Shown: piece by piece, positions 1-64,000 of the stretch | Layout of the letters: the number at the start of each line of letters is the position of its first letter | Position numbering within the stretch: the first letter of the stretch is position 1 | NCBI GenBank assembly: GCA_951812575.1 | Contig: OX638322.1 | Location: forward strand, 710,850-774,849 | Direction: 5' to 3' | Source of the DNA: Candidatus Binatia bacterium | GTDB lineage: Bacteria; Desulfobacterota; Binatia; Bin18 | DNA length: 64,000 nucleotides | Notes under the pieces: generated by a model | What the model was told of the DNA's origin: nothing | The model's input: only the letters and a program-made list of their open reading frames with translations | The model's database searches: none | Made by a program: the position numbers and the translations under genes

Positions 1-227
1 GGCGGTTCATCGTTCCAGATCGCAACCGGCGCCGTTGCTTGCGCAGTCCATTCGGTCAATTCCGTGTTTGCGCCGCCTATTTCCTGACGGACGCGCACAT
101 AGGGAATTTTTTTGACGTATAAAATGCCCTTGGCGGCTTCACTCCACGGCCCCGGCACGCCGAGCGACAGCACGAGTCGCAACCCGGATAGTGTTCTGGC
201 CTCTGCAACCTCAACAAATTCACCCAT
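1..227 (-). CDS. Thioredoxin-fold / GST N-terminal-like protein, 5' part only (gene runs off the window start)
   Basis: Not in ORF track because there is no stop in the window. Manual translation from ATG (225-227, minus), preceded by AGGAGG (rc of 235-240): MGEFVEVAEARTLSGLRLVLSLGVPGPWSEAAKGILYVKKIPYVRVRQEIGG... The frame is open to position 1. Family call is from memory only. Confidence 0.45.
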   Translation of the reverse strand, partial: MGEFVEVAEARTLSGLRLVLSLGVPGPWSEAAKGILYVKKIPYVRVRQEIGGANTELTEWTAQATAPVAIWNDEP

Positions 228-389
228 GATAGCCCCTCCTTTTGCCTGTGTATGAACCAATGATCGGCCCACCACGTACTTGGACCGTCCGTTGCCACAC
301 CTGATTATACTATACGAGCGGGGGGAGTATACCGCTCGCCTGCCGCCGGGGAACAGGCCAGGGAAGAGACCCACAGAAGGGATTTAGAA

Positions 390-420
390 ACAAAAAAAGC
401 AGGACGCCAAAGCATCCTGC
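390..420 (-). terminator. Rho-independent terminator downstream of the diiron-protein gene
   Basis: On the minus strand GCAGGATGCTTTGGCGTCCTGC (stem GCAGGA/TCCTGC) is followed by TTTTTTT (A-run 392-398 on plus). A second perfect hairpin GCGGGTTTcAAACCCGC lies at about 436-452. Confidence 0.6.
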
Positions 421-469
421 TGAAGCAAAGGTGGAAGCGGGTTTCAAACCCGCCCCCGCATGTCCGCCT

Positions 470-1465
470 TTACGCGGCCGCTTGCGTCCGTTGCTGCGCC
501 TGTGGAGCGGTAATGCCCATGGTCCCGAGCTTCTTAATAGCCCGCTCACTCAGTAGGCCGACTTTCTCCATGTTGCTCCACAGGGCGGCATGAAAATCTT
601 TCTTAAAGAACGTCCGAAACGCCACATATTCGTTCTTCTTGGCCACTTCGTGGCGCATGGTGCGGATGTCTTCTATCTCGGCCTGGGTAAAGCCAACGGC
701 TTCGTAGGCTTCTCGCGGAAACTGTCCCTGCAGGAGTCCGGCGGCGGCTTCGCAGGCAAACTCTTCGACTTCTTCGAGCTCCTGCTCGGATAATTCCTGT
801 ATCTGATCGGGCAGGCTTAACATCCCGAAACCCATGTGGCGAGATTCGTCAGAGAGGATGCGGCGGCAGATCTGGCTGATTAACGGGTCCGGGCTGTGGT
901 CGGCCAGCATCCGAAACAGCGACACCGCCAGGGTTTCCGCGACGAGTTGGGTTCCTACGGTCTTGAGATACCACTGCGGCATGGCCAGGATGTGGTCGAA
1001 CAGATTCTTGAGATTTTTGGTCAGCGGATACGTTACGCCGACTTTGTCGTACAGATAGCGAGCCAGCACCTCTGAGTGCCGCGCCTCATCCGCGACCTGG
1101 GTCGCCATAAAAAACTTCGAGTCGATGCCCGGAACAACATTGGCAATCTGACCACAGACCATGAGGGCGAATTGCTCGCCGTACATAAGCTGGCTGATCC
1201 GCCAGGCGGAGAAATGCCGGTTCAGGTCGAGACGGTGCTTGTCGTCCAGCTTGTCCCAGTATTTTGTGCCGTAAATATCAATCAACCCATCGGGTAAAAT
1301 GCCACTGTCCGGGTCGCCCCCGGCGTCCCAGTCAATATCGGCCGAGGCATTCCACTGGTCGCGTTTCGCCTTCTCGTACAGACGACGCATGTCCTGGTCC
1401 TGGACATCGAGCAGTTGGGTAAAAATTGCATCGGAGGTTGCCTTCACCGTATGCGTCTGTGACAT
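470..1465 (-). CDS. Ferritin-like diiron-carboxylate oxygenase (AurF/desaturase-like)
   Basis: 331-aa ORF with two ExxH motifs (QVADEARHSE, LSDESRHMGF). Additional carboxylates sit in MYGEQFAL and LVAETLAV. Confidence 0.6.
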   Translation of the reverse strand: MSQTHTVKATSDAIFTQLLDVQDQDMRRLYEKAKRDQWNASADIDWDAGGDPDSGILPDGLIDIYGTKYWDKLDDKHRLDLNRHFSAWRISQLMYGEQFALMVCGQIANVVPGIDSKFFMATQVADEARHSEVLARYLYDKVGVTYPLTKNLKNLFDHILAMPQWYLKTVGTQLVAETLAVSLFRMLADHSPDPLISQICRRILSDESRHMGFGMLSLPDQIQELSEQELEEVEEFACEAAAGLLQGQFPREAYEAVGFTQAEIEDIRTMRHEVAKKNEYVAFRTFFKKDFHAALWSNMEKVGLLSERAIKKLGTMGITAPQAQQRTQAAA

Positions 1466-1588
1466 CAGACACTCCTTATTTTGAAATTTACTTGATAGTT
1501 CATTATTGGAACATTGGCGTTCATTTTTAGCCTAATACCTCTATCCGTGTCAATACGCCTGGATAGTGGCAGCAACATACGAACCGTA

Positions 1589-2476
1589 TCAGGAACCCCG
1601 TTTCAGCGCTCCGCATTGGCCGAGCGCCTCAAGCACTTGACGCAGAGTCCAGTCGTGCTCTCCATACTCCGGGAATCGGCCAGTCAGGTCGAGCTGGCCA
1701 ATCTCGGCCAGGGTCTGCTGAGTCCCACGCGCCATGACCGCGGAGGAGTGTAGGTGTTCCAGCGTTTCGGCCAACTCACGCATTTCCTCTGCCCGTCTGG
1801 CGGCATGAAAAGGATAGGTCGGCACGAGCCATTCCAACGACTGCATGACGCCTGGAAAAAGCTCGGTGTAACAGGCGAGCAAATCATCCAGGCAATCATA
1901 TTCCTGCGCGGCCACCGTTAGTTCGCTCAGCACGGCAACCAGGCCTTTATTGAGTCCGGAGAACAACATCTTGAAGGCGGAGGCTTGACCGATGGTGTCT
2001 CCTAAGGGATGCATGCGGAGCGATTGCCCGAGAGCCGCTTCAAACTCCCGGACGTTCGGACCGCTGACATACACGGTACAGCGACCCCGCACATCCCGGG
2101 CCGGTCCGATGATACAGGCATCGAGAAAGTCACAGCCCGCGGCCCGAATGGTCTCACCGACCTGGCTAACAGTCATGGGAGAGACGGCATTCGCGTCAAC
2201 GAATAGCGGCCTCCGGTTCGCCTGCTGCACGGCCTGGGCAAAATCGCGTGAGACTGTTGGGGCGGCCGTTGGGGGAATAATTGAGAGGACGATGTCCGCC
2301 TGTTCGACGACCGCCAGCAGAGAATCGAGCTCGGTTATTGCGGCTTGCGCGCTGAGATGTCGCGTGCGCGCGCTCCGCCCGACCAGCGTCGTGACAACGG
2401 CAAAGCCGTCTTCTTTCAGCACGCGGCCCACATTATGGCCCATATCGCCGGGGTATAAGATGCCTATTGCTTGCAT
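1589..2476 (-). CDS. NAD(P)-dependent oxidoreductase, 6PGDH/HIBADH-like NAD-binding domain
   Basis: 295-aa ORF. N-terminal dinucleotide-binding start MQAIGILYPGDMGHNVG, followed by a helical C-terminal domain. Family-level call only. Confidence 0.55.
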   Translation of the reverse strand: MQAIGILYPGDMGHNVGRVLKEDGFAVVTTLVGRSARTRHLSAQAAITELDSLLAVVEQADIVLSIIPPTAAPTVSRDFAQAVQQANRRPLFVDANAVSPMTVSQVGETIRAAGCDFLDACIIGPARDVRGRCTVYVSGPNVREFEAALGQSLRMHPLGDTIGQASAFKMLFSGLNKGLVAVLSELTVAAQEYDCLDDLLACYTELFPGVMQSLEWLVPTYPFHAARRAEEMRELAETLEHLHSSAVMARGTQQTLAEIGQLDLTGRFPEYGEHDWTLRQVLEALGQCGALKRGS

Positions 2477-2579
2477 CGCGTCTCTCTCTCAGGCTGCTCC
2501 GCCTGTCAAGCGATCACCCCTGCATACCAGAGTCGGACTGTCTCCGCACCCCACATTTCGTACCGGATATTCCTGCCGT

Positions 2580-3137
2580 ATGATGGGACACATGAAAAGC
2601 CTCCGCACGATCGTACTATGTGTCCTCCTCGGGCTGGGTGGCGTCTACGCCTGGATGCAGACCCCTTCCTATTCGGTCTATCATATCCAACAGGCTCTCA
2701 AGACGCGCAACTATGAGACCTTTACGCACTATGTCGATATCGACAGCGTGGTCAGCTATGCCCTGGAGGATTTGGGGCAGAGTGCACCGGATGTCCCGCA
2801 ACCGCAGGACGCGCCGCCGGACTCCCTCGCCGGGCTCCTGCACAGAGGACTCGAGAGTTTGACACGGGATGTCCGGGACCTCGCCAAGGCGGGAGTGACG
2901 TTTGCCGTACAGCAAGCCTTTCAAAACTCAGACCTGACGCTTCCGCAGATCCCGACTATTGCCCTTATCGGAACGGTAATCGGCGGGGATACCCGGGAGG
3001 ACATCCGCTATTTTTCCGTTCCACTCGACAGCGGTGAAGAGATTGAGATCGGGCTCCGCTCTACCCCGGAAGATCGGTGGCGCGTCGTCCGGGTCACCAA
3101 TGTTCAGGCGCTGATGAAGGCGGTATTCGGGGCGTGA
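2580..3137 (+). CDS. Membrane-anchored protein (DUF2939-like by recollection)
   Basis: Distal part of ORF 1992..3137. The first ~196 codons are an antisense shadow of 1589..2476. From MMGHMKSLRTIVLCVLLGLGGVYAW there is an N-terminal anchor followed by a soluble domain. ATG at 2580 (alternative 2592). Confidence 0.5.
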   Translation: MMGHMKSLRTIVLCVLLGLGGVYAWMQTPSYSVYHIQQALKTRNYETFTHYVDIDSVVSYALEDLGQSAPDVPQPQDAPPDSLAGLLHRGLESLTRDVRDLAKAGVTFAVQQAFQNSDLTLPQIPTIALIGTVIGGDTREDIRYFSVPLDSGEEIEIGLRSTPEDRWRVVRVTNVQALMKAVFGA

Positions 3138-3139
3138 GG

Positions 3140-4057
3140 ATGCAAGCCTTTACCTCCGCCCGCTACACCGCACCCATGGGCAATCACTCCTATCCCATGG
3201 ACAAGTATCGCCTGGTCCCGGAACGGCTACTGGCCGAGAGCATCCTCACGCCAGGGGAAATCGTTGAGCCGCAGCCGATAGCCCTCGAAGATATTCTTCG
3301 CGTGCATACGCCGGAGTACGTCCACGCCTTTCTGAACGGGACGCTGGAACGCAAGGCATTGCTCCGCCTCGGCCTGCCCTGGTCTCGGCAACTTGTCCAG
3401 CGCGCGTTTGCCGTGATCGGTGGAACGCTGGGGGCTGCTCGGGCCGCACTGAGAGACGGGATTGCCGCCAATCTGGCCGGGGGTACCCACCATGCCTTCG
3501 CCGACCACGGCGAAGGTTACTGTATTTTTAATGATCTGGTCATTGTCCTGAGGCGGCTGCGGGTAGAGGGCCGTATCGGGCGTGCCCTCGTTCTCGACCT
3601 TGACGTGCATCAGGGGAACGGTACGGCTACGTTGTGTCAGACCGACCCGGATACCTTCACTTTTTCCATGCACGCGGCCAATAATTACCCTGCCCATAAA
3701 GAACACAGCTCGTGGGATATCGCCCTGCCGGACGGCACGACGGACGAACACTATCTCGGTCGGCTGGAGGAGAGCCTGCCCGTGCTCCTCGAACGATCCC
3801 GACCGGACCTGATCCTGTATCAGGCCGGTGTGGATGTGCTCCAGGGCGACCGGTTTGGAAAACTGGCGCTGTCGATGGCCGGGGTCGGGGAGCGGGATCG
3901 GATAACGTACGACTTTGCCCGACAGGCGGGAACACCCCTTGCGGTGACCTTAGGCGGCGGTTACGCGCGGGATATCAATAGGATTGTGGCCGCCCACTGC
4001 CAGACGGCCGGCGCGGCAAAGTCTACAGGCTCCTATCTCGGCGCGAGTGTCGGGTGA
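3140..4057 (+). CDS. Histone deacetylase-family (HDAC/AcuC-like) amidohydrolase
   Basis: Motifs GGTHHAFADHGEGYCIFND and VLDLDVHQGNGTA. ATG 3140 lies 2 nt after the upstream TGA (3135-3137), with GAGGA just before it. Confidence 0.85.
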   Translation: MQAFTSARYTAPMGNHSYPMDKYRLVPERLLAESILTPGEIVEPQPIALEDILRVHTPEYVHAFLNGTLERKALLRLGLPWSRQLVQRAFAVIGGTLGAARAALRDGIAANLAGGTHHAFADHGEGYCIFNDLVIVLRRLRVEGRIGRALVLDLDVHQGNGTATLCQTDPDTFTFSMHAANNYPAHKEHSSWDIALPDGTTDEHYLGRLEESLPVLLERSRPDLILYQAGVDVLQGDRFGKLALSMAGVGERDRITYDFARQAGTPLAVTLGGGYARDINRIVAAHCQTAGAAKSTGSYLGASVG

Positions 4058-4143
4058 CCCCTCAGGTCTGAACCGAGTGAACTCAATAAGCCTGCGCCAA
4101 AAGCAAACGAAAACCACGCTTATACACTCATTAAATCGGCCTT

Positions 4144-5610
4144 TTACTCCACTATCAGCGGCAGCTCTTCCCCCTGCGCCAAGCTCGTCAGAAACGCCCG
4201 CAGTTCGTTATCCGACAGCCCTGGCGTATCCGAGGCTGCGAACAGTAGTGCCACGTTCTGGTCAGCGGGCGAGAGGCTGGCCAGTTGGGCTTGGGCACGG
4301 CTGCGGATCACCGGCCCGATCAGCCGAGCTAATTCGGACAGAAAGCGAGAGGCGATGAGGATTTTTTCGGCCGCACTGTTGGCCCGGCTCTGCATGTCCT
4401 GATGGACGGCAATCATCCCCGCGTGCAGAACGAGTTCATTACCACTCAGCGCCCACAGTTCTTTATGCACCCTGCCCCACAGGATGGTCAGCTCATCCGT
4501 CACCGGCCACAGCGCGGTGTGCAGCAGCGTCGTGCTCTCTGCGGCAATCAGACGAACGAGAGCGGCCTTCCAGTCTGGGGAAAGGATGGGGTCGCCCCGC
4601 AGGGAAGGCTGCACGGGCTGTGGAAGACGTTCGAGAATCTCTCCGTGTTCATCCAGGATAAGATGATCCTCAAGCGCCTGGCCCAGTATGGTCAGGCTAG
4701 CGATATAGCGTGGTTGCCCCTCTTCAGTCTGGAGCACGCGGAGCCGATGGGCCTCGGCCACCAAGTCGGCCCGGTAATAGGTATGCCCGTGATCGTAGAC
4801 TTTTTCGACTCCGTTGCGCAGTTGCACGCAGGTATGCGCCCCCGGATAAAACCGTTCGTGCGGGGCGGGCCGCCAGTCAACCGCAGTCTCAACCATCGTC
4901 ATATGCAGGGCGGCCTCTTCGGCTCCCTGGGTGAAACGCTCGCGATTGGCCCCAACTTCTCCTCCACAAATGAAGGACTCGCGCAGGGTAAAAAAGAGCT
5001 GGTCGCTGGGATACGGTCCGTAGTAGCGTAGCGCCTGTTTTTTCTGGTCCTGCCCCAAGCGCGCCAGCACATTCAAGATGGTTGCTCCGCCGCCAGACGG
5101 GAGATTCATCGGAGCGTCTAACGGCGGCAGGGTCTCCACGTCTTCATACGGGACCGAACGGAAGAAGGTGAGCGTCCGGTCCAGCTCAAAGCCACCCTCG
5201 CCGGCCAAGGCCCCGATCACGTCGGACCCGCCCCAGCCCAGATGGGACGCTGCACCTCGGACAACGCCGAGAAAGTGGCCGTCCATATTGCGCACCTTAA
5301 ACCGCTGCACCAGACCATCGGCGGCATAGAAAAAAAGCGAGAGTAAACGTCCCTGACGATCAAAAGTCCCCAGACGGCGCAGAGCCGAACTCGCAGGAAT
5401 GGCCGGCAGGAAGAAGGTCAGCGTCCCGTGAGCAGAGCGTTCCAGGCAAACCTGCCCGTTTGCATACCAGCGGAAACGGTTCGCCTCAGCGACCGGCTCG
5501 GTTGTATTCAGTACGGTCCGAAAGGACGCCAAGCGCTCAGGCTCGACCAGTTCGGCTTCCAGGGTCTGGAGGGCCAGTTCCAAAACAGCAGCAGGAGGTG
5601 GGCTGGTCAT
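4144..5610 (-). CDS. Hypothetical protein, 488 aa
   Basis: Long ORF with codon usage like its neighbours. Its ATG is 23 nt downstream of the helicase stop. I recognised no motif. Confidence 0.6.
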   Translation of the reverse strand: MTSPPPAAVLELALQTLEAELVEPERLASFRTVLNTTEPVAEANRFRWYANGQVCLERSAHGTLTFFLPAIPASSALRRLGTFDRQGRLLSLFFYAADGLVQRFKVRNMDGHFLGVVRGAASHLGWGGSDVIGALAGEGGFELDRTLTFFRSVPYEDVETLPPLDAPMNLPSGGGATILNVLARLGQDQKKQALRYYGPYPSDQLFFTLRESFICGGEVGANRERFTQGAEEAALHMTMVETAVDWRPAPHERFYPGAHTCVQLRNGVEKVYDHGHTYYRADLVAEAHRLRVLQTEEGQPRYIASLTILGQALEDHLILDEHGEILERLPQPVQPSLRGDPILSPDWKAALVRLIAAESTTLLHTALWPVTDELTILWGRVHKELWALSGNELVLHAGMIAVHQDMQSRANSAAEKILIASRFLSELARLIGPVIRSRAQAQLASLSPADQNVALLFAASDTPGLSDNELRAFLTSLAQGEELPLIVE

Positions 5611-5633
5611 ATGTCCGGTTACTGAGGCGTGTC

Positions 5634-7904
5634 TCAGGGCGTGCGCAACGCCTCAATTTGTGGCGGCGACAGGTAGGGCTCAAGAGCTTCTGGAGACGCT
5701 TCACGCACGGCCAGGGGCGAGTCGAACCCCGCAGATACCAGCGTCTTGATTTCTTCACGGTTGAGTCCGGGCAGCTGAGCCCGGGCCAACTCCAGGCTCG
5801 GCGGATCGACCCCGAGTCGCGCCCGTTCTGCCAGTTCGGACAGTTGTGTGGCCGAAGCCCAGCCCATGACCTCGGCAATTTCCGCTGCCGCATCCACCAG
5901 CCAGCTGACCTCATCCGTCAGGCTGAGGATCGTGCCGGCATAGCATTGACAGCGGTTTTCCAAAGACGACAGTTCGTCCCCGTTAATCCAGCCCAGCAGC
6001 AGCAGCGAGAGCTTGGCCGACCGGGCCTCCTGAGTCGTCGGCAGCATGCGGGCGTTGAGAAGTTTCCGGAGTTCGTCGCCCGGCTCATAGCCGCGTTCGC
6101 GTACCCACTCGCCCACTTTGCTTTCATATCCCCGGCCACGGTGTTCGGCCGACGACAACGGAATCTGCATTTTCTGGCCGTCTTCGGTCAGGCTCAGCGC
6201 ATAAAAGAGTTCCAGCTCGGACACGTCGCGTCCCTGAGCCGACTCAAAAAAGCGGGCCAGTTTTACCGCGGTTGCCGCGCGGATGCCTTTGCGGGCCGCG
6301 ACCTCTCCCAGCGTTGAGGCTTCCAGCCGTCCGTCTTCGCCGCGATTGGCAAGCTGGGCATCGACCAGAACACTCAGCGCTCGCTCGGCCTCGTCTGAGA
6401 TATGGTCCGAGGCAGACGTGCGTTTGCCCCGTTGCTGAAAGCCGAGATAGGTCAGGTCTAAAAAAGCCCGGAGCTCATCCGTTGAAAGACAGACCTTGGA
6501 GGCAATCAGGTTGAGGATACGATCCGTGAGCCCGGTCTGGCCGGGGGCCGGAGTAAACTGCTCTTGCTCGCCCATCACATAGCCCCGCCACAACAGGTCG
6601 GCCTGGAACTGATTAGTAGCAATCAGAATGGACCGACCAAATACCTCTTTGCCCCCTCGCCCTTCGACTGGCTCAGGGCGGCCCCCCAAAGAAGGGGGGG
6701 GCGACGCGAATCCGAGTCGGCCTGCTCGTCCGGAGATATTTTCATATTCGGCCCAGGTGAGCGGGACTTCAATCGCCGTACCGGTCCGTTTGTCCGTGTC
6801 CCATTTGACGGCTTCGATGAACACCGTGGAGGCGGGCAGATTCACCCCAAAGGCCAGCGTCGTGGTACAGGCGATGACCCGTACTTCGCCCCGGCGGTAG
6901 GCAGCCTCAACAATCGCCCGCTCCGCCGAGGTCAGGTCGGCGTGGTGAAACGCTACCCCCCCGGCAAGGGCAGCGCGCAGTTGTGCTTTGAGGGAGGTCT
7001 CTTCGAGAGGCTCAAGGGCCGCCAGCGCGTCGGCGGCCGGTGCCAGCTCGGAGGCTGAGGCCAGCTCCAGGACGCACTGGACCGTATCCCGTTTGCCTTT
7101 CAGAAAGATGAGGATCTGCTCCCCCTGCCGCGCGAGATGCGTGACGTGGGCGTATAAGAGTTCACGCGGGTCGTCTGACTCAACGGGGGCCAGCCGCTCC
7201 TCGCCTTCTTCGCCCGTGTTATACGTGCGGTAGCGAAAGCGGTCGCCGAGTACCACGCCACGGTAGAGCTCAACCGGCCGTTCATCCTGTAAGAGGAGGT
7301 CGGCATCCAGCCAGGCGGCGACTTGCTCGGCCTCGCGCAGGACGGCCGAGAGTCCCAAGAGCTGTGGCCGCGGGACGGCGCTGAGGAGCTTTGTCAAGGT
7401 CAGTTCCAGCCCCGACCCGCGTTCCGGGTCGCCCAACATCTGAAGTTCGTCCACCACGACCAGGGCGACCGTCCGCAGCACATGCGGATGCCGGACGAGC
7501 AACTGGGCGAGTTTTTCGTATACGAGGACGGCCAGGTGAAAGTCCCCGTGTTCGATATCGTGATCAAATTCGCGTCGGTCACGCGTTGCTACCACGACCT
7601 TGACGCCATAGGTGCCGTAACGCGCCCGAAAGGTTGCGTATTTTTCTTCCGCCAGGGCACGCAGCGGCGTTAAATACAGCACGCGCTGGCCGGCAAAGGC
7701 GGCGCGCAGGGCGGCCATTTCGCCCACAAAGGTTTTGCCCGATGAGGTTGGAGAGGAGATAAGCAGGCTACGACCGTCAAACAGCCCGTAGCGCTGCACG
7801 GCAACTTCCTGCACGGGCAAGAGAAACTCGCCCTGCTGGCGTTCCCAAATTTCCAGCAGGGTGTCCGGCAGCTCATATTTCCGCAGGTCTCGAACGCGTC
7901 GCAT
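5634..7904 (-). CDS. Ski2/Hel308-like DEAD/DEAH-box helicase
   Basis: Walker A SSPTSSGKTFVGE, DExx box VVVDELQML, motif VI SGRAGRLG, and an HhH-like C-terminal tail. Start moved to ATG 7904 (MRRVRDLRKYELPDTL) because the longer 8096 start overlaps 8026..8499. Confidence 0.8.
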   Translation of the reverse strand: MRRVRDLRKYELPDTLLEIWERQQGEFLLPVQEVAVQRYGLFDGRSLLISSPTSSGKTFVGEMAALRAAFAGQRVLYLTPLRALAEEKYATFRARYGTYGVKVVVATRDRREFDHDIEHGDFHLAVLVYEKLAQLLVRHPHVLRTVALVVVDELQMLGDPERGSGLELTLTKLLSAVPRPQLLGLSAVLREAEQVAAWLDADLLLQDERPVELYRGVVLGDRFRYRTYNTGEEGEERLAPVESDDPRELLYAHVTHLARQGEQILIFLKGKRDTVQCVLELASASELAPAADALAALEPLEETSLKAQLRAALAGGVAFHHADLTSAERAIVEAAYRRGEVRVIACTTTLAFGVNLPASTVFIEAVKWDTDKRTGTAIEVPLTWAEYENISGRAGRLGFASPPPSLGGRPEPVEGRGGKEVFGRSILIATNQFQADLLWRGYVMGEQEQFTPAPGQTGLTDRILNLIASKVCLSTDELRAFLDLTYLGFQQRGKRTSASDHISDEAERALSVLVDAQLANRGEDGRLEASTLGEVAARKGIRAATAVKLARFFESAQGRDVSELELFYALSLTEDGQKMQIPLSSAEHRGRGYESKVGEWVRERGYEPGDELRKLLNARMLPTTQEARSAKLSLLLLGWINGDELSSLENRCQCYAGTILSLTDEVSWLVDAAAEIAEVMGWASATQLSELAERARLGVDPPSLELARAQLPGLNREEIKTLVSAGFDSPLAVREASPEALEPYLSPPQIEALRTP

Positions 7905-8025
7905 ATCCCTCGCTCGTCCGTGCGTCTCTGCCACAAAGAGTAAACGTATCCAGCGTTGTTGTCGATTGGAAGGACACGCTTCCTTTGCGGTCCCACGGAA
8001 GAGGGAAAAGGCGGCAGGCGCCTTC

Positions 8026-8499
8026 CTACCCGCCCGAGGAGATCGCCGTTTGCTGTTCCGCCAGCCGCGCCCGCACATAGCCTTCCAGCCCGCCACAGGC
8101 CAGAATCTCGATATACAGATCGGACAGGTCCCGAATCGGATAGCGGCTGCCGGCGCTCATGGATTTCACGATGCGACTGTTCACATCGATCCGCAGCCGG
8201 TCGCCCGTCCGAATTTCACCCGCTTCCCAGAGGGTCAGCGGCGGCAGACCGATGTTGAGACAGAGCCGAAAGAACGGCCAGGCAAAGGCGGGCGCGATCA
8301 TGCCGGCAACGCCGTGCCGCTGAAGCGCCTCGACCGCCTGAATATACTGCTCCCCGGCTCCGACTTTGCCCGTTGCCAGGAGAATAACGCCCCCAGTCTC
8401 CCAGCTTCCATCCGCGATACGCTCTACAATGGTCTCACTCGAAAGCGGGCTCGGGACGGTCTGCGCTCGGGCCGTGATAATGAGTCGATCCACTTGCAT
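8026..8499 (-). CDS. LeuD-like / aconitase swivel-domain protein (degenerate, orphan)
   Basis: 157 aa with small-subunit-like topology (…GDRLRIDVNSRIV…). It lacks the NFGCGSSREHA-type motif (has KVGAGEQYIQAV) and has no LeuC-like neighbour. Confidence 0.45.
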   Translation of the reverse strand: MQVDRLIITARAQTVPSPLSSETIVERIADGSWETGGVILLATGKVGAGEQYIQAVEALQRHGVAGMIAPAFAWPFFRLCLNIGLPPLTLWEAGEIRTGDRLRIDVNSRIVKSMSAGSRYPIRDLSDLYIEILACGGLEGYVRARLAEQQTAISSGG

Positions 8500-8515
8500 G
8501 ACGATGCACCACCAA

Positions 8516-9136
8516 CTAGGCGACGAGCCGCATCCGGGGAACCGCGTCCGGAGAGAACTGCCTATACGTTTCGGGGCTCAGATCTGAGATGACCTGCTGA
8601 CATTGCTCAAGCCCGGCAATGAAATCCCGGAGTTCGATACCAAGACAGGCGGGCGAGTGCGGGGCTATCTTTATCAGTCCCTCGTGCAGCAACGAGCGGG
8701 TGCCCGCCAGGTTGCCGCGTCCGAGATGGTAGAACGCGACCGCAATCTGGATCAGCCCTTGCAGGAAGCTTTTTACCTCACCCTGTTCTTTCATCCACTG
8801 CGGCTCCAGGACTTCGTGCACTTCAAAAAAGAGATGCTGGTTAAAGAGCAGGGCACTTTTTTGCAGGACAACTTCGAGAGCCGAGGCTCCAGCCTGCCCG
8901 GACCAGCCCTCGAGTACCGCTCCATATTGAAGGAGTTTGGCTCTGACCGCCGGCCAGTCCATCTCAAAATCCGGCGTGAGCGCGGAACGCAGCTTCTCGG
9001 CAAGCGCATGTGGAGGAGGCTTGGTTGTGGCCGCTCGGGCGGCGGCGGCAAGACCACGCACCGTGGCGGCTGTCGCCGCATCGTCCAGGGCTTCAAGCAG
9101 CAGGTCGGCTAATGCGTCACGGGTCGCAATTTTCAT
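8516..9136 (-). CDS. DUF309-domain protein
   Basis: LFNQHLFFEVHEVLEPQWM…LQGLIQIAVAFYHLGRGNLAGTRSLL matches my memory of the DUF309 signature. It overlaps the mutS2 stop by 4 bp. Confidence 0.55.
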   Translation of the reverse strand: MKIATRDALADLLLEALDDAATAATVRGLAAAARAATTKPPPHALAEKLRSALTPDFEMDWPAVRAKLLQYGAVLEGWSGQAGASALEVVLQKSALLFNQHLFFEVHEVLEPQWMKEQGEVKSFLQGLIQIAVAFYHLGRGNLAGTRSLLHEGLIKIAPHSPACLGIELRDFIAGLEQCQQVISDLSPETYRQFSPDAVPRMRLVA

Positions 9137-11481
9137 GAGGCGAGCTCCACGACCGTTGCCCCCCCGCCCCCTTCATTCCGGGGAGCCTCGTTAAAGGACC
9201 CGCAGTACGGAGAGTCGGCCAAATACGCCCGGACCGCCCGCCTCAACGCACCGGTTCCCATGCCGTGCACGATACGCACGGACGATTGATTATTCAGGAT
9301 GGCCTGATCCAGGAAGACTTCCAAACGCGGCAGCGCCTCCCGAACTCGCAGGCCGAGCAGATTGATCTCGGGCCGGCTCGGTGGCGCATGGTCGACGGCC
9401 ACCCGAACGCGCGGCGCGGGTTTTTGCTTGGACGTCCGCTGAACCTGGACAACGGGAACCTCAAACGTCGTCCCACCGCAGCGGACTCTGGCTTTCTGGC
9501 CGTTGAGCGTCAGCAAGGTGCCCCGGATTTTCCCACCACGAAGCTCGACCTCGTCCCCAATCTGTGGCAGCGGTGTATCAGCGACGGTCTCGGTCCGGAG
9601 TGTCTGCTCTTTTGCCGCGATTTCCTTGTGCTGCTCGTGCAAGAACCGCGAGAGGTCTCGGCGGGCATCGCCGGGCGGGGCATGCGACGTCTGCTGGTTC
9701 TTGCGTAGCCGCGCGATGACCTCGCGGCCTTCCTCGCGGACACGGCGGACCAGCAGCTTGGCTTCACGCGTCTCGTCCTGCCAGACCTGACGGCATTTTT
9801 CCTCGGTTTCGGCCAGGAGCCGCTCTTGGCGCGCACGCAGGGCGGCCGCCTGTTCGCGTTCAGACTGCATCTGAGTCCGTTCACGTTCCAGCGTGACCGA
9901 GTCGGCTTCGAGCCGGGTCAAGGCTTCAGAGAATTGACGGGCTTCCGCAGACAGTGCCGCCTCTGCCGCCCGACACACGGCTTCGGGTAACCCGAGACGC
10001 CGGGCCATGGGCAGCCCGAGGCTCTGACCCATGACGTCGTACTGGAGTTGATAGCGCGGTTGGAGGGTCTCCAGATCAAACGCCACCGCCGCAATCTGAT
10101 AGCTCCCTTCTCCCACAGCAAAGAGTTTGACCGGACTCAGATGCGTGGCCAGAGCGAGGGACACCCGGCGATCTTTCAGAACGGTGAGCAGCCCGTTTGC
10201 CAGAGCCCCTCCTTCGGCCGGGTCGGTGCCGCCGCCGGGTTCGTCAAGCAGGAGAAGCGCGGGCTCTGACAGCGCCGCCAGCATGGCGCTGATATTAGCG
10301 ATATGGGCCGAGAAGGTAGAGAGACTGTGCTCCAGGGACTGGGCATCCCCAATGTCGGCAAACACGCTCCGAAAGATGGGCAGTTCATTGGCTTCGTCCG
10401 TCGGGATCAGAAGACCGCTCTGGGCCATGAGACAGATGAGACCCAAGGTTTTCAGGGCGACCGTTTTCCCACCCGTGTTCGGACCGGTAATAATCAGCCC
10501 GCGCTTATCGTTGGGCAGGATCAAATCGATAGGAACAACTGCGGTATCCGAGGCCGTCAGCAAGGGATGCCGGGCGCCACGGAGCTGGATGGCTGATCCA
10601 AAGTGCGGCTGTGTTGCACCGTATTTTTGCGCAAACACAACCTTGGCGTGAAGGACGTCGATTTCCGTCAGGGTTGTAAACGTCTGTTGGAGTTGATCGA
10701 GGTTCTCGCGCACCAGCGCGGTCAGCCAGGCCAGAATCCGGTGTTCCTCGGCCGCGACTTCCTTCTGGGCGAGCAGCAGTCTATTGTTGAGTTCGACCGC
10801 AAACAGCGGTTCAATGAACACGGTCTCACCCGACCCGGAACGGTCCTGGACGATACCCGGCAACCGCGCCTGAAAATTGGGCCGAACGGGGATGACAAAA
10901 CGGTTATTCCGAATCGTAACAAACTGGTCGGTCACTACCTCCTGGGCTTCGCTTGAGCGCAGGGTGTGTTGCAGGCGGCGTTCAATGTCCTCGCCCAGGC
11001 TGCGGACCTGACGCCGGAGTAAACGCAACGTCGGACTGGCCTCGTCTTTGAGGCTCCCATCCTCGTCCAGGCAACGGTCCAGGGCGGTCTCCAAGTCCGG
11101 CAGAGCTGGCAGGCGGTCGGCATAGCCTTTCAGGCGGTCAAACGCTGCTGCGTCCCGACGGAAAAACCCGGCAAGAAGTCGGGCGCGTGTCACCACGGCC
11201 AGAACGTCGCGGAGCTTTTGTCCCTCAAGCACGGCACCGCCGTGGTCAGCTTTCTCACAGGTCGGACGGATATCGGGGAACGGTCCGAGCGGCAGGCTCA
11301 AGCGTTCTTCTACCAGACGAAAGCACTGCCACGTTCGCTCGCTGTCTTCTTTGACGAACGGCTCGACAATCTGGGGTTTGAGGGCCAGACAGGCTTCTCG
11401 ACCGGCGGACGACAGGGCACAGTCCGCCAGAAGCTGAAGGACTTTATCAAACTCTAAGGCCAGAAGGTCGCGCTCGCGCAT
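9133..11481 (-). CDS. mutS2: Endonuclease MutS2
   Basis: Walker A GPNTGGKTVALKTLGL, Walker B LLLLDEPGGGTDP, and a C-terminal Smr domain (…VRIVHGMGTGALRRAVRAYL…). Start set at ATG 11481 (MRERDLLALEFDKV). ATGs at 11526 and 11601 are also possible. Confidence 0.9.
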   Translation of the reverse strand: MRERDLLALEFDKVLQLLADCALSSAGREACLALKPQIVEPFVKEDSERTWQCFRLVEERLSLPLGPFPDIRPTCEKADHGGAVLEGQKLRDVLAVVTRARLLAGFFRRDAAAFDRLKGYADRLPALPDLETALDRCLDEDGSLKDEASPTLRLLRRQVRSLGEDIERRLQHTLRSSEAQEVVTDQFVTIRNNRFVIPVRPNFQARLPGIVQDRSGSGETVFIEPLFAVELNNRLLLAQKEVAAEEHRILAWLTALVRENLDQLQQTFTTLTEIDVLHAKVVFAQKYGATQPHFGSAIQLRGARHPLLTASDTAVVPIDLILPNDKRGLIITGPNTGGKTVALKTLGLICLMAQSGLLIPTDEANELPIFRSVFADIGDAQSLEHSLSTFSAHIANISAMLAALSEPALLLLDEPGGGTDPAEGGALANGLLTVLKDRRVSLALATHLSPVKLFAVGEGSYQIAAVAFDLETLQPRYQLQYDVMGQSLGLPMARRLGLPEAVCRAAEAALSAEARQFSEALTRLEADSVTLERERTQMQSEREQAAALRARQERLLAETEEKCRQVWQDETREAKLLVRRVREEGREVIARLRKNQQTSHAPPGDARRDLSRFLHEQHKEIAAKEQTLRTETVADTPLPQIGDEVELRGGKIRGTLLTLNGQKARVRCGGTTFEVPVVQVQRTSKQKPAPRVRVAVDHAPPSRPEINLLGLRVREALPRLEVFLDQAILNNQSSVRIVHGMGTGALRRAVRAYLADSPYCGSFNEAPRNEGGGGATVVELAS

Positions 11482-11692
11482 AAGAAAAGGGTACTGCGGG
11501 GTCTGCCAGAGCGACCCATGCTGCATGTTTTGCACACTCCGCCCGTTCGGCGCAATACAGGGTCGTCTCTCAGGCTGAGATGCCGGGTGTCCAGGGGACA
11601 CTCGGCATGACCGGTAGGGCGTTCGGTCTCGCTTGCAGCCACTACCCCCCTATGCTAGCGAGACACGAGTATATGAACCTAAAGGAGGAAGT

Positions 11693-12061
11693 ATGAACAC
11701 CGAGAATGAAGCCCTTGTCACTGAGTTTTGCAACGCATTGGGCAGTGGGAATATGGATAAGGTGGTGTCCTATCTGGCGGAGGACGTATTCTATCATAAC
11801 ATGCCCTGGGCTCCGGTGACCGGCCATTCCGGCGTGCGTGAGGTTCTCGACCCTTTTGTTGGCGCAGATTTACTGCAAAAGATGGAGATCACCCACACGG
11901 CCTCATCTGGCGATATCGTCACCAACGAGCGCATGGAGACCTGGGTCAAAGGGGACGTCCAGGTGCTGCTGCCCGTCCTCGGCGTCTTCACCATCACCGA
12001 CGGCAAAATCAGCAAATGGTGCGATTATTTTGACAGCGGAACAATCGCCCCGTTGATGTAA
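11693..12061 (+). CDS. SnoaL/limonene-1,2-epoxide hydrolase-like protein
   Basis: 122 aa from ATG 11693, preceded by AAAGGAGGA. Pattern NEALVTEFCNALGSGNMDKVVSYLAEDVFYHNMPW…ITDGKISKWCDYFD is typical of the NTF2-like LEH family. Confidence 0.6.
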   Translation: MNTENEALVTEFCNALGSGNMDKVVSYLAEDVFYHNMPWAPVTGHSGVREVLDPFVGADLLQKMEITHTASSGDIVTNERMETWVKGDVQVLLPVLGVFTITDGKISKWCDYFDSGTIAPLM

Positions 12062-12090
12062 GCGTTGCAATAAACGCTTTTCGGAGACGG

Positions 12091-13338
12091 TCAGGGAACA
12101 AACGAGACCTTGACCGCCCCCGAGGTTTTCTTGCTGGCAGCTTCGGTCAGGGCCTGTCGGAACTGCTCAAGCGGATACTTGCGCGGGCGGATCGCACGCA
12201 GGTCCGCGCGCCGGCGTCTCAGGAATTCGACCGCGCGTACAAACGTATCCTGACGCTTGCCCCGAAACATCTCGGCTCCATACGTCAGGCTGCCCACGAT
12301 GGTCACTTCTTTCATCCAGGTCGGCGTCCAGTCCACGCCTTCGGGCAGCGCGGCCAAACCGAGCACGACAACCGCTCCCTGACCGCGCGCCATGCGCAGC
12401 GCCTGGTTGAGCGTAACCGAATTAGTAACCGTATCGTAGACCAGCCGCACCCCACCGGCCAGGACCGCGCCGCCATTGGTGAGCGGATAGACCTTGGTCT
12501 GGGCCAGTTCGCCAACCTGAGCCATGACATCCTGCTTTTGGGCATCGATAATATGCTCCGCCCCAAGGCGACGCGCCAGTCTGGCCTGGAACGGGTACTT
12601 GGCGATACACGCCACCCGACAAGACGGCTCAACGGCTTTGAGCGCGGCGATATTCATCAGCCCAATCGTCCCGGCACCGATCACAACCACCAGCTCTTTG
12701 CGTCGAGGCGGATTGTTGAGCACCGCCCGCAGACACACGGCAAACGGCTCAATCAGCGAGGCTTCATCATCATCAATCGTATCCGGCAGGGGTGTCAGCC
12801 GGTGCGCGGGAGCGACGAAATATTCGCCCCAGCCGCCGCCGGTATCGGGACAAATGCCGATTAACAGTCCGGGACGCAGCTGACCCTCGGCAATATGTTC
12901 ACAAATCCCGGGATTCCCGTTCCGGCACTGTGAGCACAGCTTCCGAAAGCCCCGTTCCCGACAGCCGAGCGTCGGATCGATGGTCACCCGTTGGCCGACC
13001 CGCAGCCCGCGCACGCGCTTGCCCACGGCGGCCACTTCGCCAAACAGTTCGTGGCCGGGAATCATAGGCAGCTCGAAATACGGCTCGGCCGCGGGCATGG
13101 GCTTCCACTGCAGAAAGCCAAGGTCGCTGCCGCAGATGCCGGAAATTTTACTCTTGACCACCACCCAGCGTTCATTGGGCAGGTCGGGGGTGGGCACGTC
13201 GCATAACTGGAGATTGGCCAGACCGGGCAAAAAGTCCGGGGCCGGCAGCGCGTCTTTCTGGGCTGTCTTGGCGTCACCCCCTCTTTTTTGGGGGGGGACC
13301 GCCGAAGGCGAGGGGGCAGAAAAAACCAATGCTTTCAT
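12091..13338 (-). CDS. Zinc-dependent alcohol dehydrogenase (MDR family) with an N-terminal insert
   Basis: SGICGSDL, PGHELFGEV, GAGTIGL motifs. About 35 extra residues follow MKALVFSAP (see findings). Confidence 0.8.
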   Translation of the reverse strand: MKALVFSAPSPSAVPPQKRGGDAKTAQKDALPAPDFLPGLANLQLCDVPTPDLPNERWVVVKSKISGICGSDLGFLQWKPMPAAEPYFELPMIPGHELFGEVAAVGKRVRGLRVGQRVTIDPTLGCRERGFRKLCSQCRNGNPGICEHIAEGQLRPGLLIGICPDTGGGWGEYFVAPAHRLTPLPDTIDDDEASLIEPFAVCLRAVLNNPPRRKELVVVIGAGTIGLMNIAALKAVEPSCRVACIAKYPFQARLARRLGAEHIIDAQKQDVMAQVGELAQTKVYPLTNGGAVLAGGVRLVYDTVTNSVTLNQALRMARGQGAVVVLGLAALPEGVDWTPTWMKEVTIVGSLTYGAEMFRGKRQDTFVRAVEFLRRRRADLRAIRPRKYPLEQFRQALTEAASKKTSGAVKVSFVP

Positions 13339-13347
13339 TTTTTTCTT

Positions 13348-14067
13348 TCACACGGCCTCTGCTACGTTCACGATATCAATCAACTCGTGCGTCTTGCGGA
13401 CCCGGCCGAATGCGTAGCTGAAGGCCTGGAGCGCCGCGCGGTGCAGGTCTGAACTGAAGGCCGTACAGGCATCCTCGACGATGGTGACGTCAAAGCCCCG
13501 GTCGGCCGCGTCCCTGGCCGTGGTTTCGACACACACATCCGTTGTCACCCCACAGATCAGGAGCGAGGTAATCCCCATATTGCGGAGCGTCTGGTCCAGC
13601 ATGGTCGAGTTCAGGGTCCCGCTCGACGTTTTGTTCACAACCAGCTCACCCGGCTGCGGCGCGACACTATCGTCGATCTGCCAGCTCGGCTCGTCAACCG
13701 CGGGAAACATGCGTTCCCCAATCGTGTCCAGGCTGAGTTGATCGAGCGCCTTCCACATGGGATTCAAATCCTGACCGTCCTTCAGGCAGGTACCGATTGC
13801 GGTGTACATAACCGGCATCTGCTGCGCCCGAAAGCAGCCCAGCAAACGATTGATATTGGGAATGACGGACGCATTGACCCGCTCGCAGTAGGCGGCACTC
13901 ACCCCTGGCACCAGTTTCTCAAAGGTTTGCATCAGCGGATAGTGGGGGCTGACAAAATAGCGCTGCATATCAATCACCAGCAGGGCGGTCTTGTCGCGTG
14001 CCAGGACAAGCGGAGCCTGGTCTTTGAGGCGAATAATTTCAAGAATTTTTTCGTGGTCTGTTGTCAT
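13348..14067 (-). CDS. Isochorismatase-family cysteine hydrolase
   Basis: ALLVIDMQRYF and LLICGVTTDVCVETTARDA (catalytic Cys). Start set at ATG 14067 (MTTDHEKILE). Confidence 0.8.
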   Translation of the reverse strand: MTTDHEKILEIIRLKDQAPLVLARDKTALLVIDMQRYFVSPHYPLMQTFEKLVPGVSAAYCERVNASVIPNINRLLGCFRAQQMPVMYTAIGTCLKDGQDLNPMWKALDQLSLDTIGERMFPAVDEPSWQIDDSVAPQPGELVVNKTSSGTLNSTMLDQTLRNMGITSLLICGVTTDVCVETTARDAADRGFDVTIVEDACTAFSSDLHRAALQAFSYAFGRVRKTHELIDIVNVAEAV

Positions 14068-14276
14068 CCTGTTCCCCTCTTTTTTCTCGAATGGCCTCCA
14101 ATCCGTGACCGCTCTCGCAGCAGTTTCCAACCACAGCCCTCTCTTCTTTAGACCAAGTCTGAACGGGGGGCAAGAAAACGAGCGCATTGCGGGCGACACG
14201 GGTTTTTGTCATGATCGCGCGATTACCGGCATACGAGTCACCAAACCGAGCCCGGATACCACCAGAAAGGAACACC

Positions 14277-14816
14277 ATGCCACACGTCACGTCACGTGAG
14301 TTTGATACGCTGATTCAGCTCTTAACCGAGCAGTACGGTCTCAGCGCCCTGCACGCCCGTCTGCTGAAGGCCAACGCCTTAGTCTCCCACAAACGTCCCC
14401 CACGCTGGCAGCCCCTGGCCAACCAGCTCTACCAGCTCAGCGCCGGCCTACGGCGCGAGCACCCCGCCCGGTATGCTCTGGAGATGCTCTGGCAGGAGTT
14501 GGTCTCAGAGACGACCGAAGGCGTCGAGCAGGAAACCTTCGATGCGTTGGCGGAACGCATTAACGCTTGTCTGACGGAAAAATTTGAAGTAATCCCAGAC
14601 CGGCAGACCGACCTCATAGCCGCCCTGGGCGCCTATCACCACACGCTGGCCAGCGTGTCGAGTGCGGATGTCGCCTATATTGAAATTCTGCTCCGCGCTT
14701 CAAAAGATGTCGCCCAGTTCCTGCGGGAACATCAGGAGGAGGTGCGTGCCGCCGCAGAGATGGAGGGGGCTGAGCTTGGTGAAAAGCCCGAGGATGTACA
14801 GACAGAGCGTTCGTGA
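14277..14816 (+). CDS. Hypothetical protein, 179 aa
   Basis: ATG 14277 (MPHVTSREFDTL) after GAAAGGAAC. The track ORF starts at an upstream TTG. No motif recognised. Confidence 0.45.
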   Translation: MPHVTSREFDTLIQLLTEQYGLSALHARLLKANALVSHKRPPRWQPLANQLYQLSAGLRREHPARYALEMLWQELVSETTEGVEQETFDALAERINACLTEKFEVIPDRQTDLIAALGAYHHTLASVSSADVAYIEILLRASKDVAQFLREHQEEVRAAAEMEGAELGEKPEDVQTERS

Positions 14817-14842
14817 AGATGTCGGCAAAGGCTGTCTGCAAC

Positions 14843-15418
14843 TTACAGCAGGTTAAACTGCTTGAGCACGTTGGCGACTTCGGGGTCGCGCTGGCCTAGG
14901 GACCGCAAGGCTTCCAGCAGCGCCTCGACCCGCTGCCGATTGGTGCTCAGGTCCGCTTCCAGACTTTTCACTACGCGCTCAAAGGGTCGGATCATCGTTC
15001 GCCGGTCCCATAAGGCAAAACCGATGATGGCTACCACCAGCGCCGTAAAGGCCCCAAGCACGGCCAGGGTCAGGCGAAACTGCTGGGCGAACTGCTGGTT
15101 CATGTCCTCGCGCAGTTGCTGAATCTGCCGGGTCATATCCTCGCGCAGTTGCTGATCCTGCCGGGTCATATCCTCGCGCAGTTGCTGATCCTGCCGGGTC
15201 ATATCCTCGCGCAGTTGCTGGATATCGGCCCGGAGCTGCTGCATATCGGCCCGGAGTTGCTGGATGGCGTCCCGCACCCCTTGTAGCCCCCCTTCGAGTC
15301 GGGTCAGCCGCTCGACAATCTCCCGGTCGGTCAGGGCCGGTGCCGCCTCCACCGCCCATACCGGGCCAGACAGGACCGGCAGGACCAGGAGACAGGTGCC
15401 CAAGAACCAGCGTAGCAT
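14843..15418 (-). CDS. Secreted/membrane coiled-coil protein with tandem QQLR(E/A)DM repeats
   Basis: From ATG 15418: signal-like MLRWFLGTCLLVLPVLSGPVWA, then repeated QQLREDMTRQD units, a TM segment LTLAVLGAFTALVVAIIGFALW and a C-terminal tail. Confidence 0.65.
   Translation of the reverse strand: MLRWFLGTCLLVLPVLSGPVWAVEAAPALTDREIVERLTRLEGGLQGVRDAIQQLRADMQQLRADIQQLREDMTRQDQQLREDMTRQDQQLREDMTRQIQQLREDMNQQFAQQFRLTLAVLGAFTALVVAIIGFALWDRRTMIRPFERVVKSLEADLSTNRQRVEALLEALRSLGQRDPEVANVLKQFNLL
15100..15261. repeat. In-frame coding tandem repeats (33 bp x ~3.6, then 21 bp x 2)
   Basis: Units at 15100-15132, 15133-15165 and 15166-15198 (the last two identical: catatcctcgcgcagttgctgatcctgccgggt), with a partial unit from 15199. 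Then gatatcggcccggagctgctg / catatcggcccggagttgctg follow. Confidence 0.9.
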
Positions 15419-15552
15419 GACACCCATACAATGCCACACGGACCAGAAAGTCAACGCAATCCACCGCCTGTTCTTCCCCCGCGCGCGTTGGGTTGTTGAT
15501 GGAGCGGGTAGATATTGGTATCCGTACAAACGATCCTGGTGGAGATGAGCGT

Positions 15553-15951
15553 ATGGGTCATGTGTTCGCAGCAATAGCATTGAGCAATCCCAGGCAGCCG
15601 GAATTGTCTCCTATCAACGTAGATGCCCTGGCAGACACAGGGGCGCTCATGCCGTGCATCCCCGAACACCTGGCCCTTCAGTGACGCCTGGAAACAGAAT
15701 CTATCAGAGAAGTCTCCGTCGCCGACGGGCGGCATATGAACGTTCCCTATGTGGGGCCGATCAAGGTGAGTTTTGGCAATCGGTTTTGCTATGTTGGTGC
15801 TCTGGTGCTCGGCGATGAGGTGTTGTTGGGCGCCGTCCCCATAGAAGATATGGACTTGATCGTGAACCCGGACCGCCGCGAGGTCACGGTCAATCCGGCC
15901 AGCCCCAATATCCCTCACGCGCGGGTTAAATCGCTCCTCTCAGGTTGTTGA
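15553..15951 (+). pseudogene. Retropepsin-like (clan AA) aspartic protease interrupted by an in-frame TGA
   Basis: ORFs 15493..15684 and 15736..15951 share a frame. Read-through gives …VDALADTGALMPCIPEHLALQ[TGA 15682-15684]RLETESIREVSVADGRHMNVPYVGPIKVSF…VLLGAVPIEDMDLIVNP, with a DTGA active-site motif. Confidence 0.6.
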
Positions 15952-16135
15952 TCAGGATCACGCTGGTGAAAGCGAGATTAAACCCGATCATCCATTTAAT
16001 CACTGCTCTGTCCTGGTCGATTTTTGTAAACCGATTCTCATAGCCGGCGATGGCCTCGGCAGCGGCCCGCGCCTTTTCCTCGCCAGCGCCGGCCTCTTTT
16101 AAGGCATCGTAGACTTCACTAATCATGGTACTCAT
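15926..16135 (-). CDS. Small C-terminally anchored protein (DUF1640-like by recollection)
   Basis: 69 aa: EVYDALKEAGAGEEKARAAAEAIAGYENRF…, then the hydrophobic stretch IKWMIGFNLAFTSVILI. Confidence 0.45.
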   Translation of the reverse strand: MSTMISEVYDALKEAGAGEEKARAAAEAIAGYENRFTKIDQDRAVIKWMIGFNLAFTSVILINNLRGAI

Positions 16136-16241
16136 CTGTCACCTGCTTCCCGACCACTGAGTCTCATTGGCCACAAAATTGTTTGATACCGGCAGTGCCT
16201 AATCATGAGGGCACCTAACGCCGGGCAGATGGGAAAGTCAA

Positions 16242-16572
16242 GCAACTTACAGCAGGTTAAACTGCTTGAGCACGTTGGCGACTTCAGGGTCGCGCTGGCC
16301 TAGGGACCGCAAGGCTTCAGCAGCGCCTCGACACGCTGCCGGTTAGTGCTCAGGTCCGCTTCCAGACTTTTCACCACGCGCTCAAACGGTCGGATCATCG
16401 TCCGCCGGTCCCATAAGGCAAAGCCAATAATGGCGGCCACCAGCGCGGTAAAGGCCCCAAGCTCGGCCAGGGTCAGGCGAAACTGACGGGCGAACTGCGT
16501 GTCCATGTCCTCCGCAGTTGCTGGATATCGGCGCGAAGCTGCTGGATATCCGCCCGTAGCGCGGTCAGTCCT
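16242..16572 (-). pseudogene. Frameshifted partial paralog of the 14843..15418 coiled-coil gene
   Basis: 16242-~16500 aligns with 14838-~15100 at high identity. There are 1-nt deletions (cttcagcag vs cttccagcag near 16318; ctccgcag vs ctcgcgcag near 16511). Track ORF 16300..16506 is its middle part. The signal peptide and 33-bp repeats are absent. Confidence 0.75.
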
Positions 16573-17150
16573 TCACCTCTTTGTGGGAATAAGGCGTTTT
16601 GATTTCTCCGGTTCCTAAACTGAGTAAGAACAGATCCTCCGCAGTATATCCTTTTTCAGAAGCATTATCCTTACATGTACGCGTTCTGTGTAGGCACAGA
16701 GAGCAGGGTTGTTTGCGAAAACGCCACCGTCGATAAGCGGGTAGGGAATGTGAGACATGGATTTTACCCTGGCTCCCTCGAAGTATGTTGGGGCTGCTGA
16801 GGTTGCCCGCGCAACACCTCTCACCAGAAAATTCTCCTTGTCTTCCTTTGCTTTACGTTGTTTGAAAGAATGAGTCTCCTACCTTCGAATATCATATGCC
16901 ATGATCAGACTGAGCTTAAGGAGTTGGCTTAATTGCAATCCTCCAAAGTACTTTTCGAGTGCCTTCTCAAGCGTATCTTCAGAGTATTTCTCATCCCGTA
17001 AACCGCCCATAGACAAAAACCGTTGCCACAGCGAGACATCGAAAATCTCGTCCCCGCGCCCCAGGTAGATCTCGACAGCTTCGGACGCCGAGAACCTTGG
17101 GAGCTTGGGATCTTTTTTCCCTGGACAGAGATAGAGGCCCAGGGAAATAC
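16573..17150 (-). pseudogene. Patatin-like phospholipase remnant (truncated at both ends, one stop, one frameshift)
   Basis: Manual 3-frame reading gives …GKKDPKLPRFSASEAVEIYLGRGDEIFDV…LIMAYDIRR*…FLVRGVARATSAAPTYFEG…LIDGGVFANNPALCAYTE, then a frameshift to …LFLLSLGTGEIKTPY. The N-terminal GGxRG/GxSxG part is missing. Confidence 0.75.
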
Positions 17151-17164
17151 AGCATCAGTGAAGA

Positions 17165-17908
17165 TCACTCTGCTTCTCCTATTATGTTGAAAGCGGCCCA
17201 ATAGTACGGATGCGCATAGCCGGCTTTTCTCAGTTCCAATTGTGCTTCACGTAGTGCTTGGCGTTTGTCTCTATGTCGTTCTAACCCAGCGTAGAAGCGC
17301 GGCATCAGTTCGCCGGTGGCGCGGTCATCTACCTTCCACAGGCTAGAGACAATAGACCGGGCTCCTGCATAGAGAAAGCCTCGGGTAAAGCCTACCACAT
17401 CATCGCCGTTAGACACTTTTCCCAGTCCGGTCTCGCAGGCTGATAAGGTGATCAAGTCGGCGTTCAAACGAGTCTGGTAGAGTTCGGCTACGGTGAACCT
17501 CCCGTCGTTTTCCTCATCACCAGCCAGCAACAGCCCAGACTGAAGCGGATTCTCCGGGTCAACCATACCGTGGCTCGCCAAATGCACGCGAGTGAACCCA
17601 CTACCGAAACGCTTGATAACGGTCTCAGTTGCCTCGTTGCGTAATAGGACTTGGCTGTCTTTGAGAATTTGACCAAGCGCACTCGCTTCTTGCTGGGCGT
17701 AGGGAAGATCAAGACTCGGGTCGCCTAAGTCAGGGTTGCCCAGCACAAGGACACCTTGACCTGTCTGGGATTGATTCGGCAGGTAGGCCAGTACCGAGGC
17801 GCTGGGAAGCAGGCGAAGGCTGTGGGTGTCAATCAGGCGACGACCGTTGCCCAACGGCAGGGCGCTGAAGGGCAGATAGTGTAGGGGGCCGTTGCTGTCG
17901 TGCATCAT
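17165..17908 (-). CDS. CHAT-domain (caspase-like) protease, catalytic domain only, probably 5'-truncated
   Basis: VHLASHGMVD (His) and LITLSACETGLG (Cys) dyad, C-terminal PYYWAAFNIIG. Only 247 aa. It abuts a PIN remnant on the opposite strand head-to-head at about 17900. Confidence 0.65.
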   Translation of the reverse strand: MMHDSNGPLHYLPFSALPLGNGRRLIDTHSLRLLPSASVLAYLPNQSQTGQGVLVLGNPDLGDPSLDLPYAQQEASALGQILKDSQVLLRNEATETVIKRFGSGFTRVHLASHGMVDPENPLQSGLLLAGDEENDGRFTVAELYQTRLNADLITLSACETGLGKVSNGDDVVGFTRGFLYAGARSIVSSLWKVDDRATGELMPRFYAGLERHRDKRQALREAQLELRKAGYAHPYYWAAFNIIGEAE

Positions 17909-18085
17909 GAAGTGGATGCCGTTCCCAACCGGGATCGAAGGAATCGACTCAAGGAGATATTGAAGAGAACGGATACGTTTATTTCACTCGGTGACGCAAT
18001 AGTTGAGCGGGGAGAAGAACTGAAAAGGATGGGGCTCAAGGCGTATGACGCGCTTCATGTGGCCTGTGCGGAACAGGAACAATGA
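17900..18085 (+). pseudogene. PIN-domain toxin remnant (C-terminal ~55 aa only)
   Basis: …ISLGDAIVERGEELKRMGLKAYDALHVACAEQEQ* resembles the C-terminal helix and acidic site of VapC-type PIN proteins. The N-terminal two-thirds are absent. Confidence 0.45.
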
Positions 18086-18300
18086 ACGAACCCACACCGA
18101 CATTGGAACAAATTCGAGCGCATGGCATTCAGGTTCTTGGGGAGCAGTTGGGTCTCGTGGGTATGGTGCGCTTTCTGCAACACTCGGAAACAGGCTGGGG
18201 CAACTACACCGAGGAAAGACACCAATGGTTGGACGACCCGGATGTCAGGGCGTTAGCCAAGGACATCCAGACGCACTATCCAGAGAAGCCAGCCGGGTAA
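18082..18300 (+). CDS. Small hypothetical protein, 72 aa (possible TA-module partner)
   Basis: ATGA overlap with the PIN remnant stop. Sequence MNEPTPTLEQIRAHGIQVLGEQLGLVGMVRFLQHSETGWGNYTEERHQWL. No firm family call. Confidence 0.45.
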   Translation: MNEPTPTLEQIRAHGIQVLGEQLGLVGMVRFLQHSETGWGNYTEERHQWLDDPDVRALAKDIQTHYPEKPAG

Positions 18301-18429
18301 ACCGCCTGACCTTAAGGAGAGGTCGGCAGGATGCCGGATTACGCCTACGGCCAACCTGCCCTACGGGACTTTCCTCATGAATGAATTTTTGGGGCGGTAC
18401 AGGAGGGAACCCACCCCGGCCTGCGGCCA

Positions 18430-18452
18430 CCCCTCCGGGGAGGGGATTTTTT
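18430..18452 (+). terminator. Intrinsic terminator-like hairpin
   Basis: CCCCTCC-GG-GGAGGGG (18430-18445), followed by ATTTTTT (18446-18452). Confidence 0.5.
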
Positions 18453-18459
18453 GGTGGGG

Positions 18460-18744
18460 TTACGCGGCACCCTGCCGGATGGTGATGGCCTCGCGCAGGC
18501 CGTCGAGCAGCCCTTCGAGGTGAGCCATGCGCTCGCGCAACTCGGCGATTTGCTGCTCCAGAGCCGTAAACCGCTCGTCAAAGTATTGACGTTGGGCGGC
18601 CAGTTCCCGGCGCTGTTCTACCAGTTCCCGGCGCTGTTCCGTCAATTCGGCACGGATGGCCCGCTGGCCGGTCATTATCAGCCCGGCCAGGGTCACCCCT
18701 ACTGCCACGACTGCTATCAGGACACTGATCAATTCCACGCTCAT
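18460..18744 (-). CDS. N-terminally anchored coiled-coil protein, 94 aa
   Basis: TM segment ELISVLIAVVAVGVTLAGLIM, then a heptad-rich EQRRELVEQRRELAAQRQYFDERFTALEQQIAELRERMAHLEGLLDGLREAI. The coding DNA contains a direct 18-bp repeat. Confidence 0.55.
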   Translation of the reverse strand: MSVELISVLIAVVAVGVTLAGLIMTGQRAIRAELTEQRRELVEQRRELAAQRQYFDERFTALEQQIAELRERMAHLEGLLDGLREAITIRQGAA

Positions 18745-18816
18745 GGGCCGTTCCGAAACATTCTTCGGGGCTCACCATATCCACCAACGAGAAGAAGGGC
18801 AAGCAGCGAATGCGTT

Positions 18817-19428
18817 TTATGAGTCCGCCGTATTTCGACTCTCCACACCCTTCTTCAGGGCACGCACGGTGGAGACGAAACTTTCACGCGCGGCATTCTT
18901 TTGCAGGGCCAGCGGGACCGGCAGGCTGACCTTGTCTTTCAGCGTGCCGGTGTAGGTCAGCAGGGTTTTGGTTCCGTCCGGCGAAGGCGTAAAGCGGTAT
19001 TCGCCCTGAATGTCGCTCAGTTGGCTTTCGACGCTCCGGATACGGACCCGGTTTTCTCCGGGCAGGAAGGTAAACTGCATACTCAACCGCTGTGGCTGGC
19101 CGAGCATGACCATCTCGAAGAGGATGAGCTTGCTGTTTCCCTGGGCCTGAAGGAGGCGAGACACCCGGATGGTCTCGCTGAACTCGGCGCTCCGTTCCGG
19201 CTCGGAGAATGCCTGCCAGATATCGGCCAGCGGGGCGTCGAGCCGGGAGGTGAACTCCAGCGTCATGGTATCGGCATGCTTGTCGAGCCGTTCACTCAGG
19301 ATTTCGGCGACCGGCCCCTCCCATTGCAGCGCCGCAGTCCGCATCCGCTGGAAAGAGAGGCCGGCCCAGACGCCCAGGCCAAGCAGCACGAGCACGCCGA
19401 TGTACAGGCCCAGTCGTCCCTTGCTCAT
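18817..19428 (-). CDS. SRPBCC/START-fold protein with N-terminal anchor
   Basis: 203 aa with an N-terminal TM (LGLYIGVLVLLGLGVWAGL). Length and pattern are consistent with the polyketide-cyclase/SRPBCC fold. Weak call. Confidence 0.45.
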   Translation of the reverse strand: MSKGRLGLYIGVLVLLGLGVWAGLSFQRMRTAALQWEGPVAEILSERLDKHADTMTLEFTSRLDAPLADIWQAFSEPERSAEFSETIRVSRLLQAQGNSKLILFEMVMLGQPQRLSMQFTFLPGENRVRIRSVESQLSDIQGEYRFTPSPDGTKTLLTYTGTLKDKVSLPVPLALQKNAARESFVSTVRALKKGVESRNTADS

Positions 19429-19448
19429 GCGCTATTCTTCAGGACGAG

Positions 19449-19817
19449 TTAGTAGGCTGGCGGGAGCGGTTCCGCGTTGAGAGCCCCGTCATCCGTTCGG
19501 GGGCGAGGTGCGCTGAAGTAGATGGTTTCCTCTCCCCGGAGGTGCTGCTGTCTCAGCACATAGTCTCCGCCCATGGACGGCGTCCACACCCGTTCGGCAA
19601 TCTCACGGTTCGTCCCGGTCAGCAGATAGGCCAGACCGCCGGTAATGCCGCCCAAGGTGGCATAGGTCAGCTTAGCCGGGATGTAGAACACATTGGCGGC
19701 GACGGTCGCCGTTCCAAGTCCGGCGTCTTCGAGATAGTCGGCCGTGGCCGACGCGGTCGACGGCGTGCTGAGCATCAGCACACTACCACACAAAAGGGCC
19801 AATAACGTTTTTCCCAT
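19449..19817 (-). CDS. Secreted hypothetical protein, 122 aa
   Basis: Signal peptide MGKTLLALLCGSVLMLSTPSTASA. No motif recognised. Confidence 0.5.
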   Translation of the reverse strand: MGKTLLALLCGSVLMLSTPSTASATADYLEDAGLGTATVAANVFYIPAKLTYATLGGITGGLAYLLTGTNREIAERVWTPSMGGDYVLRQQHLRGEETIYFSAPRPRTDDGALNAEPLPPAY

Positions 19818-19827
19818 GACATCCTCC

Positions 19828-20601
19828 TCATCCTTCTGTTCTCACCACACACCCCTCAGGGAGCAACGTGATCAAATGTTGAAAAGCCCGATCGACATAG
19901 TGTTTATCTTTAGACTCAAAGGTAATTTTGACCCGGTACTCGGGATCGTTATTCTTCGGATACGATCCGAGCATCACCTCCGGGTACTCGCGCAATGTTT
20001 CATTCAGGAACCCGGCAATCACGCTCTCATATTCGCGCGTGTAGAGCACCTTGAGATAATAGGGGTCTGCGGCAAAACGACTCTTGAGCGCCAGGAATTT
20101 CTGTCGAAAAATATCTGGGATGCCGGGCAGGACATACACATTTTCCACTTTGATCGTCGGGAAACGGACCGCACCATCCTCAATCAGCTCAGCCCCTTCA
20201 GGCGCTTCCGCCATCTTGAGATAGGCGCTATTTGCCGGCCGGCCGTTGAGATAGGAGCGTAATTTCTCCTCTAGCACAGGATGGCAGATAACCTGTCGCT
20301 CCAAGGCGCACGCGACCCCTTCAATAGTAATATCGTCATGCGTTGGGCCGACACCGCCTGAGGTAAAGACAATATCGAACTGGCGGTGAAAATCACGCAC
20401 CGTCTCGGTAATGATGTCGAGTTCGTCGGGGATCACGACGACCCGCTTCAGGGTCACTCCAATCTCTCGGAGTTCCTTTGCCAGGAAGGGCGAATTGGTA
20501 TCGACCGTCTTGCCAGACAGTATTTCGTTGCCAATGACGACGATACCCGCATCCAGTTCATGCACAGTTACACTATAAACCGATTTTCCGCTCGGTGGCA
20601 A
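19828..20601 (-). CDS. Molybdopterin-binding (MoCF_BD) CinA-N/FAD-synthase-like protein
   Basis: IVVIGNEILSGKTVDTNSPFLAKELREIGV and FTSGGVGPTHDDIT motifs. Confidence 0.7.
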   Translation of the reverse strand: MPPSGKSVYSVTVHELDAGIVVIGNEILSGKTVDTNSPFLAKELREIGVTLKRVVVIPDELDIITETVRDFHRQFDIVFTSGGVGPTHDDITIEGVACALERQVICHPVLEEKLRSYLNGRPANSAYLKMAEAPEGAELIEDGAVRFPTIKVENVYVLPGIPDIFRQKFLALKSRFAADPYYLKVLYTREYESVIAGFLNETLREYPEVMLGSYPKNNDPEYRVKITFESKDKHYVDRAFQHLITLLPEGCVVRTEG

Positions 20602-20615
20602 TATGAAGGAAAAGA

Positions 20616-21644
20616 TTAGCTCGCGTCAGTCAGGCCAATGTCGAGATCCGTGAGATCCGGGATCTCGCGGACTAGGTACGCCTTTAATTTTTTCTTGAGC
20701 CGGCTTTCGAGCTGGCGCACCCGCTCACGACTGATGCCGTACTGGTCGCCAATGTCCTGAAGTGTCAAGGGCTCTTCGGCGAAGAGACGTTGATTAAATA
20801 TCACTTCCTCTTTGCCTTCCAGGGTCCGGGCGAAGTCCGTCAGCTTACGACGTATCAACTGCTGATATTCGAGCGTCGAGACCGCTTCCTCCGTATTCGC
20901 GCTGTGGTCGGCCAGGAAGTCGAGAAACGTGGCAGACTCGTCCCCCGCGTCAAGCGGCGCGTCAACCGAGAGGTCCCGGGCTGCCATGCGCTGCTCCATC
21001 TCCACGACCTCACGTTCTTTCACTCCCAGGTTGTGGGCGAGCCGTTTTGGCTCGGGGGAATAGCCCTCGGCTTCGAGCCGTTCTTTTTCCTTTTGGAGAT
21101 TAAAGAAGAGTTTGCGCTGGGCCTGGGTCGTGCCAAGCTTCACCATACGCCAATTGTTCATAATGTAGCGAATGATATATGCCCGTACCCACCAGACCGC
21201 ATAGGAGGGAAACCGGACGCCCCGGTACGGGTCAAAGTGCCGAACCGCATCCATGAGGCCGACATTCCCCTCCTGGATTAAATCGAGCAGATTTTGAAAT
21301 GCCCGCTGGTAACTCCGGGCAATCATGACCACTAGGCGTAAGTTTGCGGTAACGAGCCGATAGGCGGCCTGCACGTCGCCGTACTCTTTATACTGGACCG
21401 CCAACTCGTGCTCCTCTTCGGGCGAGAGCAGGGCATAGCGACGGATCTCTGCCATATAACGACTGAGGGAATCCGTGGGGATGAGCGCCGTTTCCATCTT
21501 GTCAGCCTCGTCGGCCGTGGTGGCACTGACTTCGATGGGCGGTTCAGGCTGCCCTTTCTGCTCGACCGACCCAGAGTCTGCCAGTTCGGGTTCGGCAAGA
21601 ACGGGCACGGCAATGGAACCGGTGTCTTTTGCCAAATTTTTCAT
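20616..21644 (-). CDS. rpoH: RNA polymerase sigma-32 factor RpoH
   Basis: Region 2 is LIQEGNVGLMDAVRHFDPYRGVRFPSYAVWWVRAYI. RpoH box is TTQAQRKLFFNLQKEK. Region 4 is LQDIGDQYGISRERVRQLE. The N-terminal 49 aa are acidic and non-conserved, and an alternative ATG lies at 21497. Confidence 0.85.
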   Translation of the reverse strand: MKNLAKDTGSIAVPVLAEPELADSGSVEQKGQPEPPIEVSATTADEADKMETALIPTDSLSRYMAEIRRYALLSPEEEHELAVQYKEYGDVQAAYRLVTANLRLVVMIARSYQRAFQNLLDLIQEGNVGLMDAVRHFDPYRGVRFPSYAVWWVRAYIIRYIMNNWRMVKLGTTQAQRKLFFNLQKEKERLEAEGYSPEPKRLAHNLGVKEREVVEMEQRMAARDLSVDAPLDAGDESATFLDFLADHSANTEEAVSTLEYQQLIRRKLTDFARTLEGKEEVIFNQRLFAEEPLTLQDIGDQYGISRERVRQLESRLKKKLKAYLVREIPDLTDLDIGLTDAS

Positions 21645-21799
21645 GAAGGCGTTATCACACAGCGAAAAATAGCAGGGGCGGCCCCGACTGCACCGAGTCT
21701 CTCATAAACGACGTTGGATCGGTGCTGGGCTCGTACCCGGAGACGCCACGTCGATGGAGGGAATATCCCTGTATACTACAGGGCAACAAAGAGAACGTC

Positions 21800-22009
21800 T
21801 TACGCTTCTTCAATCGCTTCCTGGGCCTCTTGCTTCCACACTTTGCCAGCCGCAACTTCACGCAGGGCCGTCACGACTTCTTTATTGTCCGAGTCAACGA
21901 GCCGCGGCGAGCCCTTGAGGAGTTCTTTCGCTCTGTGCGCGGCCACGACAACGAGTTCAAATCGATTCGGGATCTGGGCCAGACAGTCTTCAACCGTGAT
22001 ACGTGCCAT
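21800..22009 (-). CDS. rpoZ: DNA-directed RNA polymerase subunit omega
   Basis: [33 protein letters not shown]… is the canonical RpoZ N-terminus. Confidence 0.9.
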
Positions 22010-22145
22010 TGTGATTCCTTCTTATCCGTTTCACTGTTGTGTATCATAGTAGCTTATCATCGACAAAGAAGGAAGCAGGAAACGGGACCGTTTCCGACCT
22101 TGACAAGTCATACCCGGCACGGTACTTCCGGTCCGGGAGAACGCT

Positions 22146-22619
22146 ATGGGTTTTTGGCAACGTTTTGTTGGCTCTGAAGAGCCGCAGCATAAAGATCCGC
22201 AACAGTTAGTACCGACCCTCGTGACGAGCTGTCGGGCAGAAAAGCAACTCGTCCAGCAAATCCTCGCCCACGCAGAGCTTGCGCCTCATCAGGCGGGTCG
22301 GGATCAACTGCGGACCGCCGCAGAAGAGCAGGAGCGCATTACCCAGCGTATTCAGGATAAAATCGCAGAGTTGGAGGGTGAGTGGAGTGAAACAGAAGAG
22401 GCTTCACCAAAAGGTGGACACAATCACTGGTCCCGGGTTGTCCACGACCTTGAGGATAGCCAGACCCTGACCCAGCGGTATAACGAGCAGGCCATTTACT
22501 GGGACCCTGACCTTCCCGACGCTACCCAGTTCTTTCTTTCCCTGGAGAAAGACAAACGGCGGCTGAATGCTTTTCTGCGTGATATTGCGCTCCGAGCAGA
22601 CCCGCACGCGGTTGACTAG
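22146..22619 (+). CDS. Hypothetical protein, 157 aa
   Basis: ATG ORF divergent from rpoZ. A TTGACA lies at 22100-22105 upstream. No motif recognised. Confidence 0.45.
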   Translation: MGFWQRFVGSEEPQHKDPQQLVPTLVTSCRAEKQLVQQILAHAELAPHQAGRDQLRTAAEEQERITQRIQDKIAELEGEWSETEEASPKGGHNHWSRVVHDLEDSQTLTQRYNEQAIYWDPDLPDATQFFLSLEKDKRRLNAFLRDIALRADPHAVD

Positions 22620-22652
22620 CGCTCCGGTCTTCGTCCTAGCCAGCATCAAGTC

Positions 22653-23243
22653 CTATTCGTCGTCTTCTCGGGCCAAGTGATCCAGGCTCATCGGACGCGG
22701 CGTAAAATGTCCTTGAACCGACGCGGCAGAGGGAGGCCTCCAATTCGGCCCTGGGCTCTGGCCCGGGCGGGGCGTATTCGGACCCTTAGCACGCGCATTC
22801 GGGGCCTGCTCTCGGCGCCCCGACTTATTCCTCCCTCCTCCGCCTGAGGATTTCAAACGGTTCCCGATAAAACCAACCCGCTCCTCAATGCGTCGGAGCG
22901 TGGTCGTCACCGGCTCTATCTGCTCCTCGATATGTTTCCTCAGCCCCTCTTGCAGGAGGGTGCCGATCGTTTCCTCGGTCAAGCCGGATTGAGGCGGATC
23001 GACCGGAGCAGCAGACCGGAGTTCCTTGACCTCGGCCACGAGTGCGGCTAAGCCCTGCGAGAGCGTGCCCTCTAAGGTTTCGAGCCGTTGCTGCAATGTC
23101 AGAATCGCGGCCTGGACCGCCGGCTCGGCCGCGACAGCGGTTTTCTTGACCGGACTTTTCCGCTTCCTACTGGTCGTTTTTTTCGCGCCAGCGGTCTTTT
23201 TTGCCGTTGTCCCGCTTGTCGGTTTTGAGGCTGCTTTTGCCAT
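22653..23243 (-). CDS. Hypothetical protein with Lys/Ala-rich histone-H1-like N-terminus
   Basis: From ATG 23243: MAKAASKPTSGTTAKKTAGAKKTTSRKRKSPVKKTA…, a central coiled segment, and a Gly/Pro/Arg-rich C-terminus. Confidence 0.5.
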   Translation of the reverse strand: MAKAASKPTSGTTAKKTAGAKKTTSRKRKSPVKKTAVAAEPAVQAAILTLQQRLETLEGTLSQGLAALVAEVKELRSAAPVDPPQSGLTEETIGTLLQEGLRKHIEEQIEPVTTTLRRIEERVGFIGNRLKSSGGGGRNKSGRREQAPNARAKGPNTPRPGQSPGPNWRPPSAASVQGHFTPRPMSLDHLAREDDE

Positions 23244-23309
23244 ACCGTTCCTTTCTTCTCGTTCACACACCAGGAGACGGTCCCAAAGAGAACCGAGGAG
23301 TATCGTGAG

Positions 23310-23522
23310 CTAGGCCATATGGGTTGAATACTCCAGTATTTCTCCGAGTTGACGAATCTTGGTGGCGCGGACCGCCCACTCCTGGGGTGGGGCGTGCGCG
23401 AACTCCTCAATGTGGTGACGCAGACTCTTCTCCACAATCTCCACACACCGCGCGGCACACTCTTGCTGCTGCTCACGACGGCGAGCCTGTATAATCTTCC
23501 GCAAGGAAATGATCTCAGCCAC
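23310..23522 (-). CDS. Small hypothetical protein, 70 aa
   Basis: ORF overlapping the trmJ stop by 8 nt on the same strand. No motif recognised. Confidence 0.35.
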   Translation of the reverse strand: MAEIISLRKIIQARRREQQQECAARCVEIVEKSLRHHIEEFAHAPPQEWAVRATKIRQLGEILEYSTHMA

Positions 23523-24318
23523 GATCTTCGCTCACTCTTTGCGCACCGCGTTTTACCGCACTGTATCGCGACGACTGATGCTCGGCCTGCTCCCGGCGCT
23601 GCCACCCTCCTTTGGCATACCACTCAATTTGATGGGCAATGCCAAGAAGAATCCGGACATCACGGTCTTCGAGTCCGGCTCGGCCAAACAGCCGACGGAG
23701 GGCGAGCATGATATGCTCAGGATTATCTTGGGGGAGAAAGCCAACCTGTAAGAGCGCAGCTTTGAGCTTTTCGTACATCAATTCCTGTCGCTCGGAAGAC
23801 GCGAACACCGGCTGACCACCATCCACTGTCTGCCGTGCCTCGCAGAAAACGGCATAGCAGCACAGCAGCACGGCCTGAGCGACATTCAGTGAGGCGAACG
23901 TCGGGTCCGTTGGGATCGTCAGTAAGGTGTGGCAGCAGCGCAAATCCTCATTGCTCAAGCCGCTGTCTTCCGGACCGAAAACGAGCGCAACCCGATTGCT
24001 TTTGAGGCTGGTGACGATCTCAGCCGCACGCGCCTCAAGCGTTCCTGCGCCTTCCCGGTACAGGCCGGCGCGGCACGTGGTTCCCACAACGAGACCACAG
24101 GGGCTGACGGCCGCGCGCAGGGAAGAGTGTATCTGCATGGTTTCGAGTACGTCTTTGGCGTGGACTGCCAGCGCATCAGCCGCGTCACGCTGTATCGGGT
24201 CTGGATTGACGAGATGCAACTCAGTAATCCCGCAGTTTCGCATCGCCCGCGCAGTCGCGCCGATATTACCGGAGTATTTCGGCCGGACAAGAACAATACG
24301 CAGATTGACCAAGCTCAT
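23515..24318 (-). CDS. trmJ: SpoU-family tRNA 2'-O-methyltransferase (TrmJ-like)
   Basis: LVRPKYSGNIGATARAMRNCGITELHLVNP and LVFGPEDSGLSNEDL…IPT…SLNVAQAV motifs of SPOUT methyltransferases. Confidence 0.75.
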   Translation of the reverse strand: MSLVNLRIVLVRPKYSGNIGATARAMRNCGITELHLVNPDPIQRDAADALAVHAKDVLETMQIHSSLRAAVSPCGLVVGTTCRAGLYREGAGTLEARAAEIVTSLKSNRVALVFGPEDSGLSNEDLRCCHTLLTIPTDPTFASLNVAQAVLLCCYAVFCEARQTVDGGQPVFASSERQELMYEKLKAALLQVGFLPQDNPEHIMLALRRLFGRAGLEDRDVRILLGIAHQIEWYAKGGWQRREQAEHQSSRYSAVKRGAQRVSEDRG

Positions 24319-24415
24319 ACGGAGAGTGATCGACCGCCTCAGGGGCGGTGTGTCAACCCTATTCGGGCAGCCTCGGTATCGAGCGTGGCGGGGAAACAGT
24401 CACTCCCCCACGCCA

Positions 24416-24712
24416 TTAACGCTTATTCGCAGAGGCTCGTGGCGTGTGGCCGTACGGCCGCTGTTCACGCAGCTGGCGGATAAGCACTTCTCGCTCTACA
24501 AACCGTTTGCGATGTCGTCCATCGCCTTCCCGGTAGACGATATCCGCTTCAAGTAGCTCTTCGAGATAACGATGGAGGGGGTAGGACTTCTCCCCCTCTC
24601 CTATCCCCTGTAATACCCCACGAAGGCGTTCGAGCCATTCGCCATCAAGCTCGATCTCCACTCGCAATGGACAACCAATAGCGAGCACCTTCGATCGGAT
24701 GTTTTTCGGCAT
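24416..24712 (-). CDS. Hypothetical protein, 98 aa
   Basis: Charged ORF upstream of trmJ. It contains a GAGGGGG…CCCCCTC hairpin at about 24585-24610 within the coding sequence. Could be spurious. Confidence 0.35.
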   Translation of the reverse strand: MPKNIRSKVLAIGCPLRVEIELDGEWLERLRGVLQGIGEGEKSYPLHRYLEELLEADIVYREGDGRHRKRFVEREVLIRQLREQRPYGHTPRASANKR

Positions 24713-24864
24713 GTATACACCATATTCCAGAGGACCCAGTAGTATTTCCTGATTCCGGTGGCTTTTGCAAGACCGGTAAAAGAGTAGGTCCGTTGACCCT
24801 CAGCCTGGAATCCATTACAAGTCCAGAAGCACCACGCTCTCTTTCTTTCCTCAGAGCAACCGCC

Positions 24865-25521
24865 ATGAAAATCGTGTCGTTTGGCGACATACATATGGCT
24901 ACCGCGCACATGGAAGCCATCAGCGCCGAGTTGGCGAGCGCCGATGTGGTCCTGCTCTCGGGTGATCTGACGAACTTTGGAGGGCCACGCGCCGTCCGGC
25001 AGGTGATTCGGGTCGCCCAAACATACTGTCCAATAGTCCGCGCCCTACCGGGGAATCTGGACCAACCAGAGACGATTGCCTTTCTTCGGACTGAACAGGT
25101 CGGCTTGCACGGGGAACATCAGTGCTATGGCGAGGTGGCCATCTATGGCTGCGGAGGATCAAATCTGACCCCATTCCAGACACCGCTCGAGTATACGGAT
25201 GAGATCCTGTGGCAGATACTGCAACAAGCGGTTGCTGACGTCCCCCCTACTCCGTGTCATATTATGGTCTGTCATACGCCACCCTATGCGACGCGGCTCG
25301 ATCGCCTCGTTAACGGCAGACCAGTTGGCAGCCCCGCCGTCCGCCAATTCATCGCGGAAAAACAGCCCCATTTGTGCATCACCGGTCATATCCATGAGTC
25401 TCCTGGAGTCGATACGATCGGCCGCACAAAAATACTGAATGCCGGTCCTTTTGCAGCGGGCGGGTATATCGTCGCCCAGTATGAAGGGGGCGTCCTCGAT
25501 GCCGAGTTGCGCTTCATGTGA
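24865..25521 (+). CDS. Metallophosphoesterase
   Basis: From ATG 24865: MKIVSFGDIHMA, LLSGDLTNFG, LPGNLD, CHTPP, ITGHIHE motifs. Confidence 0.8.
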   Translation: MKIVSFGDIHMATAHMEAISAELASADVVLLSGDLTNFGGPRAVRQVIRVAQTYCPIVRALPGNLDQPETIAFLRTEQVGLHGEHQCYGEVAIYGCGGSNLTPFQTPLEYTDEILWQILQQAVADVPPTPCHIMVCHTPPYATRLDRLVNGRPVGSPAVRQFIAEKQPHLCITGHIHESPGVDTIGRTKILNAGPFAAGGYIVAQYEGGVLDAELRFM

Positions 25522-25565
25522 AGCCCTAAAATAGCGCCCTACCCCACTCTTGCCTCGTAGCAATT

Positions 25566-26639
25566 ATGGCCACCATCAAAACATGCACCTGGGCTCCAAC
25601 CGCCCTCGCCGCTCCAAACCTGACACGGCAGGCCGCAGAAAAGAAGCCTAAAAGGACGGGTAAGCCCGCTCATGCTGGCCGGTCTGGTCCCGCTCTGGTG
25701 CAGCGTTTGCTCGCCCCGGTGCAGCAGGCTGAAGCCTTAGGCATCGACTATCTACTCGTTGCTCAGCGCTGGTGGGGCACGGGGGAGGAGGTTGAGGGCT
25801 CTTCATACGACTGTCTGGCGATGACGGATTTCTATGCTGCCCATACCGCCCACATTCACCTGATTACCGCCATTCATCCAGGGTTTTTTCTACCGGCTCC
25901 CATTGCCAAATGGAGCGCGACACTTGACCGGCTCACCAATAGCCGCTGGTCCATCAATGTGACCTCGGGCTGGCATGAAGCCGAGTTTGGCATGTACGGT
26001 GCCGAGCTGATCGAACACGATGAACGCTATGCCCGGACGAGTGAGTTTATCCAAGTCCTGCGGGGTGCCTGGACGCACGAAGAGTTTTCGTTTGCCGGGC
26101 GCTTTTACCAGGTCAATGGACTGCGGCTCGAACCGCGCCCCCTCGGCCCGCTTGAGGTGTTTCAGGGCGGACAATCCGAGGCGGCGATGCATATGGCCGC
26201 CCACCATTCGGACTGGATGTTCTTAAACGGCGGCCCCCCGGAAAAAATAGCCGGTATCATTGAGGCCGTTCGTAAACGGACGGCAAAAACCGGACGGCGG
26301 CTCCGCTTTGCCCTCTACTCTATCCCCCTGTGTCGGCGCACGGATGCGGAAGCGCAGGCAGAAATCACGGCGATGATAGATGCGGTCGATGAGACCCTGC
26401 TGGAACGCCGAGGGAAGCGGGTGAGTGGCGCGCAAGGCATGTGGGCCGACCGGCAGAATAAGCTCGCCATGCTCGATTCCAACGAAGGCTATGCCAGCGG
26501 CTTGATAGGCAGTCCGGATACTATTTTGCGGCGGATGCAAGAGTTCCAGCAGCTTGGGGTCGAGTGCTTTCATCTGACGCTGCACGACGAACTTTTTAAT
26601 ACCGCAGTCTTACCGGCGTTGAAACAACTCCCGGCCTAG
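25566..26639 (+). CDS. LLM-class (luciferase-like) flavin-dependent oxidoreductase
   Basis: …AEALGIDYLLVAQRWWG…INVTSGWHEAEFGMYG…RYARTSEFIQVLRGAW is an LLM pattern. The N-terminal ~45 aa are atypical, so the start is uncertain. Confidence 0.7.
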   Translation: MATIKTCTWAPTALAAPNLTRQAAEKKPKRTGKPAHAGRSGPALVQRLLAPVQQAEALGIDYLLVAQRWWGTGEEVEGSSYDCLAMTDFYAAHTAHIHLITAIHPGFFLPAPIAKWSATLDRLTNSRWSINVTSGWHEAEFGMYGAELIEHDERYARTSEFIQVLRGAWTHEEFSFAGRFYQVNGLRLEPRPLGPLEVFQGGQSEAAMHMAAHHSDWMFLNGGPPEKIAGIIEAVRKRTAKTGRRLRFALYSIPLCRRTDAEAQAEITAMIDAVDETLLERRGKRVSGAQGMWADRQNKLAMLDSNEGYASGLIGSPDTILRRMQEFQQLGVECFHLTLHDELFNTAVLPALKQLPA

Positions 26640-26668
26640 TGTGCCGCACGAGAAAGGAAGAGTGCTTC

Positions 26669-27337
26669 GTGTCGCAGCCCTTTCATTCCACCTTACGCAC
26701 GGCCGCGCAGCCCATCTGGGATGCGATTTTTTCCCACCCCTTCGTCCGAGAACTCGGCACCGGCACGCTCAGCCGCGAACGCTTTCTTTTTTTCGTCCAG
26801 CAGGACTATCTGTACTTACAGGACTTCGCCCGCGCCCTGTGCCTGGGCGGCGCAAAGGCCGACACGCTGGACGCGCTCCAGATGTTCGCCGACCACGCCG
26901 CCACCGTGGTCCAGGTGGAACGCAATCTGCACACCAACTGGAGCGACAAGCTCGGCCTCACTCCTCAAGACCTGGCCCATACCGAGCGCGCGCCCGTCAC
27001 GCAGGCCTACACCCGACATCTTCTCGCGGTTGGGCATAGTGGCAGTCTGGCAGAAATCGTTGCCGCCGTCCTGCCGTGCTACTGGATTTATTGGGAGGTC
27101 GGGAAGAAGCTCAACGACCCGCCCCCTCCCGACCCGCTTTACGCAGAGTGGACACAAGCCTACAGCGGCGAAGGGTTTGGCGCCCACGTCCAGCAACAGT
27201 TGGCACTTATCGACCGTCTTGCCCAGGACAGTTCTACGGATGAGCGGAAACGGTGGGCGGAGCATTTCATCCAGAGCAGTCGGTATGAATATCTCTTTTG
27301 GGAGCAGGCGTATCGGACCGAAGAATGGCCGGTGTAG
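26669..27337 (+). CDS. tenA: Thiaminase II / aminopyrimidine aminohydrolase TenA
   Basis: PIWDAIFSHPFVRELGTGTLSRERFLFFVQQDYLYLQDFARAL and SSRYEYLFWEQAY. Start placed at a GTG (VSQPFHS), 30 nt inside track ORF 26639..27337. Uncertain by about +/-30 nt. Confidence 0.8.
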   Translation: MSQPFHSTLRTAAQPIWDAIFSHPFVRELGTGTLSRERFLFFVQQDYLYLQDFARALCLGGAKADTLDALQMFADHAATVVQVERNLHTNWSDKLGLTPQDLAHTERAPVTQAYTRHLLAVGHSGSLAEIVAAVLPCYWIYWEVGKKLNDPPPPDPLYAEWTQAYSGEGFGAHVQQQLALIDRLAQDSSTDERKRWAEHFIQSSRYEYLFWEQAYRTEEWPV

Positions 27338-27394
27338 GACTCTAAAAAATAGCCTGCCAGCACTCCCGGCCCAAACCGGGGTTCAGCCGGGCCA

Positions 27395-28789
27395 TCAGAA
27401 ATGCTTGAGCGCGGCCTTGCCGATCGGAAAGACGTTGAAACCCAACTCAAACAGCCGCTGGTGGTCCAGGATGTTGCGACCGTCGAAGAGGAAGGCCGGT
27501 TGCTCCATGGACGCAAAAATACGAGCGTAATCAAGTTGGCGATACACATCCCACTCGGTCAGAATTGCCAGAGCGTGTGCCCCCTCCGCCGCGGTATAGG
27601 GGTCGGATTCAAAGTGCACTCGGTCTCCCATATCCGTCAGATCATCCCGTGCATTGGCGAGCGCCTGCGGGTCGGTCACAACAACCTCGGCCCGTTCTTC
27701 GGCAAGACCACGCGCAATATAAATGGCCGGGGATTCACGCGTGTCTCCGGTGTTAGCCTTAAAGGCAAAACCCAGCAAGGCAATGCGTTTCCCAGCCACC
27801 GTGTTGAACATACTTTCAAGGATGGTCCGTACAAAGCGGCTCTCCTGCCACTCGTTAATTTTGACGACCGACTCCCAGTACGCGGCGACCTCGCCGAGAC
27901 CGTAGCTGTGGCAGATGTAGACGAGGTTGAGAATGTCCTTCTTAAAACACGACCCACCAAAACCGACACTCGCCTTCAAGAACTTTGGCCCAATACGCGA
28001 ATCTTTGCCAATTGCGTAGGCGACTTCATCCACGTCAGCCTCTGTTTTTTCACACAGGGCGGAAATCGCATTAATGGAAGAGATACGCTGGGCCAAAAAG
28101 GCGTTCGCCGCCAGTTTTGACAGCTCCGAACTCCACACGTTCGACTCAATAATATTCTCTCTCGGCACCCAGTTGGCGTAAATATCGACAATGGCCCTCC
28201 TGGCTGTGATTCCCTCGGGCGTTTCTTTCGACCCAATCAGGACACGGTCGGGCGCTTCCAGGTCGGTGATGGCGCTGCCCTCGGCCAGAAATTCCGGGTT
28301 GGAGAGCACCTCAAAACGGATATTCTTCGTATTGGCGTTGAGGATGCGCTCCATCGCCTCAGCGGTCCGGACCGGCAGCGTCGATTTTTCCACCACAATC
28401 TTGTTGCGATCGGCGTGCTCAAGAATCTGGCGTGCGGTTTTTTCCCAGTATTGTAAATCCGCCGCTCTCCCTGCCCCCTGACCAAAGGTTTTCGTGGGGG
28501 TATTGACCGAGACAAAGATAATATCGGCGTCACGGATACCCTGCTCGACCTGGGTCGAAAAAAAAAGATTGCGGCCCCGCGCCTGCCGCACCACCTCGTC
28601 GAGACCGGGCTCATAGATCGGCAGCTGGTCACTCTGCCAGGCCGCAATACGGGCGTGGTTGATGTCAACAACGGTCACCTTGTAGTGTGGACAGCGGGCG
28701 GCGATCATGGCCATGGTTGGCCCGCCGACATAGCCCGCCCCGATACACAGAATATCCTTGGCGAATCCCACAACGTCTCCTTCGCGCAC
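27395..28789 (-). CDS. ugd: UDP-glucose 6-dehydrogenase
   Basis: [29 protein letters not shown] (catalytic Cys), [15 protein letters not shown]. Confidence 0.9.
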
Positions 28790-28826
28790 AAAAAATAAAG
28801 GGAGCCTGCACTGAGGCTCCCTTTTA
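28790..28826 (-). terminator. Rho-independent terminator after the 28847..29956 LLM gene
   Basis: Minus strand: AAGGGAGCC-tcagtgca-GGCTCCCTT, followed by ATTTTTTGTG. Confidence 0.7.
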
Positions 28827-28846
28827 TAATACCGGATGCAACGTTG

Positions 28847-29956
28847 CTACTTGGCCGGGATGTGGGACACGTTCGCACCAACCGTGACAGGGGGCCCTTG
28901 GCTTTGGAGCGTGGGCAGGACCTCAGACGCGAATAGTTGCATATTCCGCTCGGTCTGCTCAGGCGGCATCCCCCCATAGCTGAAGACCGCAATCAAATGA
29001 TCGAAGCCGACTTTTTCTTGCATGGCATGAATTTGGGCGATGCACTGATCCGGGGTTCCAGCTACTTGGAGATTGATAAAATCCTGCACGCCTTGCTCAG
29101 GTGTTGTGGTCTTTGCATTATCAGCAATCACCCCATAGTGCTCATAGCCCTTGACCTGCTTGAGGTGTCCGTCTGAGAAGTTATAGTGGGCATCGGCCGA
29201 CCCCCAGTAACCACCCATGTGTTGGGTTGCGCCTTCATGCGCCTCTTTCTCAGTCTCCCCAACATAGACAAAGCTGGCAACAATAGGCGGGACTGGTTCT
29301 TTACCCGCCGCCCGAATGATCTCGTCATGCCGCTGAACGTCTTTCGCTACCGCATCCCAGCCGTGCAGCGGAACCGCAACCAACACGCCTAATCCCAGCT
29401 GGGCCATACGCTCAGCCGTATCCGGGCTGACCGCCGCACCATACAGGCGCTGTTCCGGGTGGGAAAAGGGTCGCGGGCGTATGCTCGTCTCAGGAATTTG
29501 AAAAAACTTGCCCTGGTGCGAAAAACGTTCATTGGATAATGCTTTGACTACCACCTCGGCGGCTTCGACAAAACGATCGCGAGATTCTTCCATGGGAACG
29601 CGGAAGCCATCATACTCTACCGTTGCAGCTCCACGGCCAAAGCCGATGGTGATACGACCGTTGGACAAGAGGTCAAGCATGGCAATCTCTTCAGCCACCC
29701 GCACCGGGTCGTGCCAGGGTAAGACAATCACCATTGTTCCCAGTTCAATCTTTTGCGTTCGCCCGGCCATATAGGTCAGAAATTGGGTGACATTGGGCAC
29801 CATGGTATAGGGCGTAAAATGGTGCTCGACACTCCATAATGAGTCAAAGCCCAGGTTTTCAGCCTGGTCCGCCAGACGGAGGTCATTCTTGTAGACTTCG
29901 TAGTCCGACCACCGCTCGCCCGTGTTCTGCATAAAAACCGACATACCAACTTTCAT
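28847..29956 (-). CDS. LLM-class flavin-dependent oxidoreductase
   Basis: NLGFDSLWSVEHHFTPYTMVPN…ITIGFGRGAATVEYDGF. Paralog of 57116..58216. Confidence 0.8.
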   Translation of the reverse strand: MKVGMSVFMQNTGERWSDYEVYKNDLRLADQAENLGFDSLWSVEHHFTPYTMVPNVTQFLTYMAGRTQKIELGTMVIVLPWHDPVRVAEEIAMLDLLSNGRITIGFGRGAATVEYDGFRVPMEESRDRFVEAAEVVVKALSNERFSHQGKFFQIPETSIRPRPFSHPEQRLYGAAVSPDTAERMAQLGLGVLVAVPLHGWDAVAKDVQRHDEIIRAAGKEPVPPIVASFVYVGETEKEAHEGATQHMGGYWGSADAHYNFSDGHLKQVKGYEHYGVIADNAKTTTPEQGVQDFINLQVAGTPDQCIAQIHAMQEKVGFDHLIAVFSYGGMPPEQTERNMQLFASEVLPTLQSQGPPVTVGANVSHIPAK

Positions 29957-30114
29957 GACAACCCTCCTTCCATGCGTGTCCGTTCGTTTATCCCCTTGCC
30001 TCTCCCGCTCATCACAGGCGAGAGGCGTTTTTTCTCCTTGTGGCTGCTTTGAGGGAGAAATGCAAGAGAAAAGGGAAAACAGAGGCGGGCAATACGGCCG
30101 TGGGGCTGTCCGTC

Positions 30115-31593
30115 CTAACGGTCTACAGAAACCACGTCTGGTTCACGCCGGGCAGTATCGTTCTGGCGGCGACCGAGCTCGGCCAGGACCTCAAGATGTC
30201 GGGCCCGCGTCATTTGATACCGGGATAAAAAGACCAGCGCACACAGAAAGAGCACCATTAACCCCGGGCCAACGGCAAGACCCAGAGTGAAAACCTGAGA
30301 GGCCGCAACCGTTCCGGGTGCGGCCATGGTCGGAAACTGGATGAGGTCGAGGGCCACGCCTGCCAGAAACCCGCCGATGCCGGACGCGGCCTTCGCACAA
30401 AAAGTGATCGTCGAGAAAAAGACCCCCTCTTGGCGTTTTCCGGTCACAATTTCATTTTCGTCCACGCTATCGGCAATCATGGAAGGAATCAGGATATCGA
30501 TGGCAACCACTGCGGTCACCAGGAGGATGACATGGCCGGCGATAAGGGACAGCAGACTCGGATGCCCGTTTTCAGGCAGCAGGTCGAGCAGGCGCAAAAA
30601 AATCAGGAGAGGCCCAAAAAAGATGGCAAAGGCGGCTAAACCGAGCACGACCTGTCTTTTATCAAATCGTTCCGTCAGCGGACGAGTCAGACAAAAGGCA
30701 ATAAGGGCGGAGAGAAACAGGCCGAAGGTCAGGAGACCGATTTCCTTGGTTGAGAATCCCCAGAAATAGGTGTTCATATACAGCCACATCACGTCATTAA
30801 ACCCCCGCCCCCCAGCGGCAAACAAGGAGCCAATGACCAGCATCCGATAGGAGCGATTAGAGAATGCCGCCCGCAGCTCGCCGGCAAAGCGCCCGAGCGT
30901 CAACTTCCGTTTTGCCGACGGACTCCGCAGACTCGGAATCAGCCCATGCGTCCCAAGCGCGCAGGCCAGAATGGTCGTGAGCATCATCCCGGCACAGACC
31001 AGCGCAAATCCCTCATACGCTCCGGGATTCAGGCGGCCATCGGCAAACGTCTCGGAGGGCGCAAAGAAATAAAAATATCCCATAACAGACGCGGTCAGGC
31101 CGCCGGACCAGCCAAACAACAGGCGATAGCTCACCAGAGAAGTCCGCTCATCATAGTCGGGCGAGAGCTCTGGGAGCATGGCTCCGCTCGGCACCGCGTA
31201 GAACGTCATGGCGACGCGCACCCCAAACGCAAAGGTGCATAACCACACGAAGAGTCCGATCTGGCCCAGCTCAGGCGGTGTAAACAAGAGAAAGAAACAC
31301 ACCGCCATGGGCAGCGCGGACAAATACATAAACGGATGGCGGCGTCCCCAGCGCGAATGAAAATTGTCGGAAATCGAGCCCACCAAGGGATCGGTAATCG
31401 CGTCGATGCACAGCGCAATAAAGATCGCGATGCCGCTTAAGGTTCCCGAGAGGCCAAGGACTTGGTTGTAATAGAAGAGCAGAAAAACATTGAAGACCGT
31501 ATTTTTCGTGCCTTCGGAAACTGATCCAACACCGTAAAAGAGTTTGGTGGCAAACCGGACCTGAGCGGATTGTGGCGCGGCTGAAGCAGGCAT
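30115..31593 (-). CDS. MFS transporter, glycoside-pentoside-hexuronide (GPH) symporter-like
   Basis: 492 aa with about 12 hydrophobic segments. N-terminal LFYGVGSVSEGTKNTVFNVFLLFYYNQVLGL and DNFHSRWGRRHPF are typical of the GPH/MelB family. Confidence 0.75.
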   Translation of the reverse strand: MPASAAPQSAQVRFATKLFYGVGSVSEGTKNTVFNVFLLFYYNQVLGLSGTLSGIAIFIALCIDAITDPLVGSISDNFHSRWGRRHPFMYLSALPMAVCFFLLFTPPELGQIGLFVWLCTFAFGVRVAMTFYAVPSGAMLPELSPDYDERTSLVSYRLLFGWSGGLTASVMGYFYFFAPSETFADGRLNPGAYEGFALVCAGMMLTTILACALGTHGLIPSLRSPSAKRKLTLGRFAGELRAAFSNRSYRMLVIGSLFAAGGRGFNDVMWLYMNTYFWGFSTKEIGLLTFGLFLSALIAFCLTRPLTERFDKRQVVLGLAAFAIFFGPLLIFLRLLDLLPENGHPSLLSLIAGHVILLVTAVVAIDILIPSMIADSVDENEIVTGKRQEGVFFSTITFCAKAASGIGGFLAGVALDLIQFPTMAAPGTVAASQVFTLGLAVGPGLMVLFLCALVFLSRYQMTRARHLEVLAELGRRQNDTARREPDVVSVDR

Positions 31594-31743
31594 AAAGGCA
31601 AGAGTGTAGCGGGAGAGGGAACGAGGCGGAATGGGGGCAGGCAGGACCTCAGAAACGACTCATCTGGGAACTACTCGAACCGTAAGCCGTGCAAATTTGG
31701 CTGCGACTAGATTTTCTGGAAATCCTGAGCTGTATCTTTCAGG

Positions 31744-31824
31744 TCAATGCCGCAGAGCCTGACCGACAATATAGACCAGAGCCCCAACAAAGAAAGTGAC
31801 GGTGAGGACAACAAGAATTTCCAT
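31744..31824 (-). CDS. Putative 26-aa hydrophobic micro-protein
   Basis: Manual: ATG 31824 starts 1 nt after the upstream TGA. MEILVVLTVTFFVGALVYIVGQALRH* is a single TM-like helix. Too short for the track. Speculative. Confidence 0.25.
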   Translation of the reverse strand: MEILVVLTVTFFVGALVYIVGQALRH

Positions 31825-31825
31825 C

Positions 31826-32053
31826 TCACAGCTCCCTGAGTCGTCTTATGTCGCTGAGGATCTTCCGATTGATTAAGATGAGAACGATTATCAAAATGGT
31901 GATGAGAAGAAAATCGGCATAAACAAGCAGCTTTTCTGCTGAATTATAATTTTGTACAAGCCAACTAATTAACCCAACTGTTATTGCCAGGATCAACGCG
32001 AATATGGCTTTTAGATAACCGATAAATTCCTTAATTTCATCGACTCCTGACAT
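31826..32053 (-). CDS. Small two-TM membrane protein in an AT-rich islet
   Basis: 75 aa: …IFALILAITVGLISWLV…LLVYADFLLITILIIVLILI… The DNA is far more AT-rich than the flanks. Confidence 0.5.
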   Translation of the reverse strand: MSGVDEIKEFIGYLKAIFALILAITVGLISWLVQNYNSAEKLLVYADFLLITILIIVLILINRKILSDIRRLREL

Positions 32054-32101
32054 AGCGTTTAATGCCCTTCAGGAGATTCGTCAATATCAGGATTATTATT
32101 A

Positions 32102-33817
32102 CTATACTCCGTCCACCAAGCGCAGACTCCGCAGCCGATTGAATGCCGCTGCGATTTCGAACCGCCGCGCGCGAGCACGGTCACCGAAGTCTCGGTCGGT
32201 GAGAGCGTCCAGACTATCTTTCTCTATCTCGGCATCAATTCGGTCGAGCAGCTCGGGAATGGTCTTCTTCCCGTCACACAGCCCGCGGGCGCATTGTAGC
32301 AACACATCCCCGATCATGCGGCATTGGGCGGCATCGACCAGTTGGTACAGGAGGGAAACATCGATCTCTTCACTCCCGAACTCAATCGCGCGAGTTTTGA
32401 CGCTTCGGACGCGCTCTTGTTTGCGCCCACGCCTTGGATCGAGGCTGCGTGGGTCGGGCCTGCGCAGGCGCGATTCAGGCCAAGGCCCTGGGGCTTGGGG
32501 ACTGGAGGTTTTTTGTGGCAACTGGTAGGCAACTTCGCGCGCCCACTGCGTCACATCCTGCGGTCGGTATTCGTCCATCTGGATAACCGTGTCAGCCACA
32601 TCGAGGTAGTCTCCGGCTCCCCCAACAACGAGGACCGACGAGATATGTTTTTCTTCCCACAACTGACGGACCCGATCGAGATAGGGCGTAATCGGTTCTT
32701 TTTCACTCGGCACCAGACGACGCATGCGCGCGTCGCGGATCATGAAATTCGTCGCTGCGGTGTCTTCATCGATCAGCAGCGCGGTTGCCCCGGCTTCCAG
32801 CGCTTCAACAATGGCCGCGGCCTGAGAGGTGCTACCCGAGGCATCCGCAGTATCGAACCAGTCCGTTCGACGACCCAAGGGGAGCGCATTGATAAATGGC
32901 CGCAGATCGACCCCTCGCACCGAACGTCCGTCTTCCGCCCGAATGCTCACCGCACTCGCGGCGGAAACACAGCGGTCTCGACCATCGCCCGGGATGTGGT
33001 CATACACGCCGTTGGCCAGCGCTGAGAGCAGGGTCGATTTGCCGTGATAGCCGCCTCCGGCAATCAGCGTCACACCAGCCCGGAGACCGAGACCGCGCAG
33101 CCGTCCCGCATGCGGGGCGTGGAGTTCAGACGCAAGCGCTTGGGGCACATCAAGTGGAATAGCCGCATCCATGGGTCGATCGTCCGCTCCACTCCGGCGG
33201 GGCAAAATACTGCCTTCCGCCAAGAAAGCGACCAAGCCGTTGTCGGACAGTTGTTGCCGCAGCGCCACTTGGTCTTCGATACAATGAACGTGACGCTGTA
33301 GGGTATTGGGCTCTACTGCATCAAAGACACGATCAAGGACTTCGGGCAATCGCTGGGTGAGCAGTTGAGCCGCTTCACGCCCCAGGATGCGTCGCCCTGC
33401 GGCAGGCAAGCCCACGCTCAGCCGGACTCGCAGGTCGCCGTTGGGCCGGACCAGAACGGCGGTTCGCTCAAGCACCTGTTGACCCACCGGCATGATTTCG
33501 AGCAGACCGCTTTTGCCGGAGCCGAGTTTGCCTCGGCTGACGGACAGCGAGCGAAGAAGAGCCCGATGCACAAAGTCGGCGCTCGCCCGTCGCGCCGTAG
33601 CTCCAGCGTATGACCAGGCGGGCAGTGCGGCCCGGCCGATCGGAATATCGATCCGCACGCGACTCGGCGACGCAAAGGGGTCACCCTGGATATGGTCAAA
33701 CCTCAATCCATACGGACCAAGGGCGTATGCTTGCCCGCGCAGGTCTTTGTAAAATCCATAGGGACGTCCGTCGATACGTCTGAGATCACTCTCTAATACG
33801 CCGTGGGGTCCAGCCAT
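32102..33817 (-). CDS. ABC-ATPase domain protein (COG3044 / PF09818-type)
   Basis: N-terminus LRRIDGRPYGFYKDLRGQAYALGPYGLRFDHIQGDPFASPSRVRIDI is characteristic. Walker A is IAGGGYHGKSTLL and Walker B LLIDEDTAATNFM. Confidence 0.75.
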   Translation of the reverse strand: MAGPHGVLESDLRRIDGRPYGFYKDLRGQAYALGPYGLRFDHIQGDPFASPSRVRIDIPIGRAALPAWSYAGATARRASADFVHRALLRSLSVSRGKLGSGKSGLLEIMPVGQQVLERTAVLVRPNGDLRVRLSVGLPAAGRRILGREAAQLLTQRLPEVLDRVFDAVEPNTLQRHVHCIEDQVALRQQLSDNGLVAFLAEGSILPRRSGADDRPMDAAIPLDVPQALASELHAPHAGRLRGLGLRAGVTLIAGGGYHGKSTLLSALANGVYDHIPGDGRDRCVSAASAVSIRAEDGRSVRGVDLRPFINALPLGRRTDWFDTADASGSTSQAAAIVEALEAGATALLIDEDTAATNFMIRDARMRRLVPSEKEPITPYLDRVRQLWEEKHISSVLVVGGAGDYLDVADTVIQMDEYRPQDVTQWAREVAYQLPQKTSSPQAPGPWPESRLRRPDPRSLDPRRGRKQERVRSVKTRAIEFGSEEIDVSLLYQLVDAAQCRMIGDVLLQCARGLCDGKKTIPELLDRIDAEIEKDSLDALTDRDFGDRARARRFEIAAAFNRLRSLRLVDGV

Positions 33818-33920
33818 CTGCCTCCCTCCTCACCCAACGTCCACAGGCATCCAGTAAAAATAAGCAAAGAACACGGACAGATGTCTCCGTGTTTCAGCAT
33901 TCCCTGTCGCGTCCGTGCCC

Positions 33921-33953
33921 AAAAAAGAAGGGCGCCGATAACAGCGCCCTTCT
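33921..33953 (-). terminator. Rho-independent terminator after D-aminoacylase copy 1
   Basis: Minus strand: AGAAGGGCGC-tgttatcg-GCGCCCTTCT, followed by TTTTTT. Confidence 0.75.
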
Positions 33954-34005
33954 CTCTTTGTCAGCTCTCATCCCAGGACCATGGTCCCAGGCTGATCTTC
34001 TGCTC

Positions 34006-35697
34006 TTAGCCTCCGTGCCGGAGCAACTTGCCGGGAATATTACCCGTATTCTCGTCATTCTCCAGCGTCATCTCGCCGTTCACCAGAACCGCCCGGTAGC
34101 CTTTGGCCTTTTGCACTCGCCGCCATTCTTTGCCCGGCAGATCATGCACCACCTCTGTGGGCAGGATTTCCAGGTTGTCGTAGTCGTAGACCACGATATC
34201 GGCGGGCGCACCTTCGCGCAGGACGCCACGATCCTTAAAGCCCGCACAGGCTGCCGGCTGGGCACTCAGCCGCCAATGCGCCTCTTCCAGGCTCATCATA
34301 TTCATCTCACGGACCATCCGGGTGATGGATTCCGTGGAATAGCGACCGCCGCAGAAGAACTTGGTGTGGGCGCCACCGTCCGAGACCCCCAGCAGCGTGG
34401 AGTCGTTGACGAGTTCTTTGAGAAACTCATTCTTCTCACCAACCGCAGGCGAATAGAAGGTCGTGGCCATATCGTCGGCAACCGCCAGGTCAAGCATGGC
34501 ATCCACGGGATGCTTGCCTTCCTTCTCACCCGCTTCACGCAGGGTCAGATTCTCCAGGTGCTTCATGTCTGCACGCTTCACCTCAAGAATGATGACGTCG
34601 TCAAACGAGGCCGTGACCGCACCAGTCGGATCGTTCTTTAAGCTGGCGCGCCGGGTCGGGTCCGCCAACTTCGACTTCCGCTCTTCTACGGTGCCCATCG
34701 TCGCTTCCCGCCAGGCCGGATCATCGTCCCACAAATTCCAGTCATGAAAGGTGAAGGTAAAGCCAGCGCTGGTCGAGACCAACTGACCGTAGATGCGCAG
34801 GCCCTTTTGGCGACAGCGTTCGATCCAGGCTAACAGATTCCGGTGCCGGCTCGGGTCGGAATCCAGGGCTTGGATGGCGTTGTACAGAATCGGCCGCCCA
34901 CTGGCCAAAGCCAGCTCTTCGTAATTCTTCTCGATCTCCTTGAAGCCGGATACACTCGGGATAAGGGACATCTGGATGAAGCCCTCATTCCGTTCGGATA
35001 AGACTTTCGCGAATTCGACACAGGTTTCCTGGTGCATGATATCGGTCGGCATGGGCGTGCCGTCATAGTCACACTGTACGCTGTCTTCCCCAAAGCGTTG
35101 GGCTGACCAGCCACAGCCACCCGCCGCCATGCCTTCATGTAAGAGCTGCACCATCTTCTTGTGTTCATCATCCGTCGGCATCCGGCCCGATTTGGCCTCT
35201 TCGCGGCCCATCACCCACACCATTAACGGCGCAATGGGCACATACGGCAGGATGTTCAAGCCTTTGGGCGTGCGCTCGACACTGTCCAGGAATTCCGGGA
35301 AGGTGACCCAGTCCCAGGGCATCCCGGCCTTCATTGAGTCGTACGGAATCGCTTCGGTCCGGGTCATGGTGAGCATCGCCCGTTCCTGATCTTCAGGCGC
35401 CACTGGGGCAAAGCCGAAGCCACAGTTGCCGATCACCACGGAAGTAATGCCGTGCCAGCCGGAAATCGTCAGATACGGGTCCCAAAACAACTGTGCATCA
35501 TAGTGGGTATGTAAATCAATAAATCCCGGCACCACCATATGCCCTTCGGCATCGAGCGTCTTGGTGCCTTGGTGGGCCTGAATACGGCCAATCTTCGCAA
35601 TTTTGCCGTCTTTGACACCAATATCGCCTCGGTAACGCGGCAGTCGCGTCCCATCGATAATCATTCCATCTTTGACAACCAGATCATATTCTGGCAT
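34006..35697 (-). CDS. D-aminoacylase / N-acyl-D-amino-acid deacylase-family amidohydrolase (copy 1)
   Basis: From ATG 35697: MPEYDLVVKDGMIIDGTRLPRYRGDIGVKDGKIAKIG…VVPGFIDLHTHYD (metal-binding HxH). The C-terminal beta-barrel segment is present. Confidence 0.8.
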   Translation of the reverse strand: MPEYDLVVKDGMIIDGTRLPRYRGDIGVKDGKIAKIGRIQAHQGTKTLDAEGHMVVPGFIDLHTHYDAQLFWDPYLTISGWHGITSVVIGNCGFGFAPVAPEDQERAMLTMTRTEAIPYDSMKAGMPWDWVTFPEFLDSVERTPKGLNILPYVPIAPLMVWVMGREEAKSGRMPTDDEHKKMVQLLHEGMAAGGCGWSAQRFGEDSVQCDYDGTPMPTDIMHQETCVEFAKVLSERNEGFIQMSLIPSVSGFKEIEKNYEELALASGRPILYNAIQALDSDPSRHRNLLAWIERCRQKGLRIYGQLVSTSAGFTFTFHDWNLWDDDPAWREATMGTVEERKSKLADPTRRASLKNDPTGAVTASFDDVIILEVKRADMKHLENLTLREAGEKEGKHPVDAMLDLAVADDMATTFYSPAVGEKNEFLKELVNDSTLLGVSDGGAHTKFFCGGRYSTESITRMVREMNMMSLEEAHWRLSAQPAACAGFKDRGVLREGAPADIVVYDYDNLEILPTEVVHDLPGKEWRRVQKAKGYRAVLVNGEMTLENDENTGNIPGKLLRHGG

Positions 35698-35938
35698 AGC
35701 GCCCCTCCTTAAAGGCTTAAGATTTTTGCTCGCGGTCCGGTAGAGTGAACCGCGGTTCACTCGGTGTATATGGCGAAAAACAGTTTAGCGCAAGAGTCTT
35801 GCGCAGGGAATATTGGAAGGAGAGAGCAGATTAACACTCCCCTTTAAAGTCTCCACAGAGAAGGGCGCCGGTAACAGCGCCCTTCTCTCTTCGTCAGCTC
35901 TTAGCCTAGAGCCGTGACCCCAGGCTGGTCTTCTGCTC

Positions 35939-37633
35939 TTAGCCTCCGTGCCGGAGCAACTTGCCGGGAATGTTACCCGTGTTCTCGTCATTCTCCAGCG
36001 TCATCTCACCGTTCACCAGAACCGCGCGGTAGCCTTTGGCCTTTTGCACCCGCCGCCATTCCTTGCCCGGCAGATCGTGGGCCACTTCCATCGGCAAGGT
36101 TTCCAGGTTGTCGTAGTCGTAGACCACGATATCGGCCGGGGCGCCTTCCCGCAGCACGCCGCGGTCCTTGAAGCCCGCGCAGGCCGCCGGCATCGCACTC
36201 AACCGCCAGTGGACCTCTTCCAGGCTCATCATGTTCAAGTCACGGACTATGCGCGTAATCGCTTCCGTGGAATAGCGTCCGCCGCAGAAGAACTTGGTGT
36301 GGGCGCCACCGTCCGAGACCCCCAGCAGCGAGGACTCCGGAGTGACGAGTTCCTGGAGGTATTCATCGTTCGAGCCCACGGACGGGGTGAAGAAGGTCGT
36401 CTCCATGTTATCGGCCAGGGCCAAATCGAGCATGGCATCCACGGGATGCTTGCCTTCCTTCTCGCCCGCTTCACGCAGGGTCAGATTCTCCAGGTGCTTC
36501 ATGTCTGCGCGCTTTACATCAAGAATAATGACATCGTCAAACGAACTGGTGACCGCACCGGTGGGGTCATTCTTTAAGGCCGGCCGACGGGTCGGGTCCG
36601 CCAGCTTCGACTTCCGTTCTTCCACCGTCCCCAGCGTCGCTTCCCGCCAGGCCGGATCATCGTCCCACAAATTCCAGTCGGTAAAGGTAAAGGTAAAACC
36701 GGCGTCGGTTGAGATCGTCTGGCCGTAGATGCGCAGGCCCTTTTGGCGGCAGCGTTCGATCCAGGCTAACAGATTCCGGTGACGGCTCGGGTCGGCGTCC
36801 TGGACCTGGATGACGTTATACAGAATCGGCCGCCCACTCACCTGGGCCAGTTCTTCGTAGTGGCTCTCAATGACTTCCATCGGCGCCACACTGGGGATGA
36901 GCGACATCTGGATGAAGCCCTCGTTGCGATCGCCTAACACCTTGGCAAGTTCCAGGCAGGTTTCGTTGTGCATGATGTCGGTCGGCATGGGCGTGCCGTC
37001 GTAATCACACTGTACGCTGTCTTCCCCAAAGCGTTGGGCCGACCAGCCACAACCACCCGCGTCCATGCCTTCGTGCAGTAATCGCACCATCTCCCGGTGT
37101 TCATCGTCCGTCGGCATCCGGCCCGACTTCGCCTCCTCACGGCCCATCACCCACACCATTAACGGCGCAATCGGCATATACGGCAGGATGTTGAGACCTT
37201 TGGGCGTGCGCTCGACACTGTCCAGAAACTCCGGAAACGTCACCCAGTCCCAGGGCATCCCGGCCTTCATTGAATCGTACGGAATCGCTTCGGTCCGGGT
37301 CATGGTGAGCATCGCCCGCTCCTGATCCTCGGGCGGGACTGGGGCAAAGCCAAATCCGCAGTTCCCGATCACCACGGAGGTGATGCCATGCCAGCCGGAA
37401 ATCGTCAGATACGGGTCCCAAAACAACTGCGCGTCGTAATGGGTGTGCAGATCGATAAAGCCCGGCACCACCATATGCCCTTCGGCGTCCAGAGTTTTCG
37501 TCCCCTGGTGCGATTGCAGGCGGCCGATCTTGGCAATCTTGCCGTCTTTGACGCCAATGTCCCCCCTATAACGCGGCAGTCGCGTCCCATCGATGACCAT
37601 TCCATCTTTGATCACGAGATCATATTCCGGCAT
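35939..37633 (-). CDS. D-aminoacylase-family amidohydrolase (copy 2)
   Basis: 564 aa, collinear with copy 1 with scattered substitutions (roughly 85-90% identity by eye). Same HxH motif. Confidence 0.8.
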   Translation of the reverse strand: MPEYDLVIKDGMVIDGTRLPRYRGDIGVKDGKIAKIGRLQSHQGTKTLDAEGHMVVPGFIDLHTHYDAQLFWDPYLTISGWHGITSVVIGNCGFGFAPVPPEDQERAMLTMTRTEAIPYDSMKAGMPWDWVTFPEFLDSVERTPKGLNILPYMPIAPLMVWVMGREEAKSGRMPTDDEHREMVRLLHEGMDAGGCGWSAQRFGEDSVQCDYDGTPMPTDIMHNETCLELAKVLGDRNEGFIQMSLIPSVAPMEVIESHYEELAQVSGRPILYNVIQVQDADPSRHRNLLAWIERCRQKGLRIYGQTISTDAGFTFTFTDWNLWDDDPAWREATLGTVEERKSKLADPTRRPALKNDPTGAVTSSFDDVIILDVKRADMKHLENLTLREAGEKEGKHPVDAMLDLALADNMETTFFTPSVGSNDEYLQELVTPESSLLGVSDGGAHTKFFCGGRYSTEAITRIVRDLNMMSLEEVHWRLSAMPAACAGFKDRGVLREGAPADIVVYDYDNLETLPMEVAHDLPGKEWRRVQKAKGYRAVLVNGEMTLENDENTGNIPGKLLRHGG

Positions 37634-37842
37634 AGCGCCCCTCCTTGGGAATTAGAATTTTTGCTCGCGATCCTCTGAATTTGATCGGAGCCTATCGGAC
37701 CCATACTGCTAAAACTGGCAAGTTACAAGACTTTTGGGGATTTTTCGAGCGGTTTCTCCGGTTTTCCCACTAATTTCTTCCACATCTGCCCCGTTTTTGC
37801 TCTTGACTACGGACAAACGAAACAGCGCGGCAGGCTCATAGC

Positions 37843-40515
37843 TCACTCGGACAATTGCATCCGAATATGGCGCTGATAGATCTTGGGCAGCTCTGACGGG
37901 AGGGACGGAATGTCCTCCAGGACCATATAGCGGGACGGCGGACACATCTCGCGCAGATAATCATGGCCGCCCTTATCAATCGTCAGACAGAACGACATGA
38001 TATGCTCGCGCTCGGCTTCACGCAGGGCCATCATGGTATCGCGCAGGCCGTACATGGGTGCGTTTTCGTCTCGGCCATAGTCGGCATCTTCGGGGAATCC
38101 ATCGCTGAGCAGGACCAGAATTTTCGCGCGGCTGGCCACGTCTTTGAGTTTGCGGGTCGCATGCCGAACGGCGGTGCCCATACGCGTACTGCGCTGGGGC
38201 TCCAAGCCGCTGATGCGGCCTTTGACGTCATCTGACAGCTTCTCGCCAAACGCTTTGACCGGATAGAACTCGATGTTATACCGCCCGGCGCTGGAAAAAC
38301 CGTAGACGGCGTAGGCATCACCGATTTCCTCGAGTGCGGCAGACAACACCACAACCGCCTCTTTGAGGACGTCAATCACCCGGAGACCACTCGTTTCGCT
38401 GCGTCCATTGTCCGTTTCCTGCTGAATCCTGGCATCGGTCGAAGCACTCAGGTCCAGGAGAAAGAGCGCGGCAACATCACGCTCCAGGGGCTGCCTGGCC
38501 GCGTACAGTCGCGTGGACGGCGCCACCCCGGTGTGCAGATCGACCCGAGCCGCCACGGCCGCGTCCAGGTCTATCACTTCTCCATCTTCCAGCCCCTTGA
38601 CCAAACGGAACATCTTGGGTCGCAGTTGCTGGAACTCACGCTTAATATTTGGAATGACCTCGCCATAGCGGGTGAGCGTGCTCTCAAAGAAGCCGCCTCG
38701 GTCGCCGGCCAGGGGGACTTCGTGCAGTTCGCACCAGCGAGCCCGGTAGTCCTCGATCAGAAAATCCCACTCGTCATAGACATAGCGGACACCCACAACG
38801 GAATGCCGCCGGCGCAGTTGCTCCTTTTTGGATTCTTCCTGTCCGGTTTCGTCCTCCTCGGTGTCCAGCGCATCCAGCGGCGTCCCGTGGATGGAGGCGG
38901 GCCGGGTCTGACGAATCTTTTTCTTTTTTTGATGCTGGCGTAGCGTCAAAAGAATCCGCTGCAGGACGGCCTGCTCTCGCTCAGACAGCTCAGGCTCGCG
39001 CGTCCCTTGCATCATCGCGTCCGGCGCTCCGGCCATGCCATCTTCGTCCTTTTGCTCCCGCGATAGCTGCGAGGCGTATTCGGGCAGTGAAGCGTACAGC
39101 TCGGTAGCCATGAGCAGGCAGCCCGCCACCGTGGCGTGGTGCTCCCAGCCGGGTTTTAGCGTGGCGTTCAAATACGGCAGGATCGACTGGATAAGGGGTG
39201 GCAGGATGCGGGTATGCGATACGGCCCAGGCCAGGTCTTTTTGCAGCCCGGGATACGCCGCTGCCAGACAGGCGTTGATCCGTTGGCCCTCGACAAACAG
39301 GAACAGCGCCTCAATCTGTTCGGGCTTGGGAAAGAGCTTGCAATACGCCGCCAGGTCCCGTGGCGGATGCGCATTCGCCACGGCCCGTTCCTGGACAAAC
39401 GACGGCACCTGCGACCAGATGTCGGCAATGGAGAGATCGTAGGTCCCAAACTCGACCCGGCCCGCCTGATGGGCCGCGAACATGCAGTACAGCCGAAAGT
39501 TTTCCTCAAAGGTCAAGAACAGGTCAATGCTGGCCGGCAGGGGCAGAAACTCGTCTTCGTCGTCAACAATCGCCAACGGGGGTGGGAAGGAAACCTCCCC
39601 GACTTCCTGGATACTGACCGCCTCCCCGCATAGCATATGCATGAACTTCACCAACGCACTATGCACCTCGGAGAGCAGCACGGCCGACGACTCATGCCGC
39701 AAGACCTGGAAACTGGTCCGGGACTCCAGGGTGAAAAATGCTTCTGCGGCGTGCGGATTGCGCTGCGCGATCTCCTCTCCGGTTTGAATCCAGGTCAACA
39801 CCCCCTCGGCGCCGACTTCTTCATACGCGCGAGACAACGTCCGAAAGAGGCGGGCAATCCCGGCGGGAAAAATACGGGCGAGTTCGGCGATCCGCTCCAA
39901 TACGGAGAGCTGCTGGTTTGGCGCTAAGCTCTTCAGCGTGGGCTCAAGAAACGGAATCACAGCCGGCAGCGGTTCCGGGTCAAAGGCAGCCACCGGTTGG
40001 AGGCAACGCAGCAACACGTTCCGCAACGACTCCGGAAGATTAACCAGGGTGTGGGGCAGGGCATGGTAAATGCCCGCGGCAGCCTCACGCGAGTGATACA
40101 CGGCTGACCGGCCCAGACGATAGACGCTGATTCGTTCCGAGCGGTCCAAGGCAGTCAGGCCGTCCGGAAAACAGGTAAAATCGGTTGCGCCGCTGACGGC
40201 TTCAATATCCAGCAGAAAACGGACCCATTCGAGCATCTCCAGCCGGGATAATACCGGCAAAAGCTCAGGGGTGGCCGCGAACATGGCCGAGGTGAGCGTT
40301 TCCCCACGCACGCCTAGCGTTTCACTCACGTGCCGGCCCTGCTGGACCCATTCCTGGAGGAGTTCTTCCTGCAACCACGCCTGGACAATGGGCGGCTCGA
40401 GCCGCGTCAGCGCGTTGAGCAAGGTCGAGGAGTGCGTCGGGGAGAGTCCCTCCAACGCAGCCTGAAACTGCTGTTGGCCTTTTTCTTCAAGGATGTTGGG
40501 GTCGAAATGGGCCAT
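37843..40515 (-). CDS. NorD/CbbO-like von Willebrand factor A domain protein
   Basis: Start set at ATG 40515 (MAHFDPNILE). Has the YVYDEWDFLIEDYRARWCELHEV motif of NorD/CbbO proteins and a C-terminal VWA with MIDAS (LFLLDLSASTDA … VLLSDGFPED). Confidence 0.7.
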   Translation of the reverse strand: MAHFDPNILEEKGQQQFQAALEGLSPTHSSTLLNALTRLEPPIVQAWLQEELLQEWVQQGRHVSETLGVRGETLTSAMFAATPELLPVLSRLEMLEWVRFLLDIEAVSGATDFTCFPDGLTALDRSERISVYRLGRSAVYHSREAAAGIYHALPHTLVNLPESLRNVLLRCLQPVAAFDPEPLPAVIPFLEPTLKSLAPNQQLSVLERIAELARIFPAGIARLFRTLSRAYEEVGAEGVLTWIQTGEEIAQRNPHAAEAFFTLESRTSFQVLRHESSAVLLSEVHSALVKFMHMLCGEAVSIQEVGEVSFPPPLAIVDDEDEFLPLPASIDLFLTFEENFRLYCMFAAHQAGRVEFGTYDLSIADIWSQVPSFVQERAVANAHPPRDLAAYCKLFPKPEQIEALFLFVEGQRINACLAAAYPGLQKDLAWAVSHTRILPPLIQSILPYLNATLKPGWEHHATVAGCLLMATELYASLPEYASQLSREQKDEDGMAGAPDAMMQGTREPELSEREQAVLQRILLTLRQHQKKKKIRQTRPASIHGTPLDALDTEEDETGQEESKKEQLRRRHSVVGVRYVYDEWDFLIEDYRARWCELHEVPLAGDRGGFFESTLTRYGEVIPNIKREFQQLRPKMFRLVKGLEDGEVIDLDAAVAARVDLHTGVAPSTRLYAARQPLERDVAALFLLDLSASTDARIQQETDNGRSETSGLRVIDVLKEAVVVLSAALEEIGDAYAVYGFSSAGRYNIEFYPVKAFGEKLSDDVKGRISGLEPQRSTRMGTAVRHATRKLKDVASRAKILVLLSDGFPEDADYGRDENAPMYGLRDTMMALREAEREHIMSFCLTIDKGGHDYLREMCPPSRYMVLEDIPSLPSELPKIYQRHIRMQLSE

Positions 40516-40622
40516 AGTCCTGCCTGTTCTCTCACGACTCCGCGGTAGGGGCGCAGCGTCAAACCTTTCTCTGCTGTATCGGAGGGCGACGGCCAGAGCA
40601 AGCCGGCGGCAGGAACGTAGCC

Positions 40623-41693
40623 CTACCAACGGGCAAGAACCTGTTCCCCGAATGTTGTTACAAACTCTTCAAAGGCATCAAAGGTCGGAATAAAAGTAAC
40701 TTGGCGGACGCCTGCCCGCTCCAGACTGCGGAGCCGTTCCAGCAAGGCGGCGGGCTGAGCCGTCAGCGTGGTCGTCTGAATGACTTCCGGTGTCACAAAT
40801 TGAGCTTCTTCCTCACGGACGTATAAACAGTGGCCGTCGTGCAAGTCAAAATAGTATGCATCCTTGTCCCGGAGACGTTGCTCCATAAAGGTTTTGTATC
40901 GGGCAAAAATTGAGCGGAGAGGTGCCGGGGCGGCCTCGGGCTCCTTGAGCGTTTCATACAGTGAGTGCAGGGCGACAGTTGCCCACGGGCCGGCCTGGGC
41001 TCTAACCCGCTCAGAATCCAGTCCTTCGTTCGGGCCCAGCAGACAGGCCGTGGTAAAGAGCACGCGGTCTACACCGTCCGCGTTTTTTCCAGCCTGCTCA
41101 ATGCCGGTCTTGACTTGGCGCCAGGCAGCCGCAAATCCTTCGGCCGTATTGGTCCGTGAGGTCAGCCAGCCGTCGCCCAACTCGCCGGCCAGCCGCATGG
41201 CCCGTGGGGCGTTGGCCGCCACATAAATGGGAATCGGCTCGCGGGTGTTAATAAACGCGTAATCCTGATGAAAAAATTTGATCCGGCGCGTCTCCGCTCC
41301 CTCCTGATACGTCACCTCCCGGTTGCTCAGCAGGCCACGCAGGGTCGCTATATACTCACGCAACTCACGCAGAGAGCAGGGCGGCAGCCCCATCGCCCGC
41401 CGCGCGCTATTGCCGGTCCCCAGCCCGAGGATGACCCGTCCGGGGGCAAGCTGATTGAGCGTGGCAATGGCGTGGGCCGCCACGGGCGCGCTGCGCGTTC
41501 CGACCACTGCCACCCCGGTTCCGAGGGTGATGCGGCTGGTGTGCTGTGCCATCAGACCCAAACACAGATACACATCACCAGCCATCATGGGCGAGTCTTC
41601 AACCCATACATGGCTGAAGCCTTTCGCTTCAGCCAGCTTGGCGTGATCAACACAACGGTCCGGTTTGGGAAATACGAGTACGCCGAAATCCAT
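40623..41693 (-). CDS. LLM-class (F420/flavin-dependent) oxidoreductase
   Basis: MDFGVLVFP…AEAKGFSHVWVEDSP…ITLGTGVAVVGTRSAPV…VILGLGTGNSA. Confidence 0.75.
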   Translation of the reverse strand: MDFGVLVFPKPDRCVDHAKLAEAKGFSHVWVEDSPMMAGDVYLCLGLMAQHTSRITLGTGVAVVGTRSAPVAAHAIATLNQLAPGRVILGLGTGNSARRAMGLPPCSLRELREYIATLRGLLSNREVTYQEGAETRRIKFFHQDYAFINTREPIPIYVAANAPRAMRLAGELGDGWLTSRTNTAEGFAAAWRQVKTGIEQAGKNADGVDRVLFTTACLLGPNEGLDSERVRAQAGPWATVALHSLYETLKEPEAAPAPLRSIFARYKTFMEQRLRDKDAYYFDLHDGHCLYVREEEAQFVTPEVIQTTTLTAQPAALLERLRSLERAGVRQVTFIPTFDAFEEFVTTFGEQVLARW

Positions 41694-41853
41694 ACCTGCC
41701 TCCTCATTCTCCGGCCAGGAGAGCCTACTCGGCCGGCTCGCGGTGTGTCAATGAGAAGCGCGCACAGGGCCGTTTTCTCGGTTTCTTTCCTGCAGAAGCT
41801 GTGGTAGACCAAAAAAAATAGCGAGACCAAAGAGACTAAAGGAGGGTTCGGTC

Positions 41854-42390
41854 ATGACAAAGAAAGGCTTTTCTCATATTGGGCTATCGACGCTCGACCT
41901 GGATAAGACGCGCGAGTTTTACGAAGACATCCTGGGCTTCAAACCGGTTCGCTGTGACACCATCAAGATCAAAGAAGGCGGCCGCATTCGACATATCTTT
42001 TTTGATACGGGTCGTGACCAGTTGCTCGCTTTTATGGAAGCCAAGGATATTCCCGATGTTCCGGTCGAGTACGACGCCGGCATCAACCGGGGGCTCGGCG
42101 TCCCGAGTGCGTTCTACCACTTCGCTTTTGAGGCTGGGACAGAAGCGGCGCTCGAAGAAAAAAAACAAGAGCTGCGGGACAAAGGCGTGGAGGTCTCGGA
42201 AGTCGTGGATCACGACTGGGCCAAGTCGATTTACTTTAAGGACCCCAACGGCATGCAGATGGAATACTGCTGCTTCACCCGGGACTTTCACGACGAGGAC
42301 TCGGTGATGACCGAGCGTTTTGAGGCACCCATTGCCGCGCTTGGTTTGGAAGAGACGCCGGATATCGTTTCCACTAATCCGCCGAGCTAG
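41854..42390 (+). CDS. VOC (glyoxalase/bleomycin-resistance/dioxygenase) family protein
   Basis: FSHIGLSTLDLDKTREFYEDILGF…HFAFEA…SIYFKDPNGMQMEY. Confidence 0.75.
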   Translation: MTKKGFSHIGLSTLDLDKTREFYEDILGFKPVRCDTIKIKEGGRIRHIFFDTGRDQLLAFMEAKDIPDVPVEYDAGINRGLGVPSAFYHFAFEAGTEAALEEKKQELRDKGVEVSEVVDHDWAKSIYFKDPNGMQMEYCCFTRDFHDEDSVMTERFEAPIAALGLEETPDIVSTNPPS

Positions 42391-42455
42391 GCTCTCGAAC
42401 CATTCCTTCCAGCGGGGTAACCTCGTGGTTGCCCCGAGCGTCTAGCGCAATGCAC

Positions 42456-42580
42456 GATGCTGTGTAGTCGCCCGTCCTTCCCGTCGTCTGTCCTTCCAGC
42501 GAAAGAATGTCACCCTGTACTTGGTACGGAGTGAGAATCTAGCCGCCCCGCCCTACCGGACGTGATCCGGCATGACAAGG
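42456..42580. repeat. REP-like composite element, copy 1
   Basis: Shares with 42976-43105, in order: gatgctgtgtagtc, cccgtcgtc…tcct.cc, a G/C-rich gc.ccccgccc block, and the hairpin ccgga-cgtga-tccgg + catgac (loop inverted in copy 2). Confidence 0.55.
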
Positions 42581-42651
42581 GCGGAGAGGTCCGATTCGTT
42601 GAGCGAAGACGGCAATTTCCATATACTCTGAAGCTGGAACGGCACTGAAGA

Positions 42652-42966
42652 ATGCTCGATAGACAGACATTGGACGACATTATCCGGCGGGTTGTGGAGA
42701 CGGCCCAGCCTGAGAAGATCATTCTCTTCGGGTCTGCGGCGCGGGACGACATGGGTCCCAACAGTGACGTGGACCTGCTCATCATCAAGGAGGGGGCGGA
42801 TGCGCCCAATCTCATGGCCCGGATATACCGGAAGCTGTACGGAGTCGGTGCGGCGGTTGATGCCATCGTCGTCTCCTCCGAGGATGTAGAGCGATTCAAG
42901 GATAGCCACGCGCTAATCATCAAGCCCACCCTGCGGGAAGGCAGAGTGGTATATGAAGCCGCCTGA
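42652..42966 (+). CDS. Minimal nucleotidyltransferase (MNT) antitoxin of a HEPN/MNT module
   Basis: ILFGSAARDDMGPNSDVDLLII (GSxxRxxxxxxSDxD) motif, 104 aa. Confidence 0.8.
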   Translation: MLDRQTLDDIIRRVVETAQPEKIILFGSAARDDMGPNSDVDLLIIKEGADAPNLMARIYRKLYGVGAAVDAIVVSSEDVERFKDSHALIIKPTLREGRVVYEAA

Positions 42967-42975
42967 GCGCTTCCA

Positions 42976-43105
42976 GATGCTGTGTAGTCACATTGAGAGA
43001 AGAGTCTCGAAGCGGGGCTGCCCCCGTCGTCATTCCTGCCTTCGCAGGAATCCAGGCTCCCCGCCCCCTCCGCCTGCTGGATGCCGGATCACGTCCGGCA
43101 TGACG
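42976..43105. repeat. REP-like composite element, copy 2
   Basis: See copy 1. It also contains the perfect hairpin ATTCCTGC-cttc-GCAGGAAT at 43032-43051. Confidence 0.55.
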
Positions 43106-43133
43106 GGAGCCTCCTGAACGGCTAGAGCCGTTT

Positions 43134-43706
43134 TCATGCTGCTGTAGCGAGGCGATAACCGGCGTGGCGGAAATAATTGGCACACTCCGTAGGGGAGACG
43201 GCAGCCAGGGCCGGGCTCACCGCCGCCCACAAGCTCGCCACCGTCCGCGGGGCGACCGCGCGCAGGCGGGCTTTGAGTTTCGCAAAGACCTGCTCGATGG
43301 GATTGAAGTCCGGGCTGTACGGGGGCAGATAGAGCAGTTGTGCGCCGACGGCTTCAACCGCTTGGCGGACCCCGGCCACTTTATGACAGGCCAGATTGTC
43401 TAGGACGACGCAGTCGCCCGGCTGGAGGGTGGGGGCGAGGACTTGTTCAACATACGCCACAAAGGCGGGGCCATCGACCGGACCGTCGAGGACAGCGGGG
43501 GCGGTGAGCTGGTGGGCGCGGAGCGCGGCAATGAGCGTCGTCGTTTGCCAATGGCCGTGGGGGACTTTCGCCACGAGGCGCGTCCCGCGCCGACTCCGGC
43601 CATAGCGACGGGTCATCTTTGTCTGCAGAGCGGTCTCGTCTAGGAAGACGAGCCGCTGTCCGTCCCACTGCGGGGCCTGCCTCCGCCAGTGCTGCCGGGC
43701 CACCAT
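43134..43706 (-). CDS. IS630 transposase, DDE catalytic part (downstream frame)
   Basis: VFLDETALQTKMTRRYGRS, VVLDNLACHK, LLYLPPYSPDFNPIEQVFAKLK. The frame is +1 relative to the upstream HTH ORF. Confidence 0.8.
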   Translation of the reverse strand: MVARQHWRRQAPQWDGQRLVFLDETALQTKMTRRYGRSRRGTRLVAKVPHGHWQTTTLIAALRAHQLTAPAVLDGPVDGPAFVAYVEQVLAPTLQPGDCVVLDNLACHKVAGVRQAVEAVGAQLLYLPPYSPDFNPIEQVFAKLKARLRAVAPRTVASLWAAVSPALAAVSPTECANYFRHAGYRLATAA

Positions 43707-43710
43707 GACA

Positions 43711-44073
43711 TCAGGCCGATCTTGTTCGGCGGCGTGCAGGACTTTTTTTTACGGTCAGGCCAAGACGCCGGACGGCCCGCCAGACCGTGGTGAGCCCAAC
43801 GGACACGCCCAAGGCCGTGCGCAATTCGGCCAGCGTCGCGTCGGGCTGCGCCGCGATGAGGGCTTCGAGTTGCTGGCGATACGGCGCTAGGAGCGGAGCC
43901 TGATACTGGGTCCGGTGCCTAGGGGCCACCTGGCCGCTCGCCCGGTAGCGCTGCATCAGCCGCCGTACCCAAGCCGGACTCACCCGATACTTGTGGGCCA
44001 CCTCGGCGGTCGGGAGGCCCGCCTCCCGATCCGCCACTACCCGCTCCCGCAGGTCCAATGAATACGCTTGCAT
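43711..44073 (-). CDS. IS630 transposase, N-terminal HTH part (upstream frame)
   Basis: From ATG 44073: MQAYSLDLRERVVADREAGLPTAEVAHKYRVSPAWVRRLMQRY… The ORF ends just after an A8 tract (T8 on plus, 43743-43750). Confidence 0.75.
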   Translation of the reverse strand: MQAYSLDLRERVVADREAGLPTAEVAHKYRVSPAWVRRLMQRYRASGQVAPRHRTQYQAPLLAPYRQQLEALIAAQPDATLAELRTALGVSVGLTTVWRAVRRLGLTVKKSPARRRTRSA

Positions 44074-44343
44074 ATGGCCTCCTGGCGACTGCCACCCTAA
44101 CACTCTTGCTTCCCGACCGCTACACTACGGTGGAAACTGCTCTAGAATTTATCGTGAATTACTCTAGCGGAGAGAATGGACAAGCTCCCTACCACCCGCT
44201 GGAAGTAAAGTGGAGGAGCGGGTAAAAGCGCTGATTGCCGAAGAGATGTCGCTTCAAGACCCACGTAAGGCGCAGAGATAGGCGCGGGTTAGCCAAGGAA
44301 CTCGGCACCACCACAAGGAAGCTCCTTGATTCTTCACTGTGTG

Positions 44344-45915
44344 ATGGTCAGAATACAGGTGCATACACAAAACAGGCGGCAAACGACAGGGCTCGGCCTT
44401 TCGGCGGACGATGCGTTCATTGGCTTGGTTGACTATGGTCTATTCGGTGACAAGCTTCCGCCCTGCCTTACCTCCGAAGGACTTTCAGACCATGTATCCG
44501 AAGAGCTCTTGCCGCTAACAACAGAAAGCAATGAAAGGAAGTTGAAGAAAATTCTTAAAGGAAGAAACCATGACTTCATTCGCTACGAAGCGCTACGCGA
44601 TGTCAATATTCCTCGTCAGATGGGGGTTCCCCATCCTGACAGCTATATTGTCCAGTGCCTAGCTCTGAAGCGACATTGGGAGAAAATAAAAAAGCACTGC
44701 GCGAAACCGAAAATACCCGTGAGCCTCATCTTTGCTCGAAAAATCTCCGACAAGCGTATTTTCCAGATGAATTACAAGGGAATCGAACGTTTTGAGAACG
44801 AAGAGGCGGATATCCGCACAATGACGGGTGCTCACTATATCGTCCGTACCGATATTTCGAAATGCTTTCCGAGCATCTATACCCACTCAATCCCTTGGGC
44901 GCTGCATGGGCGTAGCAAGGCAAAAAAGAACCACTGCCTCTCGTTGCCGGGAAATCTTTTGGATAAAGCCACTCAGAATACCCGAGATGGACAGACAAAC
45001 GGGCTCCTGATCGGACCGCACACATCTAATGTTATTTCCGAGATAATACTGACCCAAATTGACCATGAGATACTCAAGAAGGGATACGATAGATTTAGCC
45101 GCAATATTGACGACTACACCTTTTACGCGAGAACCCGCGCCGAAGCTGATAACTTCATTCGTGACCTTGTGATGCAGTTGCGTGAGTACGAGCTTGCACT
45201 AAACGAACGCAAGACTGACATTCGGCCTATGCCTGTGCCAGTGGAAGAGGATTGGGTTCGAGAGTTGAACAGCTTCCGATTCCCGAACAGAGAAAAAATC
45301 AGCTTTGCTCCGGTCCAATCGTTCCTGGACTTGGCATTGAAGCTGGCGCACGGAGCAGAGACTTCTGCTGTTTTGAACTACGCTATCAAGATGGTGCCAA
45401 AGAATCTCAATAGTCGAGCCAAGCGTCTCTTTGTTCAGCATGTTGTCAACTTGGCGGTGCGATATCCGTATCTTGCTCCTCTCCTGGACGAGCATGTGTT
45501 CGCCAAACATAGCCATGATGGAATTGAGAAAGTTAAGCGTGAGTTCATTGACGAACTCCTCGCGATTGGGATTCAAAAGGTCTACCCGGATGCCATCGCC
45601 CACGCACTGTATTACGCGCTCAAATATGACCTCCAGTTCAACACGACGGAGGACAAACTCCAAGAGATAGTCACAATCGATGACTGCGTTTCGATGGTGC
45701 TGCTTCGAGAGTACGCAAAACGACACAAAATCAAAAGTATTCGTGGTGCAATCCGAGAACGGGCAAACAAGCTGAAAGGTATGGACTCCCAAGAACAGGA
45801 GCGCTTTTGGCTTTTGATCTATCAAGTGTGGAGAGAAAAAACGCTCAGAGATGAAGGCCAGACATTTCTGGCTGACCTGAAACGAGAGCGTTTCAACTTC
45901 GTCCACTTCCCATGA
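44344..45915 (+). CDS. Abi/UG-class (defence-associated) reverse transcriptase with helical C-terminal domain
   Basis: RT motifs in order: NIPRQMGVPHPDSY, VRTDISKCFPSIYTHSIPWAL, GLLIGPHTSNVISEI, SRNIDDYTFYA, LALNERKT. About 230 aa of helical tail follow. ATG 44344 (TTG 44326 also possible). Lower GC than flanks. Confidence 0.8.
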   Translation: MVRIQVHTQNRRQTTGLGLSADDAFIGLVDYGLFGDKLPPCLTSEGLSDHVSEELLPLTTESNERKLKKILKGRNHDFIRYEALRDVNIPRQMGVPHPDSYIVQCLALKRHWEKIKKHCAKPKIPVSLIFARKISDKRIFQMNYKGIERFENEEADIRTMTGAHYIVRTDISKCFPSIYTHSIPWALHGRSKAKKNHCLSLPGNLLDKATQNTRDGQTNGLLIGPHTSNVISEIILTQIDHEILKKGYDRFSRNIDDYTFYARTRAEADNFIRDLVMQLREYELALNERKTDIRPMPVPVEEDWVRELNSFRFPNREKISFAPVQSFLDLALKLAHGAETSAVLNYAIKMVPKNLNSRAKRLFVQHVVNLAVRYPYLAPLLDEHVFAKHSHDGIEKVKREFIDELLAIGIQKVYPDAIAHALYYALKYDLQFNTTEDKLQEIVTIDDCVSMVLLREYAKRHKIKSIRGAIRERANKLKGMDSQEQERFWLLIYQVWREKTLRDEGQTFLADLKRERFNFVHFP

Positions 45916-45927
45916 ACCGGTCGAAAG

Positions 45928-48771
45928 ATGTCTGAAAAAATCACCCTGACCCAACTCGAATCCTTCCTGTTCAAAGCCGCTGACATCCTGCGCGGGAAGA
46001 TGGACGCCTCCGAGTTCAAGGAATTCATCTTCGGCCTGCTGTTCCTGAAACGCCTGTCCGACGAGTTCGACCGTAAACGCGTACAACTCCGTGAGCGTGA
46101 CTTTGCTCACCTCAAGGACCAGCCTGCCCTGCTGGCGGAACTGGTTGAGGACAAGACCTCCTACGGCGAGACGTTCTTCGTTCCCGGTCGTGCGCGCTGG
46201 CATGAGACCTGGAAGGATGAGAACGGCGACACGGTTCCGGCGCTCAAGGACCTCAAGGCCGATATCGGCAACATGCTGAACAAGGCCATTGCTGCGGTTG
46301 AAGACGAGAACGACTCTCTGGCCGGGGTGCTGAAGAACAATATCGATTTCAACGCGGTCAAGGGCAAGACCAAGATACCGGACCAGAAATGGAAGGACTT
46401 GCTCGATCATTTTAACCAGCCGGGTTTCGTCTTGGTCAACGACAATTTCGAGTTTCCCGACCTGCTCGGCGCGGCCTATGAATACCTGATTAAGTATTTT
46501 GCGGACAGCGCCGGCAAGAAAGGCGGTGAGTTCTATACCCCGGCGGAGGTCGTGCGCCTGCTGGTACAACTGACCAAGCCCACAGAAGGGAATGAGATAT
46601 ACGACCCGGCCGCGGGTTCCGGTGGCTTTCTCATCCAGGCCCATCAGTACGTTGAGGAGCAGGGCGAGAACGCCAACAATCTGGCTCTCTACGGGCAGGA
46701 TTCCAACGGCACCACGTGGTCAATCTGCAATATGAATATGATCCTCCACAACATCACGAGTTTCACCATTGAGAACGGTGACACCTTGGAGGACCCGCAG
46801 ATTTTGGAAAACGGCCAGATACGCAAATTCGACCGGGTGCTGGCCAACCCGCCGTTCTCGCAGAACTACAGCCGCGCCAGTATGCAATTCACCCACCGCT
46901 TCCGCGAGTGGTGCCCGGAAACCGGCAAAAAGGCCGACCTGATGTTCGTCCAGCACATGCTGGCCAGCCTCAAGAGCAACGGTCACATGGCCACCATCAT
47001 GCCCCACGGCGTGCTTTTTCGCGGAGGCAAGGAAAAGCTGATTCGGGAACTGTTGATAAACGACGACGTGATTGAGGCTATCATCAGTTTGCCCCAAGGT
47101 CTTTTCTACGGGACCGGCATCCCCGCCTGCGTGCTGGTCTGCAACAAGAACAAACCCGACAATTTGCGCGCCAAGGTGTTGTTCATCAATGCCGACCGGG
47201 AGTATGCGGAGGGGAAGAATCAAAACAAGCTACGCCCGGAGGACATCGAGAAAATTGACTTCGTGTTCACCCACAAACGCGAGATTCCCAAATACAGCCG
47301 ACTGGTGAACATGTCGGAGATTGTGGAAAAGCACGACTACAACCTGAACATCCGGCGCTATGTGGACAACACGCCCGAGCCGGAACCGGAAGACGTACAA
47401 GCCCATCTCATCGGCGGCATCCCCGAAACAGAGGTGACGGCGCAAAGTGACACCTTCGCCAAATTCGGCCTTCAATGCGAAACCCTCTTTCAGCCCGACC
47501 GACCGGGCTACCTGTCTTTCCAGGAGGCGATTGCCAGCAAGGCCGATATCAAAGGCTGCATTGAAGCAGACCAGTCGGTCGGGCGTACCTTGGAGACCCA
47601 TCGCGCTGCCCTGGAAGAGTGGTGGAGCGTGGCTCGTGATGATTTTGCTGCGCTTGAACGGGCCAACCACGGCGGGCGAAAAATGCCGGAAGTCCGGCAT
47701 GAGTTGTTGACCACTCTCAAAGACAAGCTCGTTCCCCTGGGCGTGCTGGACGAGTTCAAGAGCGCCGGCGTGTTTGTCAACTGGTGGCAGCAGAACCGCT
47801 ACGACCTGAAAACCATTGTCTCAACCGGCTGGCATCACACCCTCATCCCGGACGACTATCTGATTGCCGCGTTTTTCCAGGGCGAGGCAAACGCCATTGA
47901 GGAATTGGAAGCCCGTATCGGTGAACTGCAAACCGAGTTGGCCGAGGCCGTGGAAACCGCGCAAGAGGTGGCTGCCCACGAACCCGACGGAGAGGAAAAG
48001 GTCACGGCCACCGTCATCAAGAAGGCCCTCAAAGCCCTCATTGACGACCTGAAGGACAGCGCGGGCGCATCCGCTCAGCGGGAGCGTGACGACCTCAAGG
48101 CCCAGGAGGGCGCTATCAAGGATATCGAGGATCAAATCAAGGTCAGCAAAGCTGCGTTGAGAGAGAAGGTCGGTGAACTGGAACTCAAAGTCCAACTCAA
48201 ACGGCTTGGCGGCGCAGGATTCACAGCCGAAAATAAGGAACTCATCCAGCAGGTCGAATCCCAGCTTGCGAATCTGGACCCACACGACAAGACCGACAAA
48301 AAGAAGATCAACGCCCTGAACAAGGACAGGGCCGCCCTTCAAGCGCGGATTGCCAAGACTGACGCAATACTGGCAGCAATCAACGGCCAACTCACCGATG
48401 ACGAAGCCAAGCGCCTCATCCTCAAAAAGCTCTACGACATCGCCAGTGCTGAACTTGAACGCTACCTTAATGCGGAAATGCGCGACTTGATTTCGGGTGT
48501 TGAGAACCTGTGGGAAACGATCCAGCCATTTGCAGAGTTCCCCCCAGGCAAGCACCTTGGCGAACTCAAGGGCAAGATGGCTATTCACGGAGATATTGTC
48601 CACATGGACTCGACTGGCGATTGGGACATAAAGCCGACGCTCGGCGAGCGATTGAAGGACCTCGAACGTAGCGGTTCCCTGGTTCGTTCGGCCCTCCCGA
48701 GGAAGCCGTTCGGGCCGGTTGGACGACGGCTCGGCGCACTATCGAGGTTTCTCGCAGAGCGCGGCGAATGA
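45928..48771 (+). CDS. hsdM: Type I restriction-modification methyltransferase subunit HsdM with ~430-aa C-terminal extension
   Basis: N-terminal [32 protein letters not shown], motif [11 protein letters not shown], motif IV ANPPFS, then [12 protein letters not shown] at about aa 480. A long helical/coiled-coil region follows to aa 947. Confidence 0.85.
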
Positions 48772-48888
48772 GCATTGCGTACGTTGATACCTCGGTGTTG
48801 ACCGACACGAAGCAAAAGCCCGGCGACACATTCCGTTACTCACCTTGTACGTTTGACGTATTACACCAAACATTCTATCGTCACCCCG

Positions 48889-49176
48889 GTGATTCAATCG
48901 TTCGGAGACAGTAAGAGTCGCCGGCTGTTCGAGGGCGGACGGCTGAGAGGCTTTCGCGGCCTTGATTACGAGCGGGCGCTGATGTTGCTTGATGCGCTTG
49001 ACGCCGCGTCTTCGCTCGCTCCGCTTCGGGCGCTTCAAGCCGTTCGGCTCCACGCACTGACCGGTGACCGACGGAGACGATGGGCAATGACGGTGAACCG
49101 GCGCTGGCGGGTGACATTTCGATTCGCGGACGGCAATGCGCACGAGGTTACTATTGAGGACTATCACAAAGGATGA
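48889..49176 (+). CDS. higB: HigB-like (RelE/ParE superfamily) toxin
   Basis: From GTG 48889: VIQSFGDSKSRRLFEG…LHALTGDRRRRWAMTVNRRWRVTFRFADGNAHEVTIEDYHKG, the plasmid-maintenance-killer pattern. Confidence 0.75.
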   Translation: MIQSFGDSKSRRLFEGGRLRGFRGLDYERALMLLDALDAASSLAPLRALQAVRLHALTGDRRRRWAMTVNRRWRVTFRFADGNAHEVTIEDYHKG

Positions 49177-49192
49177 AATCGGGAGGTAGGCT

Positions 49193-49480
49193 ATGACGCG
49201 AGTGAAGACTCATCCCGGTCGGGTACTGCGGGCGGAACTGGAAGCGAGAGGCATGAGCGCAAACCGGCTTGCGCTCGCCATCCGGGTACCCGCAAACCGG
49301 ATTACCGCCATCCTGCGGGGCGAACGGGCGGTCACGGCCGAGACTGCCGTCCGCCTCGGGCGCTACCTGGGAACCGGCCCGGCATTCTGGATGAACCTGC
49401 AAAGCGGATACGACATCTCGGTCGTGGAGAGCGTCAAGGGGCGCATGATCGAAGGCGAGGTGCCGACCGCGGTTTCGTGA
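49193..49480 (+). CDS. higA: HigA-family HTH (XRE) antitoxin
   Basis: HPGRVLRAELEARGMSANRLALAIRVPANRITAILRGERAVTAETAVRLGRYLGTGPAFWMNLQSGYDI. Confidence 0.85.
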   Translation: MTRVKTHPGRVLRAELEARGMSANRLALAIRVPANRITAILRGERAVTAETAVRLGRYLGTGPAFWMNLQSGYDISVVESVKGRMIEGEVPTAVS

Positions 49481-49526
49481 CGCTGGTACTACGGGAACGA
49501 TGACTATGCGGGCACGACCGCTTCGC

Positions 49527-52500
49527 ATGGACGAACGCAATCACGTCGAGAAACCCCTGCTTGAGCAGTTGTACGGCCTGGGCTGGGAGATTATCGACCT
49601 GACCGACGAGAAGCAGCAGCCCGGCTATACGTTTCGGGAGAGTTTTACCGAAGTCGTCATGCTACCGGTGTTGCGAGAGCGGCTTAAAGCTATCAATCCG
49701 TGGCTGGACGACGATCAGGTCGAAGAAGTCGTCAAGCAACTCACCGCGAGCTTCCCCGGCAGAGGGCTAATCGAGAACAACAAGCACGCGCTACGTCTGC
49801 TTCTGGAGAACACCAGCGTCAGCGAGAACCGACAGACAGGCGAGAACAGTCCGACGGTGCGCTTTATTGACTTCAAGCACCGCGACAACAACCGCTTCAT
49901 TGCCGTGTGTCAATTCAAGGTCCGCATCCTGGGCACCGAGCACCACATCATCCCGGACATTGTGTTGTTCGTGAATGGCCTGCCCGTGGTCCTGATTGAA
50001 TGCAAGTCGCCCAAGGTGAAGGACGCTATCCCCGAAGCCATAGACCAGATGCTGCGCTACAGCGAACAGCGTAGCGTTACAGGCGAAGGCAGCGCACCGC
50101 TCTTTTATTTCAACCAGTTTGTGGTGGCCACCTGTCGCCAGCAGGCAAAATTCGGGACGATCACCACGCATAGTGAAAAGCATTTCTATCGCTGGGCCGA
50201 TCCCTACCCGCGCACGCTCAACAACCTTGAACATGGCGCGGGCAGCCCGAACGACCAGCAGCGCTTGGTTGCCGGGATGCTGGATAAAGCCAATCTGCTT
50301 GACCTCATCCACACCTTCACCCTGTTTTCGACCAACGACAAAGGTCAGACCATCAAGATTGTGGGGCGCTATCAGCAGTTTCGAGCGGTCAAGCTGGCCG
50401 TCAAGCGATTGCTGGAGGGCCGGAACCCGCGCGAGCGGAGCGGCATCATCTGGCATACTCAAGGCTCGGGCAAATCGTTGACCATGATGTTCATGGTGCG
50501 TGAAATGTACCGCCATGCGCAGTTGGCGCACTGGAAAGTAGTCTTCGTTACCGACCGGACACAGCTCGAAGACCAGTTGAGCGAAACCAGCCAGAGCGTC
50601 GGCTTCACGGTGAAGACGGCCAACCGCATTAGCGAACTGAAGGAACTGCTCAGGGCCGATACCTCGGACCTGGTCATGGCCATGATTCATAAGTTCCGGG
50701 AAGCGGACCTGACCGAGACCTTCCCGCAGCTTAATGTCAGCCCACACATCCTGGTCATGACCGATGAAGCCCACCGCTCCCAATACAAACTGCTCGGGGC
50801 AAATCTCGACAGGGGCATCCCGAACGCGGCGAAGATCGGTTATACCGGCACGCCGATTGACAAGACCGAGGTCGTCTTCGGTGACTACATCGACAAATAC
50901 ACCATGCGGCAGTCCATTGACGATGGCGTGACCCTGGAGATCGTCTACGAGGGCCGCACTCATAACGCAGAAATACCCGACCAGGAAGGCATGGATGCGG
51001 CCTTTGCGGATGTGTTCAGCGATTACAACCTTCAACAAAGACTGGAAATCCTTGGCTACGGCTCCCGAGACGCCTACCTGGAGGCAGAACCGACGATTGC
51101 GGCCAAGGCCAGGGATATGGTCAAGCACTACCTGACCCATGTATTCCCGAACGGCTACAAGGCCCAGGTGGTAGCCACATCGCGGGAAGCTGCGGTCCGC
51201 TACAAGAAGCACCTCAACAGGGCCTTGGGTCTAGCCGTTGCCGAGTTGAAAACATCAAACCCGAACAGTCTTGACCTGGAACAGCTCAAGCAACTGCAAA
51301 CCGATGTCGTCATATCCGACGGCCACAACGACCTGCCGCACCTCAAGGCGCATGCCGACCAGACCAGGCACGAACGCAGCATCAAGAGCTTCAAGATGGC
51401 GTTCGGGAATGAAGACGAAGGCGTGAGCGGAGACATGGGCATTCTCGTTGTCAACAATATGCTTATCACAGGTTTCGATGCGCCCGTGGAGCAGGTCATG
51501 TATCTGGATAGGGTCATCACCGACCATAACCTGTTGCAGGCTATTGCTCGGGTGAATCGCGTCGGTGGCGATACCAAGGATAAAGGCTTTGTGGTCGATT
51601 ATGTCGGCGTTGGGCATCATCTCAAGAAGGCTATCGACGCGTATGACGAGCGAGAACAAAAGGAAGTTATTGATACCCTCAGCTTTCCCGGAGAGGAGTT
51701 GCGCAACCTCAAGGACAGCCATGCCGCGATTATGGCCCTGCTTGAACAGCATGGCCTGACGGACCTGACCGACCACGACGCCTTCTTTGACGTGTTCTAT
51801 GACGAGGACCTGCGCTTTGACTACATGCAAGCGTTCAGGAAGTTTACCAAGTGCCTGAACCTCGTCTTCCCTGCGCGGCAGGCGTTGACGTTTATGAACG
51901 ATTACAACGCCCTGGCTGAAATCAACATTCTCGCCGGCAAGCACTTCCGGGACGAACGACTCAGCATGAAGGGCATCCCACCGAAGCTGCGTGCAATCAC
52001 GGACACATACCTGAAGTCAAAAAGCATAGCCCAGAAGGTCAAGCCGATTTCCATTCTTGACGAGGATTTTCAGAAGGAAGTCGGGAAGCGTCGCCGTACA
52101 AAAACAAGAGCCGCGGAAGTAGAACACGCCATCCGTCACCACCTTGAGATTGAGTTGACTGACGACCCAGACTTGCAAGCGTCCTTCGCGGAAGCGCTCG
52201 CGCGGATATTTCAAGAGTTTCGGGACAACTGGAAAAGGATTTACGAAGAGCTGGAGAAATTACGAACAAGGATCATCAATGACAGCAAGGAGCCGACCTA
52301 TGGCCTTCATAGGAAGAGGCAGATACCGTTCTTTCGTATGTTTCGACGCGAGTTGTTTGGCGTGGATATGGTAAAGGACGTCGACGAATTGCGGGTGGCG
52401 GAAACGAGTCCACGTTACGGATTGAGTGAGGACGACACAATCGGCCACTTGGTTGCGTTGACACAGGAGGTATCACTGGTGGTCGAGCGAGAGTTGAAGC

Positions 52501-52679
52501 TGACGGGATTTTGGGAAAATATTCCAGCGCGCAACAAGCTCAGGGCCGAGATTCAGAAAACACTTCTCCAGCCGTCGTTCGGAGCGCTGCCGAACTTGGT
52601 GACGAAGCGTGACCGGATAATCAGCCGGGTGATGGAGATCGCGGAAAAGAATAATGACATTATTCTCCACGCGGAATAA
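49527..52679 (+). CDS. hsdR: Type I restriction enzyme R subunit HsdR
   Basis: N-terminal nuclease region (IPDIVLFVNGLPVVLIECK), Walker A HTQGSGKSLTMM, DEAH box VMTDEAHRSQ, and motif VI QAIARVNR. Start at ATG 49527 (49500 also possible). Confidence 0.9.
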   Translation: MDERNHVEKPLLEQLYGLGWEIIDLTDEKQQPGYTFRESFTEVVMLPVLRERLKAINPWLDDDQVEEVVKQLTASFPGRGLIENNKHALRLLLENTSVSENRQTGENSPTVRFIDFKHRDNNRFIAVCQFKVRILGTEHHIIPDIVLFVNGLPVVLIECKSPKVKDAIPEAIDQMLRYSEQRSVTGEGSAPLFYFNQFVVATCRQQAKFGTITTHSEKHFYRWADPYPRTLNNLEHGAGSPNDQQRLVAGMLDKANLLDLIHTFTLFSTNDKGQTIKIVGRYQQFRAVKLAVKRLLEGRNPRERSGIIWHTQGSGKSLTMMFMVREMYRHAQLAHWKVVFVTDRTQLEDQLSETSQSVGFTVKTANRISELKELLRADTSDLVMAMIHKFREADLTETFPQLNVSPHILVMTDEAHRSQYKLLGANLDRGIPNAAKIGYTGTPIDKTEVVFGDYIDKYTMRQSIDDGVTLEIVYEGRTHNAEIPDQEGMDAAFADVFSDYNLQQRLEILGYGSRDAYLEAEPTIAAKARDMVKHYLTHVFPNGYKAQVVATSREAAVRYKKHLNRALGLAVAELKTSNPNSLDLEQLKQLQTDVVISDGHNDLPHLKAHADQTRHERSIKSFKMAFGNEDEGVSGDMGILVVNNMLITGFDAPVEQVMYLDRVITDHNLLQAIARVNRVGGDTKDKGFVVDYVGVGHHLKKAIDAYDEREQKEVIDTLSFPGEELRNLKDSHAAIMALLEQHGLTDLTDHDAFFDVFYDEDLRFDYMQAFRKFTKCLNLVFPARQALTFMNDYNALAEINILAGKHFRDERLSMKGIPPKLRAITDTYLKSKSIAQKVKPISILDEDFQKEVGKRRRTKTRAAEVEHAIRHHLEIELTDDPDLQASFAEALARIFQEFRDNWKRIYEELEKLRTRIINDSKEPTYGLHRKRQIPFFRMFRRELFGVDMVKDVDELRVAETSPRYGLSEDDTIGHLVALTQEVSLVVERELKLTGFWENIPARNKLRAEIQKTLLQPSFGALPNLVTKRDRIISRVMEIAEKNNDIILHAE

Positions 52680-52681
52680 GT

Positions 52682-53365
52682 ATGGACCCGGCCTACACCA
52701 TCAAACGCTCGTCAAAACGGAAAAAGTTGACGATAACCGTTGAGCGGGACCGGAGCGTCGTCGTTCGTGCCCCCGAGTCCACGCCTGAAGAAGCGATCCG
52801 GGAAGTGGTCGAGTCAAAACGTCGTTGGATTTATGAGAAGACGACGCATGGCCAGAAGTATCAGGAGCGCCCCCATCCGCCTGGCAAGGAGTTGGTGAAC
52901 GGTGAATCCGCGCTCTACCTTGGCCGTGAGTATCAAATTGAGATTATCCCGACCGACTCGACGGAGATACGTTTTGAGCGGCGTTTCCTGATCCCGGCTT
53001 CCCTGGCGGGCGAACGGAGCAATGCCCTTCGCAACTGGTACGTCAACCGCGCGAAAGAGAGGATTCTTCCAAAGGTCAAATCTATTGCGGCTATGCTCGG
53101 GGTGGAGTTTGCCAACGCGAAGATCGTGGACAATCGCTACCGCTGGGGCTCATGCACTGTCAAGAACAACGTGAATCTGAACTGGCGGCTGATTAAAGCG
53201 CCCATGTTTGTAATTGATTACGTCATCGTGCACGAACTCGCCCATCTGCTCGAAGCAAATCATACTCCCCGATTCTGTAATATCGTTCGGACACACGCGC
53301 CAAGGATGGAAAAGGCGCGGAGCTGGCTGAGGGAGAACGGCCAAATCCTTGAACAGGATATCTGA
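52682..53365 (+). CDS. DUF45/YgjP-like (M48-type) metal-dependent hydrolase
   Basis: HELAHLLEANHTPRF zinc motif. The ATG lies 2 nt after the hsdR stop, a common type I R-M companion. Confidence 0.8.
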   Translation: MDPAYTIKRSSKRKKLTITVERDRSVVVRAPESTPEEAIREVVESKRRWIYEKTTHGQKYQERPHPPGKELVNGESALYLGREYQIEIIPTDSTEIRFERRFLIPASLAGERSNALRNWYVNRAKERILPKVKSIAAMLGVEFANAKIVDNRYRWGSCTVKNNVNLNWRLIKAPMFVIDYVIVHELAHLLEANHTPRFCNIVRTHAPRMEKARSWLRENGQILEQDI

Positions 53366-53386
53366 GGATGGGGATTACAGTCACCC

Positions 53387-54832
53387 TTAGCCGCCACTCT
53401 TCCCCTCGTCCAGGATCCGCTCCACCATCGCTTTATACCCTTTCACTGCGGGTGAGTGATAAAAACGAGATCGGGTAAACGTGGGATCACCCGCGTAGAA
53501 CCATTCGTACTGCAACTGCCGGCTGCCGAACTGCTCGCCCAACATATCCCAGGCCAACTTGAAGAGTTGCACCCGATTACGCGCCGACAGGCTTTTGCCC
53601 TGGAGATAGCGTTCGAGATAGGGCGCGATCTCCGGGTTCTGCAAATCCCCTTCCGTGGGCGTCATGATCAGTCCGCTGCCGCTGACCTGTCGGATGACCT
53701 CGGCCGCCCGCATCTGCGCCTGAGGAATAAACACCCACAGCGAGGCCGCGAGCGAACGGAGCGACCCCCCTTCTTTGTGATTGGTGACAACATTGTGTGC
53801 CGCCGCTTTCAGCAGGCCGTTGGCGATTTCAACATTGGCCACCAGCTCACCGAGCTGGGCTTGGACGTGCTGCGCCTTGGTCCGGCCGATGGCCTCGGCC
53901 ACAGTACAGGCCAGCCCGGCCATGAAACGGAGCTTGACGGTGCCGCGAATGACCGCCTGGAGCAGGGCATAACCGGGCGCCCGGCCAAGGATGTAGTTGG
54001 AGGCCTCGATATCACCGTTAATGAACACCCGCTCCCAAGGCACCTCGACCGTATCAAAAATAGCGAGGGCATCTTCTTCATCGAAGCGATATGACAGTGG
54101 ACGATCAAACCGACTCCTACCCGTGTTATAAGCTTCACGACAGATAAACTTGAGGCCTGGGGTATCCATAGGAACGGCAAAGCAGAGGGTATAGGCTTCT
54201 TCTCCCGGTTTGCGCGGATAGAACGGCCCCACCCAGAGTTCGTTGGAAAAAGGGGCGAGCGTGGAAAGCATCCGGGCGCCGCTGACCACGATACCATTGT
54301 CCGTCTCGCGCACCACATGCAAAGCCGCCTCGGGATCACGTTGTTCCGCCGGCCCTTTCGAGCGGTCAATCTGGGGATCAACCAGGGTATGGGTCAGGCA
54401 CCAGTCCGCGTCCCGGCAGGCTTCGTAATAACGCAGGGTATTCTCACCAAAACGGGGCTCGCGTTGACCGATAAACGGCGCGGCAATCGCGGCGTCCGTT
54501 ACCAAAGCGTTCATGAAGTCCGGCATGCGGCCCATCAAGCCACAGGTCATCTCCGCCCGAAATTCCTCGGCCCGGACGCGACGCTCGACATCTTCGACAC
54601 TGTCCGCCATCAGAAAGGAGAGCCCGACCGGTTGGCTGTCCTTGGGCGACGGGTAGGTCAGCGGGGGTTGCTGCGTAGGCTGGTGTTGAAGGTCGTACAG
54701 AGAGGCAATGGTATCCACCACTCCTTGGAATGGTGGGTAGGTCGTGACATCCTTGACCCGTTCACCATTCACATAAATGCTTCGCCCGTCTCGCAAACTT
54801 TCTCGATATTGTGCGCCGGTCCGAATGCCCAT
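53387..54832 (-). CDS. 4-hydroxyphenylacetate 3-monooxygenase (HpaB)-family flavin oxygenase component
   Basis: MGIRTGAQYRESLRDGRSIYVNGERVKDVTTYPPF… is the canonical HpaB-family N-terminus. 481 aa. Confidence 0.8.
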   Translation of the reverse strand: MGIRTGAQYRESLRDGRSIYVNGERVKDVTTYPPFQGVVDTIASLYDLQHQPTQQPPLTYPSPKDSQPVGLSFLMADSVEDVERRVRAEEFRAEMTCGLMGRMPDFMNALVTDAAIAAPFIGQREPRFGENTLRYYEACRDADWCLTHTLVDPQIDRSKGPAEQRDPEAALHVVRETDNGIVVSGARMLSTLAPFSNELWVGPFYPRKPGEEAYTLCFAVPMDTPGLKFICREAYNTGRSRFDRPLSYRFDEEDALAIFDTVEVPWERVFINGDIEASNYILGRAPGYALLQAVIRGTVKLRFMAGLACTVAEAIGRTKAQHVQAQLGELVANVEIANGLLKAAAHNVVTNHKEGGSLRSLAASLWVFIPQAQMRAAEVIRQVSGSGLIMTPTEGDLQNPEIAPYLERYLQGKSLSARNRVQLFKLAWDMLGEQFGSRQLQYEWFYAGDPTFTRSRFYHSPAVKGYKAMVERILDEGKSGG

Positions 54833-54931
54833 GAGTACTCCAGGTTATGGTGAGGGAGGGTCGAAAGAAAACTCGTTCTGAGCGACCCTCACCCTGGCCC
54901 TCTCCCTGCTAGGGAGAGGAGAATAAAGAGA

Positions 54932-55426
54932 TCACTGCCGGAGCGAGGCGATGATATCCGCCAGGCCACGCTCGTTCTGAGCGAATTCCAGCTTGTCCGT
55001 CCCCAGATAGGAGTTAGGCATCCCTGCATATTCTTCTATGGGGTTGTCACAGTAGACTTCGAGTTCGAGGCCGTCCGGGTCACGGAAGTAGATGCTCTTG
55101 GTCACCCCGTGGTTCACGGTGAAGTTCACCGGCACCTCTCTCGCCTTGAGTTCTTCGTAGGCGGCCTTGAGTTCCTCTTCGCTCCGCAACCGAAAGGCAA
55201 TATGGGCGAGTCCGACTTGGTCGGGCCGGGGCAACTCGGCATCCGGACCGATCTGAAACAGCGCGATCTCATGGTGGTCGCGGGTATGATTGGACAAAAA
55301 GACTGCGCCAATTTCAGGCGTGTCTTTCATGACCTGCATCCCCAGCACTTCGGTGTAGAACTTTTTTGAACGTGCCAGGTCGCTCACCTTAATCACAACA
55401 TGGGCAATCCGTTCGGGGCGAATCAT
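54932..55426 (-). CDS. VOC-family protein (extradiol dioxygenase/glyoxalase-like)
   Basis: IAHVVIKVSDLARSKKFYTEVLGM…HHEIALFQ…AHIAFRL…SIYFRDPDGLELEVY. Confidence 0.75.
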   Translation of the reverse strand: MIRPERIAHVVIKVSDLARSKKFYTEVLGMQVMKDTPEIGAVFLSNHTRDHHEIALFQIGPDAELPRPDQVGLAHIAFRLRSEEELKAAYEELKAREVPVNFTVNHGVTKSIYFRDPDGLELEVYCDNPIEEYAGMPNSYLGTDKLEFAQNERGLADIIASLRQ

Positions 55427-55437
55427 ACCGACCTCCT

Positions 55438-55770
55438 TTAGTGATGTTGTGGAACAAATCGAAATGGGTCAAATGTATCATCTTCTCGCGGCTGACCAAA
55501 CAGCTCGACCGCTGGCGCAATCTCGGCGAGCGAGAGGGTCATATCCATGAGCTGCTGCGCATGAGGCGGCATACGCTCCAGAGGAAATTTGTTTAAGTAC
55601 ACCAGAACGTCCTCCAAGTGCGACAGCATGGCGACGTAAAAGGCTTGAATGTCCGCCATCCCGCTCGTCTGACGTTTGTGCGTCCGCTCGGCCTCTGTGG
55701 CAAGCGCCCAGCCGAGAAAAGGCTGAAGTGCGCTGAACGCCGCGGGCCAGTCGCTCTCCGCCATGGTCAT
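55438..55770 (-). CDS. Small conserved partner protein of Rieske oxygenase (110 aa, unknown function)
   Basis: The ATG lies 6 nt after the Rieske stop. About 45-50% identical by eye to 58262..58588 (shared …AFY.AML…VL.YL..F.LE..P……L.LSLAE.APAVE.FGQP…). Confidence 0.6.
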   Translation of the reverse strand: MTMAESDWPAAFSALQPFLGWALATEAERTHKRQTSGMADIQAFYVAMLSHLEDVLVYLNKFPLERMPPHAQQLMDMTLSLAEIAPAVELFGQPREDDTFDPFRFVPQHH

Positions 55771-55776
55771 GCTCCG

Positions 55777-57030
55777 TTACCGTCCGGCATAGAACCCAAC
55801 ATAATCCTCCACCACGCTATAGGCGTGGCGGACGCAGATTTCCTGGTGCTGCAACGGCATATGGGTTTTTGCACCCGAGGCCAGCACATCTTGCATATGT
55901 TCGAGCGTTGTGCCGTCCTCCATAAGAATGTCGCGGAGTAATACCTTGCTATACTCCTGGCTGAATTTCTGACCCGCATTTTCCGCCTTGGGGAAATAGG
56001 TTCGCGTCTCCCATATCGTCCGGTCTGCGCTCATCGGCCAGAAGTGGTGGGTCAGATAGGTCCCATTGCTCGGGAAAATGGAGAAGTTCGGGAATATCCA
56101 AAAAACATCAATGGACCAGTCCGGCCGTCGGGTCGGATTGACCCCGGCCGGCAGGTTGTCCATGGCAAGACCACGCTCAACAACCACCGAACTCCCGAAC
56201 TGATAGGCCATGCCGGCTACCGGAGTCGGCGTATAGTCCAGGTTGCCGTACGACGAGGTGCGACGATGTCGTTCGTACAGGTCCAGACTCAGGAAGTGGC
56301 AATACGGGTTGGTCTCGCTCGTAAAGGCGGCTGCCGCCGATGCCTTATGGCGCACCGGGAAGTGATAACCCTCCTGAAAGGCGTCTTGGGCGACTTTCCA
56401 GTTGGCTTTGATCTCCGTTCGCCAGCAGAAGCGCGTCGCCGAAAGCTCGGGGAATGGATAGCCTTCCAGCCCAGGCACGACCTCCGCCAGGTAGGCCCGT
56501 AGCGTTTCGGTCGGGTTCGGGTCGAGATGGATGAAGATGAAGCCCGCCCAGGTGTCTACGGCCACGGGGGTCAGTCCGAGCCTGTCTTTTGGCACTCCAC
56601 AGAAACGCTGTTCGTCGGGGATGAAGGTCAGTCGGCCGTCCAGGCCGTAGCTCCAGCCGTGGAATTTACAGGTGAAATTCCGACACCTCCCCGCGTTATC
56701 CCACACGACCTTATTCCCCCGGTGGGAACACATATTGTGAAAGGCATGTATCTGACCGCCCTTGCCGCGAACGACCACAACCGAGGTCCGGCAGACCGGC
56801 AGAGCGGCGACTACATAATCGCCGGGATGCGGAATGTCTTCAATCCGACCCACATTCAGCCAGACATTCCGAAAGATACGTTCTCGCTCTAAGGCAAAAT
56901 ACTCACGAGAGATGTAGGGCTCGATAGGAATCGGGGCAGTTCCAAGATGCGGATACTTGTCATTCCAGCGGTCGTCGCTCTGGTCAGGAGCCGCATGCTC
57001 TCCAGCACCGGTCGGCTGCCTGTCCTTCAC
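55777..57030 (-). CDS. Rieske (2Fe-2S) aromatic ring-hydroxylating oxygenase alpha subunit (paralog 1)
   Basis: CSHRGNKVVWDNAGRCRNFTCKFHGW (CxH…CxxH). GTG start at 57030 after GGGAGGGAG. Confidence 0.85.
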   Translation of the reverse strand: MKDRQPTGAGEHAAPDQSDDRWNDKYPHLGTAPIPIEPYISREYFALERERIFRNVWLNVGRIEDIPHPGDYVVAALPVCRTSVVVVRGKGGQIHAFHNMCSHRGNKVVWDNAGRCRNFTCKFHGWSYGLDGRLTFIPDEQRFCGVPKDRLGLTPVAVDTWAGFIFIHLDPNPTETLRAYLAEVVPGLEGYPFPELSATRFCWRTEIKANWKVAQDAFQEGYHFPVRHKASAAAAFTSETNPYCHFLSLDLYERHRRTSSYGNLDYTPTPVAGMAYQFGSSVVVERGLAMDNLPAGVNPTRRPDWSIDVFWIFPNFSIFPSNGTYLTHHFWPMSADRTIWETRTYFPKAENAGQKFSQEYSKVLLRDILMEDGTTLEHMQDVLASGAKTHMPLQHQEICVRHAYSVVEDYVGFYAGR

Positions 57031-57115
57031 TGCTCCCTCCCTTTATGAGTCCACCCCCTCTCGTCACAACGCAAGAGGAACAGGGGGTGCCCCTCTTCGA
57101 ATCTGAGGGGAAGCT

Positions 57116-58216
57116 TTAATCGGCGACGGCCGCGGCGGGCTCGGCGTGGACGCGAAAGTCTTCCCGGTGCAATCCCGGCATCACGTCTGCAGCAAAACGG
57201 CGTAGATTCTCTTCCGCCCGCTGTATGGGCATCCCGCCATATTTGAAGATACCGATGAAGTGTTCGGTATCAACTTTGTTCCGAATGAACTCGATCTTCT
57301 CCAGACACATCTCGGGCGTGCCCACGCACTGAAAACTGATGAAATAATCGTTGACCGCCTGCGGCCCCATCTTTTTGCTGGCCTGACCCATTTTGTCGTA
57401 GTATTCGTAGCCTTTTACACCGGCGTGCGCGCCGTGCGAAAAACAGTAGTGCTCATCCGCCGACTGCCAATAGGCCCCCATATATTTCCGGGCACCATCC
57501 ATGGCCTTGGCCTCGGTATCGTCAACATAGACAAAGCAGCCGACAATGGGCTTGACCGGCTCCTTGCCCAAGCCTCGACAAATGGCATTATAGCGTTCCA
57601 ACTCTTCAGCGGTGGTGTCCCAGTCGCGCTGCGGAATCACCAGCACCCCAAAACCGAGCCGGGCCATCATCTCGGCCGACTCGGGGCTGATGGCCGCTCC
57701 ATACATCCGGCCCGTAAAGTCGGTAGCGGGCTGCGGACGGATGCTCATTTCAGGAATCTGAAAAAAATCGCCGGTATGTGAGAAGCGTTCGTTCATGAGG
57801 GCCTTGGTAACCACCTCGGCAGCCTCGGTAAAACGCGCCCGCGAGGTATCCATGGCCACGCGAAAGCCGTCATATTCGATCTGTGCGGCTCCCCGACCAA
57901 AGCCGAGCAGCAGCCGCCCACCGGACTGAATATCGAGCATGGCGATCTGCTCGGCGACGCGCACCGGGTCGTGCCACGGCAGCACCACGACCGCGCTGCC
58001 AAGCTGGATGCGCGAGGTCCGAGCGGCCATAAAAGTCAGGTATTGGAGCACATCAGGCACCATGGTGTAATCATCGAAGTGATGCTCCACGCTCCACAAC
58101 GAATCGAATCCCAGGGGCTCAACCAGGTCGGCCAAGCGCTGTTCTTCCCGATACACCTCGTGGTCGGGCTGCGGCCGACCCAGGTTCTGATGAATAATAT
58201 CCACACCGACTTTCAT
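57116..58216 (-). CDS. LLM-class flavin-dependent oxidoreductase
   Basis: PLGFDSLWSVEHHFDDYTMVPD…LLLGFGRGAAQIEYDGF. Paralog of 28847..29956. Confidence 0.8.
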   Translation of the reverse strand: MKVGVDIIHQNLGRPQPDHEVYREEQRLADLVEPLGFDSLWSVEHHFDDYTMVPDVLQYLTFMAARTSRIQLGSAVVVLPWHDPVRVAEQIAMLDIQSGGRLLLGFGRGAAQIEYDGFRVAMDTSRARFTEAAEVVTKALMNERFSHTGDFFQIPEMSIRPQPATDFTGRMYGAAISPESAEMMARLGFGVLVIPQRDWDTTAEELERYNAICRGLGKEPVKPIVGCFVYVDDTEAKAMDGARKYMGAYWQSADEHYCFSHGAHAGVKGYEYYDKMGQASKKMGPQAVNDYFISFQCVGTPEMCLEKIEFIRNKVDTEHFIGIFKYGGMPIQRAEENLRRFAADVMPGLHREDFRVHAEPAAAVAD

Positions 58217-58261
58217 GGCTCCCTCCTAGCGCGCGATACCGTGCCTCGGCTGATGCCTGTC

Positions 58262-58588
58262 TTATCTATGGCTGGCGACAAAGCGTTTGATGTCGTAGCC
58301 GTCCACCACACTGGGTTGGCCGAACTGCTCAACCGCGGGCGCAACTTCCGCCAAGGACAGAGTGAGATAAAACAGGCGCTTGGCGTCGTCCGGGAGTTCT
58401 TCCAGGCTGAACTGCTCCAGATAGGGCAGCACCTCTTCCATGCGCGCCAGCATGGCCTCGTAGAAGGCGGTGATGTCTTCCATAGCGCTGGCCTGACGGC
58501 GGTCGCTCCGCTCGTCTTCGGTTTCCAAGGACCAATCGATCCACTTCTCCAAGTCTTGGAACTGCTCGGGTAAGCGTGCCTCAGGCAT
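58262..58588 (-). CDS. Small conserved partner protein of Rieske oxygenase (108 aa)
   Basis: Start set at ATG 58588, preceded by AAGGAGG. It overlaps the Rieske stop by 8 nt. Paralog of 55438..55770. Confidence 0.6.
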   Translation of the reverse strand: MPEARLPEQFQDLEKWIDWSLETEDERSDRRQASAMEDITAFYEAMLARMEEVLPYLEQFSLEELPDDAKRLFYLTLSLAEVAPAVEQFGQPSVVDGYDIKRFVASHR

Positions 58589-59870
58589 GGGAAGCCGCCT
58601 CCTTTCCATTGGCAGCAAACGCGCGGTCAACCGGTTGCCCCTTGAGCATCTGGTCGATGACATGGTGGCTGTGGCGGACAAGAATCTCTTCGTCGTGCAG
58701 ATAAAACTCTTTTTTCGCCCCGGACGAGAGCATGGACTGGGTTTCCTCGAAGGTCCGACCATCTTCCATGATAATATCGCGGAAGATCACGTTGCCGTAT
58801 TCCTGACTGAAACGCCGCCCCGGCGTGGTCGCCTTGGTATAGTACTGGGTCGAGGTCCACAGCGTCTTATCCACGCCAATAGGCATGAACTGATGGGTAA
58901 AATACGACCCCTGAGAAACATCAACAAAGAACGCCGGGAAGATGACGTTCAGGTCCAACGACCAGGCCTCGCTCCGCAGCGGATTCACCCCTGCCGGCAG
59001 ACCGTCCATCGAAAAGTCGCTCCGAATGACAATCTCGCCATGCTGGGCCGCCAGTTTGGCCACCGGACTCGGTTTGTAGTCCGCGCTGCCGAACAGTGAC
59101 ATACTGCCATGTCGCGGATACAGGGTGACATCCAGGCTGTGGGCGTAGGGGTTGTCTTTGCTGGTAAACGAGTCCGGGATGGAGCGTTTGTGCAAAAAGG
59201 CAATATGGTACACTTCCTGAAAGGCATCCTTGATGACTTTCCAGTTGGCGTTCACCTCCGAGGTCCACGAGGTGCTGGTAGTTGAGAATTCACCGAACGG
59301 ATAGCCCTCCAGTCCGGTTGCCAGGTCGCCCAGATACTCCTGTAGGGTCTCGGTCGGATTGGGATCGACATTGATGAAGATAAAGCCCTCCCACACGCCC
59401 ACCGCTACCCGTGTCAGGCCCAGGGTTTCTTTCTTGAGATCGAAAAAGCTCTCCTCGTCAGGCACGAACTTCAACTTCCCGTCCAGGCCGTAACTCCAGC
59501 CGTGGAACTTGCAGGTGAAATTCTGGCACGTCCCGCCCTGATCCCACGCGATTTTATTCCCCCGGTGCGAGCACATATTATGAAAAGCATGCACCGCCCC
59601 GTCTTTGCCACGGACGACAATGACCGAGGTATTGCACGCGGCCAAGTCTTGCACGAAATAGTCTCCGGCGTTCGGAATCCGTTCCACCCGCCCGACGTTC
59701 AGCCAGACTTTCTTGAAAATCCGCTCGCGCTCCAGTTCAAACTGCTCTTGTGAGATGAACACGTCCGCCGGAACCGGACCGGTCCCGAGGTGGGGATATT
59801 TATTGTGCCACTTATAGCCGCCGGCCGCGCCGTTGCCGTTTGCCGGAGTTCCGTTTGGTGTTGTACTCAT
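58581..59870 (-). CDS. Rieske oxygenase alpha subunit (paralog 2)
   Basis: Start at ATG 59870 after GGGAGG. CSHRGNKIAWDQGGTCQNFTCKFHGW. Confidence 0.85.
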   Translation of the reverse strand: MSTTPNGTPANGNGAAGGYKWHNKYPHLGTGPVPADVFISQEQFELERERIFKKVWLNVGRVERIPNAGDYFVQDLAACNTSVIVVRGKDGAVHAFHNMCSHRGNKIAWDQGGTCQNFTCKFHGWSYGLDGKLKFVPDEESFFDLKKETLGLTRVAVGVWEGFIFINVDPNPTETLQEYLGDLATGLEGYPFGEFSTTSTSWTSEVNANWKVIKDAFQEVYHIAFLHKRSIPDSFTSKDNPYAHSLDVTLYPRHGSMSLFGSADYKPSPVAKLAAQHGEIVIRSDFSMDGLPAGVNPLRSEAWSLDLNVIFPAFFVDVSQGSYFTHQFMPIGVDKTLWTSTQYYTKATTPGRRFSQEYGNVIFRDIIMEDGRTFEETQSMLSSGAKKEFYLHDEEILVRHSHHVIDQMLKGQPVDRAFAANGKEAASHA

Positions 59871-60021
59871 TCTATTGCCTCCCTGTTTTGGTCTTCTTAT
59901 TCCATAGTCCGGTATCGTGTCCGTACTCCTTGACGAGAACGGGATCAGACCAGACTGAGCATGGTGGAGAACGAACTTAAAACACGGCAGAGTTTTTTGG
60001 TCAATAACGCACCGCCAGGGC

Positions 60022-61257
60022 CTATGGCCTGCGGTAGAAACCGACCATATCCTCGATGACTTTATGCCCGTGCCGGACCAAGAGTTCCTGGTCCTGGAGC
60101 ACGAATTCTTTTTTCGCGCCCGAGGCGAGCATGGATTGGGTTGCTTCCAGGGTGCTGGCATCCTCCAGTAGTGCCTCGCGCAGCAGCACCTTGCTGTATT
60201 CCTGGCTGAAACGCTGTGCAGTGTTCTGGGCAGCGGGGAAATACGTCTTGACTTCCCAGAGGGTCCGGTCCGGCGCGAGTGGCCAAAAATTATGCGTCAG
60301 ATAGGTGCCGTCAAAAACAAACACATCAAAATTAGGGAAAATCATATTGGCATCAAAGGCCCAAAACTGACTCCGGGTCGGATTCACCCCCGGCGGTAAG
60401 TCAGCCATCTCCCAGTCACGCTTGACAATCGACGCGCCAAAGCGATGGGCCAGGAGTTCGACCGGGCTCGGCTGATGGCCGGGATTCCCAAAGACGGACA
60501 TGCGGTGGTTGCGTTCATACAGCCTAAACGCAAAAGCGTGCGCATACGGATTGTCCGGGCTGGTAAATGAATCGGGCAGGGAACGCTTATGTAAGAAGGG
60601 CACATGATAGGCTTCGTGAAAGGCGTCTTTGAGCACCTTCCAGTTGGCCTTCAGTTCCGTAGACCAGGCATAGCAGGTCGTCAGGTGCGCAAACGGATAG
60701 CCCTCCAGTCCGGCTCCAAGCTCACCGAGATGTTCGGTGAGGGTTTCCGGCGGGGTCGGGTCGAGATTGATAAAGATAAAGCCTTCCCACATCTCGACCC
60801 GGACCGGCGTCAGACCGAGCCGGTCTTTTTTGAGATCGCAAAAGCGTTCTTCATCCGGAACGAATCTCAAGCTGCCGTTGAGACCGTAGCTCCAGCCGTG
60901 GAATTTACACGTAAAATTCTGACACGAGCCCTGTTGATCCCAGACGATCTTATTACCCCGGTGGGAACACATATTATGGAACGCCTGCAGGACGCCGTCC
61001 CGGCCCCGCGTCAGGATAACCGACGTATCACAGACGGGCAGGTCTTTGACAAAATAATCTCCAGGCCGGGGAAGCTGTTCGATGCGGCCCACATTGAGCC
61101 AGGTCTTCTTATAAATGCGCTCTCGCTCCAACTCGAAGTATTCCGTTGAGACGCACGGCTCAATCGGAATCGGCCCGGTTCCGAGTTCCGGGTAAGCCTC
61201 GTGCCAGATCGTGCCGTTCGTGCCGGCATCCGTGTCGTGGTGTGTTTGTATAGCCAT
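60022..61257 (-). CDS. Rieske oxygenase alpha subunit (paralog 3)
   Basis: Start at ATG 61257 (MAIQTHHDTD). CSHRGNKIVWDQQGSCQNFTCKFHGW. Confidence 0.85.
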   Translation of the reverse strand: MAIQTHHDTDAGTNGTIWHEAYPELGTGPIPIEPCVSTEYFELERERIYKKTWLNVGRIEQLPRPGDYFVKDLPVCDTSVILTRGRDGVLQAFHNMCSHRGNKIVWDQQGSCQNFTCKFHGWSYGLNGSLRFVPDEERFCDLKKDRLGLTPVRVEMWEGFIFINLDPTPPETLTEHLGELGAGLEGYPFAHLTTCYAWSTELKANWKVLKDAFHEAYHVPFLHKRSLPDSFTSPDNPYAHAFAFRLYERNHRMSVFGNPGHQPSPVELLAHRFGASIVKRDWEMADLPPGVNPTRSQFWAFDANMIFPNFDVFVFDGTYLTHNFWPLAPDRTLWEVKTYFPAAQNTAQRFSQEYSKVLLREALLEDASTLEATQSMLASGAKKEFVLQDQELLVRHGHKVIEDMVGFYRRP

Positions 61258-61524
61258 ATGAGGAACACCCTTTCTCTTGCGGCCACCAGTTCGGCCCGCC
61301 TTTCCAATCTCATACCACTCTTGCGGACAAGACAGTATAGCGCCGGGAAAAACACCCGGCGAGTGATCCGCCGCTCTGGCCTCGTCCTGCCCCTCGGCCT
61401 GGCTGAGACCAACTCTCTGCCAGCCCTCCCGAGCAGTGCTACGTCGGGAGGGGACGGTTTGCAGTGGCATCAAAAAGCAGTACAACAGGCAGGCCACAGC
61501 ACTCTATTCACACGGGAGGCGTAT

Positions 61525-61818
61525 ATGGATGTATTGATTACCGTCACATGGCGCGCAGGAGCGAGTCAGGCAGAGAATAGAGCCGCGGCCCAGGTCGTCC
61601 AGGAACGGCTCATGAATCCCTTTCCCGGTGTGACCATCATCAACACAGTGGCCGACCTCGGCAAACGCAAACTGTACGTCATCGCGGATGTCACCGAGCA
61701 TGCCGTCAACGATATCCGAACGACCCTGGAGCTAACGACCCAACCGGCAATCGAGAGCGTGGAGATTGCCCTTGTCGTGGACGGGAAGAAGGCCATCAAT
61801 ACCTATCTGGCGATGTAA
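61525..61818 (+). CDS. Small hypothetical protein, 97 aa (DUF3303-like by recollection)
   Basis: ATG 61525 after GGGAGG: MDVLITVTWRAGASQAENRAAAQVVQERLMNPFPGVTIINTVADLGKRKLYVIADV…. Confidence 0.45.
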   Translation: MDVLITVTWRAGASQAENRAAAQVVQERLMNPFPGVTIINTVADLGKRKLYVIADVTEHAVNDIRTTLELTTQPAIESVEIALVVDGKKAINTYLAM

Positions 61819-61844
61819 CCGCGGCTCTTGTCTTGATTGCTGGC

Positions 61845-61896
61845 CTACCATTCCTCCCCGAACGGCTGGATATCAAGCTCAAAGGTCCAGCCCGAG
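61845..61896. repeat. 52-bp direct repeat, orphan copy of the SDR gene 3' end
   Basis: ctaccattcctccccgaacggcTggatatcaagctcaaaggtccagcccgag is 51/52 identical to 63710-63761. On the minus strand it would encode …SGWTFELDIQPFGEEW*. Confidence 0.9.
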
Positions 61897-61903
61897 AGTC
61901 GTA

Positions 61904-62503
61904 TTATGTCGCACAGAAAGTTTTCAAACGGTCTACGGTCCGTCTCAAGCTGTCGGAGGTAGCACCTGCTCGCCCGATGTCCCATGCGCTACGAATGAAT
62001 TCCCCAAGGCGGCTGTTATATCCTGGGCCTACTTTACTGGTTGCACCGAGTCTGGGGACAAGCTCTTCTCGCAGACCTGTCTTCCGGCTCTTCCGTGCGA
62101 GGGAAACAAGGAATTCTTTTGGATGCGGTATCGTGTCTGTATCGCCCGGGATTCGACTCAACGGAATTGCCAGCAAGTCCGCGACCCCTCTCCGGTCTGC
62201 CATAATCCAGGACTCGACTTCCATGACGGCGATGCGGAGGAAGAAATGCGGATGCTGTACCCCTTTGATCCAAGATTGGATGAGTCGCGGCGGACACGGG
62301 TTGGGGACATCCTGGTCAGCCAGCATAAAGACCGGAAATCCCCTGGCCGTTCTGTTCAGGCTGTCCGCCTTGTTTTGAAGATAGCCTTTTCCTTTCAAGC
62401 CAAGACGCTGGCTGACAACGATACCCAGACTTGTAAGAATTCGTCTCGAAACTGCCTCGCTCAGCACATCTTCAACTGCCAGGATAGCGCTTTTCCCGCT
62501 CAT
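61904..62503 (-). CDS. TOPRIM-like nuclease-family protein (DUF4276/AriB-like)
   Basis: 199 aa with a Glu in ILAVEDVLSE, a DxD in FMLADQDVP and a second acidic motif AVMEVESWIMAD. It has a 4-bp overlap with the upstream ATPase gene. Confidence 0.6.
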   Translation of the reverse strand: MSGKSAILAVEDVLSEAVSRRILTSLGIVVSQRLGLKGKGYLQNKADSLNRTARGFPVFMLADQDVPNPCPPRLIQSWIKGVQHPHFFLRIAVMEVESWIMADRRGVADLLAIPLSRIPGDTDTIPHPKEFLVSLARKSRKTGLREELVPRLGATSKVGPGYNSRLGEFIRSAWDIGRAGATSDSLRRTVDRLKTFCAT

Positions 62504-63654
62504 CCGAAGAAGCTCAACTGCTCAGCATCGGTCGGTCTCGTCCGGGGGAGGACAACTTCTCCAACTGTAAAACCTGATGCAAGCAAGGTACGGACCTCGT
62601 CAATATCTGCCGCTGGTTTGACCTCGGTTCCTTCTTTCGCAGGAGTGAGCAAAAGGACTTCATGACCGTCGATCCCCTGCTCCGTCAGCAGCGCATCGCT
62701 GTGGGTGCTGACAAGCACTTGCCTGCGGCGGTTGCGCTGCATTCTGGATATAAGAGGAGCCAGTTGTGCCACAATAGCCGCATTCAGCGACAGCTCCGGT
62801 TCCTCCAGCAAGAGGAGTGAATCGCCCTCCAATAACGACCACAGAAAACCGATCAGGCGCAACGTCCCATCCGAGAACTGGTCTTCTCGCTGCAAGCCCG
62901 CCTTCGGCCGCCAGTGAGAGTACAAGGCCTGAATGTGCGGGCGGCCCGTCGCCGGGTCTCGGATAAATTGGAGTTGTTCAAGCTGCGGCACGGCGACTTT
63001 CAGCGCCTTCTCAATTTTTGACAGACGAGAGCGACGGGTTTTCTCGTTTGTTTTCGCCAGGCGTTCCAGAAGCCCCTGGCCGAAAGGGTCGTCTTCGAGA
63101 ACACGTCCTTGGATGGAATCGGCAAAGCGCAGGAGTTGGGGAACCAAGTGCAGGTAGGTGGTCGCTTGAAAGAAGCGGACTACAGCGCGGAAATCTCCGT
63201 TGACATTGATCTGTTCAAGAAACGTCTGAGTGAGTCGGTCCCGATCCTTTTTGTCCTCTGTATCGGGTCTATCAAGGATCTGCTGGTCTCCCTTCCAGAC
63301 CCGTTCATGGGTGAGATACGGGTTTCGATAGCCTCGCGTTTCTTGACGCAGGCCAAGCGCGTACTGCCATGTCGGCGGTTCGCCGGCGGACTCGGCAAGG
63401 TGGACCTCCAGCTCGATTTCCGGGTCACGCCGTGCGGCCAAGCTCCGAATCTTCGATACCCCGCCCCGATCTTTGACGGCCTTTTGGAGCCCGCCCCCTT
63501 CGGTTTTCGCAATGTCACGAAAGAAACGGAACACATCCAGGAGGTTGGATTTCCCGGAAGCATTCGCTCCGACGATGAACTGGCGCTCGCGCAGATCGAC
63601 AGCAACGTGCTGAAAATTGCGCCAGTTCTTCGCTGATAGATGGCTGACAATCAT
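62500..63654 (-). CDS. ABC-type (AAA_15/AAA_21, OLD/AriA-like) ATPase
   Basis: NWRNFQHVAVDL…FIVGANASGKSNLLDVFRF (Walker A), FSDGTLRLIGFLWSL (signature-like), LLLLEEPELSLN (Walker B), VSTHS (H-loop). Confidence 0.75.
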   Translation of the reverse strand: MIVSHLSAKNWRNFQHVAVDLRERQFIVGANASGKSNLLDVFRFFRDIAKTEGGGLQKAVKDRGGVSKIRSLAARRDPEIELEVHLAESAGEPPTWQYALGLRQETRGYRNPYLTHERVWKGDQQILDRPDTEDKKDRDRLTQTFLEQINVNGDFRAVVRFFQATTYLHLVPQLLRFADSIQGRVLEDDPFGQGLLERLAKTNEKTRRSRLSKIEKALKVAVPQLEQLQFIRDPATGRPHIQALYSHWRPKAGLQREDQFSDGTLRLIGFLWSLLEGDSLLLLEEPELSLNAAIVAQLAPLISRMQRNRRRQVLVSTHSDALLTEQGIDGHEVLLLTPAKEGTEVKPAADIDEVRTLLASGFTVGEVVLPRTRPTDAEQLSFFG

Positions 63655-63709
63655 AGTAGAACTCCAGAAAATCTTACGTCACACCAATCCTAACCGTTTG
63701 CCATCCCCG

Positions 63710-63761
63710 CTACCATTCCTCCCCGAACGGCCGGATATCAAGCTCAAAGGTCCAGCCCGAG
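63710..63761. repeat. 52-bp direct repeat, genuine 3' end of the SDR gene
   Basis: Partner of 61845-61896. It encodes …SGWTFELDIRPFGEEW* on the minus strand. Confidence 0.9.
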
Positions 63762-64000
63762 CGGTCCTGGTGGACGATGCTCCAGATGGTGTCGGCGATC
63801 GCCGACGTTTTAATGAAAAATTCGTCCGGTTTGTCCTTGAGCAAGGCACGCGCAAACGGCATGTCAATGCCGCCGTCAATGACCAGAAAAGACACATGGA
63901 TGCCCTGCGGACCGAGGGTGCGCGCAATGGATTCGGTAAGAATACGCTGAGCGGTTTTGGTGGGCGCAAAGGCGGCAAATTGCGGGCGGCCCCGTCTCGA
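63710..64000 (-). CDS. Short-chain dehydrogenase/reductase, 3' part only (gene runs off the window end)
   Basis: Manual extension of track ORF 63710..63895 stays open to 64000: …FAAFAPTKTAQRILTESIARTLGPQGIHVSFLVIDGGIDMPF…, with an SDR-type AxxxK region and a V.ID/PG segment. Confidence 0.65.
   Translation of the reverse strand, partial: SRRGRPQFAAFAPTKTAQRILTESIARTLGPQGIHVSFLVIDGGIDMPFARALLKDKPDEFFIKTSAIADTIWSIVHQDRSGWTFELDIRPFGEEW

Follow-up and report, generated by a model that had tools for sequence, protein, structure and literature searches.

A DRT4-family reverse transcriptase at the head of what is probably a mobile type I restriction-modification cassette, decayed in a Binatia-type genome

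In the 64,000 nucleotides of Binatia-type DNA analyzed here (hereafter, the window), a gene for a reverse transcriptase (RT) stands immediately in front of type I restriction-modification (R-M) genes among which hsdS is missing. The locus raises the questions of what kind of RT this is, whether its position beside the R-M genes has any meaning, and whether the missing hsdS is a feature of the system or an accident of this genome. The explanation we favor, with a probability of roughly 80%, is that a DRT4 RT heads a mobile type I R-M cassette which has decayed in the source genome.

The RT open reading frame (ORF) lies on the forward strand at positions 44344–45915 (523 aa) and ends with the TGA codon at 45913–45915. 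The starts of homologous proteins align with the ATG at 44344 (MVRRQTTGLGL); gene callers picked an alternative TTG start at 44326, giving a product of 529 aa, and a Shine-Dalgarno-like stretch (AAGGAAG) is located 4 nt upstream of this TTG. As described in an initial annotation made from the sequence letters, the translation of 44326–45915 contains the RT motifs NIPRQMGVPHP, TDISKCFPSIYTHSIPWAL, LLIGPHTSNVISEI, and RNIDDYTF in that order, followed by ~230 residues, corresponding to an N-terminal fingers/palm RT domain and then a C-terminal alpha-repeat domain. The GC content of the gene, which had been described as lower than that of both flanks, is 0.513 (44–45 kb) and 0.486 (45–46 kb) vs. 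0.57–0.67 to the left and 0.56–0.60 to the right, the adjoining hsdM having a value of 0.57. An antisense ORF at 45199–46644 (481 aa) and other shadow ORFs were dismissed as spurious, as none belongs to a family and the 481-aa frame is fragmented in a related locus (L058, see below).

The RT had been placed among the class 1 UG/Abi defense RTs with a C-terminal helical repeat. Matches to PADLOC profiles and to PDB chains proved this correct and specified the subtype as DRT4 (UG15). The Drt4 model (PDLC02178) scored 524.7 bits (E = 7e-158) and aligned RT residues 19–521 with profile positions 12–501 of 506; it was followed by Drt6 (322.8 bits, the best model other than Drt4), AbiK (147 bits), and AbiP2 (112 bits). 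The best PDB matches were the UG15 chains 21ou_A and 9vdo_A (E = 3e-53), and the PDB neighbors as a group comprised UG15, AbiK, Abi-P2, and Drt3b. Database searches in which 8000 candidates were scored yielded 1310 homologs at E ≤ 1e-10, and viral contigs contained only distant relatives (≤34% identity), with nothing pointing to a phage-borne clade. The idea that the RT derives from a retroelement such as a retron or group II intron could draw on the generic RVT_1 domain being its sole Pfam match, yet that same result bears out the initial view that there is no maturase or endonuclease domain, and the top PADLOC models are of class 1 UG/Abi type. A group II intron RT was rejected on the lack of a maturase (X) domain and of any group II intron match in Rfam across 41–55 kb, where intron-like RNA flanks had likewise been reported as missing, and a retron RT on the lack of a retron or other RNA family in the same 41–55 kb and of any model named retron among the best 25 of 63 PADLOC matches, all of which were DRT, UG, or Abi models except for one generic "RT" model at 42.6 bits. 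Together with the PDB neighbors, these results leave a retroelement origin with next to no probability.

The identity to the characterized Escherichia coli DRT4 enzyme is moderate (185 bits over residues 37–496), however the residues to which experiments have assigned roles in priming, catalysis, and contact with dNTP or product (PMC12783706) are retained. In the structure-chain alignment the catalytic aspartates D149 and D240/D241 of the E. coli protein correspond to D170 and D256/D257, the priming tyrosine Y125, which is absolutely conserved in DRT4 (PMC12783706), corresponds to Y144 (MNYED in E. coli, MNYKG here), and R75, N271/K274, and Y337 correspond to R91, N287/K290, and Y346. Across 26 homologs, no variation is seen at Y144, D170, D256, R91, K290, and Y346, and conservation is at least 90% at D257 and N287. 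Two contact residues have changed, Y238 to N254 and the trimer-interface residue F140 to T161. The C-terminus, where a 38-aa deletion abolishes UG15 defense (PMC9226505), appears complete, as it reaches the common end of the homologs and the alignment to the profile runs as far as position 501 of 506. Four metagenome samples each contributed a contig encoding the identical 529-aa RT, and the dN/dS ratio relative to the related locus L084 was 0.28, the values for the hsd genes being lower (0.11–0.14). As judged by these alignments, the RT is intact and belongs to DRT4 (UG15), an anti-phage family that has already been characterized; it is full length and, by analogy with its E. coli relative, probably an active defense enzyme.

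If the analogy holds, the RT would form a hexamer, as the characterized E. coli enzyme does, and use its own Y144 as the primer for the continuous synthesis of short, random ssDNA that would require neither a template nor a non-coding RNA. In uninfected cells a host exonuclease would clear this DNA. DRT4 is known to be triggered by a phage protein that protects the ends of ssDNA against host exonuclease (PMC12783706); here, a phage single-strand-binding protein would shield the 3′ end, the RT-made DNA would accumulate, and the infected cell would die ahead of phage release, i.e., abortive infection. We detected no non-coding RNA partner, in that Rfam is empty at 41–55 kb and the homology to L084 starts just 5 nt before the ATG of the RT gene. 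DRT4 by itself suffices for defense in E. coli (PMC12783706; PMC9226505).

Whether the RT belongs with the R-M genes can be judged from the junction between them. The gap of 12 nt that had been noted is confirmed: the RT stop codon at 45913–45915 and the ATG of hsdM at 45928 enclose a spacer on the forward strand (45916–45927, ACCGGTCGAAAG) with no terminator. The same junction was found in two related Binatia-type loci, with a spacer of 12 nt in L084 and 11 nt in L058. At the DNA level, the window is 88% identical to L084 over 44339–48513 and 85–86% identical to L058 over 45331–48513 and 49517–53373, and in L058 the remainder of the module is visible as hsdM-hsdS-hsdR-ygjP. In both L084 and L058 these genes follow tRNA-Asn and recR, whereas in the window they lie between glyoxalase/MNT genes and hpaB, and as the block from the RT gene to ygjP occupies a different chromosomal site in the relatives, we infer that it moved as one piece. 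On this comparative evidence, the RT heads a mobile defense cassette, RT-hsdM-hsdS-hsdR-ygjP, common to related Binatia-type genomes. The suggestion that the RT represents the first cistron of a composite unit with the type I R-M genes thus stands with respect to genetic linkage, the junction being kept at 85–88% identity in two other genomes; its functional side is weighed below. The RT is probably also co-transcribed with hsdM. A promoter and terminator scan, in which the number of sites was not above the shuffled expectation, revealed no terminator and no promoter-like site between the two genes and no sigma-70-like promoter upstream of the RT gene. The membership of the RT is not immutable, however, as the RT gene of L058 is truncated at its 5′ end with two thirds lost, from which it follows that the RT can drop out of the module.

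That the R-M operon lacks hsdS was upheld by searches of the full 64 kb with 16 HsdS proteins (tblastn) and with an HMM built from them, neither of which found an HsdS-like reading frame in the gap between hsdM and hsdR or elsewhere, so a hidden hsdS was discounted. Comparison with the relatives shows what has taken its place. The conserved part of hsdM (45928–48513, forward strand, codons 1–862) encodes a long-form type I methyltransferase (Pfam N6_Mtase at 354 bits and HsdM_N; PADLOC MTase_I, PDLC03031, 915 bits over residues 3–864) with the AdoMet motif DPAAGSGGF and the catalytic motif NPPF (as ANPPF), and its DNA sequence is 85–88% identical to those of L058 and L084 as far as base 48513. 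At exactly this base the homology to both breaks off, to resume at 49517, so that clean breakpoints at 48513/48514 and 49516/49517 delimit a replacement segment of 1003 bp (48514–49516, forward strand), which ousted 33 codons at the 3′ end of hsdM, the entire hsdS gene, and the opening codons of hsdR. At the same position L058 has 1388 bp that include a 419-aa HsdS (Methylase_S). Consequently, the 33 C-terminal residues that are conserved between L058 and L084 are missing from the window HsdM, which instead carries a foreign tail of 85 residues supplied by the segment (stop at 48771), and HsdR begins with seven residues (MTMRARP) vs. 11 (MTKCRNSPYPP) at the same position in L058. The segment also encodes, on the forward strand, higB (48853–49176; Pfam HigB-like_toxin) and higA (49193–49480; Pfam HTH_3). 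Debris of a VapB/PIN toxin-antitoxin pair was considered for 48514–48914 and rejected, as this region had no Pfam match even at E ≤ 1 and tblastn against the compared loci, among them one (L085) in which a Phd/PIN pair adjoins the RT gene, was empty; toxin-antitoxin genes are thus supported in the segment for higB and higA alone.

Downstream, on the forward strand, hsdR (49500–52679, 1059 aa; Pfam HSDR_N, SWI2_SNF2, ResIII, and T1R_D3-like) is an intact ORF encoding DEAH and PD..ExK-like (IECK) motifs, with 86% DNA identity to L058 and a dN/dS of 0.11, and the last gene of the module encodes a YgjP-like zinc metallopeptidase (52682–53365; Pfam YgjP-like, 190 bits), shortly after which the L058 homology ends (53373). 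Hence, of the type I R-M components, HsdM and HsdR are recognizable in the window and HsdS is not. As syntenic L058 keeps hsdS where the window has the replacement segment, the absence of hsdS is, on the evidence of synteny, a secondary loss specific to the source genome and not a design feature. HsdS is needed for both methylation and restriction (PMC11411939). With hsdS lost and both hsdM and hsdR clipped by the higBA segment, the R-M half of the cassette is most likely inert, the search for hsdS having covered 64 kb of a genome of ~5 Mb. The rearrangement was probably recent, as the reading frames of hsdM (947 aa) and hsdR (1059 aa) remain unbroken. The other metagenome contigs with the identical RT stop inside hsdM.

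The left edge of the island is marked by a solo MNT-type nucleotidyltransferase gene (42652–42966, forward strand, 104 aa; Pfam Polbeta and NTP_transf_2), which is not followed by a HEPN partner; similar 104-aa MNT genes with HEPN adjoin RT homologs in three other loci (L086, L087, and L089). Between the MNT and RT genes lies an IS630-family insertion sequence (43127–44141, reverse strand; Pfam DDE_3 and HTH_Tnp_IS630), 202 nt upstream of the RT ATG, with its transposase in two frames (HTH at 43711–44103 and DDE_3 at 43134–43706), 28-nt imperfect terminal inverted repeats, and CTAGA on each side. The element is missing from a metagenome contig (L080) that is otherwise 99.6–99.8% identical, and its insertion may have altered RT expression. 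In the closest relatives an AlbA_2/HATPase_c_4 gene directly precedes the RT gene and overlaps its start; there is no such gene before the RT gene of the window.

To place the locus in a wider context, we surveyed the 10-kb neighborhoods of the 79 species-level homolog loci closest to the RT. Adjacency to R-M genes proved recurrent: in 19 of the 79 the RT gene is inside a co-oriented type I R-M operon, and these represent every locus with type I R-M genes within 10 kb (19/19), the R-M genes being contiguous with the RT gene in each. The RT gene usually directly follows hsdS (−17 to +10 nt), and in 13 of the 19 the M and S genes are upstream and the R gene downstream. In five to six further loci the RT gene is inside an Hma system, between the Hma methylase and ATPase genes. 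Embedded cases are scattered over at least seven places in the RT tree and their partner systems vary (two HsdR families, Hma, and DUF1156-type loci). About two thirds of the homolog loci have no R-M neighbor, and their immediate neighbors are heterogeneous. DRT4 thus widely sits inside DNA modification-based defense operons (type I R-M and Hma), and the RT-first order of the window is a lineage-specific permutation. Our literature search found no paper tying DRT4/UG15 specifically to type I R-M; a paper on AbiA (PMC11077055) was set aside as an RT/R-M link, as hsd appears in it only in strain genotypes.

Could the RT nevertheless be a chance neighbor, an independent single-gene abortive-infection RT beside an R-M promoter, its juxtaposition devoid of evolutionary or regulatory meaning? 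The sufficiency of DRT4 alone in E. coli (PMC12783706; PMC9226505), the two thirds of homolog loci with varied, non-R-M neighbors, and a GC content (0.49–0.51) unlike that of hsdM (0.57) would all be consistent with this. Against it, the 11–12 nt junction is shared by three genomes at 85–88% identity and at different chromosomal sites, which largely refutes the idea of an independent RT that landed by an R-M promoter as regards genetic linkage, all 19 type I loci of the survey are co-oriented and contiguous, mostly with overlaps or gaps of ≤10 nt to hsdS, and no terminator was found between the RT gene and hsdM. We regard a chance association as very improbable. At the other extreme, the RT might be functionally coupled to the R-M system as its second layer or guardian, in the manner of PrrC, with the Hsd complex restraining or informing it or with the RT itself responding to anti-restriction or anti-nuclease proteins of phages. 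PrrC and PARIS are precedents as R-M guardians (PMC12707154), and RT genes tightly packed and co-oriented within type I R-M or Hma operons are found repeatedly across distant phyla and RT clades; moreover, the class of trigger that shields ssDNA ends (PMC12783706) could presumably also blunt DNA degradation after restriction. But DRT4 defends without an R-M partner (PMC12783706), most homologs are not linked to R-M genes, the variety of partner systems suggests generic co-location rather than a specific protein–protein interface, and the window RT has kept an intact ORF (dN/dS of 0.28 vs. L084) despite the loss of hsdS. We consider such coupling unlikely, and take an equally guarded view of its more general form, in which R-M- or Hma-embedded DRT4 would be a co-transcribed two-layer unit that fires when phage proteins protecting ends or ssDNA beat restriction, and the RT-first cassette would be a mobile, selectable combination of the two.

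The decay seen in the R-M half also raises the possibility that the whole cassette, RT included, is non-functional in the source genome and heading for loss. The deleted hsdS and clipped hsdM, the IS630 element close upstream of the RT gene, the missing AlbA_2/HATPase_c_4 gene, the sister locus without two thirds of its RT, and an RT dN/dS above that of its neighbors would fit this scenario. The RT itself, however, is full length with all checked catalytic and priming residues intact, the identical protein recurs in four metagenome samples, and hsdM and hsdR are uninterrupted, leading us to doubt that decay has extended to the RT.

In these terms the RT is an ordinary defense gene in a mildly interesting genetic setting. 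The enzyme itself is nothing new, as DRT4 structures have been solved and experiments have led to a proposed trigger and mechanism. What is modestly useful is the comparison across loci: among the 79 closest DRT4 loci at the species level, approximately a quarter to a third lie in DNA-modification defense operons, an embedding that recurs across phyla and RT clades, while the DRT4 literature we searched treats the system as stand-alone. DRT4 embedding consequently offers a test case for whether such arrangements provide shared transcription and mobility only or a functional complement to R-M. The window further illustrates cassette decay, with hsdS swapped for a toxin-antitoxin segment here and the RT truncated in a sister genome, and cautions against taking an R-M system without hsdS as a design feature.

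Of the known systems, the closest is the DRT4 (UG15) enzyme of E. coli 12-c8-a, with cryo-EM structures 21ou, 9vdo, and 9ltm (Wang et al., 2025, PMC12783706); DRT4 also features in Gao et al. (2020), as cited in PMC9226505. The two proteins share the same plan, RT fingers and palm with an alpha-repeat replacing the thumb, similar lengths (523 vs. 540 aa), the priming tyrosine, the three catalytic aspartates, and the arginine, asparagine, lysine, and tyrosine that contact dNTP or product, and for both no non-coding RNA was detected. They differ in the catalytic motif (YIDD vs. NIDD in the window RT), at F140 (T161), and in host, a Binatia-type environmental bacterium in our case, the match being moderate overall (185 bits). 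Their settings differ as well, the window RT gene being joined to a type I R-M operon and UG15 having been reported from variable (hotspot) regions of P2/P4 (Mestre et al., PMC9226505). AbiK, Abi-P2, and DRT6 resemble DRT4 in their protein-primed, template-independent DNA synthesis and RT plus alpha-repeat hexamer, and DRT6 has the same trigger (PMC12783706), but their profiles score 147, 112, and 323 bits, respectively, against the window RT vs. 525 for Drt4.

With respect to its setting, the combination of an RT with type I R-M genes, initially suspected to be uncharacterized, conforms to a published pattern. Payne et al. (2024, bioRxiv 10.1101/2024.01.29.577857) described, as "guilt by embedding," defense genes that lie within operons of the type I R-M, BREX, DISARM, and Hma systems, and TgvAB in VPI-2 of Vibrio cholerae is an example of such embedded defense (PMC11411939); in the parts of the text and supplements of Payne et al. 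available to us, DRT4 is not named among the embedded systems. Like these genes, DRT4 is self-sufficient and packed in the same orientation among modification-system genes, as in the homologs between hsdS and hsdR. The RT genes of the window and of the two loci nearest to it in module structure, L084 and L058, differ from embedded genes in the sense of Payne et al. in their position at the 5′ end, before hsdM; flanking on both sides is seen in 13 homolog loci with type I R-M and in five to six with Hma, and not in the window. The PrrC anticodon nuclease of the EcoprrI type IC locus, a further published case, is likewise an abortive-infection effector within a type I R-M operon, however the R-M enzyme physically holds PrrC inactive until a phage anti-restriction peptide frees it (PMC12707154), whereas DRT4 is active and sufficient alone (PMC12783706).

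The window reverse transcriptase (RT; 44344-45915, + strand, 523 aa) belongs to the DRT4 (UG15) family. Its top PADLOC match was the Drt4 model PDLC02178 (524.7 bits, E = 7e-158), nearly the entire profile of which it covers, and lower scores were obtained for Drt6 (322.8), then RT_UG30, AbiK (147) and AbiP2 (112). The best-matching solved structures were likewise UG15/DRT4 chains (21ou, 9vdo, and 9ltm, E = 3e-53), with Abi-P2, AbiK, and Drt3b as distant next matches. The initial annotation had placed the gene among class-1 Abi/UG RTs, a reading which is upheld and to which the profile classification now adds the subtype. The family is large, with 1310 proteins at E ≤ 1e-10 among 8000 candidates scored.

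To map functional residues we read a HMMER alignment against the roles described in the DRT4 structure paper (PMC12783706). The priming tyrosine of Escherichia coli DRT4 (Y125) corresponds to Y144 of the window RT, the metal ligands D149 and D240/D241 to D170 and D256/D257, the dNTP-positioning residues R75, N271, and K274 to R91, N287, and K290, and the product-stacking residue Y337 to Y346. Among 26 homologs of 55-84% identity, conservation is absolute at Y144, D170, D256, R91, K290, and Y346 and at least 90% at D257 and N287. The window RT differs from the E. coli enzyme at contact residue Y238, which is N254 and gives the motif NIDD, and at interface residue F140, which aligns with T161. 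The protein has a complete C-terminal alpha-repeat domain, a point of note since UG15 loses its activity when 38 residues are truncated (PMC9226505). One homolog, P0015, carries an internal direct duplication of ~46 residues (repeated …KPVSRIFVRKGADKRVFQMNYKG…) across the priming-tyrosine motif (columns 140-185 of our RT homolog alignment, A1).

By homology, the window RT would likely act as DRT4 does. DRT4 is a single-gene system that assembles as a dimer of trimers and uses its own tyrosine as primer to produce random, template-free ssDNA of ~60-80 nt; Exonuclease I renders this DNA harmless, and in an sbcB mutant DRT4 is toxic (PMC12783706). The trigger is a phage T5 ssDNA-binding protein that shields the 3′ end, with the result that the infected cell is killed (PMC12783706).

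The features of the gene reported earlier from sequence inspection were borne out. Translation of 44326-45915 gives the four quoted palm motifs in their stated order and ~230 residues beyond them; RVT_1 is the sole Pfam match, in agreement with the claimed lack of a maturase or endonuclease domain; Rfam returned no RNA family from 41 to 55 kb, as expected from the claim that intron-like RNA flanks are missing; and the two 1-kb bins over the RT have GC contents of 0.51 and 0.49 vs. 0.56-0.67 nearby. The true start is either ATG 44344, which matches the N-terminus of the homologs in the alignment (MVRRQTTGLGL), or TTG 44326 (529 aa), which gene callers picked and which has an AAGGAAG stretch directly 5′. 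Antisense frames over the RT have no family and are not kept in L058, a related Candidatus Binatia chromosome. The 481-aa antisense ORF 45199-46644 (-) across the RT/hsdM junction matches no family, and in L058 it is split in three; it was therefore judged a shadow ORF.

Upstream of the RT lie a solo MNT-type nucleotidyltransferase gene (42652-42966, 104 aa) and, on the strand opposite the RT, an IS630-family element (43127-44141) bounded by imperfect 28-nt terminal inverted repeats, with CTAGA on each side as a CTAG(A) duplication. A metagenome contig 99.6-99.8% identical to the window (L080) is without this element, which together with the flanking duplication identifies it as a recent, polymorphic insertion, 202 nt 5′ of the RT, that may alter RT expression. 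Our promoter scan did not detect a sigma-70-type promoter 5′ of the RT. The IS630 transposase occupies two frames around an eight-A run (43740-43750, minus strand), suggesting programmed frameshifting or a frameshift mutation. No HEPN partner lies downstream of the MNT gene; in three other RT-bearing loci (L086, L087, L089), comparable MNT genes of 104 aa form pairs with HEPN. The solo gene is possibly left over from an older defense island at this site. Metabolic genes flank the island beyond 42.4 kb and 53.4 kb. Elsewhere in the window, tandem amidohydrolase genes (33926-35738 and 35859-37673; ~85.6% DNA identity) represent a recent tandem duplication, and AT skew reaches 0.25-0.26 at 30001-32000, in the region of an MFS_2 transporter gene, vs. 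at most |0.1| in most other bins. Near the window end, a 384-aa AAA_21/AAA_15 ATPase of the OLD/AbiEii-like ABC type (62500-63654, -), beside an ORF without family (61766-62665), could be part of another defense system.

Downstream, the RT stop (45913-45915) is separated from the ATG of hsdM (45928; long form, 947 aa) by exactly the 12 nt originally claimed. Then follow genes for a HigB-like toxin (48853-49176) and a HigA HTH antitoxin (49193-49480), hsdR (1059 aa), and a YgjP-like metallopeptidase gene. The R-M operon had been described as lacking hsdS, and there is indeed no HsdS-like frame anywhere in the 64-kb window; this is, however, secondary loss rather than design. The relative L058, collinear with the window over 45331-48513 and 49517-53373 (85-86% DNA identity), has hsdM (899 aa), hsdS (419 aa, Methylase_S), hsdR, and ygjP. 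A metagenome contig, L084, collinear over 44339-48513 (88% DNA identity), has hsdM (894 aa) and then the start of a further gene, presumably hsdS, at the contig end. Homology to both ends exactly at 48513, and that to L058 restarts at 49517, so that 1003 bp in the window (48514-49516) stand where the ancestral arrangement had 1388 bp, comprising the last 33 hsdM codons, the entire hsdS, and the first hsdR codons. The replacement holds higB, higA, and ~340 nt without family match. HsdM has thereby lost the C-terminal stretch conserved between L058 and L084 and gained 85 unrelated residues, and HsdR, still in frame, begins with a new N-terminus. A sigma-70-like site at the higB end of the segment (48853-48881) could now drive hsdR.

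The HsdM C-terminus contacts HsdS. As methylation and restriction both also need HsdS (PMC11411939), the R-M half is most likely inert; a compatible hsdS elsewhere in the genome, acting in trans, would be the exception. The loss is probably recent, because the hsdM and hsdR ORFs are uninterrupted, with dN/dS of 0.11-0.14 vs. relatives. For the RT, a dN/dS of 0.28 vs. L084 indicates purifying selection, weaker than that on the hsd genes.

The window, L058, and L084 all share the junction of RT stop and hsdM start, with a spacer of 11-12 nt, and no terminator-like site was found between RT and hsdM. The homologous block runs from 5 nt 5′ of the RT ATG to 8 nt past the ygjP stop. In L084 and L058 it lies beside tRNA-Asn, downstream of recR, and in the window it has a glyoxalase/MNT gene pair on one side and hpaB on the other; given these different chromosomal sites, the cassette has moved as a unit. 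At 9911-10588 of L058, most of an AlbA_2 gene and two thirds of the RT, from its 5′ end, have been lost by deletion, leaving hsdM-hsdS-hsdR-ygjP intact. The window, with the RT whole and hsdS lost, and L058, with the RT cut, are different decay products of one cassette that took opposite paths.

We surveyed the 79 best species-level genome loci with RT relatives (32-79% identity), calling and clustering ORFs and annotating recurrent clusters. By far the commonest RT neighbors were HsdM (17), HsdS (16), and two HsdR families (9 each). The adjacency to R-M genes is recurrent: type I R-M lies within 10 kb of the RT at 19 of the 79 loci, co-oriented and contiguous with it in all 19, and at 14 of the 50 loci having at least 3 kb on each side. 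The order hsdM-(x)-hsdS-RT-(x)-hsdR is complete in 13 loci, the RT start usually lying -17 to +10 nt from the hsdS stop. R-M-linked RTs occupy at least seven scattered places on a neighbor-joining tree, so that the association has arisen or persisted repeatedly. In 5-6 more loci, all Verrucomicrobiota, the RT lies between an Eco57I-type methylase and a GHKL ATPase, within a PLD-SNF2 helicase/methylase/ATPase operon matching the published Hma system (L041 3139-13326, L053 3094-11542, L008, L007, L009, and L014 are Hma-like, with 4-nt overlaps). In relatives of 73-74% identity (L086, 2753-13685; L087; L089) the RT, along with several toxin-antitoxin pairs (FitA/PIN, MNT/HEPN), has an SNF2 helicase on one side and a 989-aa DUF1156 protein on the other, suggesting embedding in yet another modification-type system. 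Immediate neighbors at the remaining loci are heterogeneous. In the clades nearest the window, an HATPase_c_4 gene, whose full-length copies add an N-terminal SLFN AlbA_2 domain, stands directly 5′ of the RT (L084 8766-10001, L086 6189-7001, L087 1667-2479, L089 5769-7001, L039 8711-9949, L006 9423-9995, L003 9653-9994), its end coinciding with or overlapping the RT start in L084, L086, L087, L089, and L006. This gene, which the window lacks, could regulate this DRT4 clade or be a second partner that recurs with it.

The initial annotation had proposed the RT as first cistron of a composite RT and type I R-M unit. The genetic part of that proposal stands, in that the shared junction and joint movement of the block place the RT genetically within the R-M unit; no finding here supports a functional dependence of the RT on the R-M enzyme. 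That the two act as complementary layers seems to us improbable, and against dependence we note that DRT4 is self-sufficient in E. coli, that the embedding partner differs from locus to locus, and that the window RT ORF is intact after hsdS loss. Genetic linkage of a self-sufficient gene has precedent: such defense genes nested in type I R-M, BREX, DISARM, and Hma operons, ~97% in the same orientation, have been termed "embedding" (bioRxiv 10.1101/2024.01.29.577857), with TgvAB (PMC11411939) and PrrC (PMC12707154) as worked examples. We did not find DRT4 named among embedded systems in the literature searched, papers and supplements, and the two main papers treat DRT4/UG15 as stand-alone, in defense islands and P2/P4 hotspots (PMC12783706, PMC9226505). 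The window RT is a further DRT4 member and its R-M linkage a case of this known genetic pattern, differing from its embedded relatives, in which the RT lies between hsdS and hsdR, by a lineage-specific permutation that places the RT first.

Follow-up and report, generated by a model that had tools for sequence, protein, structure and literature searches.

A deletion through hsdS has probably inactivated a long-HsdM type I restriction-modification locus in a Candidatus Binatia genome

The type I restriction-modification locus in the window, a 64,000-nt stretch of Candidatus Binatia contig OX638322.1, is best explained as an Ssp6803V-type long-HsdM system that one deletion inactivated in recent times, a reading to which we assign a probability of roughly 0.86. 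The ancestral gene order would have been hsdM (895 aa), hsdS, a phd-like antitoxin gene, a vapC remnant, higB, higA, hsdR and DUF45. A single illegitimate deletion of ~1.5 kb started in hsdM codon 863, passed through hsdS and stopped midway through antitoxin gene A, the first of two, removing the last 32 codons of hsdM, the whole of hsdS and the first half of antitoxin A. The frame stayed open by chance, and hsdM now carries 84 foreign residues at its end. Among three options raised by an earlier, sequence-only reading of this DNA, the one in which hsdS was deleted, the 3′ end is chimeric and the system is dead is supported by the hsdM-hsdS synteny of a related locus (L082) and by the replacement of 1554 nt of that locus by 116 nt in the window. 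The features of the window locus are listed in Table 1.

Table 1. Features of the long-hsdM locus, in window coordinates
Feature	Position	Strand	Details
Drt4 reverse transcriptase	44326-45915		upstream of hsdM
Native part of long hsdM	45928-48515	+	residues 1-862 and the first two bases of codon 863
HsdM_N (PF12161)	45955-46413	+	residues 10-162; Pfam E 2.5e-27
N6_Mtase (PF02384)	46459-47379	+	residues 178-484; Pfam E 7.5e-106
All-helical C-terminal module	47380-48515	+	residues 491-862
Deletion junction	48515-48516	+	inside codon 863, GA/A; intact allele GA/T AAG TAC GCG (LWDKYAVS...)
Antitoxin A fragment, Phd/YefM-type	48516-48630	+	C-terminal 38 codons; read as HsdM residues 864-901
Antitoxin B fragment, Phd/YefM-type	48631-48771	+	C-terminal 46 codons and stop; read as HsdM residues 902-947
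vapC (PIN toxin) remnant	48768-48802	+	start overlaps the preceding stop codon (ATGA); ~11 codons left; homology stops at 48802
higB toxin gene	48853-49176	+	intact; Pfam HigB-like_toxin, E 6e-11
higA antitoxin gene (HTH)	49193-49480	+	intact; Pfam HTH_3
hsdR	49500-52679	+	intact, 1059 aa; HSDR_N, SWI2_SNF2, ResIII, T1R_D3; TIGR00348, E 1.5e-140
YgjP-like/DUF45 (SprT-type) zinc peptidase gene	52682-53365	+	Pfam YgjP-like, E 4.7e-56

Translation confirms the hsdM ORF (45928-48771, + strand) as a 947-aa protein. The N-terminal half of the ORF scores 261.9 bits on the NCBIfam hsdM equivalog TIGR00497, against a cut-off of 242.75, and the translation contains the SAM motif and NPPF of a gamma-class N6-adenine methylase. 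The full set of features that marks an HsdM (HsdM_N and an N6-adenine methylase domain, SAM motif, NPPF) is present, and residues 1-490 are a complete HsdM. The sequence-only reading had placed a complete HsdM at ~1-490 of this ORF, and Pfam and TIGR00497 uphold it; the neighbours that it had listed (higB, higA, hsdR and DUF45) also match the Pfam annotation. By blastn, the window hsdR shows 86–94% DNA identity to its relatives, and copies of higA with 92–98% identity are located between hsdS and hsdR in the related loci L010 and L085.

The long-HsdM family is known, very large, modelled in PADLOC and experimentally sampled, and the window locus is a degraded member of it. Specifically, residues 3-864 score 914.9 bits against the PADLOC model MTase_I PDLC03031 (profile positions 1-805 of 834), and the conserved long-HsdM block is present at residues 614-642. 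A scan of one genome per species retrieved more than 574 relatives with 64–92% identity from many phyla, all of which match the query only over residues ~3-863. More than 2,500 clusters exist in the protein database, typically of 893–898 aa, and the named ones are called type I subunit M. Clustering at 50% gives 648 representatives with the extension, which in the full-length ones is C-terminal in a protein of 800–960 aa; HsdM_N and N6_Mtase are found in 8/8 full-length representatives scanned. The native C-terminus of the family reads ...GVENLW-x-KYAVSS.ELE..R..TL..L.GFL.GLGY, in which W, K, Y and GLGY are invariant.

The relatives share a gene order in which hsdM (~895 aa) is followed by hsdS with a 4-nt overlap, variable cargo, hsdR and DUF45. 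The ORF directly 3′ of hsdM is Methylase_S by Pfam in 51 of 69 loci, while the remaining 18 have inserted accessory genes there (YhcG/DUF1016, Fic, KilA-N, AbiE and others). A family HsdS HMM detects a same-strand hsdS in 73 of 80 loci, the other seven being contigs that end too soon, and it does so in every one of the 59 loci for which 5 kb or more of downstream sequence is available. The latter count contradicts the earlier suggestion, which the operons of homologues were to decide, of a long-HsdM lineage that lacks HsdS. In addition, a DUF45 peptidase gene lies 3′ of hsdR in 22/50 full-flank loci. Intact long-HsdM operons occur in Candidatus Binatia MAGs (L082, L085, L010 and L011) and on the Dolichospermum plasmid pUHCC0315c. 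Their HsdM proteins are 84–92% identical to that of the window over residues 2-862, their hsdR and DUF45 genes are alike at 86–94% DNA identity, and, as in the window, Phd/VapC or HigA cargo is present, between hsdS and hsdR. Unlike the window, these operons retain the 32-residue HsdM tail and an HsdS of 413–453 aa, whose gene overlaps hsdM by 4 nt.

The deletion was mapped by alignment and by blastn against L082, L009, L085 and L010. L082, in which HsdM is 92% identical to that of the window, is syntenic downstream and has hsdM-hsdS at the same position. Window positions 45934-48514 correspond to L082 8004-10584, and window positions 48631-48802 correspond to L082 12139-12310. The intervening L082 10585-12138 (1554 nt), comprising the last ~100 nt of hsdM, the whole of hsdS and a further 218 nt, is absent from the window, and 116 nt are found there instead. 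The junction has almost no microhomology. The window protein departs from the family directly after ...GVENLW (residue 862); in the alignment, the conserved tail W-x-KYAVS...TL..L.GFL.GLGY is not found in window HsdM, and the invariant K, Y and GLGY are missing. Up to residue 862, every invariant column of the family is retained, which indicates that the deletion is recent.

What follows the junction, residues 864-947 of the ORF, consists by sequence comparison of fragments of two Phd/YefM antitoxin genes and is not HsdM sequence. A full-length paralogue (G000:C1:188320-188568; Pfam PhdYeFM_antitox) has a C-terminus 71% identical to fragment A. Fragment B shows 90–94% DNA identity to the region 3′ of hsdS in L082, L009, L085 and L010, and has an 85% identical paralogue at G000:C1:1193357-1193494. 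In L082, L010 and L085 the counterpart of fragment B closes an intact PhdYeFM antitoxin of 92 aa, and a PIN (VapC) toxin gene comes next; the vapC start that survives in the window begins, in L082 and L010, an ORF of 128 aa with a PIN domain. The chimeric tail consists of C-terminal fragments only, with the N-terminal Phd/YefM fold missing, and Pfam finds no match on these 84 residues, whereas the full-length paralogue and orthologue exceed the PF02604 cut-off. The ~430-aa extension described earlier is indeed helical, but its native length is ~405 aa, of which 372 are left, and its last 84 residues are the antitoxin fragments. That these in-frame C-terminal (toxin-binding) fragments on window HsdM still neutralise a toxin has a chance of a few per cent.

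The characterised counterpart of the locus is Ssp6803V, encoded on plasmid pSYSX of Synechocystis sp. PCC 6803, in which slr6095 and slr6096 together are M, slr6097 is S and slr6102 is R (PMC7296061, PMC6105098). Mutants of slr6095, slr6096 or slr6097 each fully lose GG(m6A)N7TTGG/CCA(m6A)N7TCC methylation, with the authors' own caveat that the slr6095 and slr6096 mutations may have polar effects on slr6097 (PMC7296061). The gene order on pSYSX is slr6095 (512 aa), slr6096 (373 aa), slr6097 (S), Fic, higB, HTH, slr6102 (R) and an SprT/DUF45 peptidase gene. For the comparison we used P0003, an intact relative 90% identical to window HsdM, which shows 55% identity to slr6095 over residues 1-516 and 26% identity to slr6096 over residues 529-894, the terminal WDKY...GLGY block included. 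Ssp6803V and the window have in common the methylase family, a slot with HigB and an HTH protein, R, and the SprT/DUF45 peptidase; the pair of hsdR and a DUF45/SprT-type peptidase gene is found in the window as in the long-HsdM relatives and pSYSX. In Ssp6803V, however, M is split into two polypeptides, S is present and GGAN7TTGG is methylated, whereas in the window M is one chain minus its last 32 residues and the S gene is gone. Because Ssp6803V mutants lose methylation, the long-HsdM family carries out classical S-dependent bipartite type I methylation; and because slr6096 is separate in Synechocystis, the helical module can act as a polypeptide of its own.

Among solved structures, PacII M1 (7vru_A) is the one closest to the methylase core, matching residues 6-492 at E 2e-88 by sequence. 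In PacII, the C-terminal tails of M and the coiled coil of S form a four-helix bundle, and deletion of the tails abolishes M1M2S assembly (PMC9613975). PacII M1M2S and EcoR124I/EcoKI (7vru/7vs4, 7bst, 2y7c) have N-terminal and catalytic domains homologous to those of long HsdM (Foldseek E 2.6e-19), and a short helical C-terminal tail is common to both. In the solved type I enzymes the tail comes directly after the catalytic domain, whereas in long HsdM a ~370-residue helical bundle and coiled coil lie between; sequence and Foldseek searches of the PDB found no solved structure that covers this insert. In BsaXI, a type IIB RM subunit with a 'knob' and a 'paddle' (PMC11997821), a multi-helical domain and a long arm of antiparallel helices likewise follow a gamma-class N6-adenine methylase. 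This likeness is an analogy only, with no sequence match and no BsaXI among the best 50 Foldseek matches listed, and BsaXI differs in having R and M fused and in cutting on both sides of its site. Our literature search found nothing direct on long HsdM or its coiled-coil extension.

AlphaFold2 predicts residues ~490-862 to be all-helical apart from one short beta hairpin, with pLDDT of 80–94. In the full-length model the methylase core is poor (pLDDT 30–45), probably owing to a shallow alignment of closely related sequences, and the extension alone was used from that model. The extension-only model has a mean pLDDT of 85 and a pTM of 0.69. In its own numbering, it is composed of the beta hairpin, a helical bundle (~74-217) and three long helices (249-316, 323-353 and 359-425; 68, 31 and 67 residues), the last of which continues into the conserved tail. 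Pfam gives no match for residues ~490-862. Foldseek finds nothing in the PDB at E ≤ 0.001; the best matches of the extension are generic helical bundles with TM ≤ 0.25, among them chemoreceptor and BAR domains, and no HsdS chain is among the matches listed. In a sequence search of the PDB, the extension matches only designed coiled coils at E ≥ 0.005, which we rejected as a composition effect. A 75-residue tail profile finds nothing significant in the PDB or at the C-terminal end of the short HsdM encoded in the genome itself; the comparison picks the expected register at E 0.14, which is not significant. Two ORFs considered as natural M-S fusions for a model of the M-S interface were also rejected, P0002 as a frameshift read-through and the L009 ORF as a deletion fusion without the tail. 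Because the model is all-helical and Foldseek returns no HsdS chain, the extension is judged to contain no TRD-like alpha/beta fold; the search for such a fold that the sequence-only reading had proposed was run with AlphaFold2, Foldseek and Pfam, and came out negative.

The helical module is a normal, conserved part of the long-HsdM family and probably links the methylase core to HsdS as an adaptor. Its bundle would dock on the methylase core, while its coiled coil and tail would engage the conserved helices of HsdS, an arrangement that fits the split slr6095/slr6096 organisation. More tentatively, the ~400-aa module could be a separable adaptor that replaces the short M tail and gives an M-S (and perhaps M-R or DUF45) assembly geometry unlike that of every solved type I enzyme, a proposal we rate as possible though on balance doubtful. 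The tail lost from the window is probably the equivalent of the canonical HsdS-binding tail, judging from position and pattern only.

The window stretch is found in sponge metagenomes; one metatranscriptome contains 6% of the words only. The genome itself, a MAG-like assembly in a single contig, comes from sponge metagenomes, and the region of the antitoxin B fragment (48632-48814) has several-fold higher depth, which indicates that it is repeated. The missing hsdS could on these grounds be an assembly artefact, that is, a collapsed or chimeric join, yet separately assembled Logan contigs span the junction. In particular, a 1638-nt contig from dataset X15 covers 47900-48761 with 0 mismatches and both junctions, and a 132-nt contig from X1 spans 48515/48516, covering 48414-48545 with 1 mismatch. 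Placed on L082, the X15 contig joins 10584 to 12139, skipping exactly 1554 nt with 116 letters between. X1 and X15 belong to different studies; X15 may be the source sample of the genome, in which case it counts as an independent assembly and not as an independent sample. An artefact is accordingly extremely unlikely. Furthermore, X2 and X16 contain a ~96%-identical strain in which the hsdM contig runs past 48515 with TAAGTACGCGGTGAG..., encoding DKYAVS of the native tail. A second X2/X16 contig carries the 3′ end of hsdS, then 264 nt with a complete antitoxin A, then fragment B, and because it joins the complete antitoxin A to fragment B, the A-B junction predates the deletion. The deletion is real and is a strain-level polymorphism, with the intact allele in co-occurring strains.

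Even with the deletion, the system could still be active if a different type I locus in the genome provided a specificity subunit in trans. A whole-genome Pfam search for Methylase_S (PF01420) gives 10 matches, none of them inside C1:710850-774849, and the family-specific HsdS HMM has no match in the window either, which bears out the earlier statement that no HsdS-like ORF is nearby. Several other HsdS proteins are thus encoded elsewhere, the best of which (C1:1279849-1281264) has a conserved helix moderately similar to that of the long-HsdM-family HsdS, and hsdM and hsdR of the window remain intact ORFs. Against supply in trans, a second long HsdM is missing from the genome, whose remaining HsdM proteins are 25–33% identical and align only over residues 9-479. 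The remaining HsdS proteins of the genome are 20–27% identical to L082 HsdS, reach at most 153 bits on the family HMM, where most family members score 300–500 bits, and each adjoins its own short hsdM; the genome-wide hsdS search that had been called for thus yields no cognate. Window HsdM also lacks the conserved tail, and subunit exchange is known within type I families only (PMC3874165). Supply in trans, the second of the earlier options, therefore finds no support and is very unlikely. The third option held that the coiled-coil extension is an S-like scaffold, with which the operon works without HsdS and DNA is recognised in another way. In being long, helical and conserved, the extension resembles the conserved regions of HsdS, and the PDB searches found no solved homologue. 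This option is nevertheless refuted by the relatives, all of which encode hsdS where the flank suffices, by the dependence of Ssp6803V methylation on the S gene (PMC7296061) and by the lack of a TRD-like fold in the extension, for which the Foldseek values are given above; moreover, the window module is a truncated version and not a distinct variant. We regard it as scarcely tenable.

Under inactivation by deletion, the loss of HsdS would leave the system with neither DNA recognition nor M2S1 or R2M2S1 assembly, and the lost tail would match, by position, the M-subunit tail that joins the HsdS coiled coil in a four-helix bundle. Because HsdS and the conserved tail are both lost, the remaining HsdM and HsdR should neither methylate nor restrict, and we infer that the window system is almost certainly dead. 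The ORFs of hsdM, hsdR and DUF45 remain intact and show no decay beyond the deletion, which fits a recent event and would also fit retained function. An annotation of the window system should describe a remnant with a truncated hsdM and a deleted hsdS, and no active defence or methylation. The locus provides a clean case of strain-level loss of a restriction system within a sponge-symbiont population, and the slot between hsdS and hsdR is one that gathers toxin-antitoxin genes and reshuffles them.

For the family at large, thousands of type I methylases carry a module that has neither a Pfam model nor a solved structure and that only one genetic study touches, and structural work would be better spent on this module than on the broken copy in the window. 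If the module is a separable adaptor, this very abundant group would form a type I family of its own, uncharacterised in structure, in which the module might serve as an arm for regulation or docking.

The most conserved block of the helical C-terminal extension of the long HsdM lies at residues 614–642 ([28 protein letters not shown]), within which W, W, D, K, G, W and P are invariant. The block resembles a surface for interaction or activity more than it does a coiled-coil spacer. Other long-HsdM families in PADLOC (PDLC03022, 03027 and 03032) have the extension in common only up to approximately this block. The AlphaFold2 model of P0003, the intact relative of 90% identity to the window HsdM, is good for the uncharacterised extension (pLDDT 80–94) but poor for the well-known methylase core (pLDDT 30–45), probably due to a shallow alignment of sequences 65–91% identical to the first one.

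Features of the locus and of related loci
Feature	Coordinates	Evidence or remark
Drt4-type defence reverse transcriptase	window 44326-45915	NCBIfam Drt4, 455 bits
Conserved block of the HsdM extension	window 47767-47853	
Antitoxin-end sequence	window 48632-48814	antitoxin B fragment and vapC remnant
Paralogue of the antitoxin B fragment region	G000:C1:1193210-1193545	no vapC behind it
Truncated reverse transcriptase gene	L011:7402-7989	position as in window
HsdM-HsdS ORF formed by deletion in a relative	L009:7995-11774	

The end of the reverse transcriptase gene upstream is separated from hsdM by 12 nt, and the truncated copy at the equivalent position of the related locus L011 indicates that this adjacency predates the genome of the window.

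Downstream, throughout the long-HsdM family (loci L009–L088), the slot that separates hsdR from hsdM/hsdS serves as a hotspot for cargo, carrying Phd-VapC, HigBA, Fic, AbiE, YhcG/DUF1016, KilA-N, DUF4062 and HATPase_c_4 genes; toxin-antitoxin genes also occupy this slot in Synechocystis pSYSX and Dolichospermum pUHCC0315c. In the window, read depth over the antitoxin-end sequence is raised several-fold in all four metagenome runs, which, together with the paralogue elsewhere in the same genome, indicates that this short sequence is present in multiple copies, within the genome or within the community.

P0002, a database protein of 976 residues and 91% identity to the window HsdM, appears to be an HsdM-HsdS fusion. 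It is a frameshift read-through from the hsdM tail into hsdS and probably reflects a long-read indel error, not a natural fusion. A separate, independent deletion is present in L009, the locus of a 92%-identical relative, where the hsdM reading frame runs on into HsdS from halfway through its first target-recognition domain, giving a 1259-aa ORF. This deletion starts after ...ENLWSK, approximately 8 nt beyond the start of the deletion in the window. Because the two deletions begin at almost one point, the place where the conserved hsdM body meets the variable cassette of tail plus hsdS may be fragile or recombination-prone.

What the first reader, a model, noticed from the sequence alone, without database searches (positions are those of the whole stretch)
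61845..63761. 1.8-kb two-gene defence-type cassette bracketed by 52-bp direct repeats that duplicate the 3' end of an SDR gene
Seen: 61845-61896 and 63710-63761 are 51/52 identical. The right copy is the true end of the SDR gene (…WTFELDIRPFGEEW*). The left copy is an orphan that would encode …WTFELDIQPFGEEW*. Exactly between them lie the ATPase and TOPRIM-like genes (61904..63654) and nothing else. There is no integrase, transposase or IR. The cassette looks slightly less GC-rich than its flanks.

Inference: the geometry is that of site-specific integration into a gene's 3' end with regeneration of the target (attL/attR-like), but for a minimal cargo. This suggests capture or mobilisation in trans, or the residue of a larger element.
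Basis: partly seen in the sequence, partly recalled or inferred. Interest (0 to 1): 0.65.

Follow-up and report, generated by a model that had tools for sequence, protein, structure and literature searches.

The report
Defence cassette inserted with long target duplication
A two-gene candidate anti-phage cassette (HEC-01: ABC ATPase plus TOPRIM-like protein) was inserted behind a dehydrogenase gene of a sponge-associated Binatia bacterium by an event that copied the gene's last 52 bases; this recombinase-free mode was known for restriction-modification genes and is shown here for other defence and toxin-antitoxin modules.

Summary
The segments 61845-61896 and 63710-63761 are 51/52 identical and are the only two copies in the 5.18-Mb genome. 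They bracket exactly two overlapping genes.

The genes are PADLOC HEC-01A (E 2e-155) and HEC-01B (E 2e-56), a published but unvalidated candidate defence system.

At least 13 congeneric genomes have an empty site with one 52-mer. The left flank aligns to 61896 and the right flank from 63710, so this is a true insertion with a 52-bp target duplication. Three other congeners carry the cassette at the same place.

An integrase-type reading is not supported:
- The cassette holds no recombinase, and none lies within 140 kb.
- No other cargo uses this site in about 20 genomes.
- The orphan copy carries internal deletions in two carriers.

Synonymous divergence of the cassette (0.2-0.7) equals that of the flanks, and dN/dS is 0.08-0.3. 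The cassette is therefore an old, functional resident.

The same geometry recurs with other repeat lengths. It occurs twice more in this genome (225 bp and 235 bp; a HigBA-like and a Rosmer-like module) and around HEC-01 in other phyla (35, 120 and 288 bp).

This matches "insertion with long target duplication" as described for restriction-modification systems. It is a new member of a known kind and of moderate interest.

The parts
61845..61896 (-). Orphan copy of the last 52 nt of the SDR gene (16 codons plus stop, reading ...WTFELDIQPFGEEW*). It was displaced to the far side of the cassette.
   Evidence: 51/52 identical to 63710-63761. There are only two copies in the genome. Empty-site relatives have one copy. 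It evolves in concert with the true copy.
61897..61903 (-). 7-nt trailer between the HEC-01B stop codon and the orphan copy. This is the novel junction made by the insertion.
   Evidence: It is homologous in all four carriers.
61904..62503 (-). HEC-01B, 199 aa, a DUF4276/TOPRIM-like putative nuclease.
   Evidence: PADLOC HEC-01B E 1.7e-56. Weak DUF4276 match, E 0.0017. E11, D12, D63, D65, E95 and E97 are invariant in 51 homologues. AF2 model pLDDT 93.7. dN/dS 0.16-0.30.
62500..63654 (-). HEC-01A, 384 aa, an ABC-type ATPase (AAA_21/AAA_15). Its stop overlaps the HEC-01B start (ATGA).
   Evidence: PADLOC HEC-01A E 2e-155. AAA_21 E 5.7e-36. The profile hits GajA, an OLD-family nuclease and AriA among solved structures. 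dN/dS 0.08-0.14.
63655..63709 (-). 55-nt leader between the SDR stop and the ATPase start. Only the GGAG ribosome-binding site next to the ATG is conserved across phyla.
   Evidence: No sigma-70-like promoter on the minus strand and no terminator between the SDR gene and the ATPase, so read-through from the SDR gene is likely (inference).
63710..63761 (-). True 3' end of the SDR gene: the repeat copy that is contiguous with the gene body.
63710..64000 (-). SDR gene (235 aa; continues to window-equivalent position 64417, beyond the window end). This is the insertion target.
   Evidence: L003 5710-6417. Orthologues 82-98% identical in the genus.
61525..61818 (+). Convergent 97-aa ORF with no Pfam match. 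It is the left flank of the site. In empty genomes its stop lies 26 nt from the SDR stop.

Best explanation
The cassette is a HEC-01 candidate anti-phage module. It consists of an ABC ATPase and a translationally coupled TOPRIM-like protein.

It entered the short gap behind the SDR gene by an "insertion with long target duplication". Foreign DNA was joined in by host recombination or repair, so that the last 52 bp of the SDR gene now stand on both sides. The copy next to the gene body keeps the SDR gene intact. The other copy is a displaced orphan.

No dedicated integrase or transposase is involved. The junction most likely arose in one of two ways:
- One-sided homologous recombination plus an illegitimate join, the way orphan 3' ends arise in Rhs and T6SS loci.
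- Campbell-type single crossover of a circular or permuted fragment that already carried the SDR end.

The event is old. It happened once in this genus, and the cassette has since diverged together with its flanks under purifying selection.

The two repeats then act as substrates for host RecA:
- Gene conversion keeps them alike.
- Crossover between them deletes the cassette precisely. This explains the many empty sites next to carriers.
- Lineages in which the orphan has been broken by a deletion can no longer lose the cassette in this way.

Shown: the insertion, the duplication, the empty sites, the family assignment, the age, the selection, the concerted evolution of the repeats, and the recurrence of the geometry.

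Inferred: the molecular route of the first insertion, loss through the repeats, and the defence function. By analogy with PARIS, OLD and Gabija, the ATPase would sense a phage cue and the TOPRIM partner would cut nucleic acid.
For: Repeat and cargo:
- The repeat is real and unique in the genome.
- HEC-01A/B assignment: E 2e-155 and 1.7e-56.

Insertion:
- Empty sites with one 52-mer and sharp boundaries occur in G018, G015, G011, G005, G022, G003, G004, G010, G006, G017, G023, G007 and G019.
- The cassette sits at the same junctions in G001, G021 and G013.
- The cassette holds no recombinase, and there are only 4 Phage_integrase matches genome-wide, all far away.
- The site never holds other cargo.

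Age and selection:
- Cassette dS is 0.20-0.69, against 0.33-0.73 for the SDR and Rieske genes. dN/dS is 0.08-0.30.
- The near-identical G000-G021 patches lie inside the cassette. Its edges are as divergent as the flanks.

Behaviour of the repeats:
- Between G000 and G001 the orphan differs at 3/52 positions, against 31/86 in adjacent non-coding DNA (Fisher p 3e-5).
- The orphan shares lineage-specific synonymous variants with its own true copy.
- The orphan has independent 21-nt and 24-nt internal deletions in G021 and G013.

Recurrence of the geometry:
- Two further insertions in this genome duplicate 225 bp and 235 bp of a gene's 3' end. Both have empty sites in relatives and carry a HigBA-like or a Rosmer-like module.
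- HEC-01 loci in other phyla are bracketed by repeats of 288, 120 and 35 bp at 93-100% identity. Reversed-sequence controls reach at most 27 bits. Shifted windows give no repeat of 90% identity or more (0 of 200 against 4 independent of 77; p about 0.006 by hand).

Published precedent: RM systems inserted with long, variable target duplications and no mobility genes, some overlapping gene 3' ends (PMC2853133).
Against: - On the flank trees every carrier has an empty sister. A single old insertion therefore needs at least 8 independent precise losses, against 4 gains, so plain parsimony favours gains.
- The high similarity of the two copies within each genome would also follow from recent, repeated re-insertion, or from selection on the orphan.
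- The route of the first insertion cannot be read from the sequence. No microhomology is evident at the novel junction.
- No donor arrangement (SDR followed by the cassette, without an orphan) was found.
- Excision was not observed. The metagenome data are short k-mer contigs that cannot phase a 52-bp repeat.
- HEC-01 gave no protection in the only published test (bioRxiv 10.1101/2024.01.29.577857).
- The TOPRIM fold of HEC-01B was not recovered by Foldseek against the PDB.
Confidence: 0.68

Rival explanations
1. The cassette is an active but recombinase-free mobile unit. The repeats let host RecA loop it out as a circle, or amplify it in tandem. The circle, which carries one 52-mer, re-integrates by single crossover into the SDR end of cassette-free relatives in the same sponge. 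The patchy distribution would then reflect repeated gains as well as losses.
For: - Four carriers each have an empty sister.
- The repeats are kept nearly identical within each genome and carry the genome's own synonymous variants.
- In two other sponge samples the dominant strain has perfect 52/52 repeats.
- Filled and empty congeners co-occur in one sample.
- The cassette shows inter-species mosaicism.
- A "virus-like life cycle" through such repeats has been proposed for RM systems (PMC2853133).
Against: - Cassette edges and cassette dS match the flanks, as expected for vertical descent.
- The recent G000-G021 exchange tracts lie inside the cassette. Both lineages therefore already had it.
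- The orphan is decaying in two carriers.
- No circle or tandem junction was seen.
- Integration through 52 bp of homology is inefficient (general knowledge).
Confidence: 0.2
2. The 52-mers are attL and attR of a non-autonomous integrative element (CIME-like), moved in trans by a tyrosine or serine recombinase encoded elsewhere. Alternatively, the cassette is what remains of a larger island after deletion.
For: The geometry (a gene's 3' end regenerated, an empty site with one copy) is what site-specific integration gives. The orphan is more conserved than neutral DNA.
Against: - No integrase lies in or near the cassette. There are only 4 matches in the genome, none nearer than 140 kb.
- No larger or different element sits at this site in about 20 genomes.
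- The orphan is internally deleted in G021 and G013.
- Analogous events have repeat lengths from 35 to 288 bp and unrelated sequences.
- No inverted repeats or core-type motifs are present.
Confidence: 0.07
3. The cassette helped to insert itself. Its own ATPase and TOPRIM nuclease made the chromosome breaks whose repair produced the insertion and the duplication. This was suggested for restriction enzymes in RM insertions with long target duplication.
For: - The cargo encodes a putative metal-dependent nuclease with an intact acidic motif.
- Bracketing repeats are enriched around HEC-01 loci compared with shifted windows.
- The published hypothesis for RM systems (PMC2853133).
Against: The same genome has equivalent events whose cargos have no predicted DNA-cutting enzyme: a HigB-type toxin with an HTH antitoxin, and an XRE-M78 protein with a PIN protein. 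In L041 an ordinary SDR gene is the cargo and HEC-01B is the target. No target motif is shared between events.
Confidence: 0.05

Closest known systems
Insertion with long target duplication of restriction-modification gene complexes (Nobusato et al. 2000, Gene 259:99, cited from memory and through PMC2853133; Furuta, Abe and Kobayashi 2010, NAR, PMC2853133)
   Same: - A small defence gene unit with no mobility gene.
- Flanking direct repeats longer than 30 bp that are unique in the genome.
- An empty site with a single copy in a related genome.
- Repeat length that varies between events (46-420 bp in that paper; 35-288 bp here).
- Some repeats overlap the 3' end of a neighbouring gene.
- An insert with deviant GC content.
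   Different: - The cargo is not an RM system. It is an ABC ATPase/TOPRIM-like pair, with TA and Rosmer-like modules in the same genome.
- The host is an uncultured sponge-associated Binatia bacterium.
- A whole genus can be compared here. This shows the later fate of the repeats: concerted evolution, decay, and probable precise loss.
HEC-01 (Hma-embedded candidate 01), PADLOC-DB; Payne et al. 2024, bioRxiv 10.1101/2024.01.29.577857
   Same: Both proteins match the HEC-01A and HEC-01B models end to end. The gene order and overlap are the same. Relatives in G035 and L094 sit inside helicase/methylase/ATPase-type operons, as in the paper.
   Different: This copy is not embedded in a defence operon. 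It lies behind a metabolic SDR gene. The paper does not say how embedded systems get in, and it found no protection by HEC-01 in E. coli.
PARIS (AriA/AriB), OLD-family nucleases and Gabija (GajA)
   Same: An ABC ATPase is paired with a TOPRIM-type nuclease. HEC-01A matches an AriA model (E 4e-32). Its profile matches GajA, an OLD nuclease and AriA among solved structures.
   Different: The partner is DUF4276-like and 199 aa long. It is not AriB (DUF4435) and not a fused TOPRIM-Old domain. The best matches are the HEC-01 models by more than 100 orders of magnitude. No trigger or substrate is known.
Displacement of 3' ends by homology-facilitated illegitimate recombination in Rhs, CDI and T6SS effector-immunity arrays (Kirchberger et al. 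2017, PMC5361080)
   Same: Incoming DNA shares the upstream gene part, brings new cargo and pushes the resident 3' end downstream as an orphan. No integrase is involved.
   Different: In those arrays the displaced pieces are variable toxin tips with immunity genes. Here the duplicated piece is the identical end of a housekeeping-type enzyme gene, and the cargo is unrelated to it.
CIMEs and other att-flanked, integrase-less integrative elements (from memory: Streptococcus thermophilus CIME)
   Same: Direct repeats flank a cargo without a recombinase, at the 3' end of a gene.
   Different: CIMEs derive from ICEs and keep functional attL and attR sites that a related integrase uses. Here no such integrase or related element exists at the site, and the orphan copy decays.

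Membership tests
HEC-01 (PADLOC candidate defence system) | Protein A matches the HEC-01A ABC-ATPase model over its full length. | tested here: met
   PDLC04180, E 2e-155, residues 1-381 on model positions 1-379 of 382. AAA_21 E 5.7e-36.
HEC-01 (PADLOC candidate defence system) | Protein B matches the HEC-01B (TOPRIM-like) model, and its gene is adjacent on the same strand. | tested here: met
   PDLC04194, E 1.7e-56, residues 1-196 on model positions 1-197 of 204. A 4-nt ATGA overlap joins it to gene A.
HEC-01 (PADLOC candidate defence system) | Anti-phage activity. | not testable with these tools
   The only published assay found no protection in E. coli. Purifying selection here (dN/dS 0.08-0.30) argues only that the genes have some function.
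TOPRIM nucleases (OLD/PARIS/Gabija effector type) | Conserved Glu after strand 1 and DxD after strand 3 of a four-stranded alpha/beta core. | tested here: met
   E11/D12 follow strand 4-10, D63-x-D65 end strand 58-64, and E95/E97 follow strand 87-93. All are invariant in 51 homologues. The TOPRIM motif definition is from general knowledge.
TOPRIM nucleases (OLD/PARIS/Gabija effector type) | Fold similarity to a solved TOPRIM domain. | tested here: inconclusive
   The AF2 model has pLDDT 93.7, but Foldseek against the PDB gave no hit with E below 0.08 and no TOPRIM chain in the top 50. A profile search of PDB sequences gave nothing relevant.
PARIS (AriA/AriB) | An AriB partner with DUF4435/TOPRIM, and AriA as the best-matching ATPase family. 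| tested here: not met
   The ATPase matches AriA only at E 4e-32, against 2e-155 for HEC-01A. Protein B has no AriB match.
Insertion with long target duplication (Kobayashi group's class) | A related genome has an empty site holding a single copy of the repeated sequence. | tested here: met
   Thirteen congeneric genomes. The left flank aligns to 61896 and the right flank from 63710, and the two overlap by 52 bp in the subject.
Insertion with long target duplication (Kobayashi group's class) | A target duplication longer than 30 bp that is unique in the genome. | tested here: met
   52 bp, two copies only.
Insertion with long target duplication (Kobayashi group's class) | An insert shorter than 20 kb with no mobility gene, and a repeat that is not a tRNA or att site. 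| tested here: met
   The insert is 1813 bp and holds two genes, neither a recombinase. The repeat is protein-coding SDR sequence.
Insertion with long target duplication (Kobayashi group's class) | The cargo is a restriction-modification system (as the class was originally described). | tested here: not met
   The cargo is HEC-01. This is the respect in which the case extends the class.
Site-specific integrative element (attL/attR; CIME-like) | A cognate integrase in the element, next to it, or in related elements at the same site. | tested here: not met
   4 Phage_integrase matches, the nearest about 140 kb away; no other element at the site. Serine recombinases were not searched.
Site-specific integrative element (attL/attR; CIME-like) | Both att copies are conserved in all carriers. 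| tested here: not met
   The orphan lost 21 nt in G021 and 24 nt in G013.
Site-specific integrative element (attL/attR; CIME-like) | An excised circular form and a restored attB. | not testable with these tools
   Only k-mer contigs of public runs were available, and the 52-bp repeat exceeds k.
DNA transposon / IS-derived unit | Terminal inverted repeats and a short (2-15 bp) target duplication. | tested here: not met
   There are no terminal inverted repeats at the cassette ends, and the duplication is 52 bp.

The most novel reading that the evidence does not exclude
Long target duplication may be a general, recombinase-free way in which small selfish defence and toxin-antitoxin modules settle at gene ends and inside operons without breaking them. 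This is the "embedding" that Payne et al. left unexplained.

On this reading the repeats are more than a scar. Host RecA would keep them homogeneous. They would give the module a reversible life cycle: precise loop-out, tandem amplification, and Campbell-type re-entry into the same gene end of relatives sharing the sponge. Destruction of one repeat would fix the module in place.
Probability: 0.22. Interest if true: 0.7.

Novelty: new member of a known kind. Interest (0 to 1): 0.45.

Why it matters
Much is known about what defence systems do, and little about how the many systems without mobility genes arrive where they are.

This locus gives a clean natural series for one such route: empty site, intact repeats, decayed repeats, and a possible footprint of imprecise loss.

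It extends "insertion with long target duplication" from restriction-modification genes to an ABC-ATPase/TOPRIM candidate system and to toxin-antitoxin and Rosmer-like modules. It thereby argues that the cargo's own DNA-cutting activity is not required.

It offers a testable mechanism for how defence genes become embedded behind or within other genes without disrupting them.

It also shows that the closest relatives of this cassette outside the genus lie in other phyla of sponge symbionts. This points to exchange within that community.

Tried and rejected
1. Chance repeat or assembly artefact: rejected.

2. Integrase-mediated integration: no recombinase in or near the cassette, and no other element at the site.

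3. Transposon: no terminal inverted repeats.

4. Conserved cassette ends. The leaders and trailers of 21 HEC-01 loci share only the ribosome-binding site, so there is no defined element terminus.

5. Recent horizontal sweep: rejected, because cassette dS equals flank dS.

6. Empty sites for the 120-bp case in G035. Thirty relatives have no orthologous flank, so that case rests on geometry alone. The L094 and L067 cases likewise have no empty-site comparison.

7. Decayed repeats around HEC-01 in G032 and G033: none detectable.

8. Population-level excision. Logan contigs break at the repeat and cannot phase it. Only a co-occurring relative's empty site was seen.

9. Fold confirmation of TOPRIM by Foldseek against the PDB: no significant hit despite a confident model.

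10. My first dN/dS run was wrong, because gap columns shifted the frame. It was corrected.

11. SDR adjacency to HEC-01 in G033 and L041 looked suggestive. In those loci the SDRs are distant paralogues in other orientations, so I treat this as coincidence.
Full report
OBSERVATION

The two 52-nt segments at 61845-61896 and 63710-63761 are direct repeats, 51/52 identical. The only mismatch is at repeat position 23. A pattern search of the organism's single 5.18-Mb contig, allowing three mismatches, finds these two copies and no others.

The right copy is the real end of a 235-aa short-chain dehydrogenase (SDR) gene that runs off the window. The left copy is an orphan.

Between the copies lie four elements:
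- a 7-nt trailer
- a 199-aa gene
- a 384-aa gene whose stop overlaps the start of the 199-aa gene (ATGA)
- a 55-nt leader

There is no terminal inverted repeat, integrase or transposase. The cassette has 55.7% GC against 58.2% for the genome. Its third-position GC is clearly lower than in the flanking genes.

THE CARGO

The 384-aa protein matches the PADLOC model HEC-01A end to end (E 2e-155), and the 199-aa protein matches HEC-01B (E 1.7e-56). Pfam sees AAA_21 and AAA_15 in the first and a sub-threshold DUF4276 match in the second.

HEC-01 is an "Hma-embedded candidate" defence system of Payne et al. (bioRxiv 10.1101/2024.01.29.577857). It is an ABC ATPase with a TOPRIM-like partner, and it gave no protection against the phages tested in E. 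coli.

A profile of the ATPase hits GajA, an OLD-family nuclease and AriA among solved structures.

In an alignment of 51 HEC-01B homologues, E11, D12, D63, D65, E95 and E97 are invariant. In a confident AlphaFold model (pLDDT 93.7) they lie after strands 1, 3 and 4, which is the TOPRIM pattern. Foldseek against the PDB returned nothing significant, however, so the fold assignment rests on motifs and on the published comparison.

Among the four carrier genomes, dN/dS is 0.08-0.14 for the ATPase and 0.16-0.30 for the partner. The genes are therefore maintained by selection. In G013 the ATPase is split by a frameshift.

THE INSERTION

The organism is an uncultured Candidatus Binatia bacterium found in sponge metagenomes.

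In thirteen genomes of the same genus the left flank aligns up to window position 61896 and the right flank from 63710. The two alignments overlap by exactly 52 bp in the subject, so these genomes have an empty site with one copy of the 52-mer. The genomes are G018, G015, G011, G005, G022, G003, G004, G010, G006, G017, G023, G007 and G019. More distant members also have a single copy.

Three other species (G001, G021, G013) carry the cassette at the same junctions.

In no genome does the site hold anything else. The own genome has only four Phage_integrase matches. Two have the size of Xer recombinases, and none lies nearer than about 140 kb.

AGE AND DYNAMICS

Age. Synonymous divergence of the cassette genes between carriers (0.20-0.69) equals that of the SDR and Rieske genes beside them (0.33-0.73). 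Nucleotide identity at the cassette edges matches the flanks. Patches of 98-99% identity between G000 and G021 lie inside the cassette only, which shows later homologous exchange between two lineages that both already had it.

Distribution. On trees of either flank, each carrier has an empty sister: G000 with G018, G001 with G003 and G004, G021 with G017. A single old insertion therefore requires eight or more precise losses, and the alternative is four gains at identical junctions. I favour loss, because recombination between 52-bp direct repeats restores the empty site exactly and needs nothing but RecA. This point is inferred, not shown.

The orphan copy is informative in four ways:
- Between G000 and G001 it differs at 3 of 52 positions, whereas adjacent non-coding DNA differs at 31 of 86 (Fisher p 3e-5).
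- In each genome it shares that genome's own synonymous variants of the true copy. The two copies therefore evolve in concert, as expected from gene conversion.
- In G021 and G013 the orphan has lost its central 21 and 24 nt through different deletions. This removes the homology and would lock the cassette in.
- G017, the empty sister of G021, has an extra 15 nt (CTACCATCTTCCGTG) that looks like the first part of a second copy. It lengthens the SDR ORF by five codons. This may be the footprint of an imprecise loss.

Metagenome contigs. In two other sponge samples the dominant strain has perfect 52/52 repeats. In one sample a related species with an empty site co-occurs with the cassette-bearing type. 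Contigs built from 31-mers cannot show excision.

THE SAME GEOMETRY ELSEWHERE

A scan of the own genome for direct repeats found 19 pairs in which one copy is the 3' end of an outward-facing ORF. I checked two of them against relatives:
- At C1:4238192/4239646, 225 bp of the end of a luciferase-like monooxygenase gene are duplicated around a Gp49/HigB-type toxin and an HTH antitoxin. G018, G005, G003 and G013 have an empty site.
- At C1:2365591/2367847, 235 bp of the end of a small gene are duplicated around an XRE-peptidase M78 protein and a PIN protein. The first is PADLOC RmrA (E 1.6e-38), the Rosmer antitoxin type. G005 and G006 have an empty site.

In all three events the inner repeat boundary lies 0-7 nt after the stop codon of the intact gene. 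This may be survivorship, because only such insertions leave the gene whole.

Among 78 HEC-01 loci from other genomes, bracketing repeats of 93-100% identity occur in three further lineages:
- 288 bp of a type III methyltransferase gene end in a gammaproteobacterial MAG (L094)
- 120 bp next to an HmaA helicase fragment in another Binatia family (G035)
- 35 bp in a Desulfatirhabdium MAG (L067)

Reversed-sequence controls reach only 27 bits. Shifted windows give only 71-76%-identical paralogue matches.

In L094 a second 240-bp repeat of the downstream helicase gene's start abuts the first repeat. This is the structure expected when two variants of one operon are joined by one homologous and one illegitimate event.

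In L041, another Binatia genome, the roles are reversed. There, 97 bp of the HEC-01B end are duplicated around an ordinary SDR-like gene.

MECHANISM

Repeat lengths vary from 35 to 288 bp, the target sequences are unrelated, the cassettes lack conserved termini, and no recombinase is present. Together these exclude a fixed-site recombinase or a transposase as the general cause.

The pattern fits host recombination or repair, by one of two routes:
- Homology-facilitated illegitimate recombination that displaces the resident 3' end, as proposed for orphan ends in Rhs and T6SS loci (PMC5361080).
- A single crossover of a circular or permuted fragment that already carries the target end.

Which route applied here cannot be decided from the sequence.

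The cassette is probably transcribed by read-through from the SDR gene. The 55-nt leader has no promoter-like site and no terminator.

By analogy with PARIS, OLD and Gabija, the ATPase would sense a phage cue and release or activate the TOPRIM partner to cut nucleic acid. This is inference from family resemblance only.

COMPARISON WITH THE KNOWN

The phenomenon is the "insertion with long target duplication" described by the Kobayashi group for restriction-modification systems of all types. Those cases involve 46-420-bp repeats that are unique in the genome, no mobility genes and an empty site in a related strain, and some repeats overlap a gene's 3' end (PMC2853133). All defining features tested here are met except the nature of the cargo.

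That paper proposed that the cargo's DNA breakage might drive the event. The HigBA-like and XRE-M78/PIN cargos found here, and the plain SDR cargo in L041, argue against that requirement.

Payne et al. left open how defence genes become embedded in other systems. The L094 and G035 loci suggest this route.

The case is therefore a new member of a known kind. It is well documented, with some added value for the natural history of such repeats.

CAVEATS
- The gain-or-loss question is unresolved.
- The first insertion route is inferred.
- No excision product was seen.
- The G035, L094 and L067 cases lack empty-site comparisons.
- Serine recombinases were not searched.
- The defence function of HEC-01 is unproven.

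Noticed in passing
own genome C1:4238192-4239870 (locus L140 2693-4371): A second insertion with long target duplication. 225 bp of the 3' end of a luciferase-like monooxygenase gene bracket a Gp49/HigB-type toxin and an HTH_37 antitoxin. G018, G005, G003 and G013 have an empty site.
   Followed up: yes
own genome C1:2365591-2368081 (locus L139 3092-5582): A third such insertion. 235 bp of the end of a 111-aa gene bracket an XRE-peptidase M78 protein (PADLOC RmrA, E 1.6e-38) and a PIN protein, a Rosmer-like module. It is present in G018, G015 and G001. G005 and G006 have an empty site.
   Followed up: yes
own genome, 19 places listed (for example C1:2679110/2683624, 379 bp at 98%; C1:2256757/2261102, 385 bp at 99%; C1:1659508/1661902, 118 bp): Further direct-repeat pairs in which one copy is the 3' end of an outward-facing ORF. 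Some cargos look metabolic. Several may be paralogue patches or spurious ORFs.
   Followed up: partly
window 14838-15121 and 16242-16523: A 284-bp direct repeat (92.6% identical, spacing 1404) inside this window (C1:725687/727091). It was not examined.
   Followed up: no
L094 5696-5983/8046-8333 and 7814-8053/12265-12504: In a gammaproteobacterial MAG, HEC-01 sits between a type III methyltransferase and a Ppl-like 890-aa ATPase. Two abutting repeats flank it: 288 bp of the methylase end and 240 bp of the downstream helicase start. This is the signature of two operon variants joined in tandem.
   Followed up: partly
L041 7643-7739 and 9011-9107: In another Binatia genome, 97 bp of the 3' end of HEC-01B itself are duplicated (90% identical) around a convergent SDR-like gene. 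Here the defence gene is the target and a metabolic gene is the cargo.
   Followed up: partly
L036 (G017), empty site next to the SDR stop: An extra 15 nt (CTACCATCTTCCGTG) resembling the start of a second 52-mer. The SDR stop codon is changed, and the ORF runs five codons further into this sequence. It may be a footprint of imprecise loss of the cassette.
   Followed up: partly
loci L042-L046, L051 against G032, G033, G035: The ATPase is 86% identical to one in a MAG labelled Entotheonella, 77-78% to Latescibacteria and 74-75% to Poribacteria. It is only 52-56% identical to those of other Binatia families. This suggests exchange among sponge symbionts of different phyla. The organism labels are the submitters' own.
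   Followed up: partly
L031 (G013), ATPase gene: The HEC-01 ATPase of G013 is split by a one-base frameshift (two pieces, one TGA). The 97-aa ORF left of the site is missing in that genome.
   Followed up: partly
window 59139-59595 and 60538-60991: Two adjacent Rieske oxygenase alpha-subunit genes are 71-75% identical paralogues (repeat families D1 and D2). They explain the only strong repeat hit in the shifted-window control for the own locus.
   Followed up: no
sponge metagenome runs X1, X2, X3 on L003 3845-3896: The single mismatch of the orphan copy (T at repeat position 23) is polymorphic. In X1 and X2 the left-flank contig runs into a 52-mer with C, giving perfect repeats. X3 holds both forms.
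   Followed up: partly
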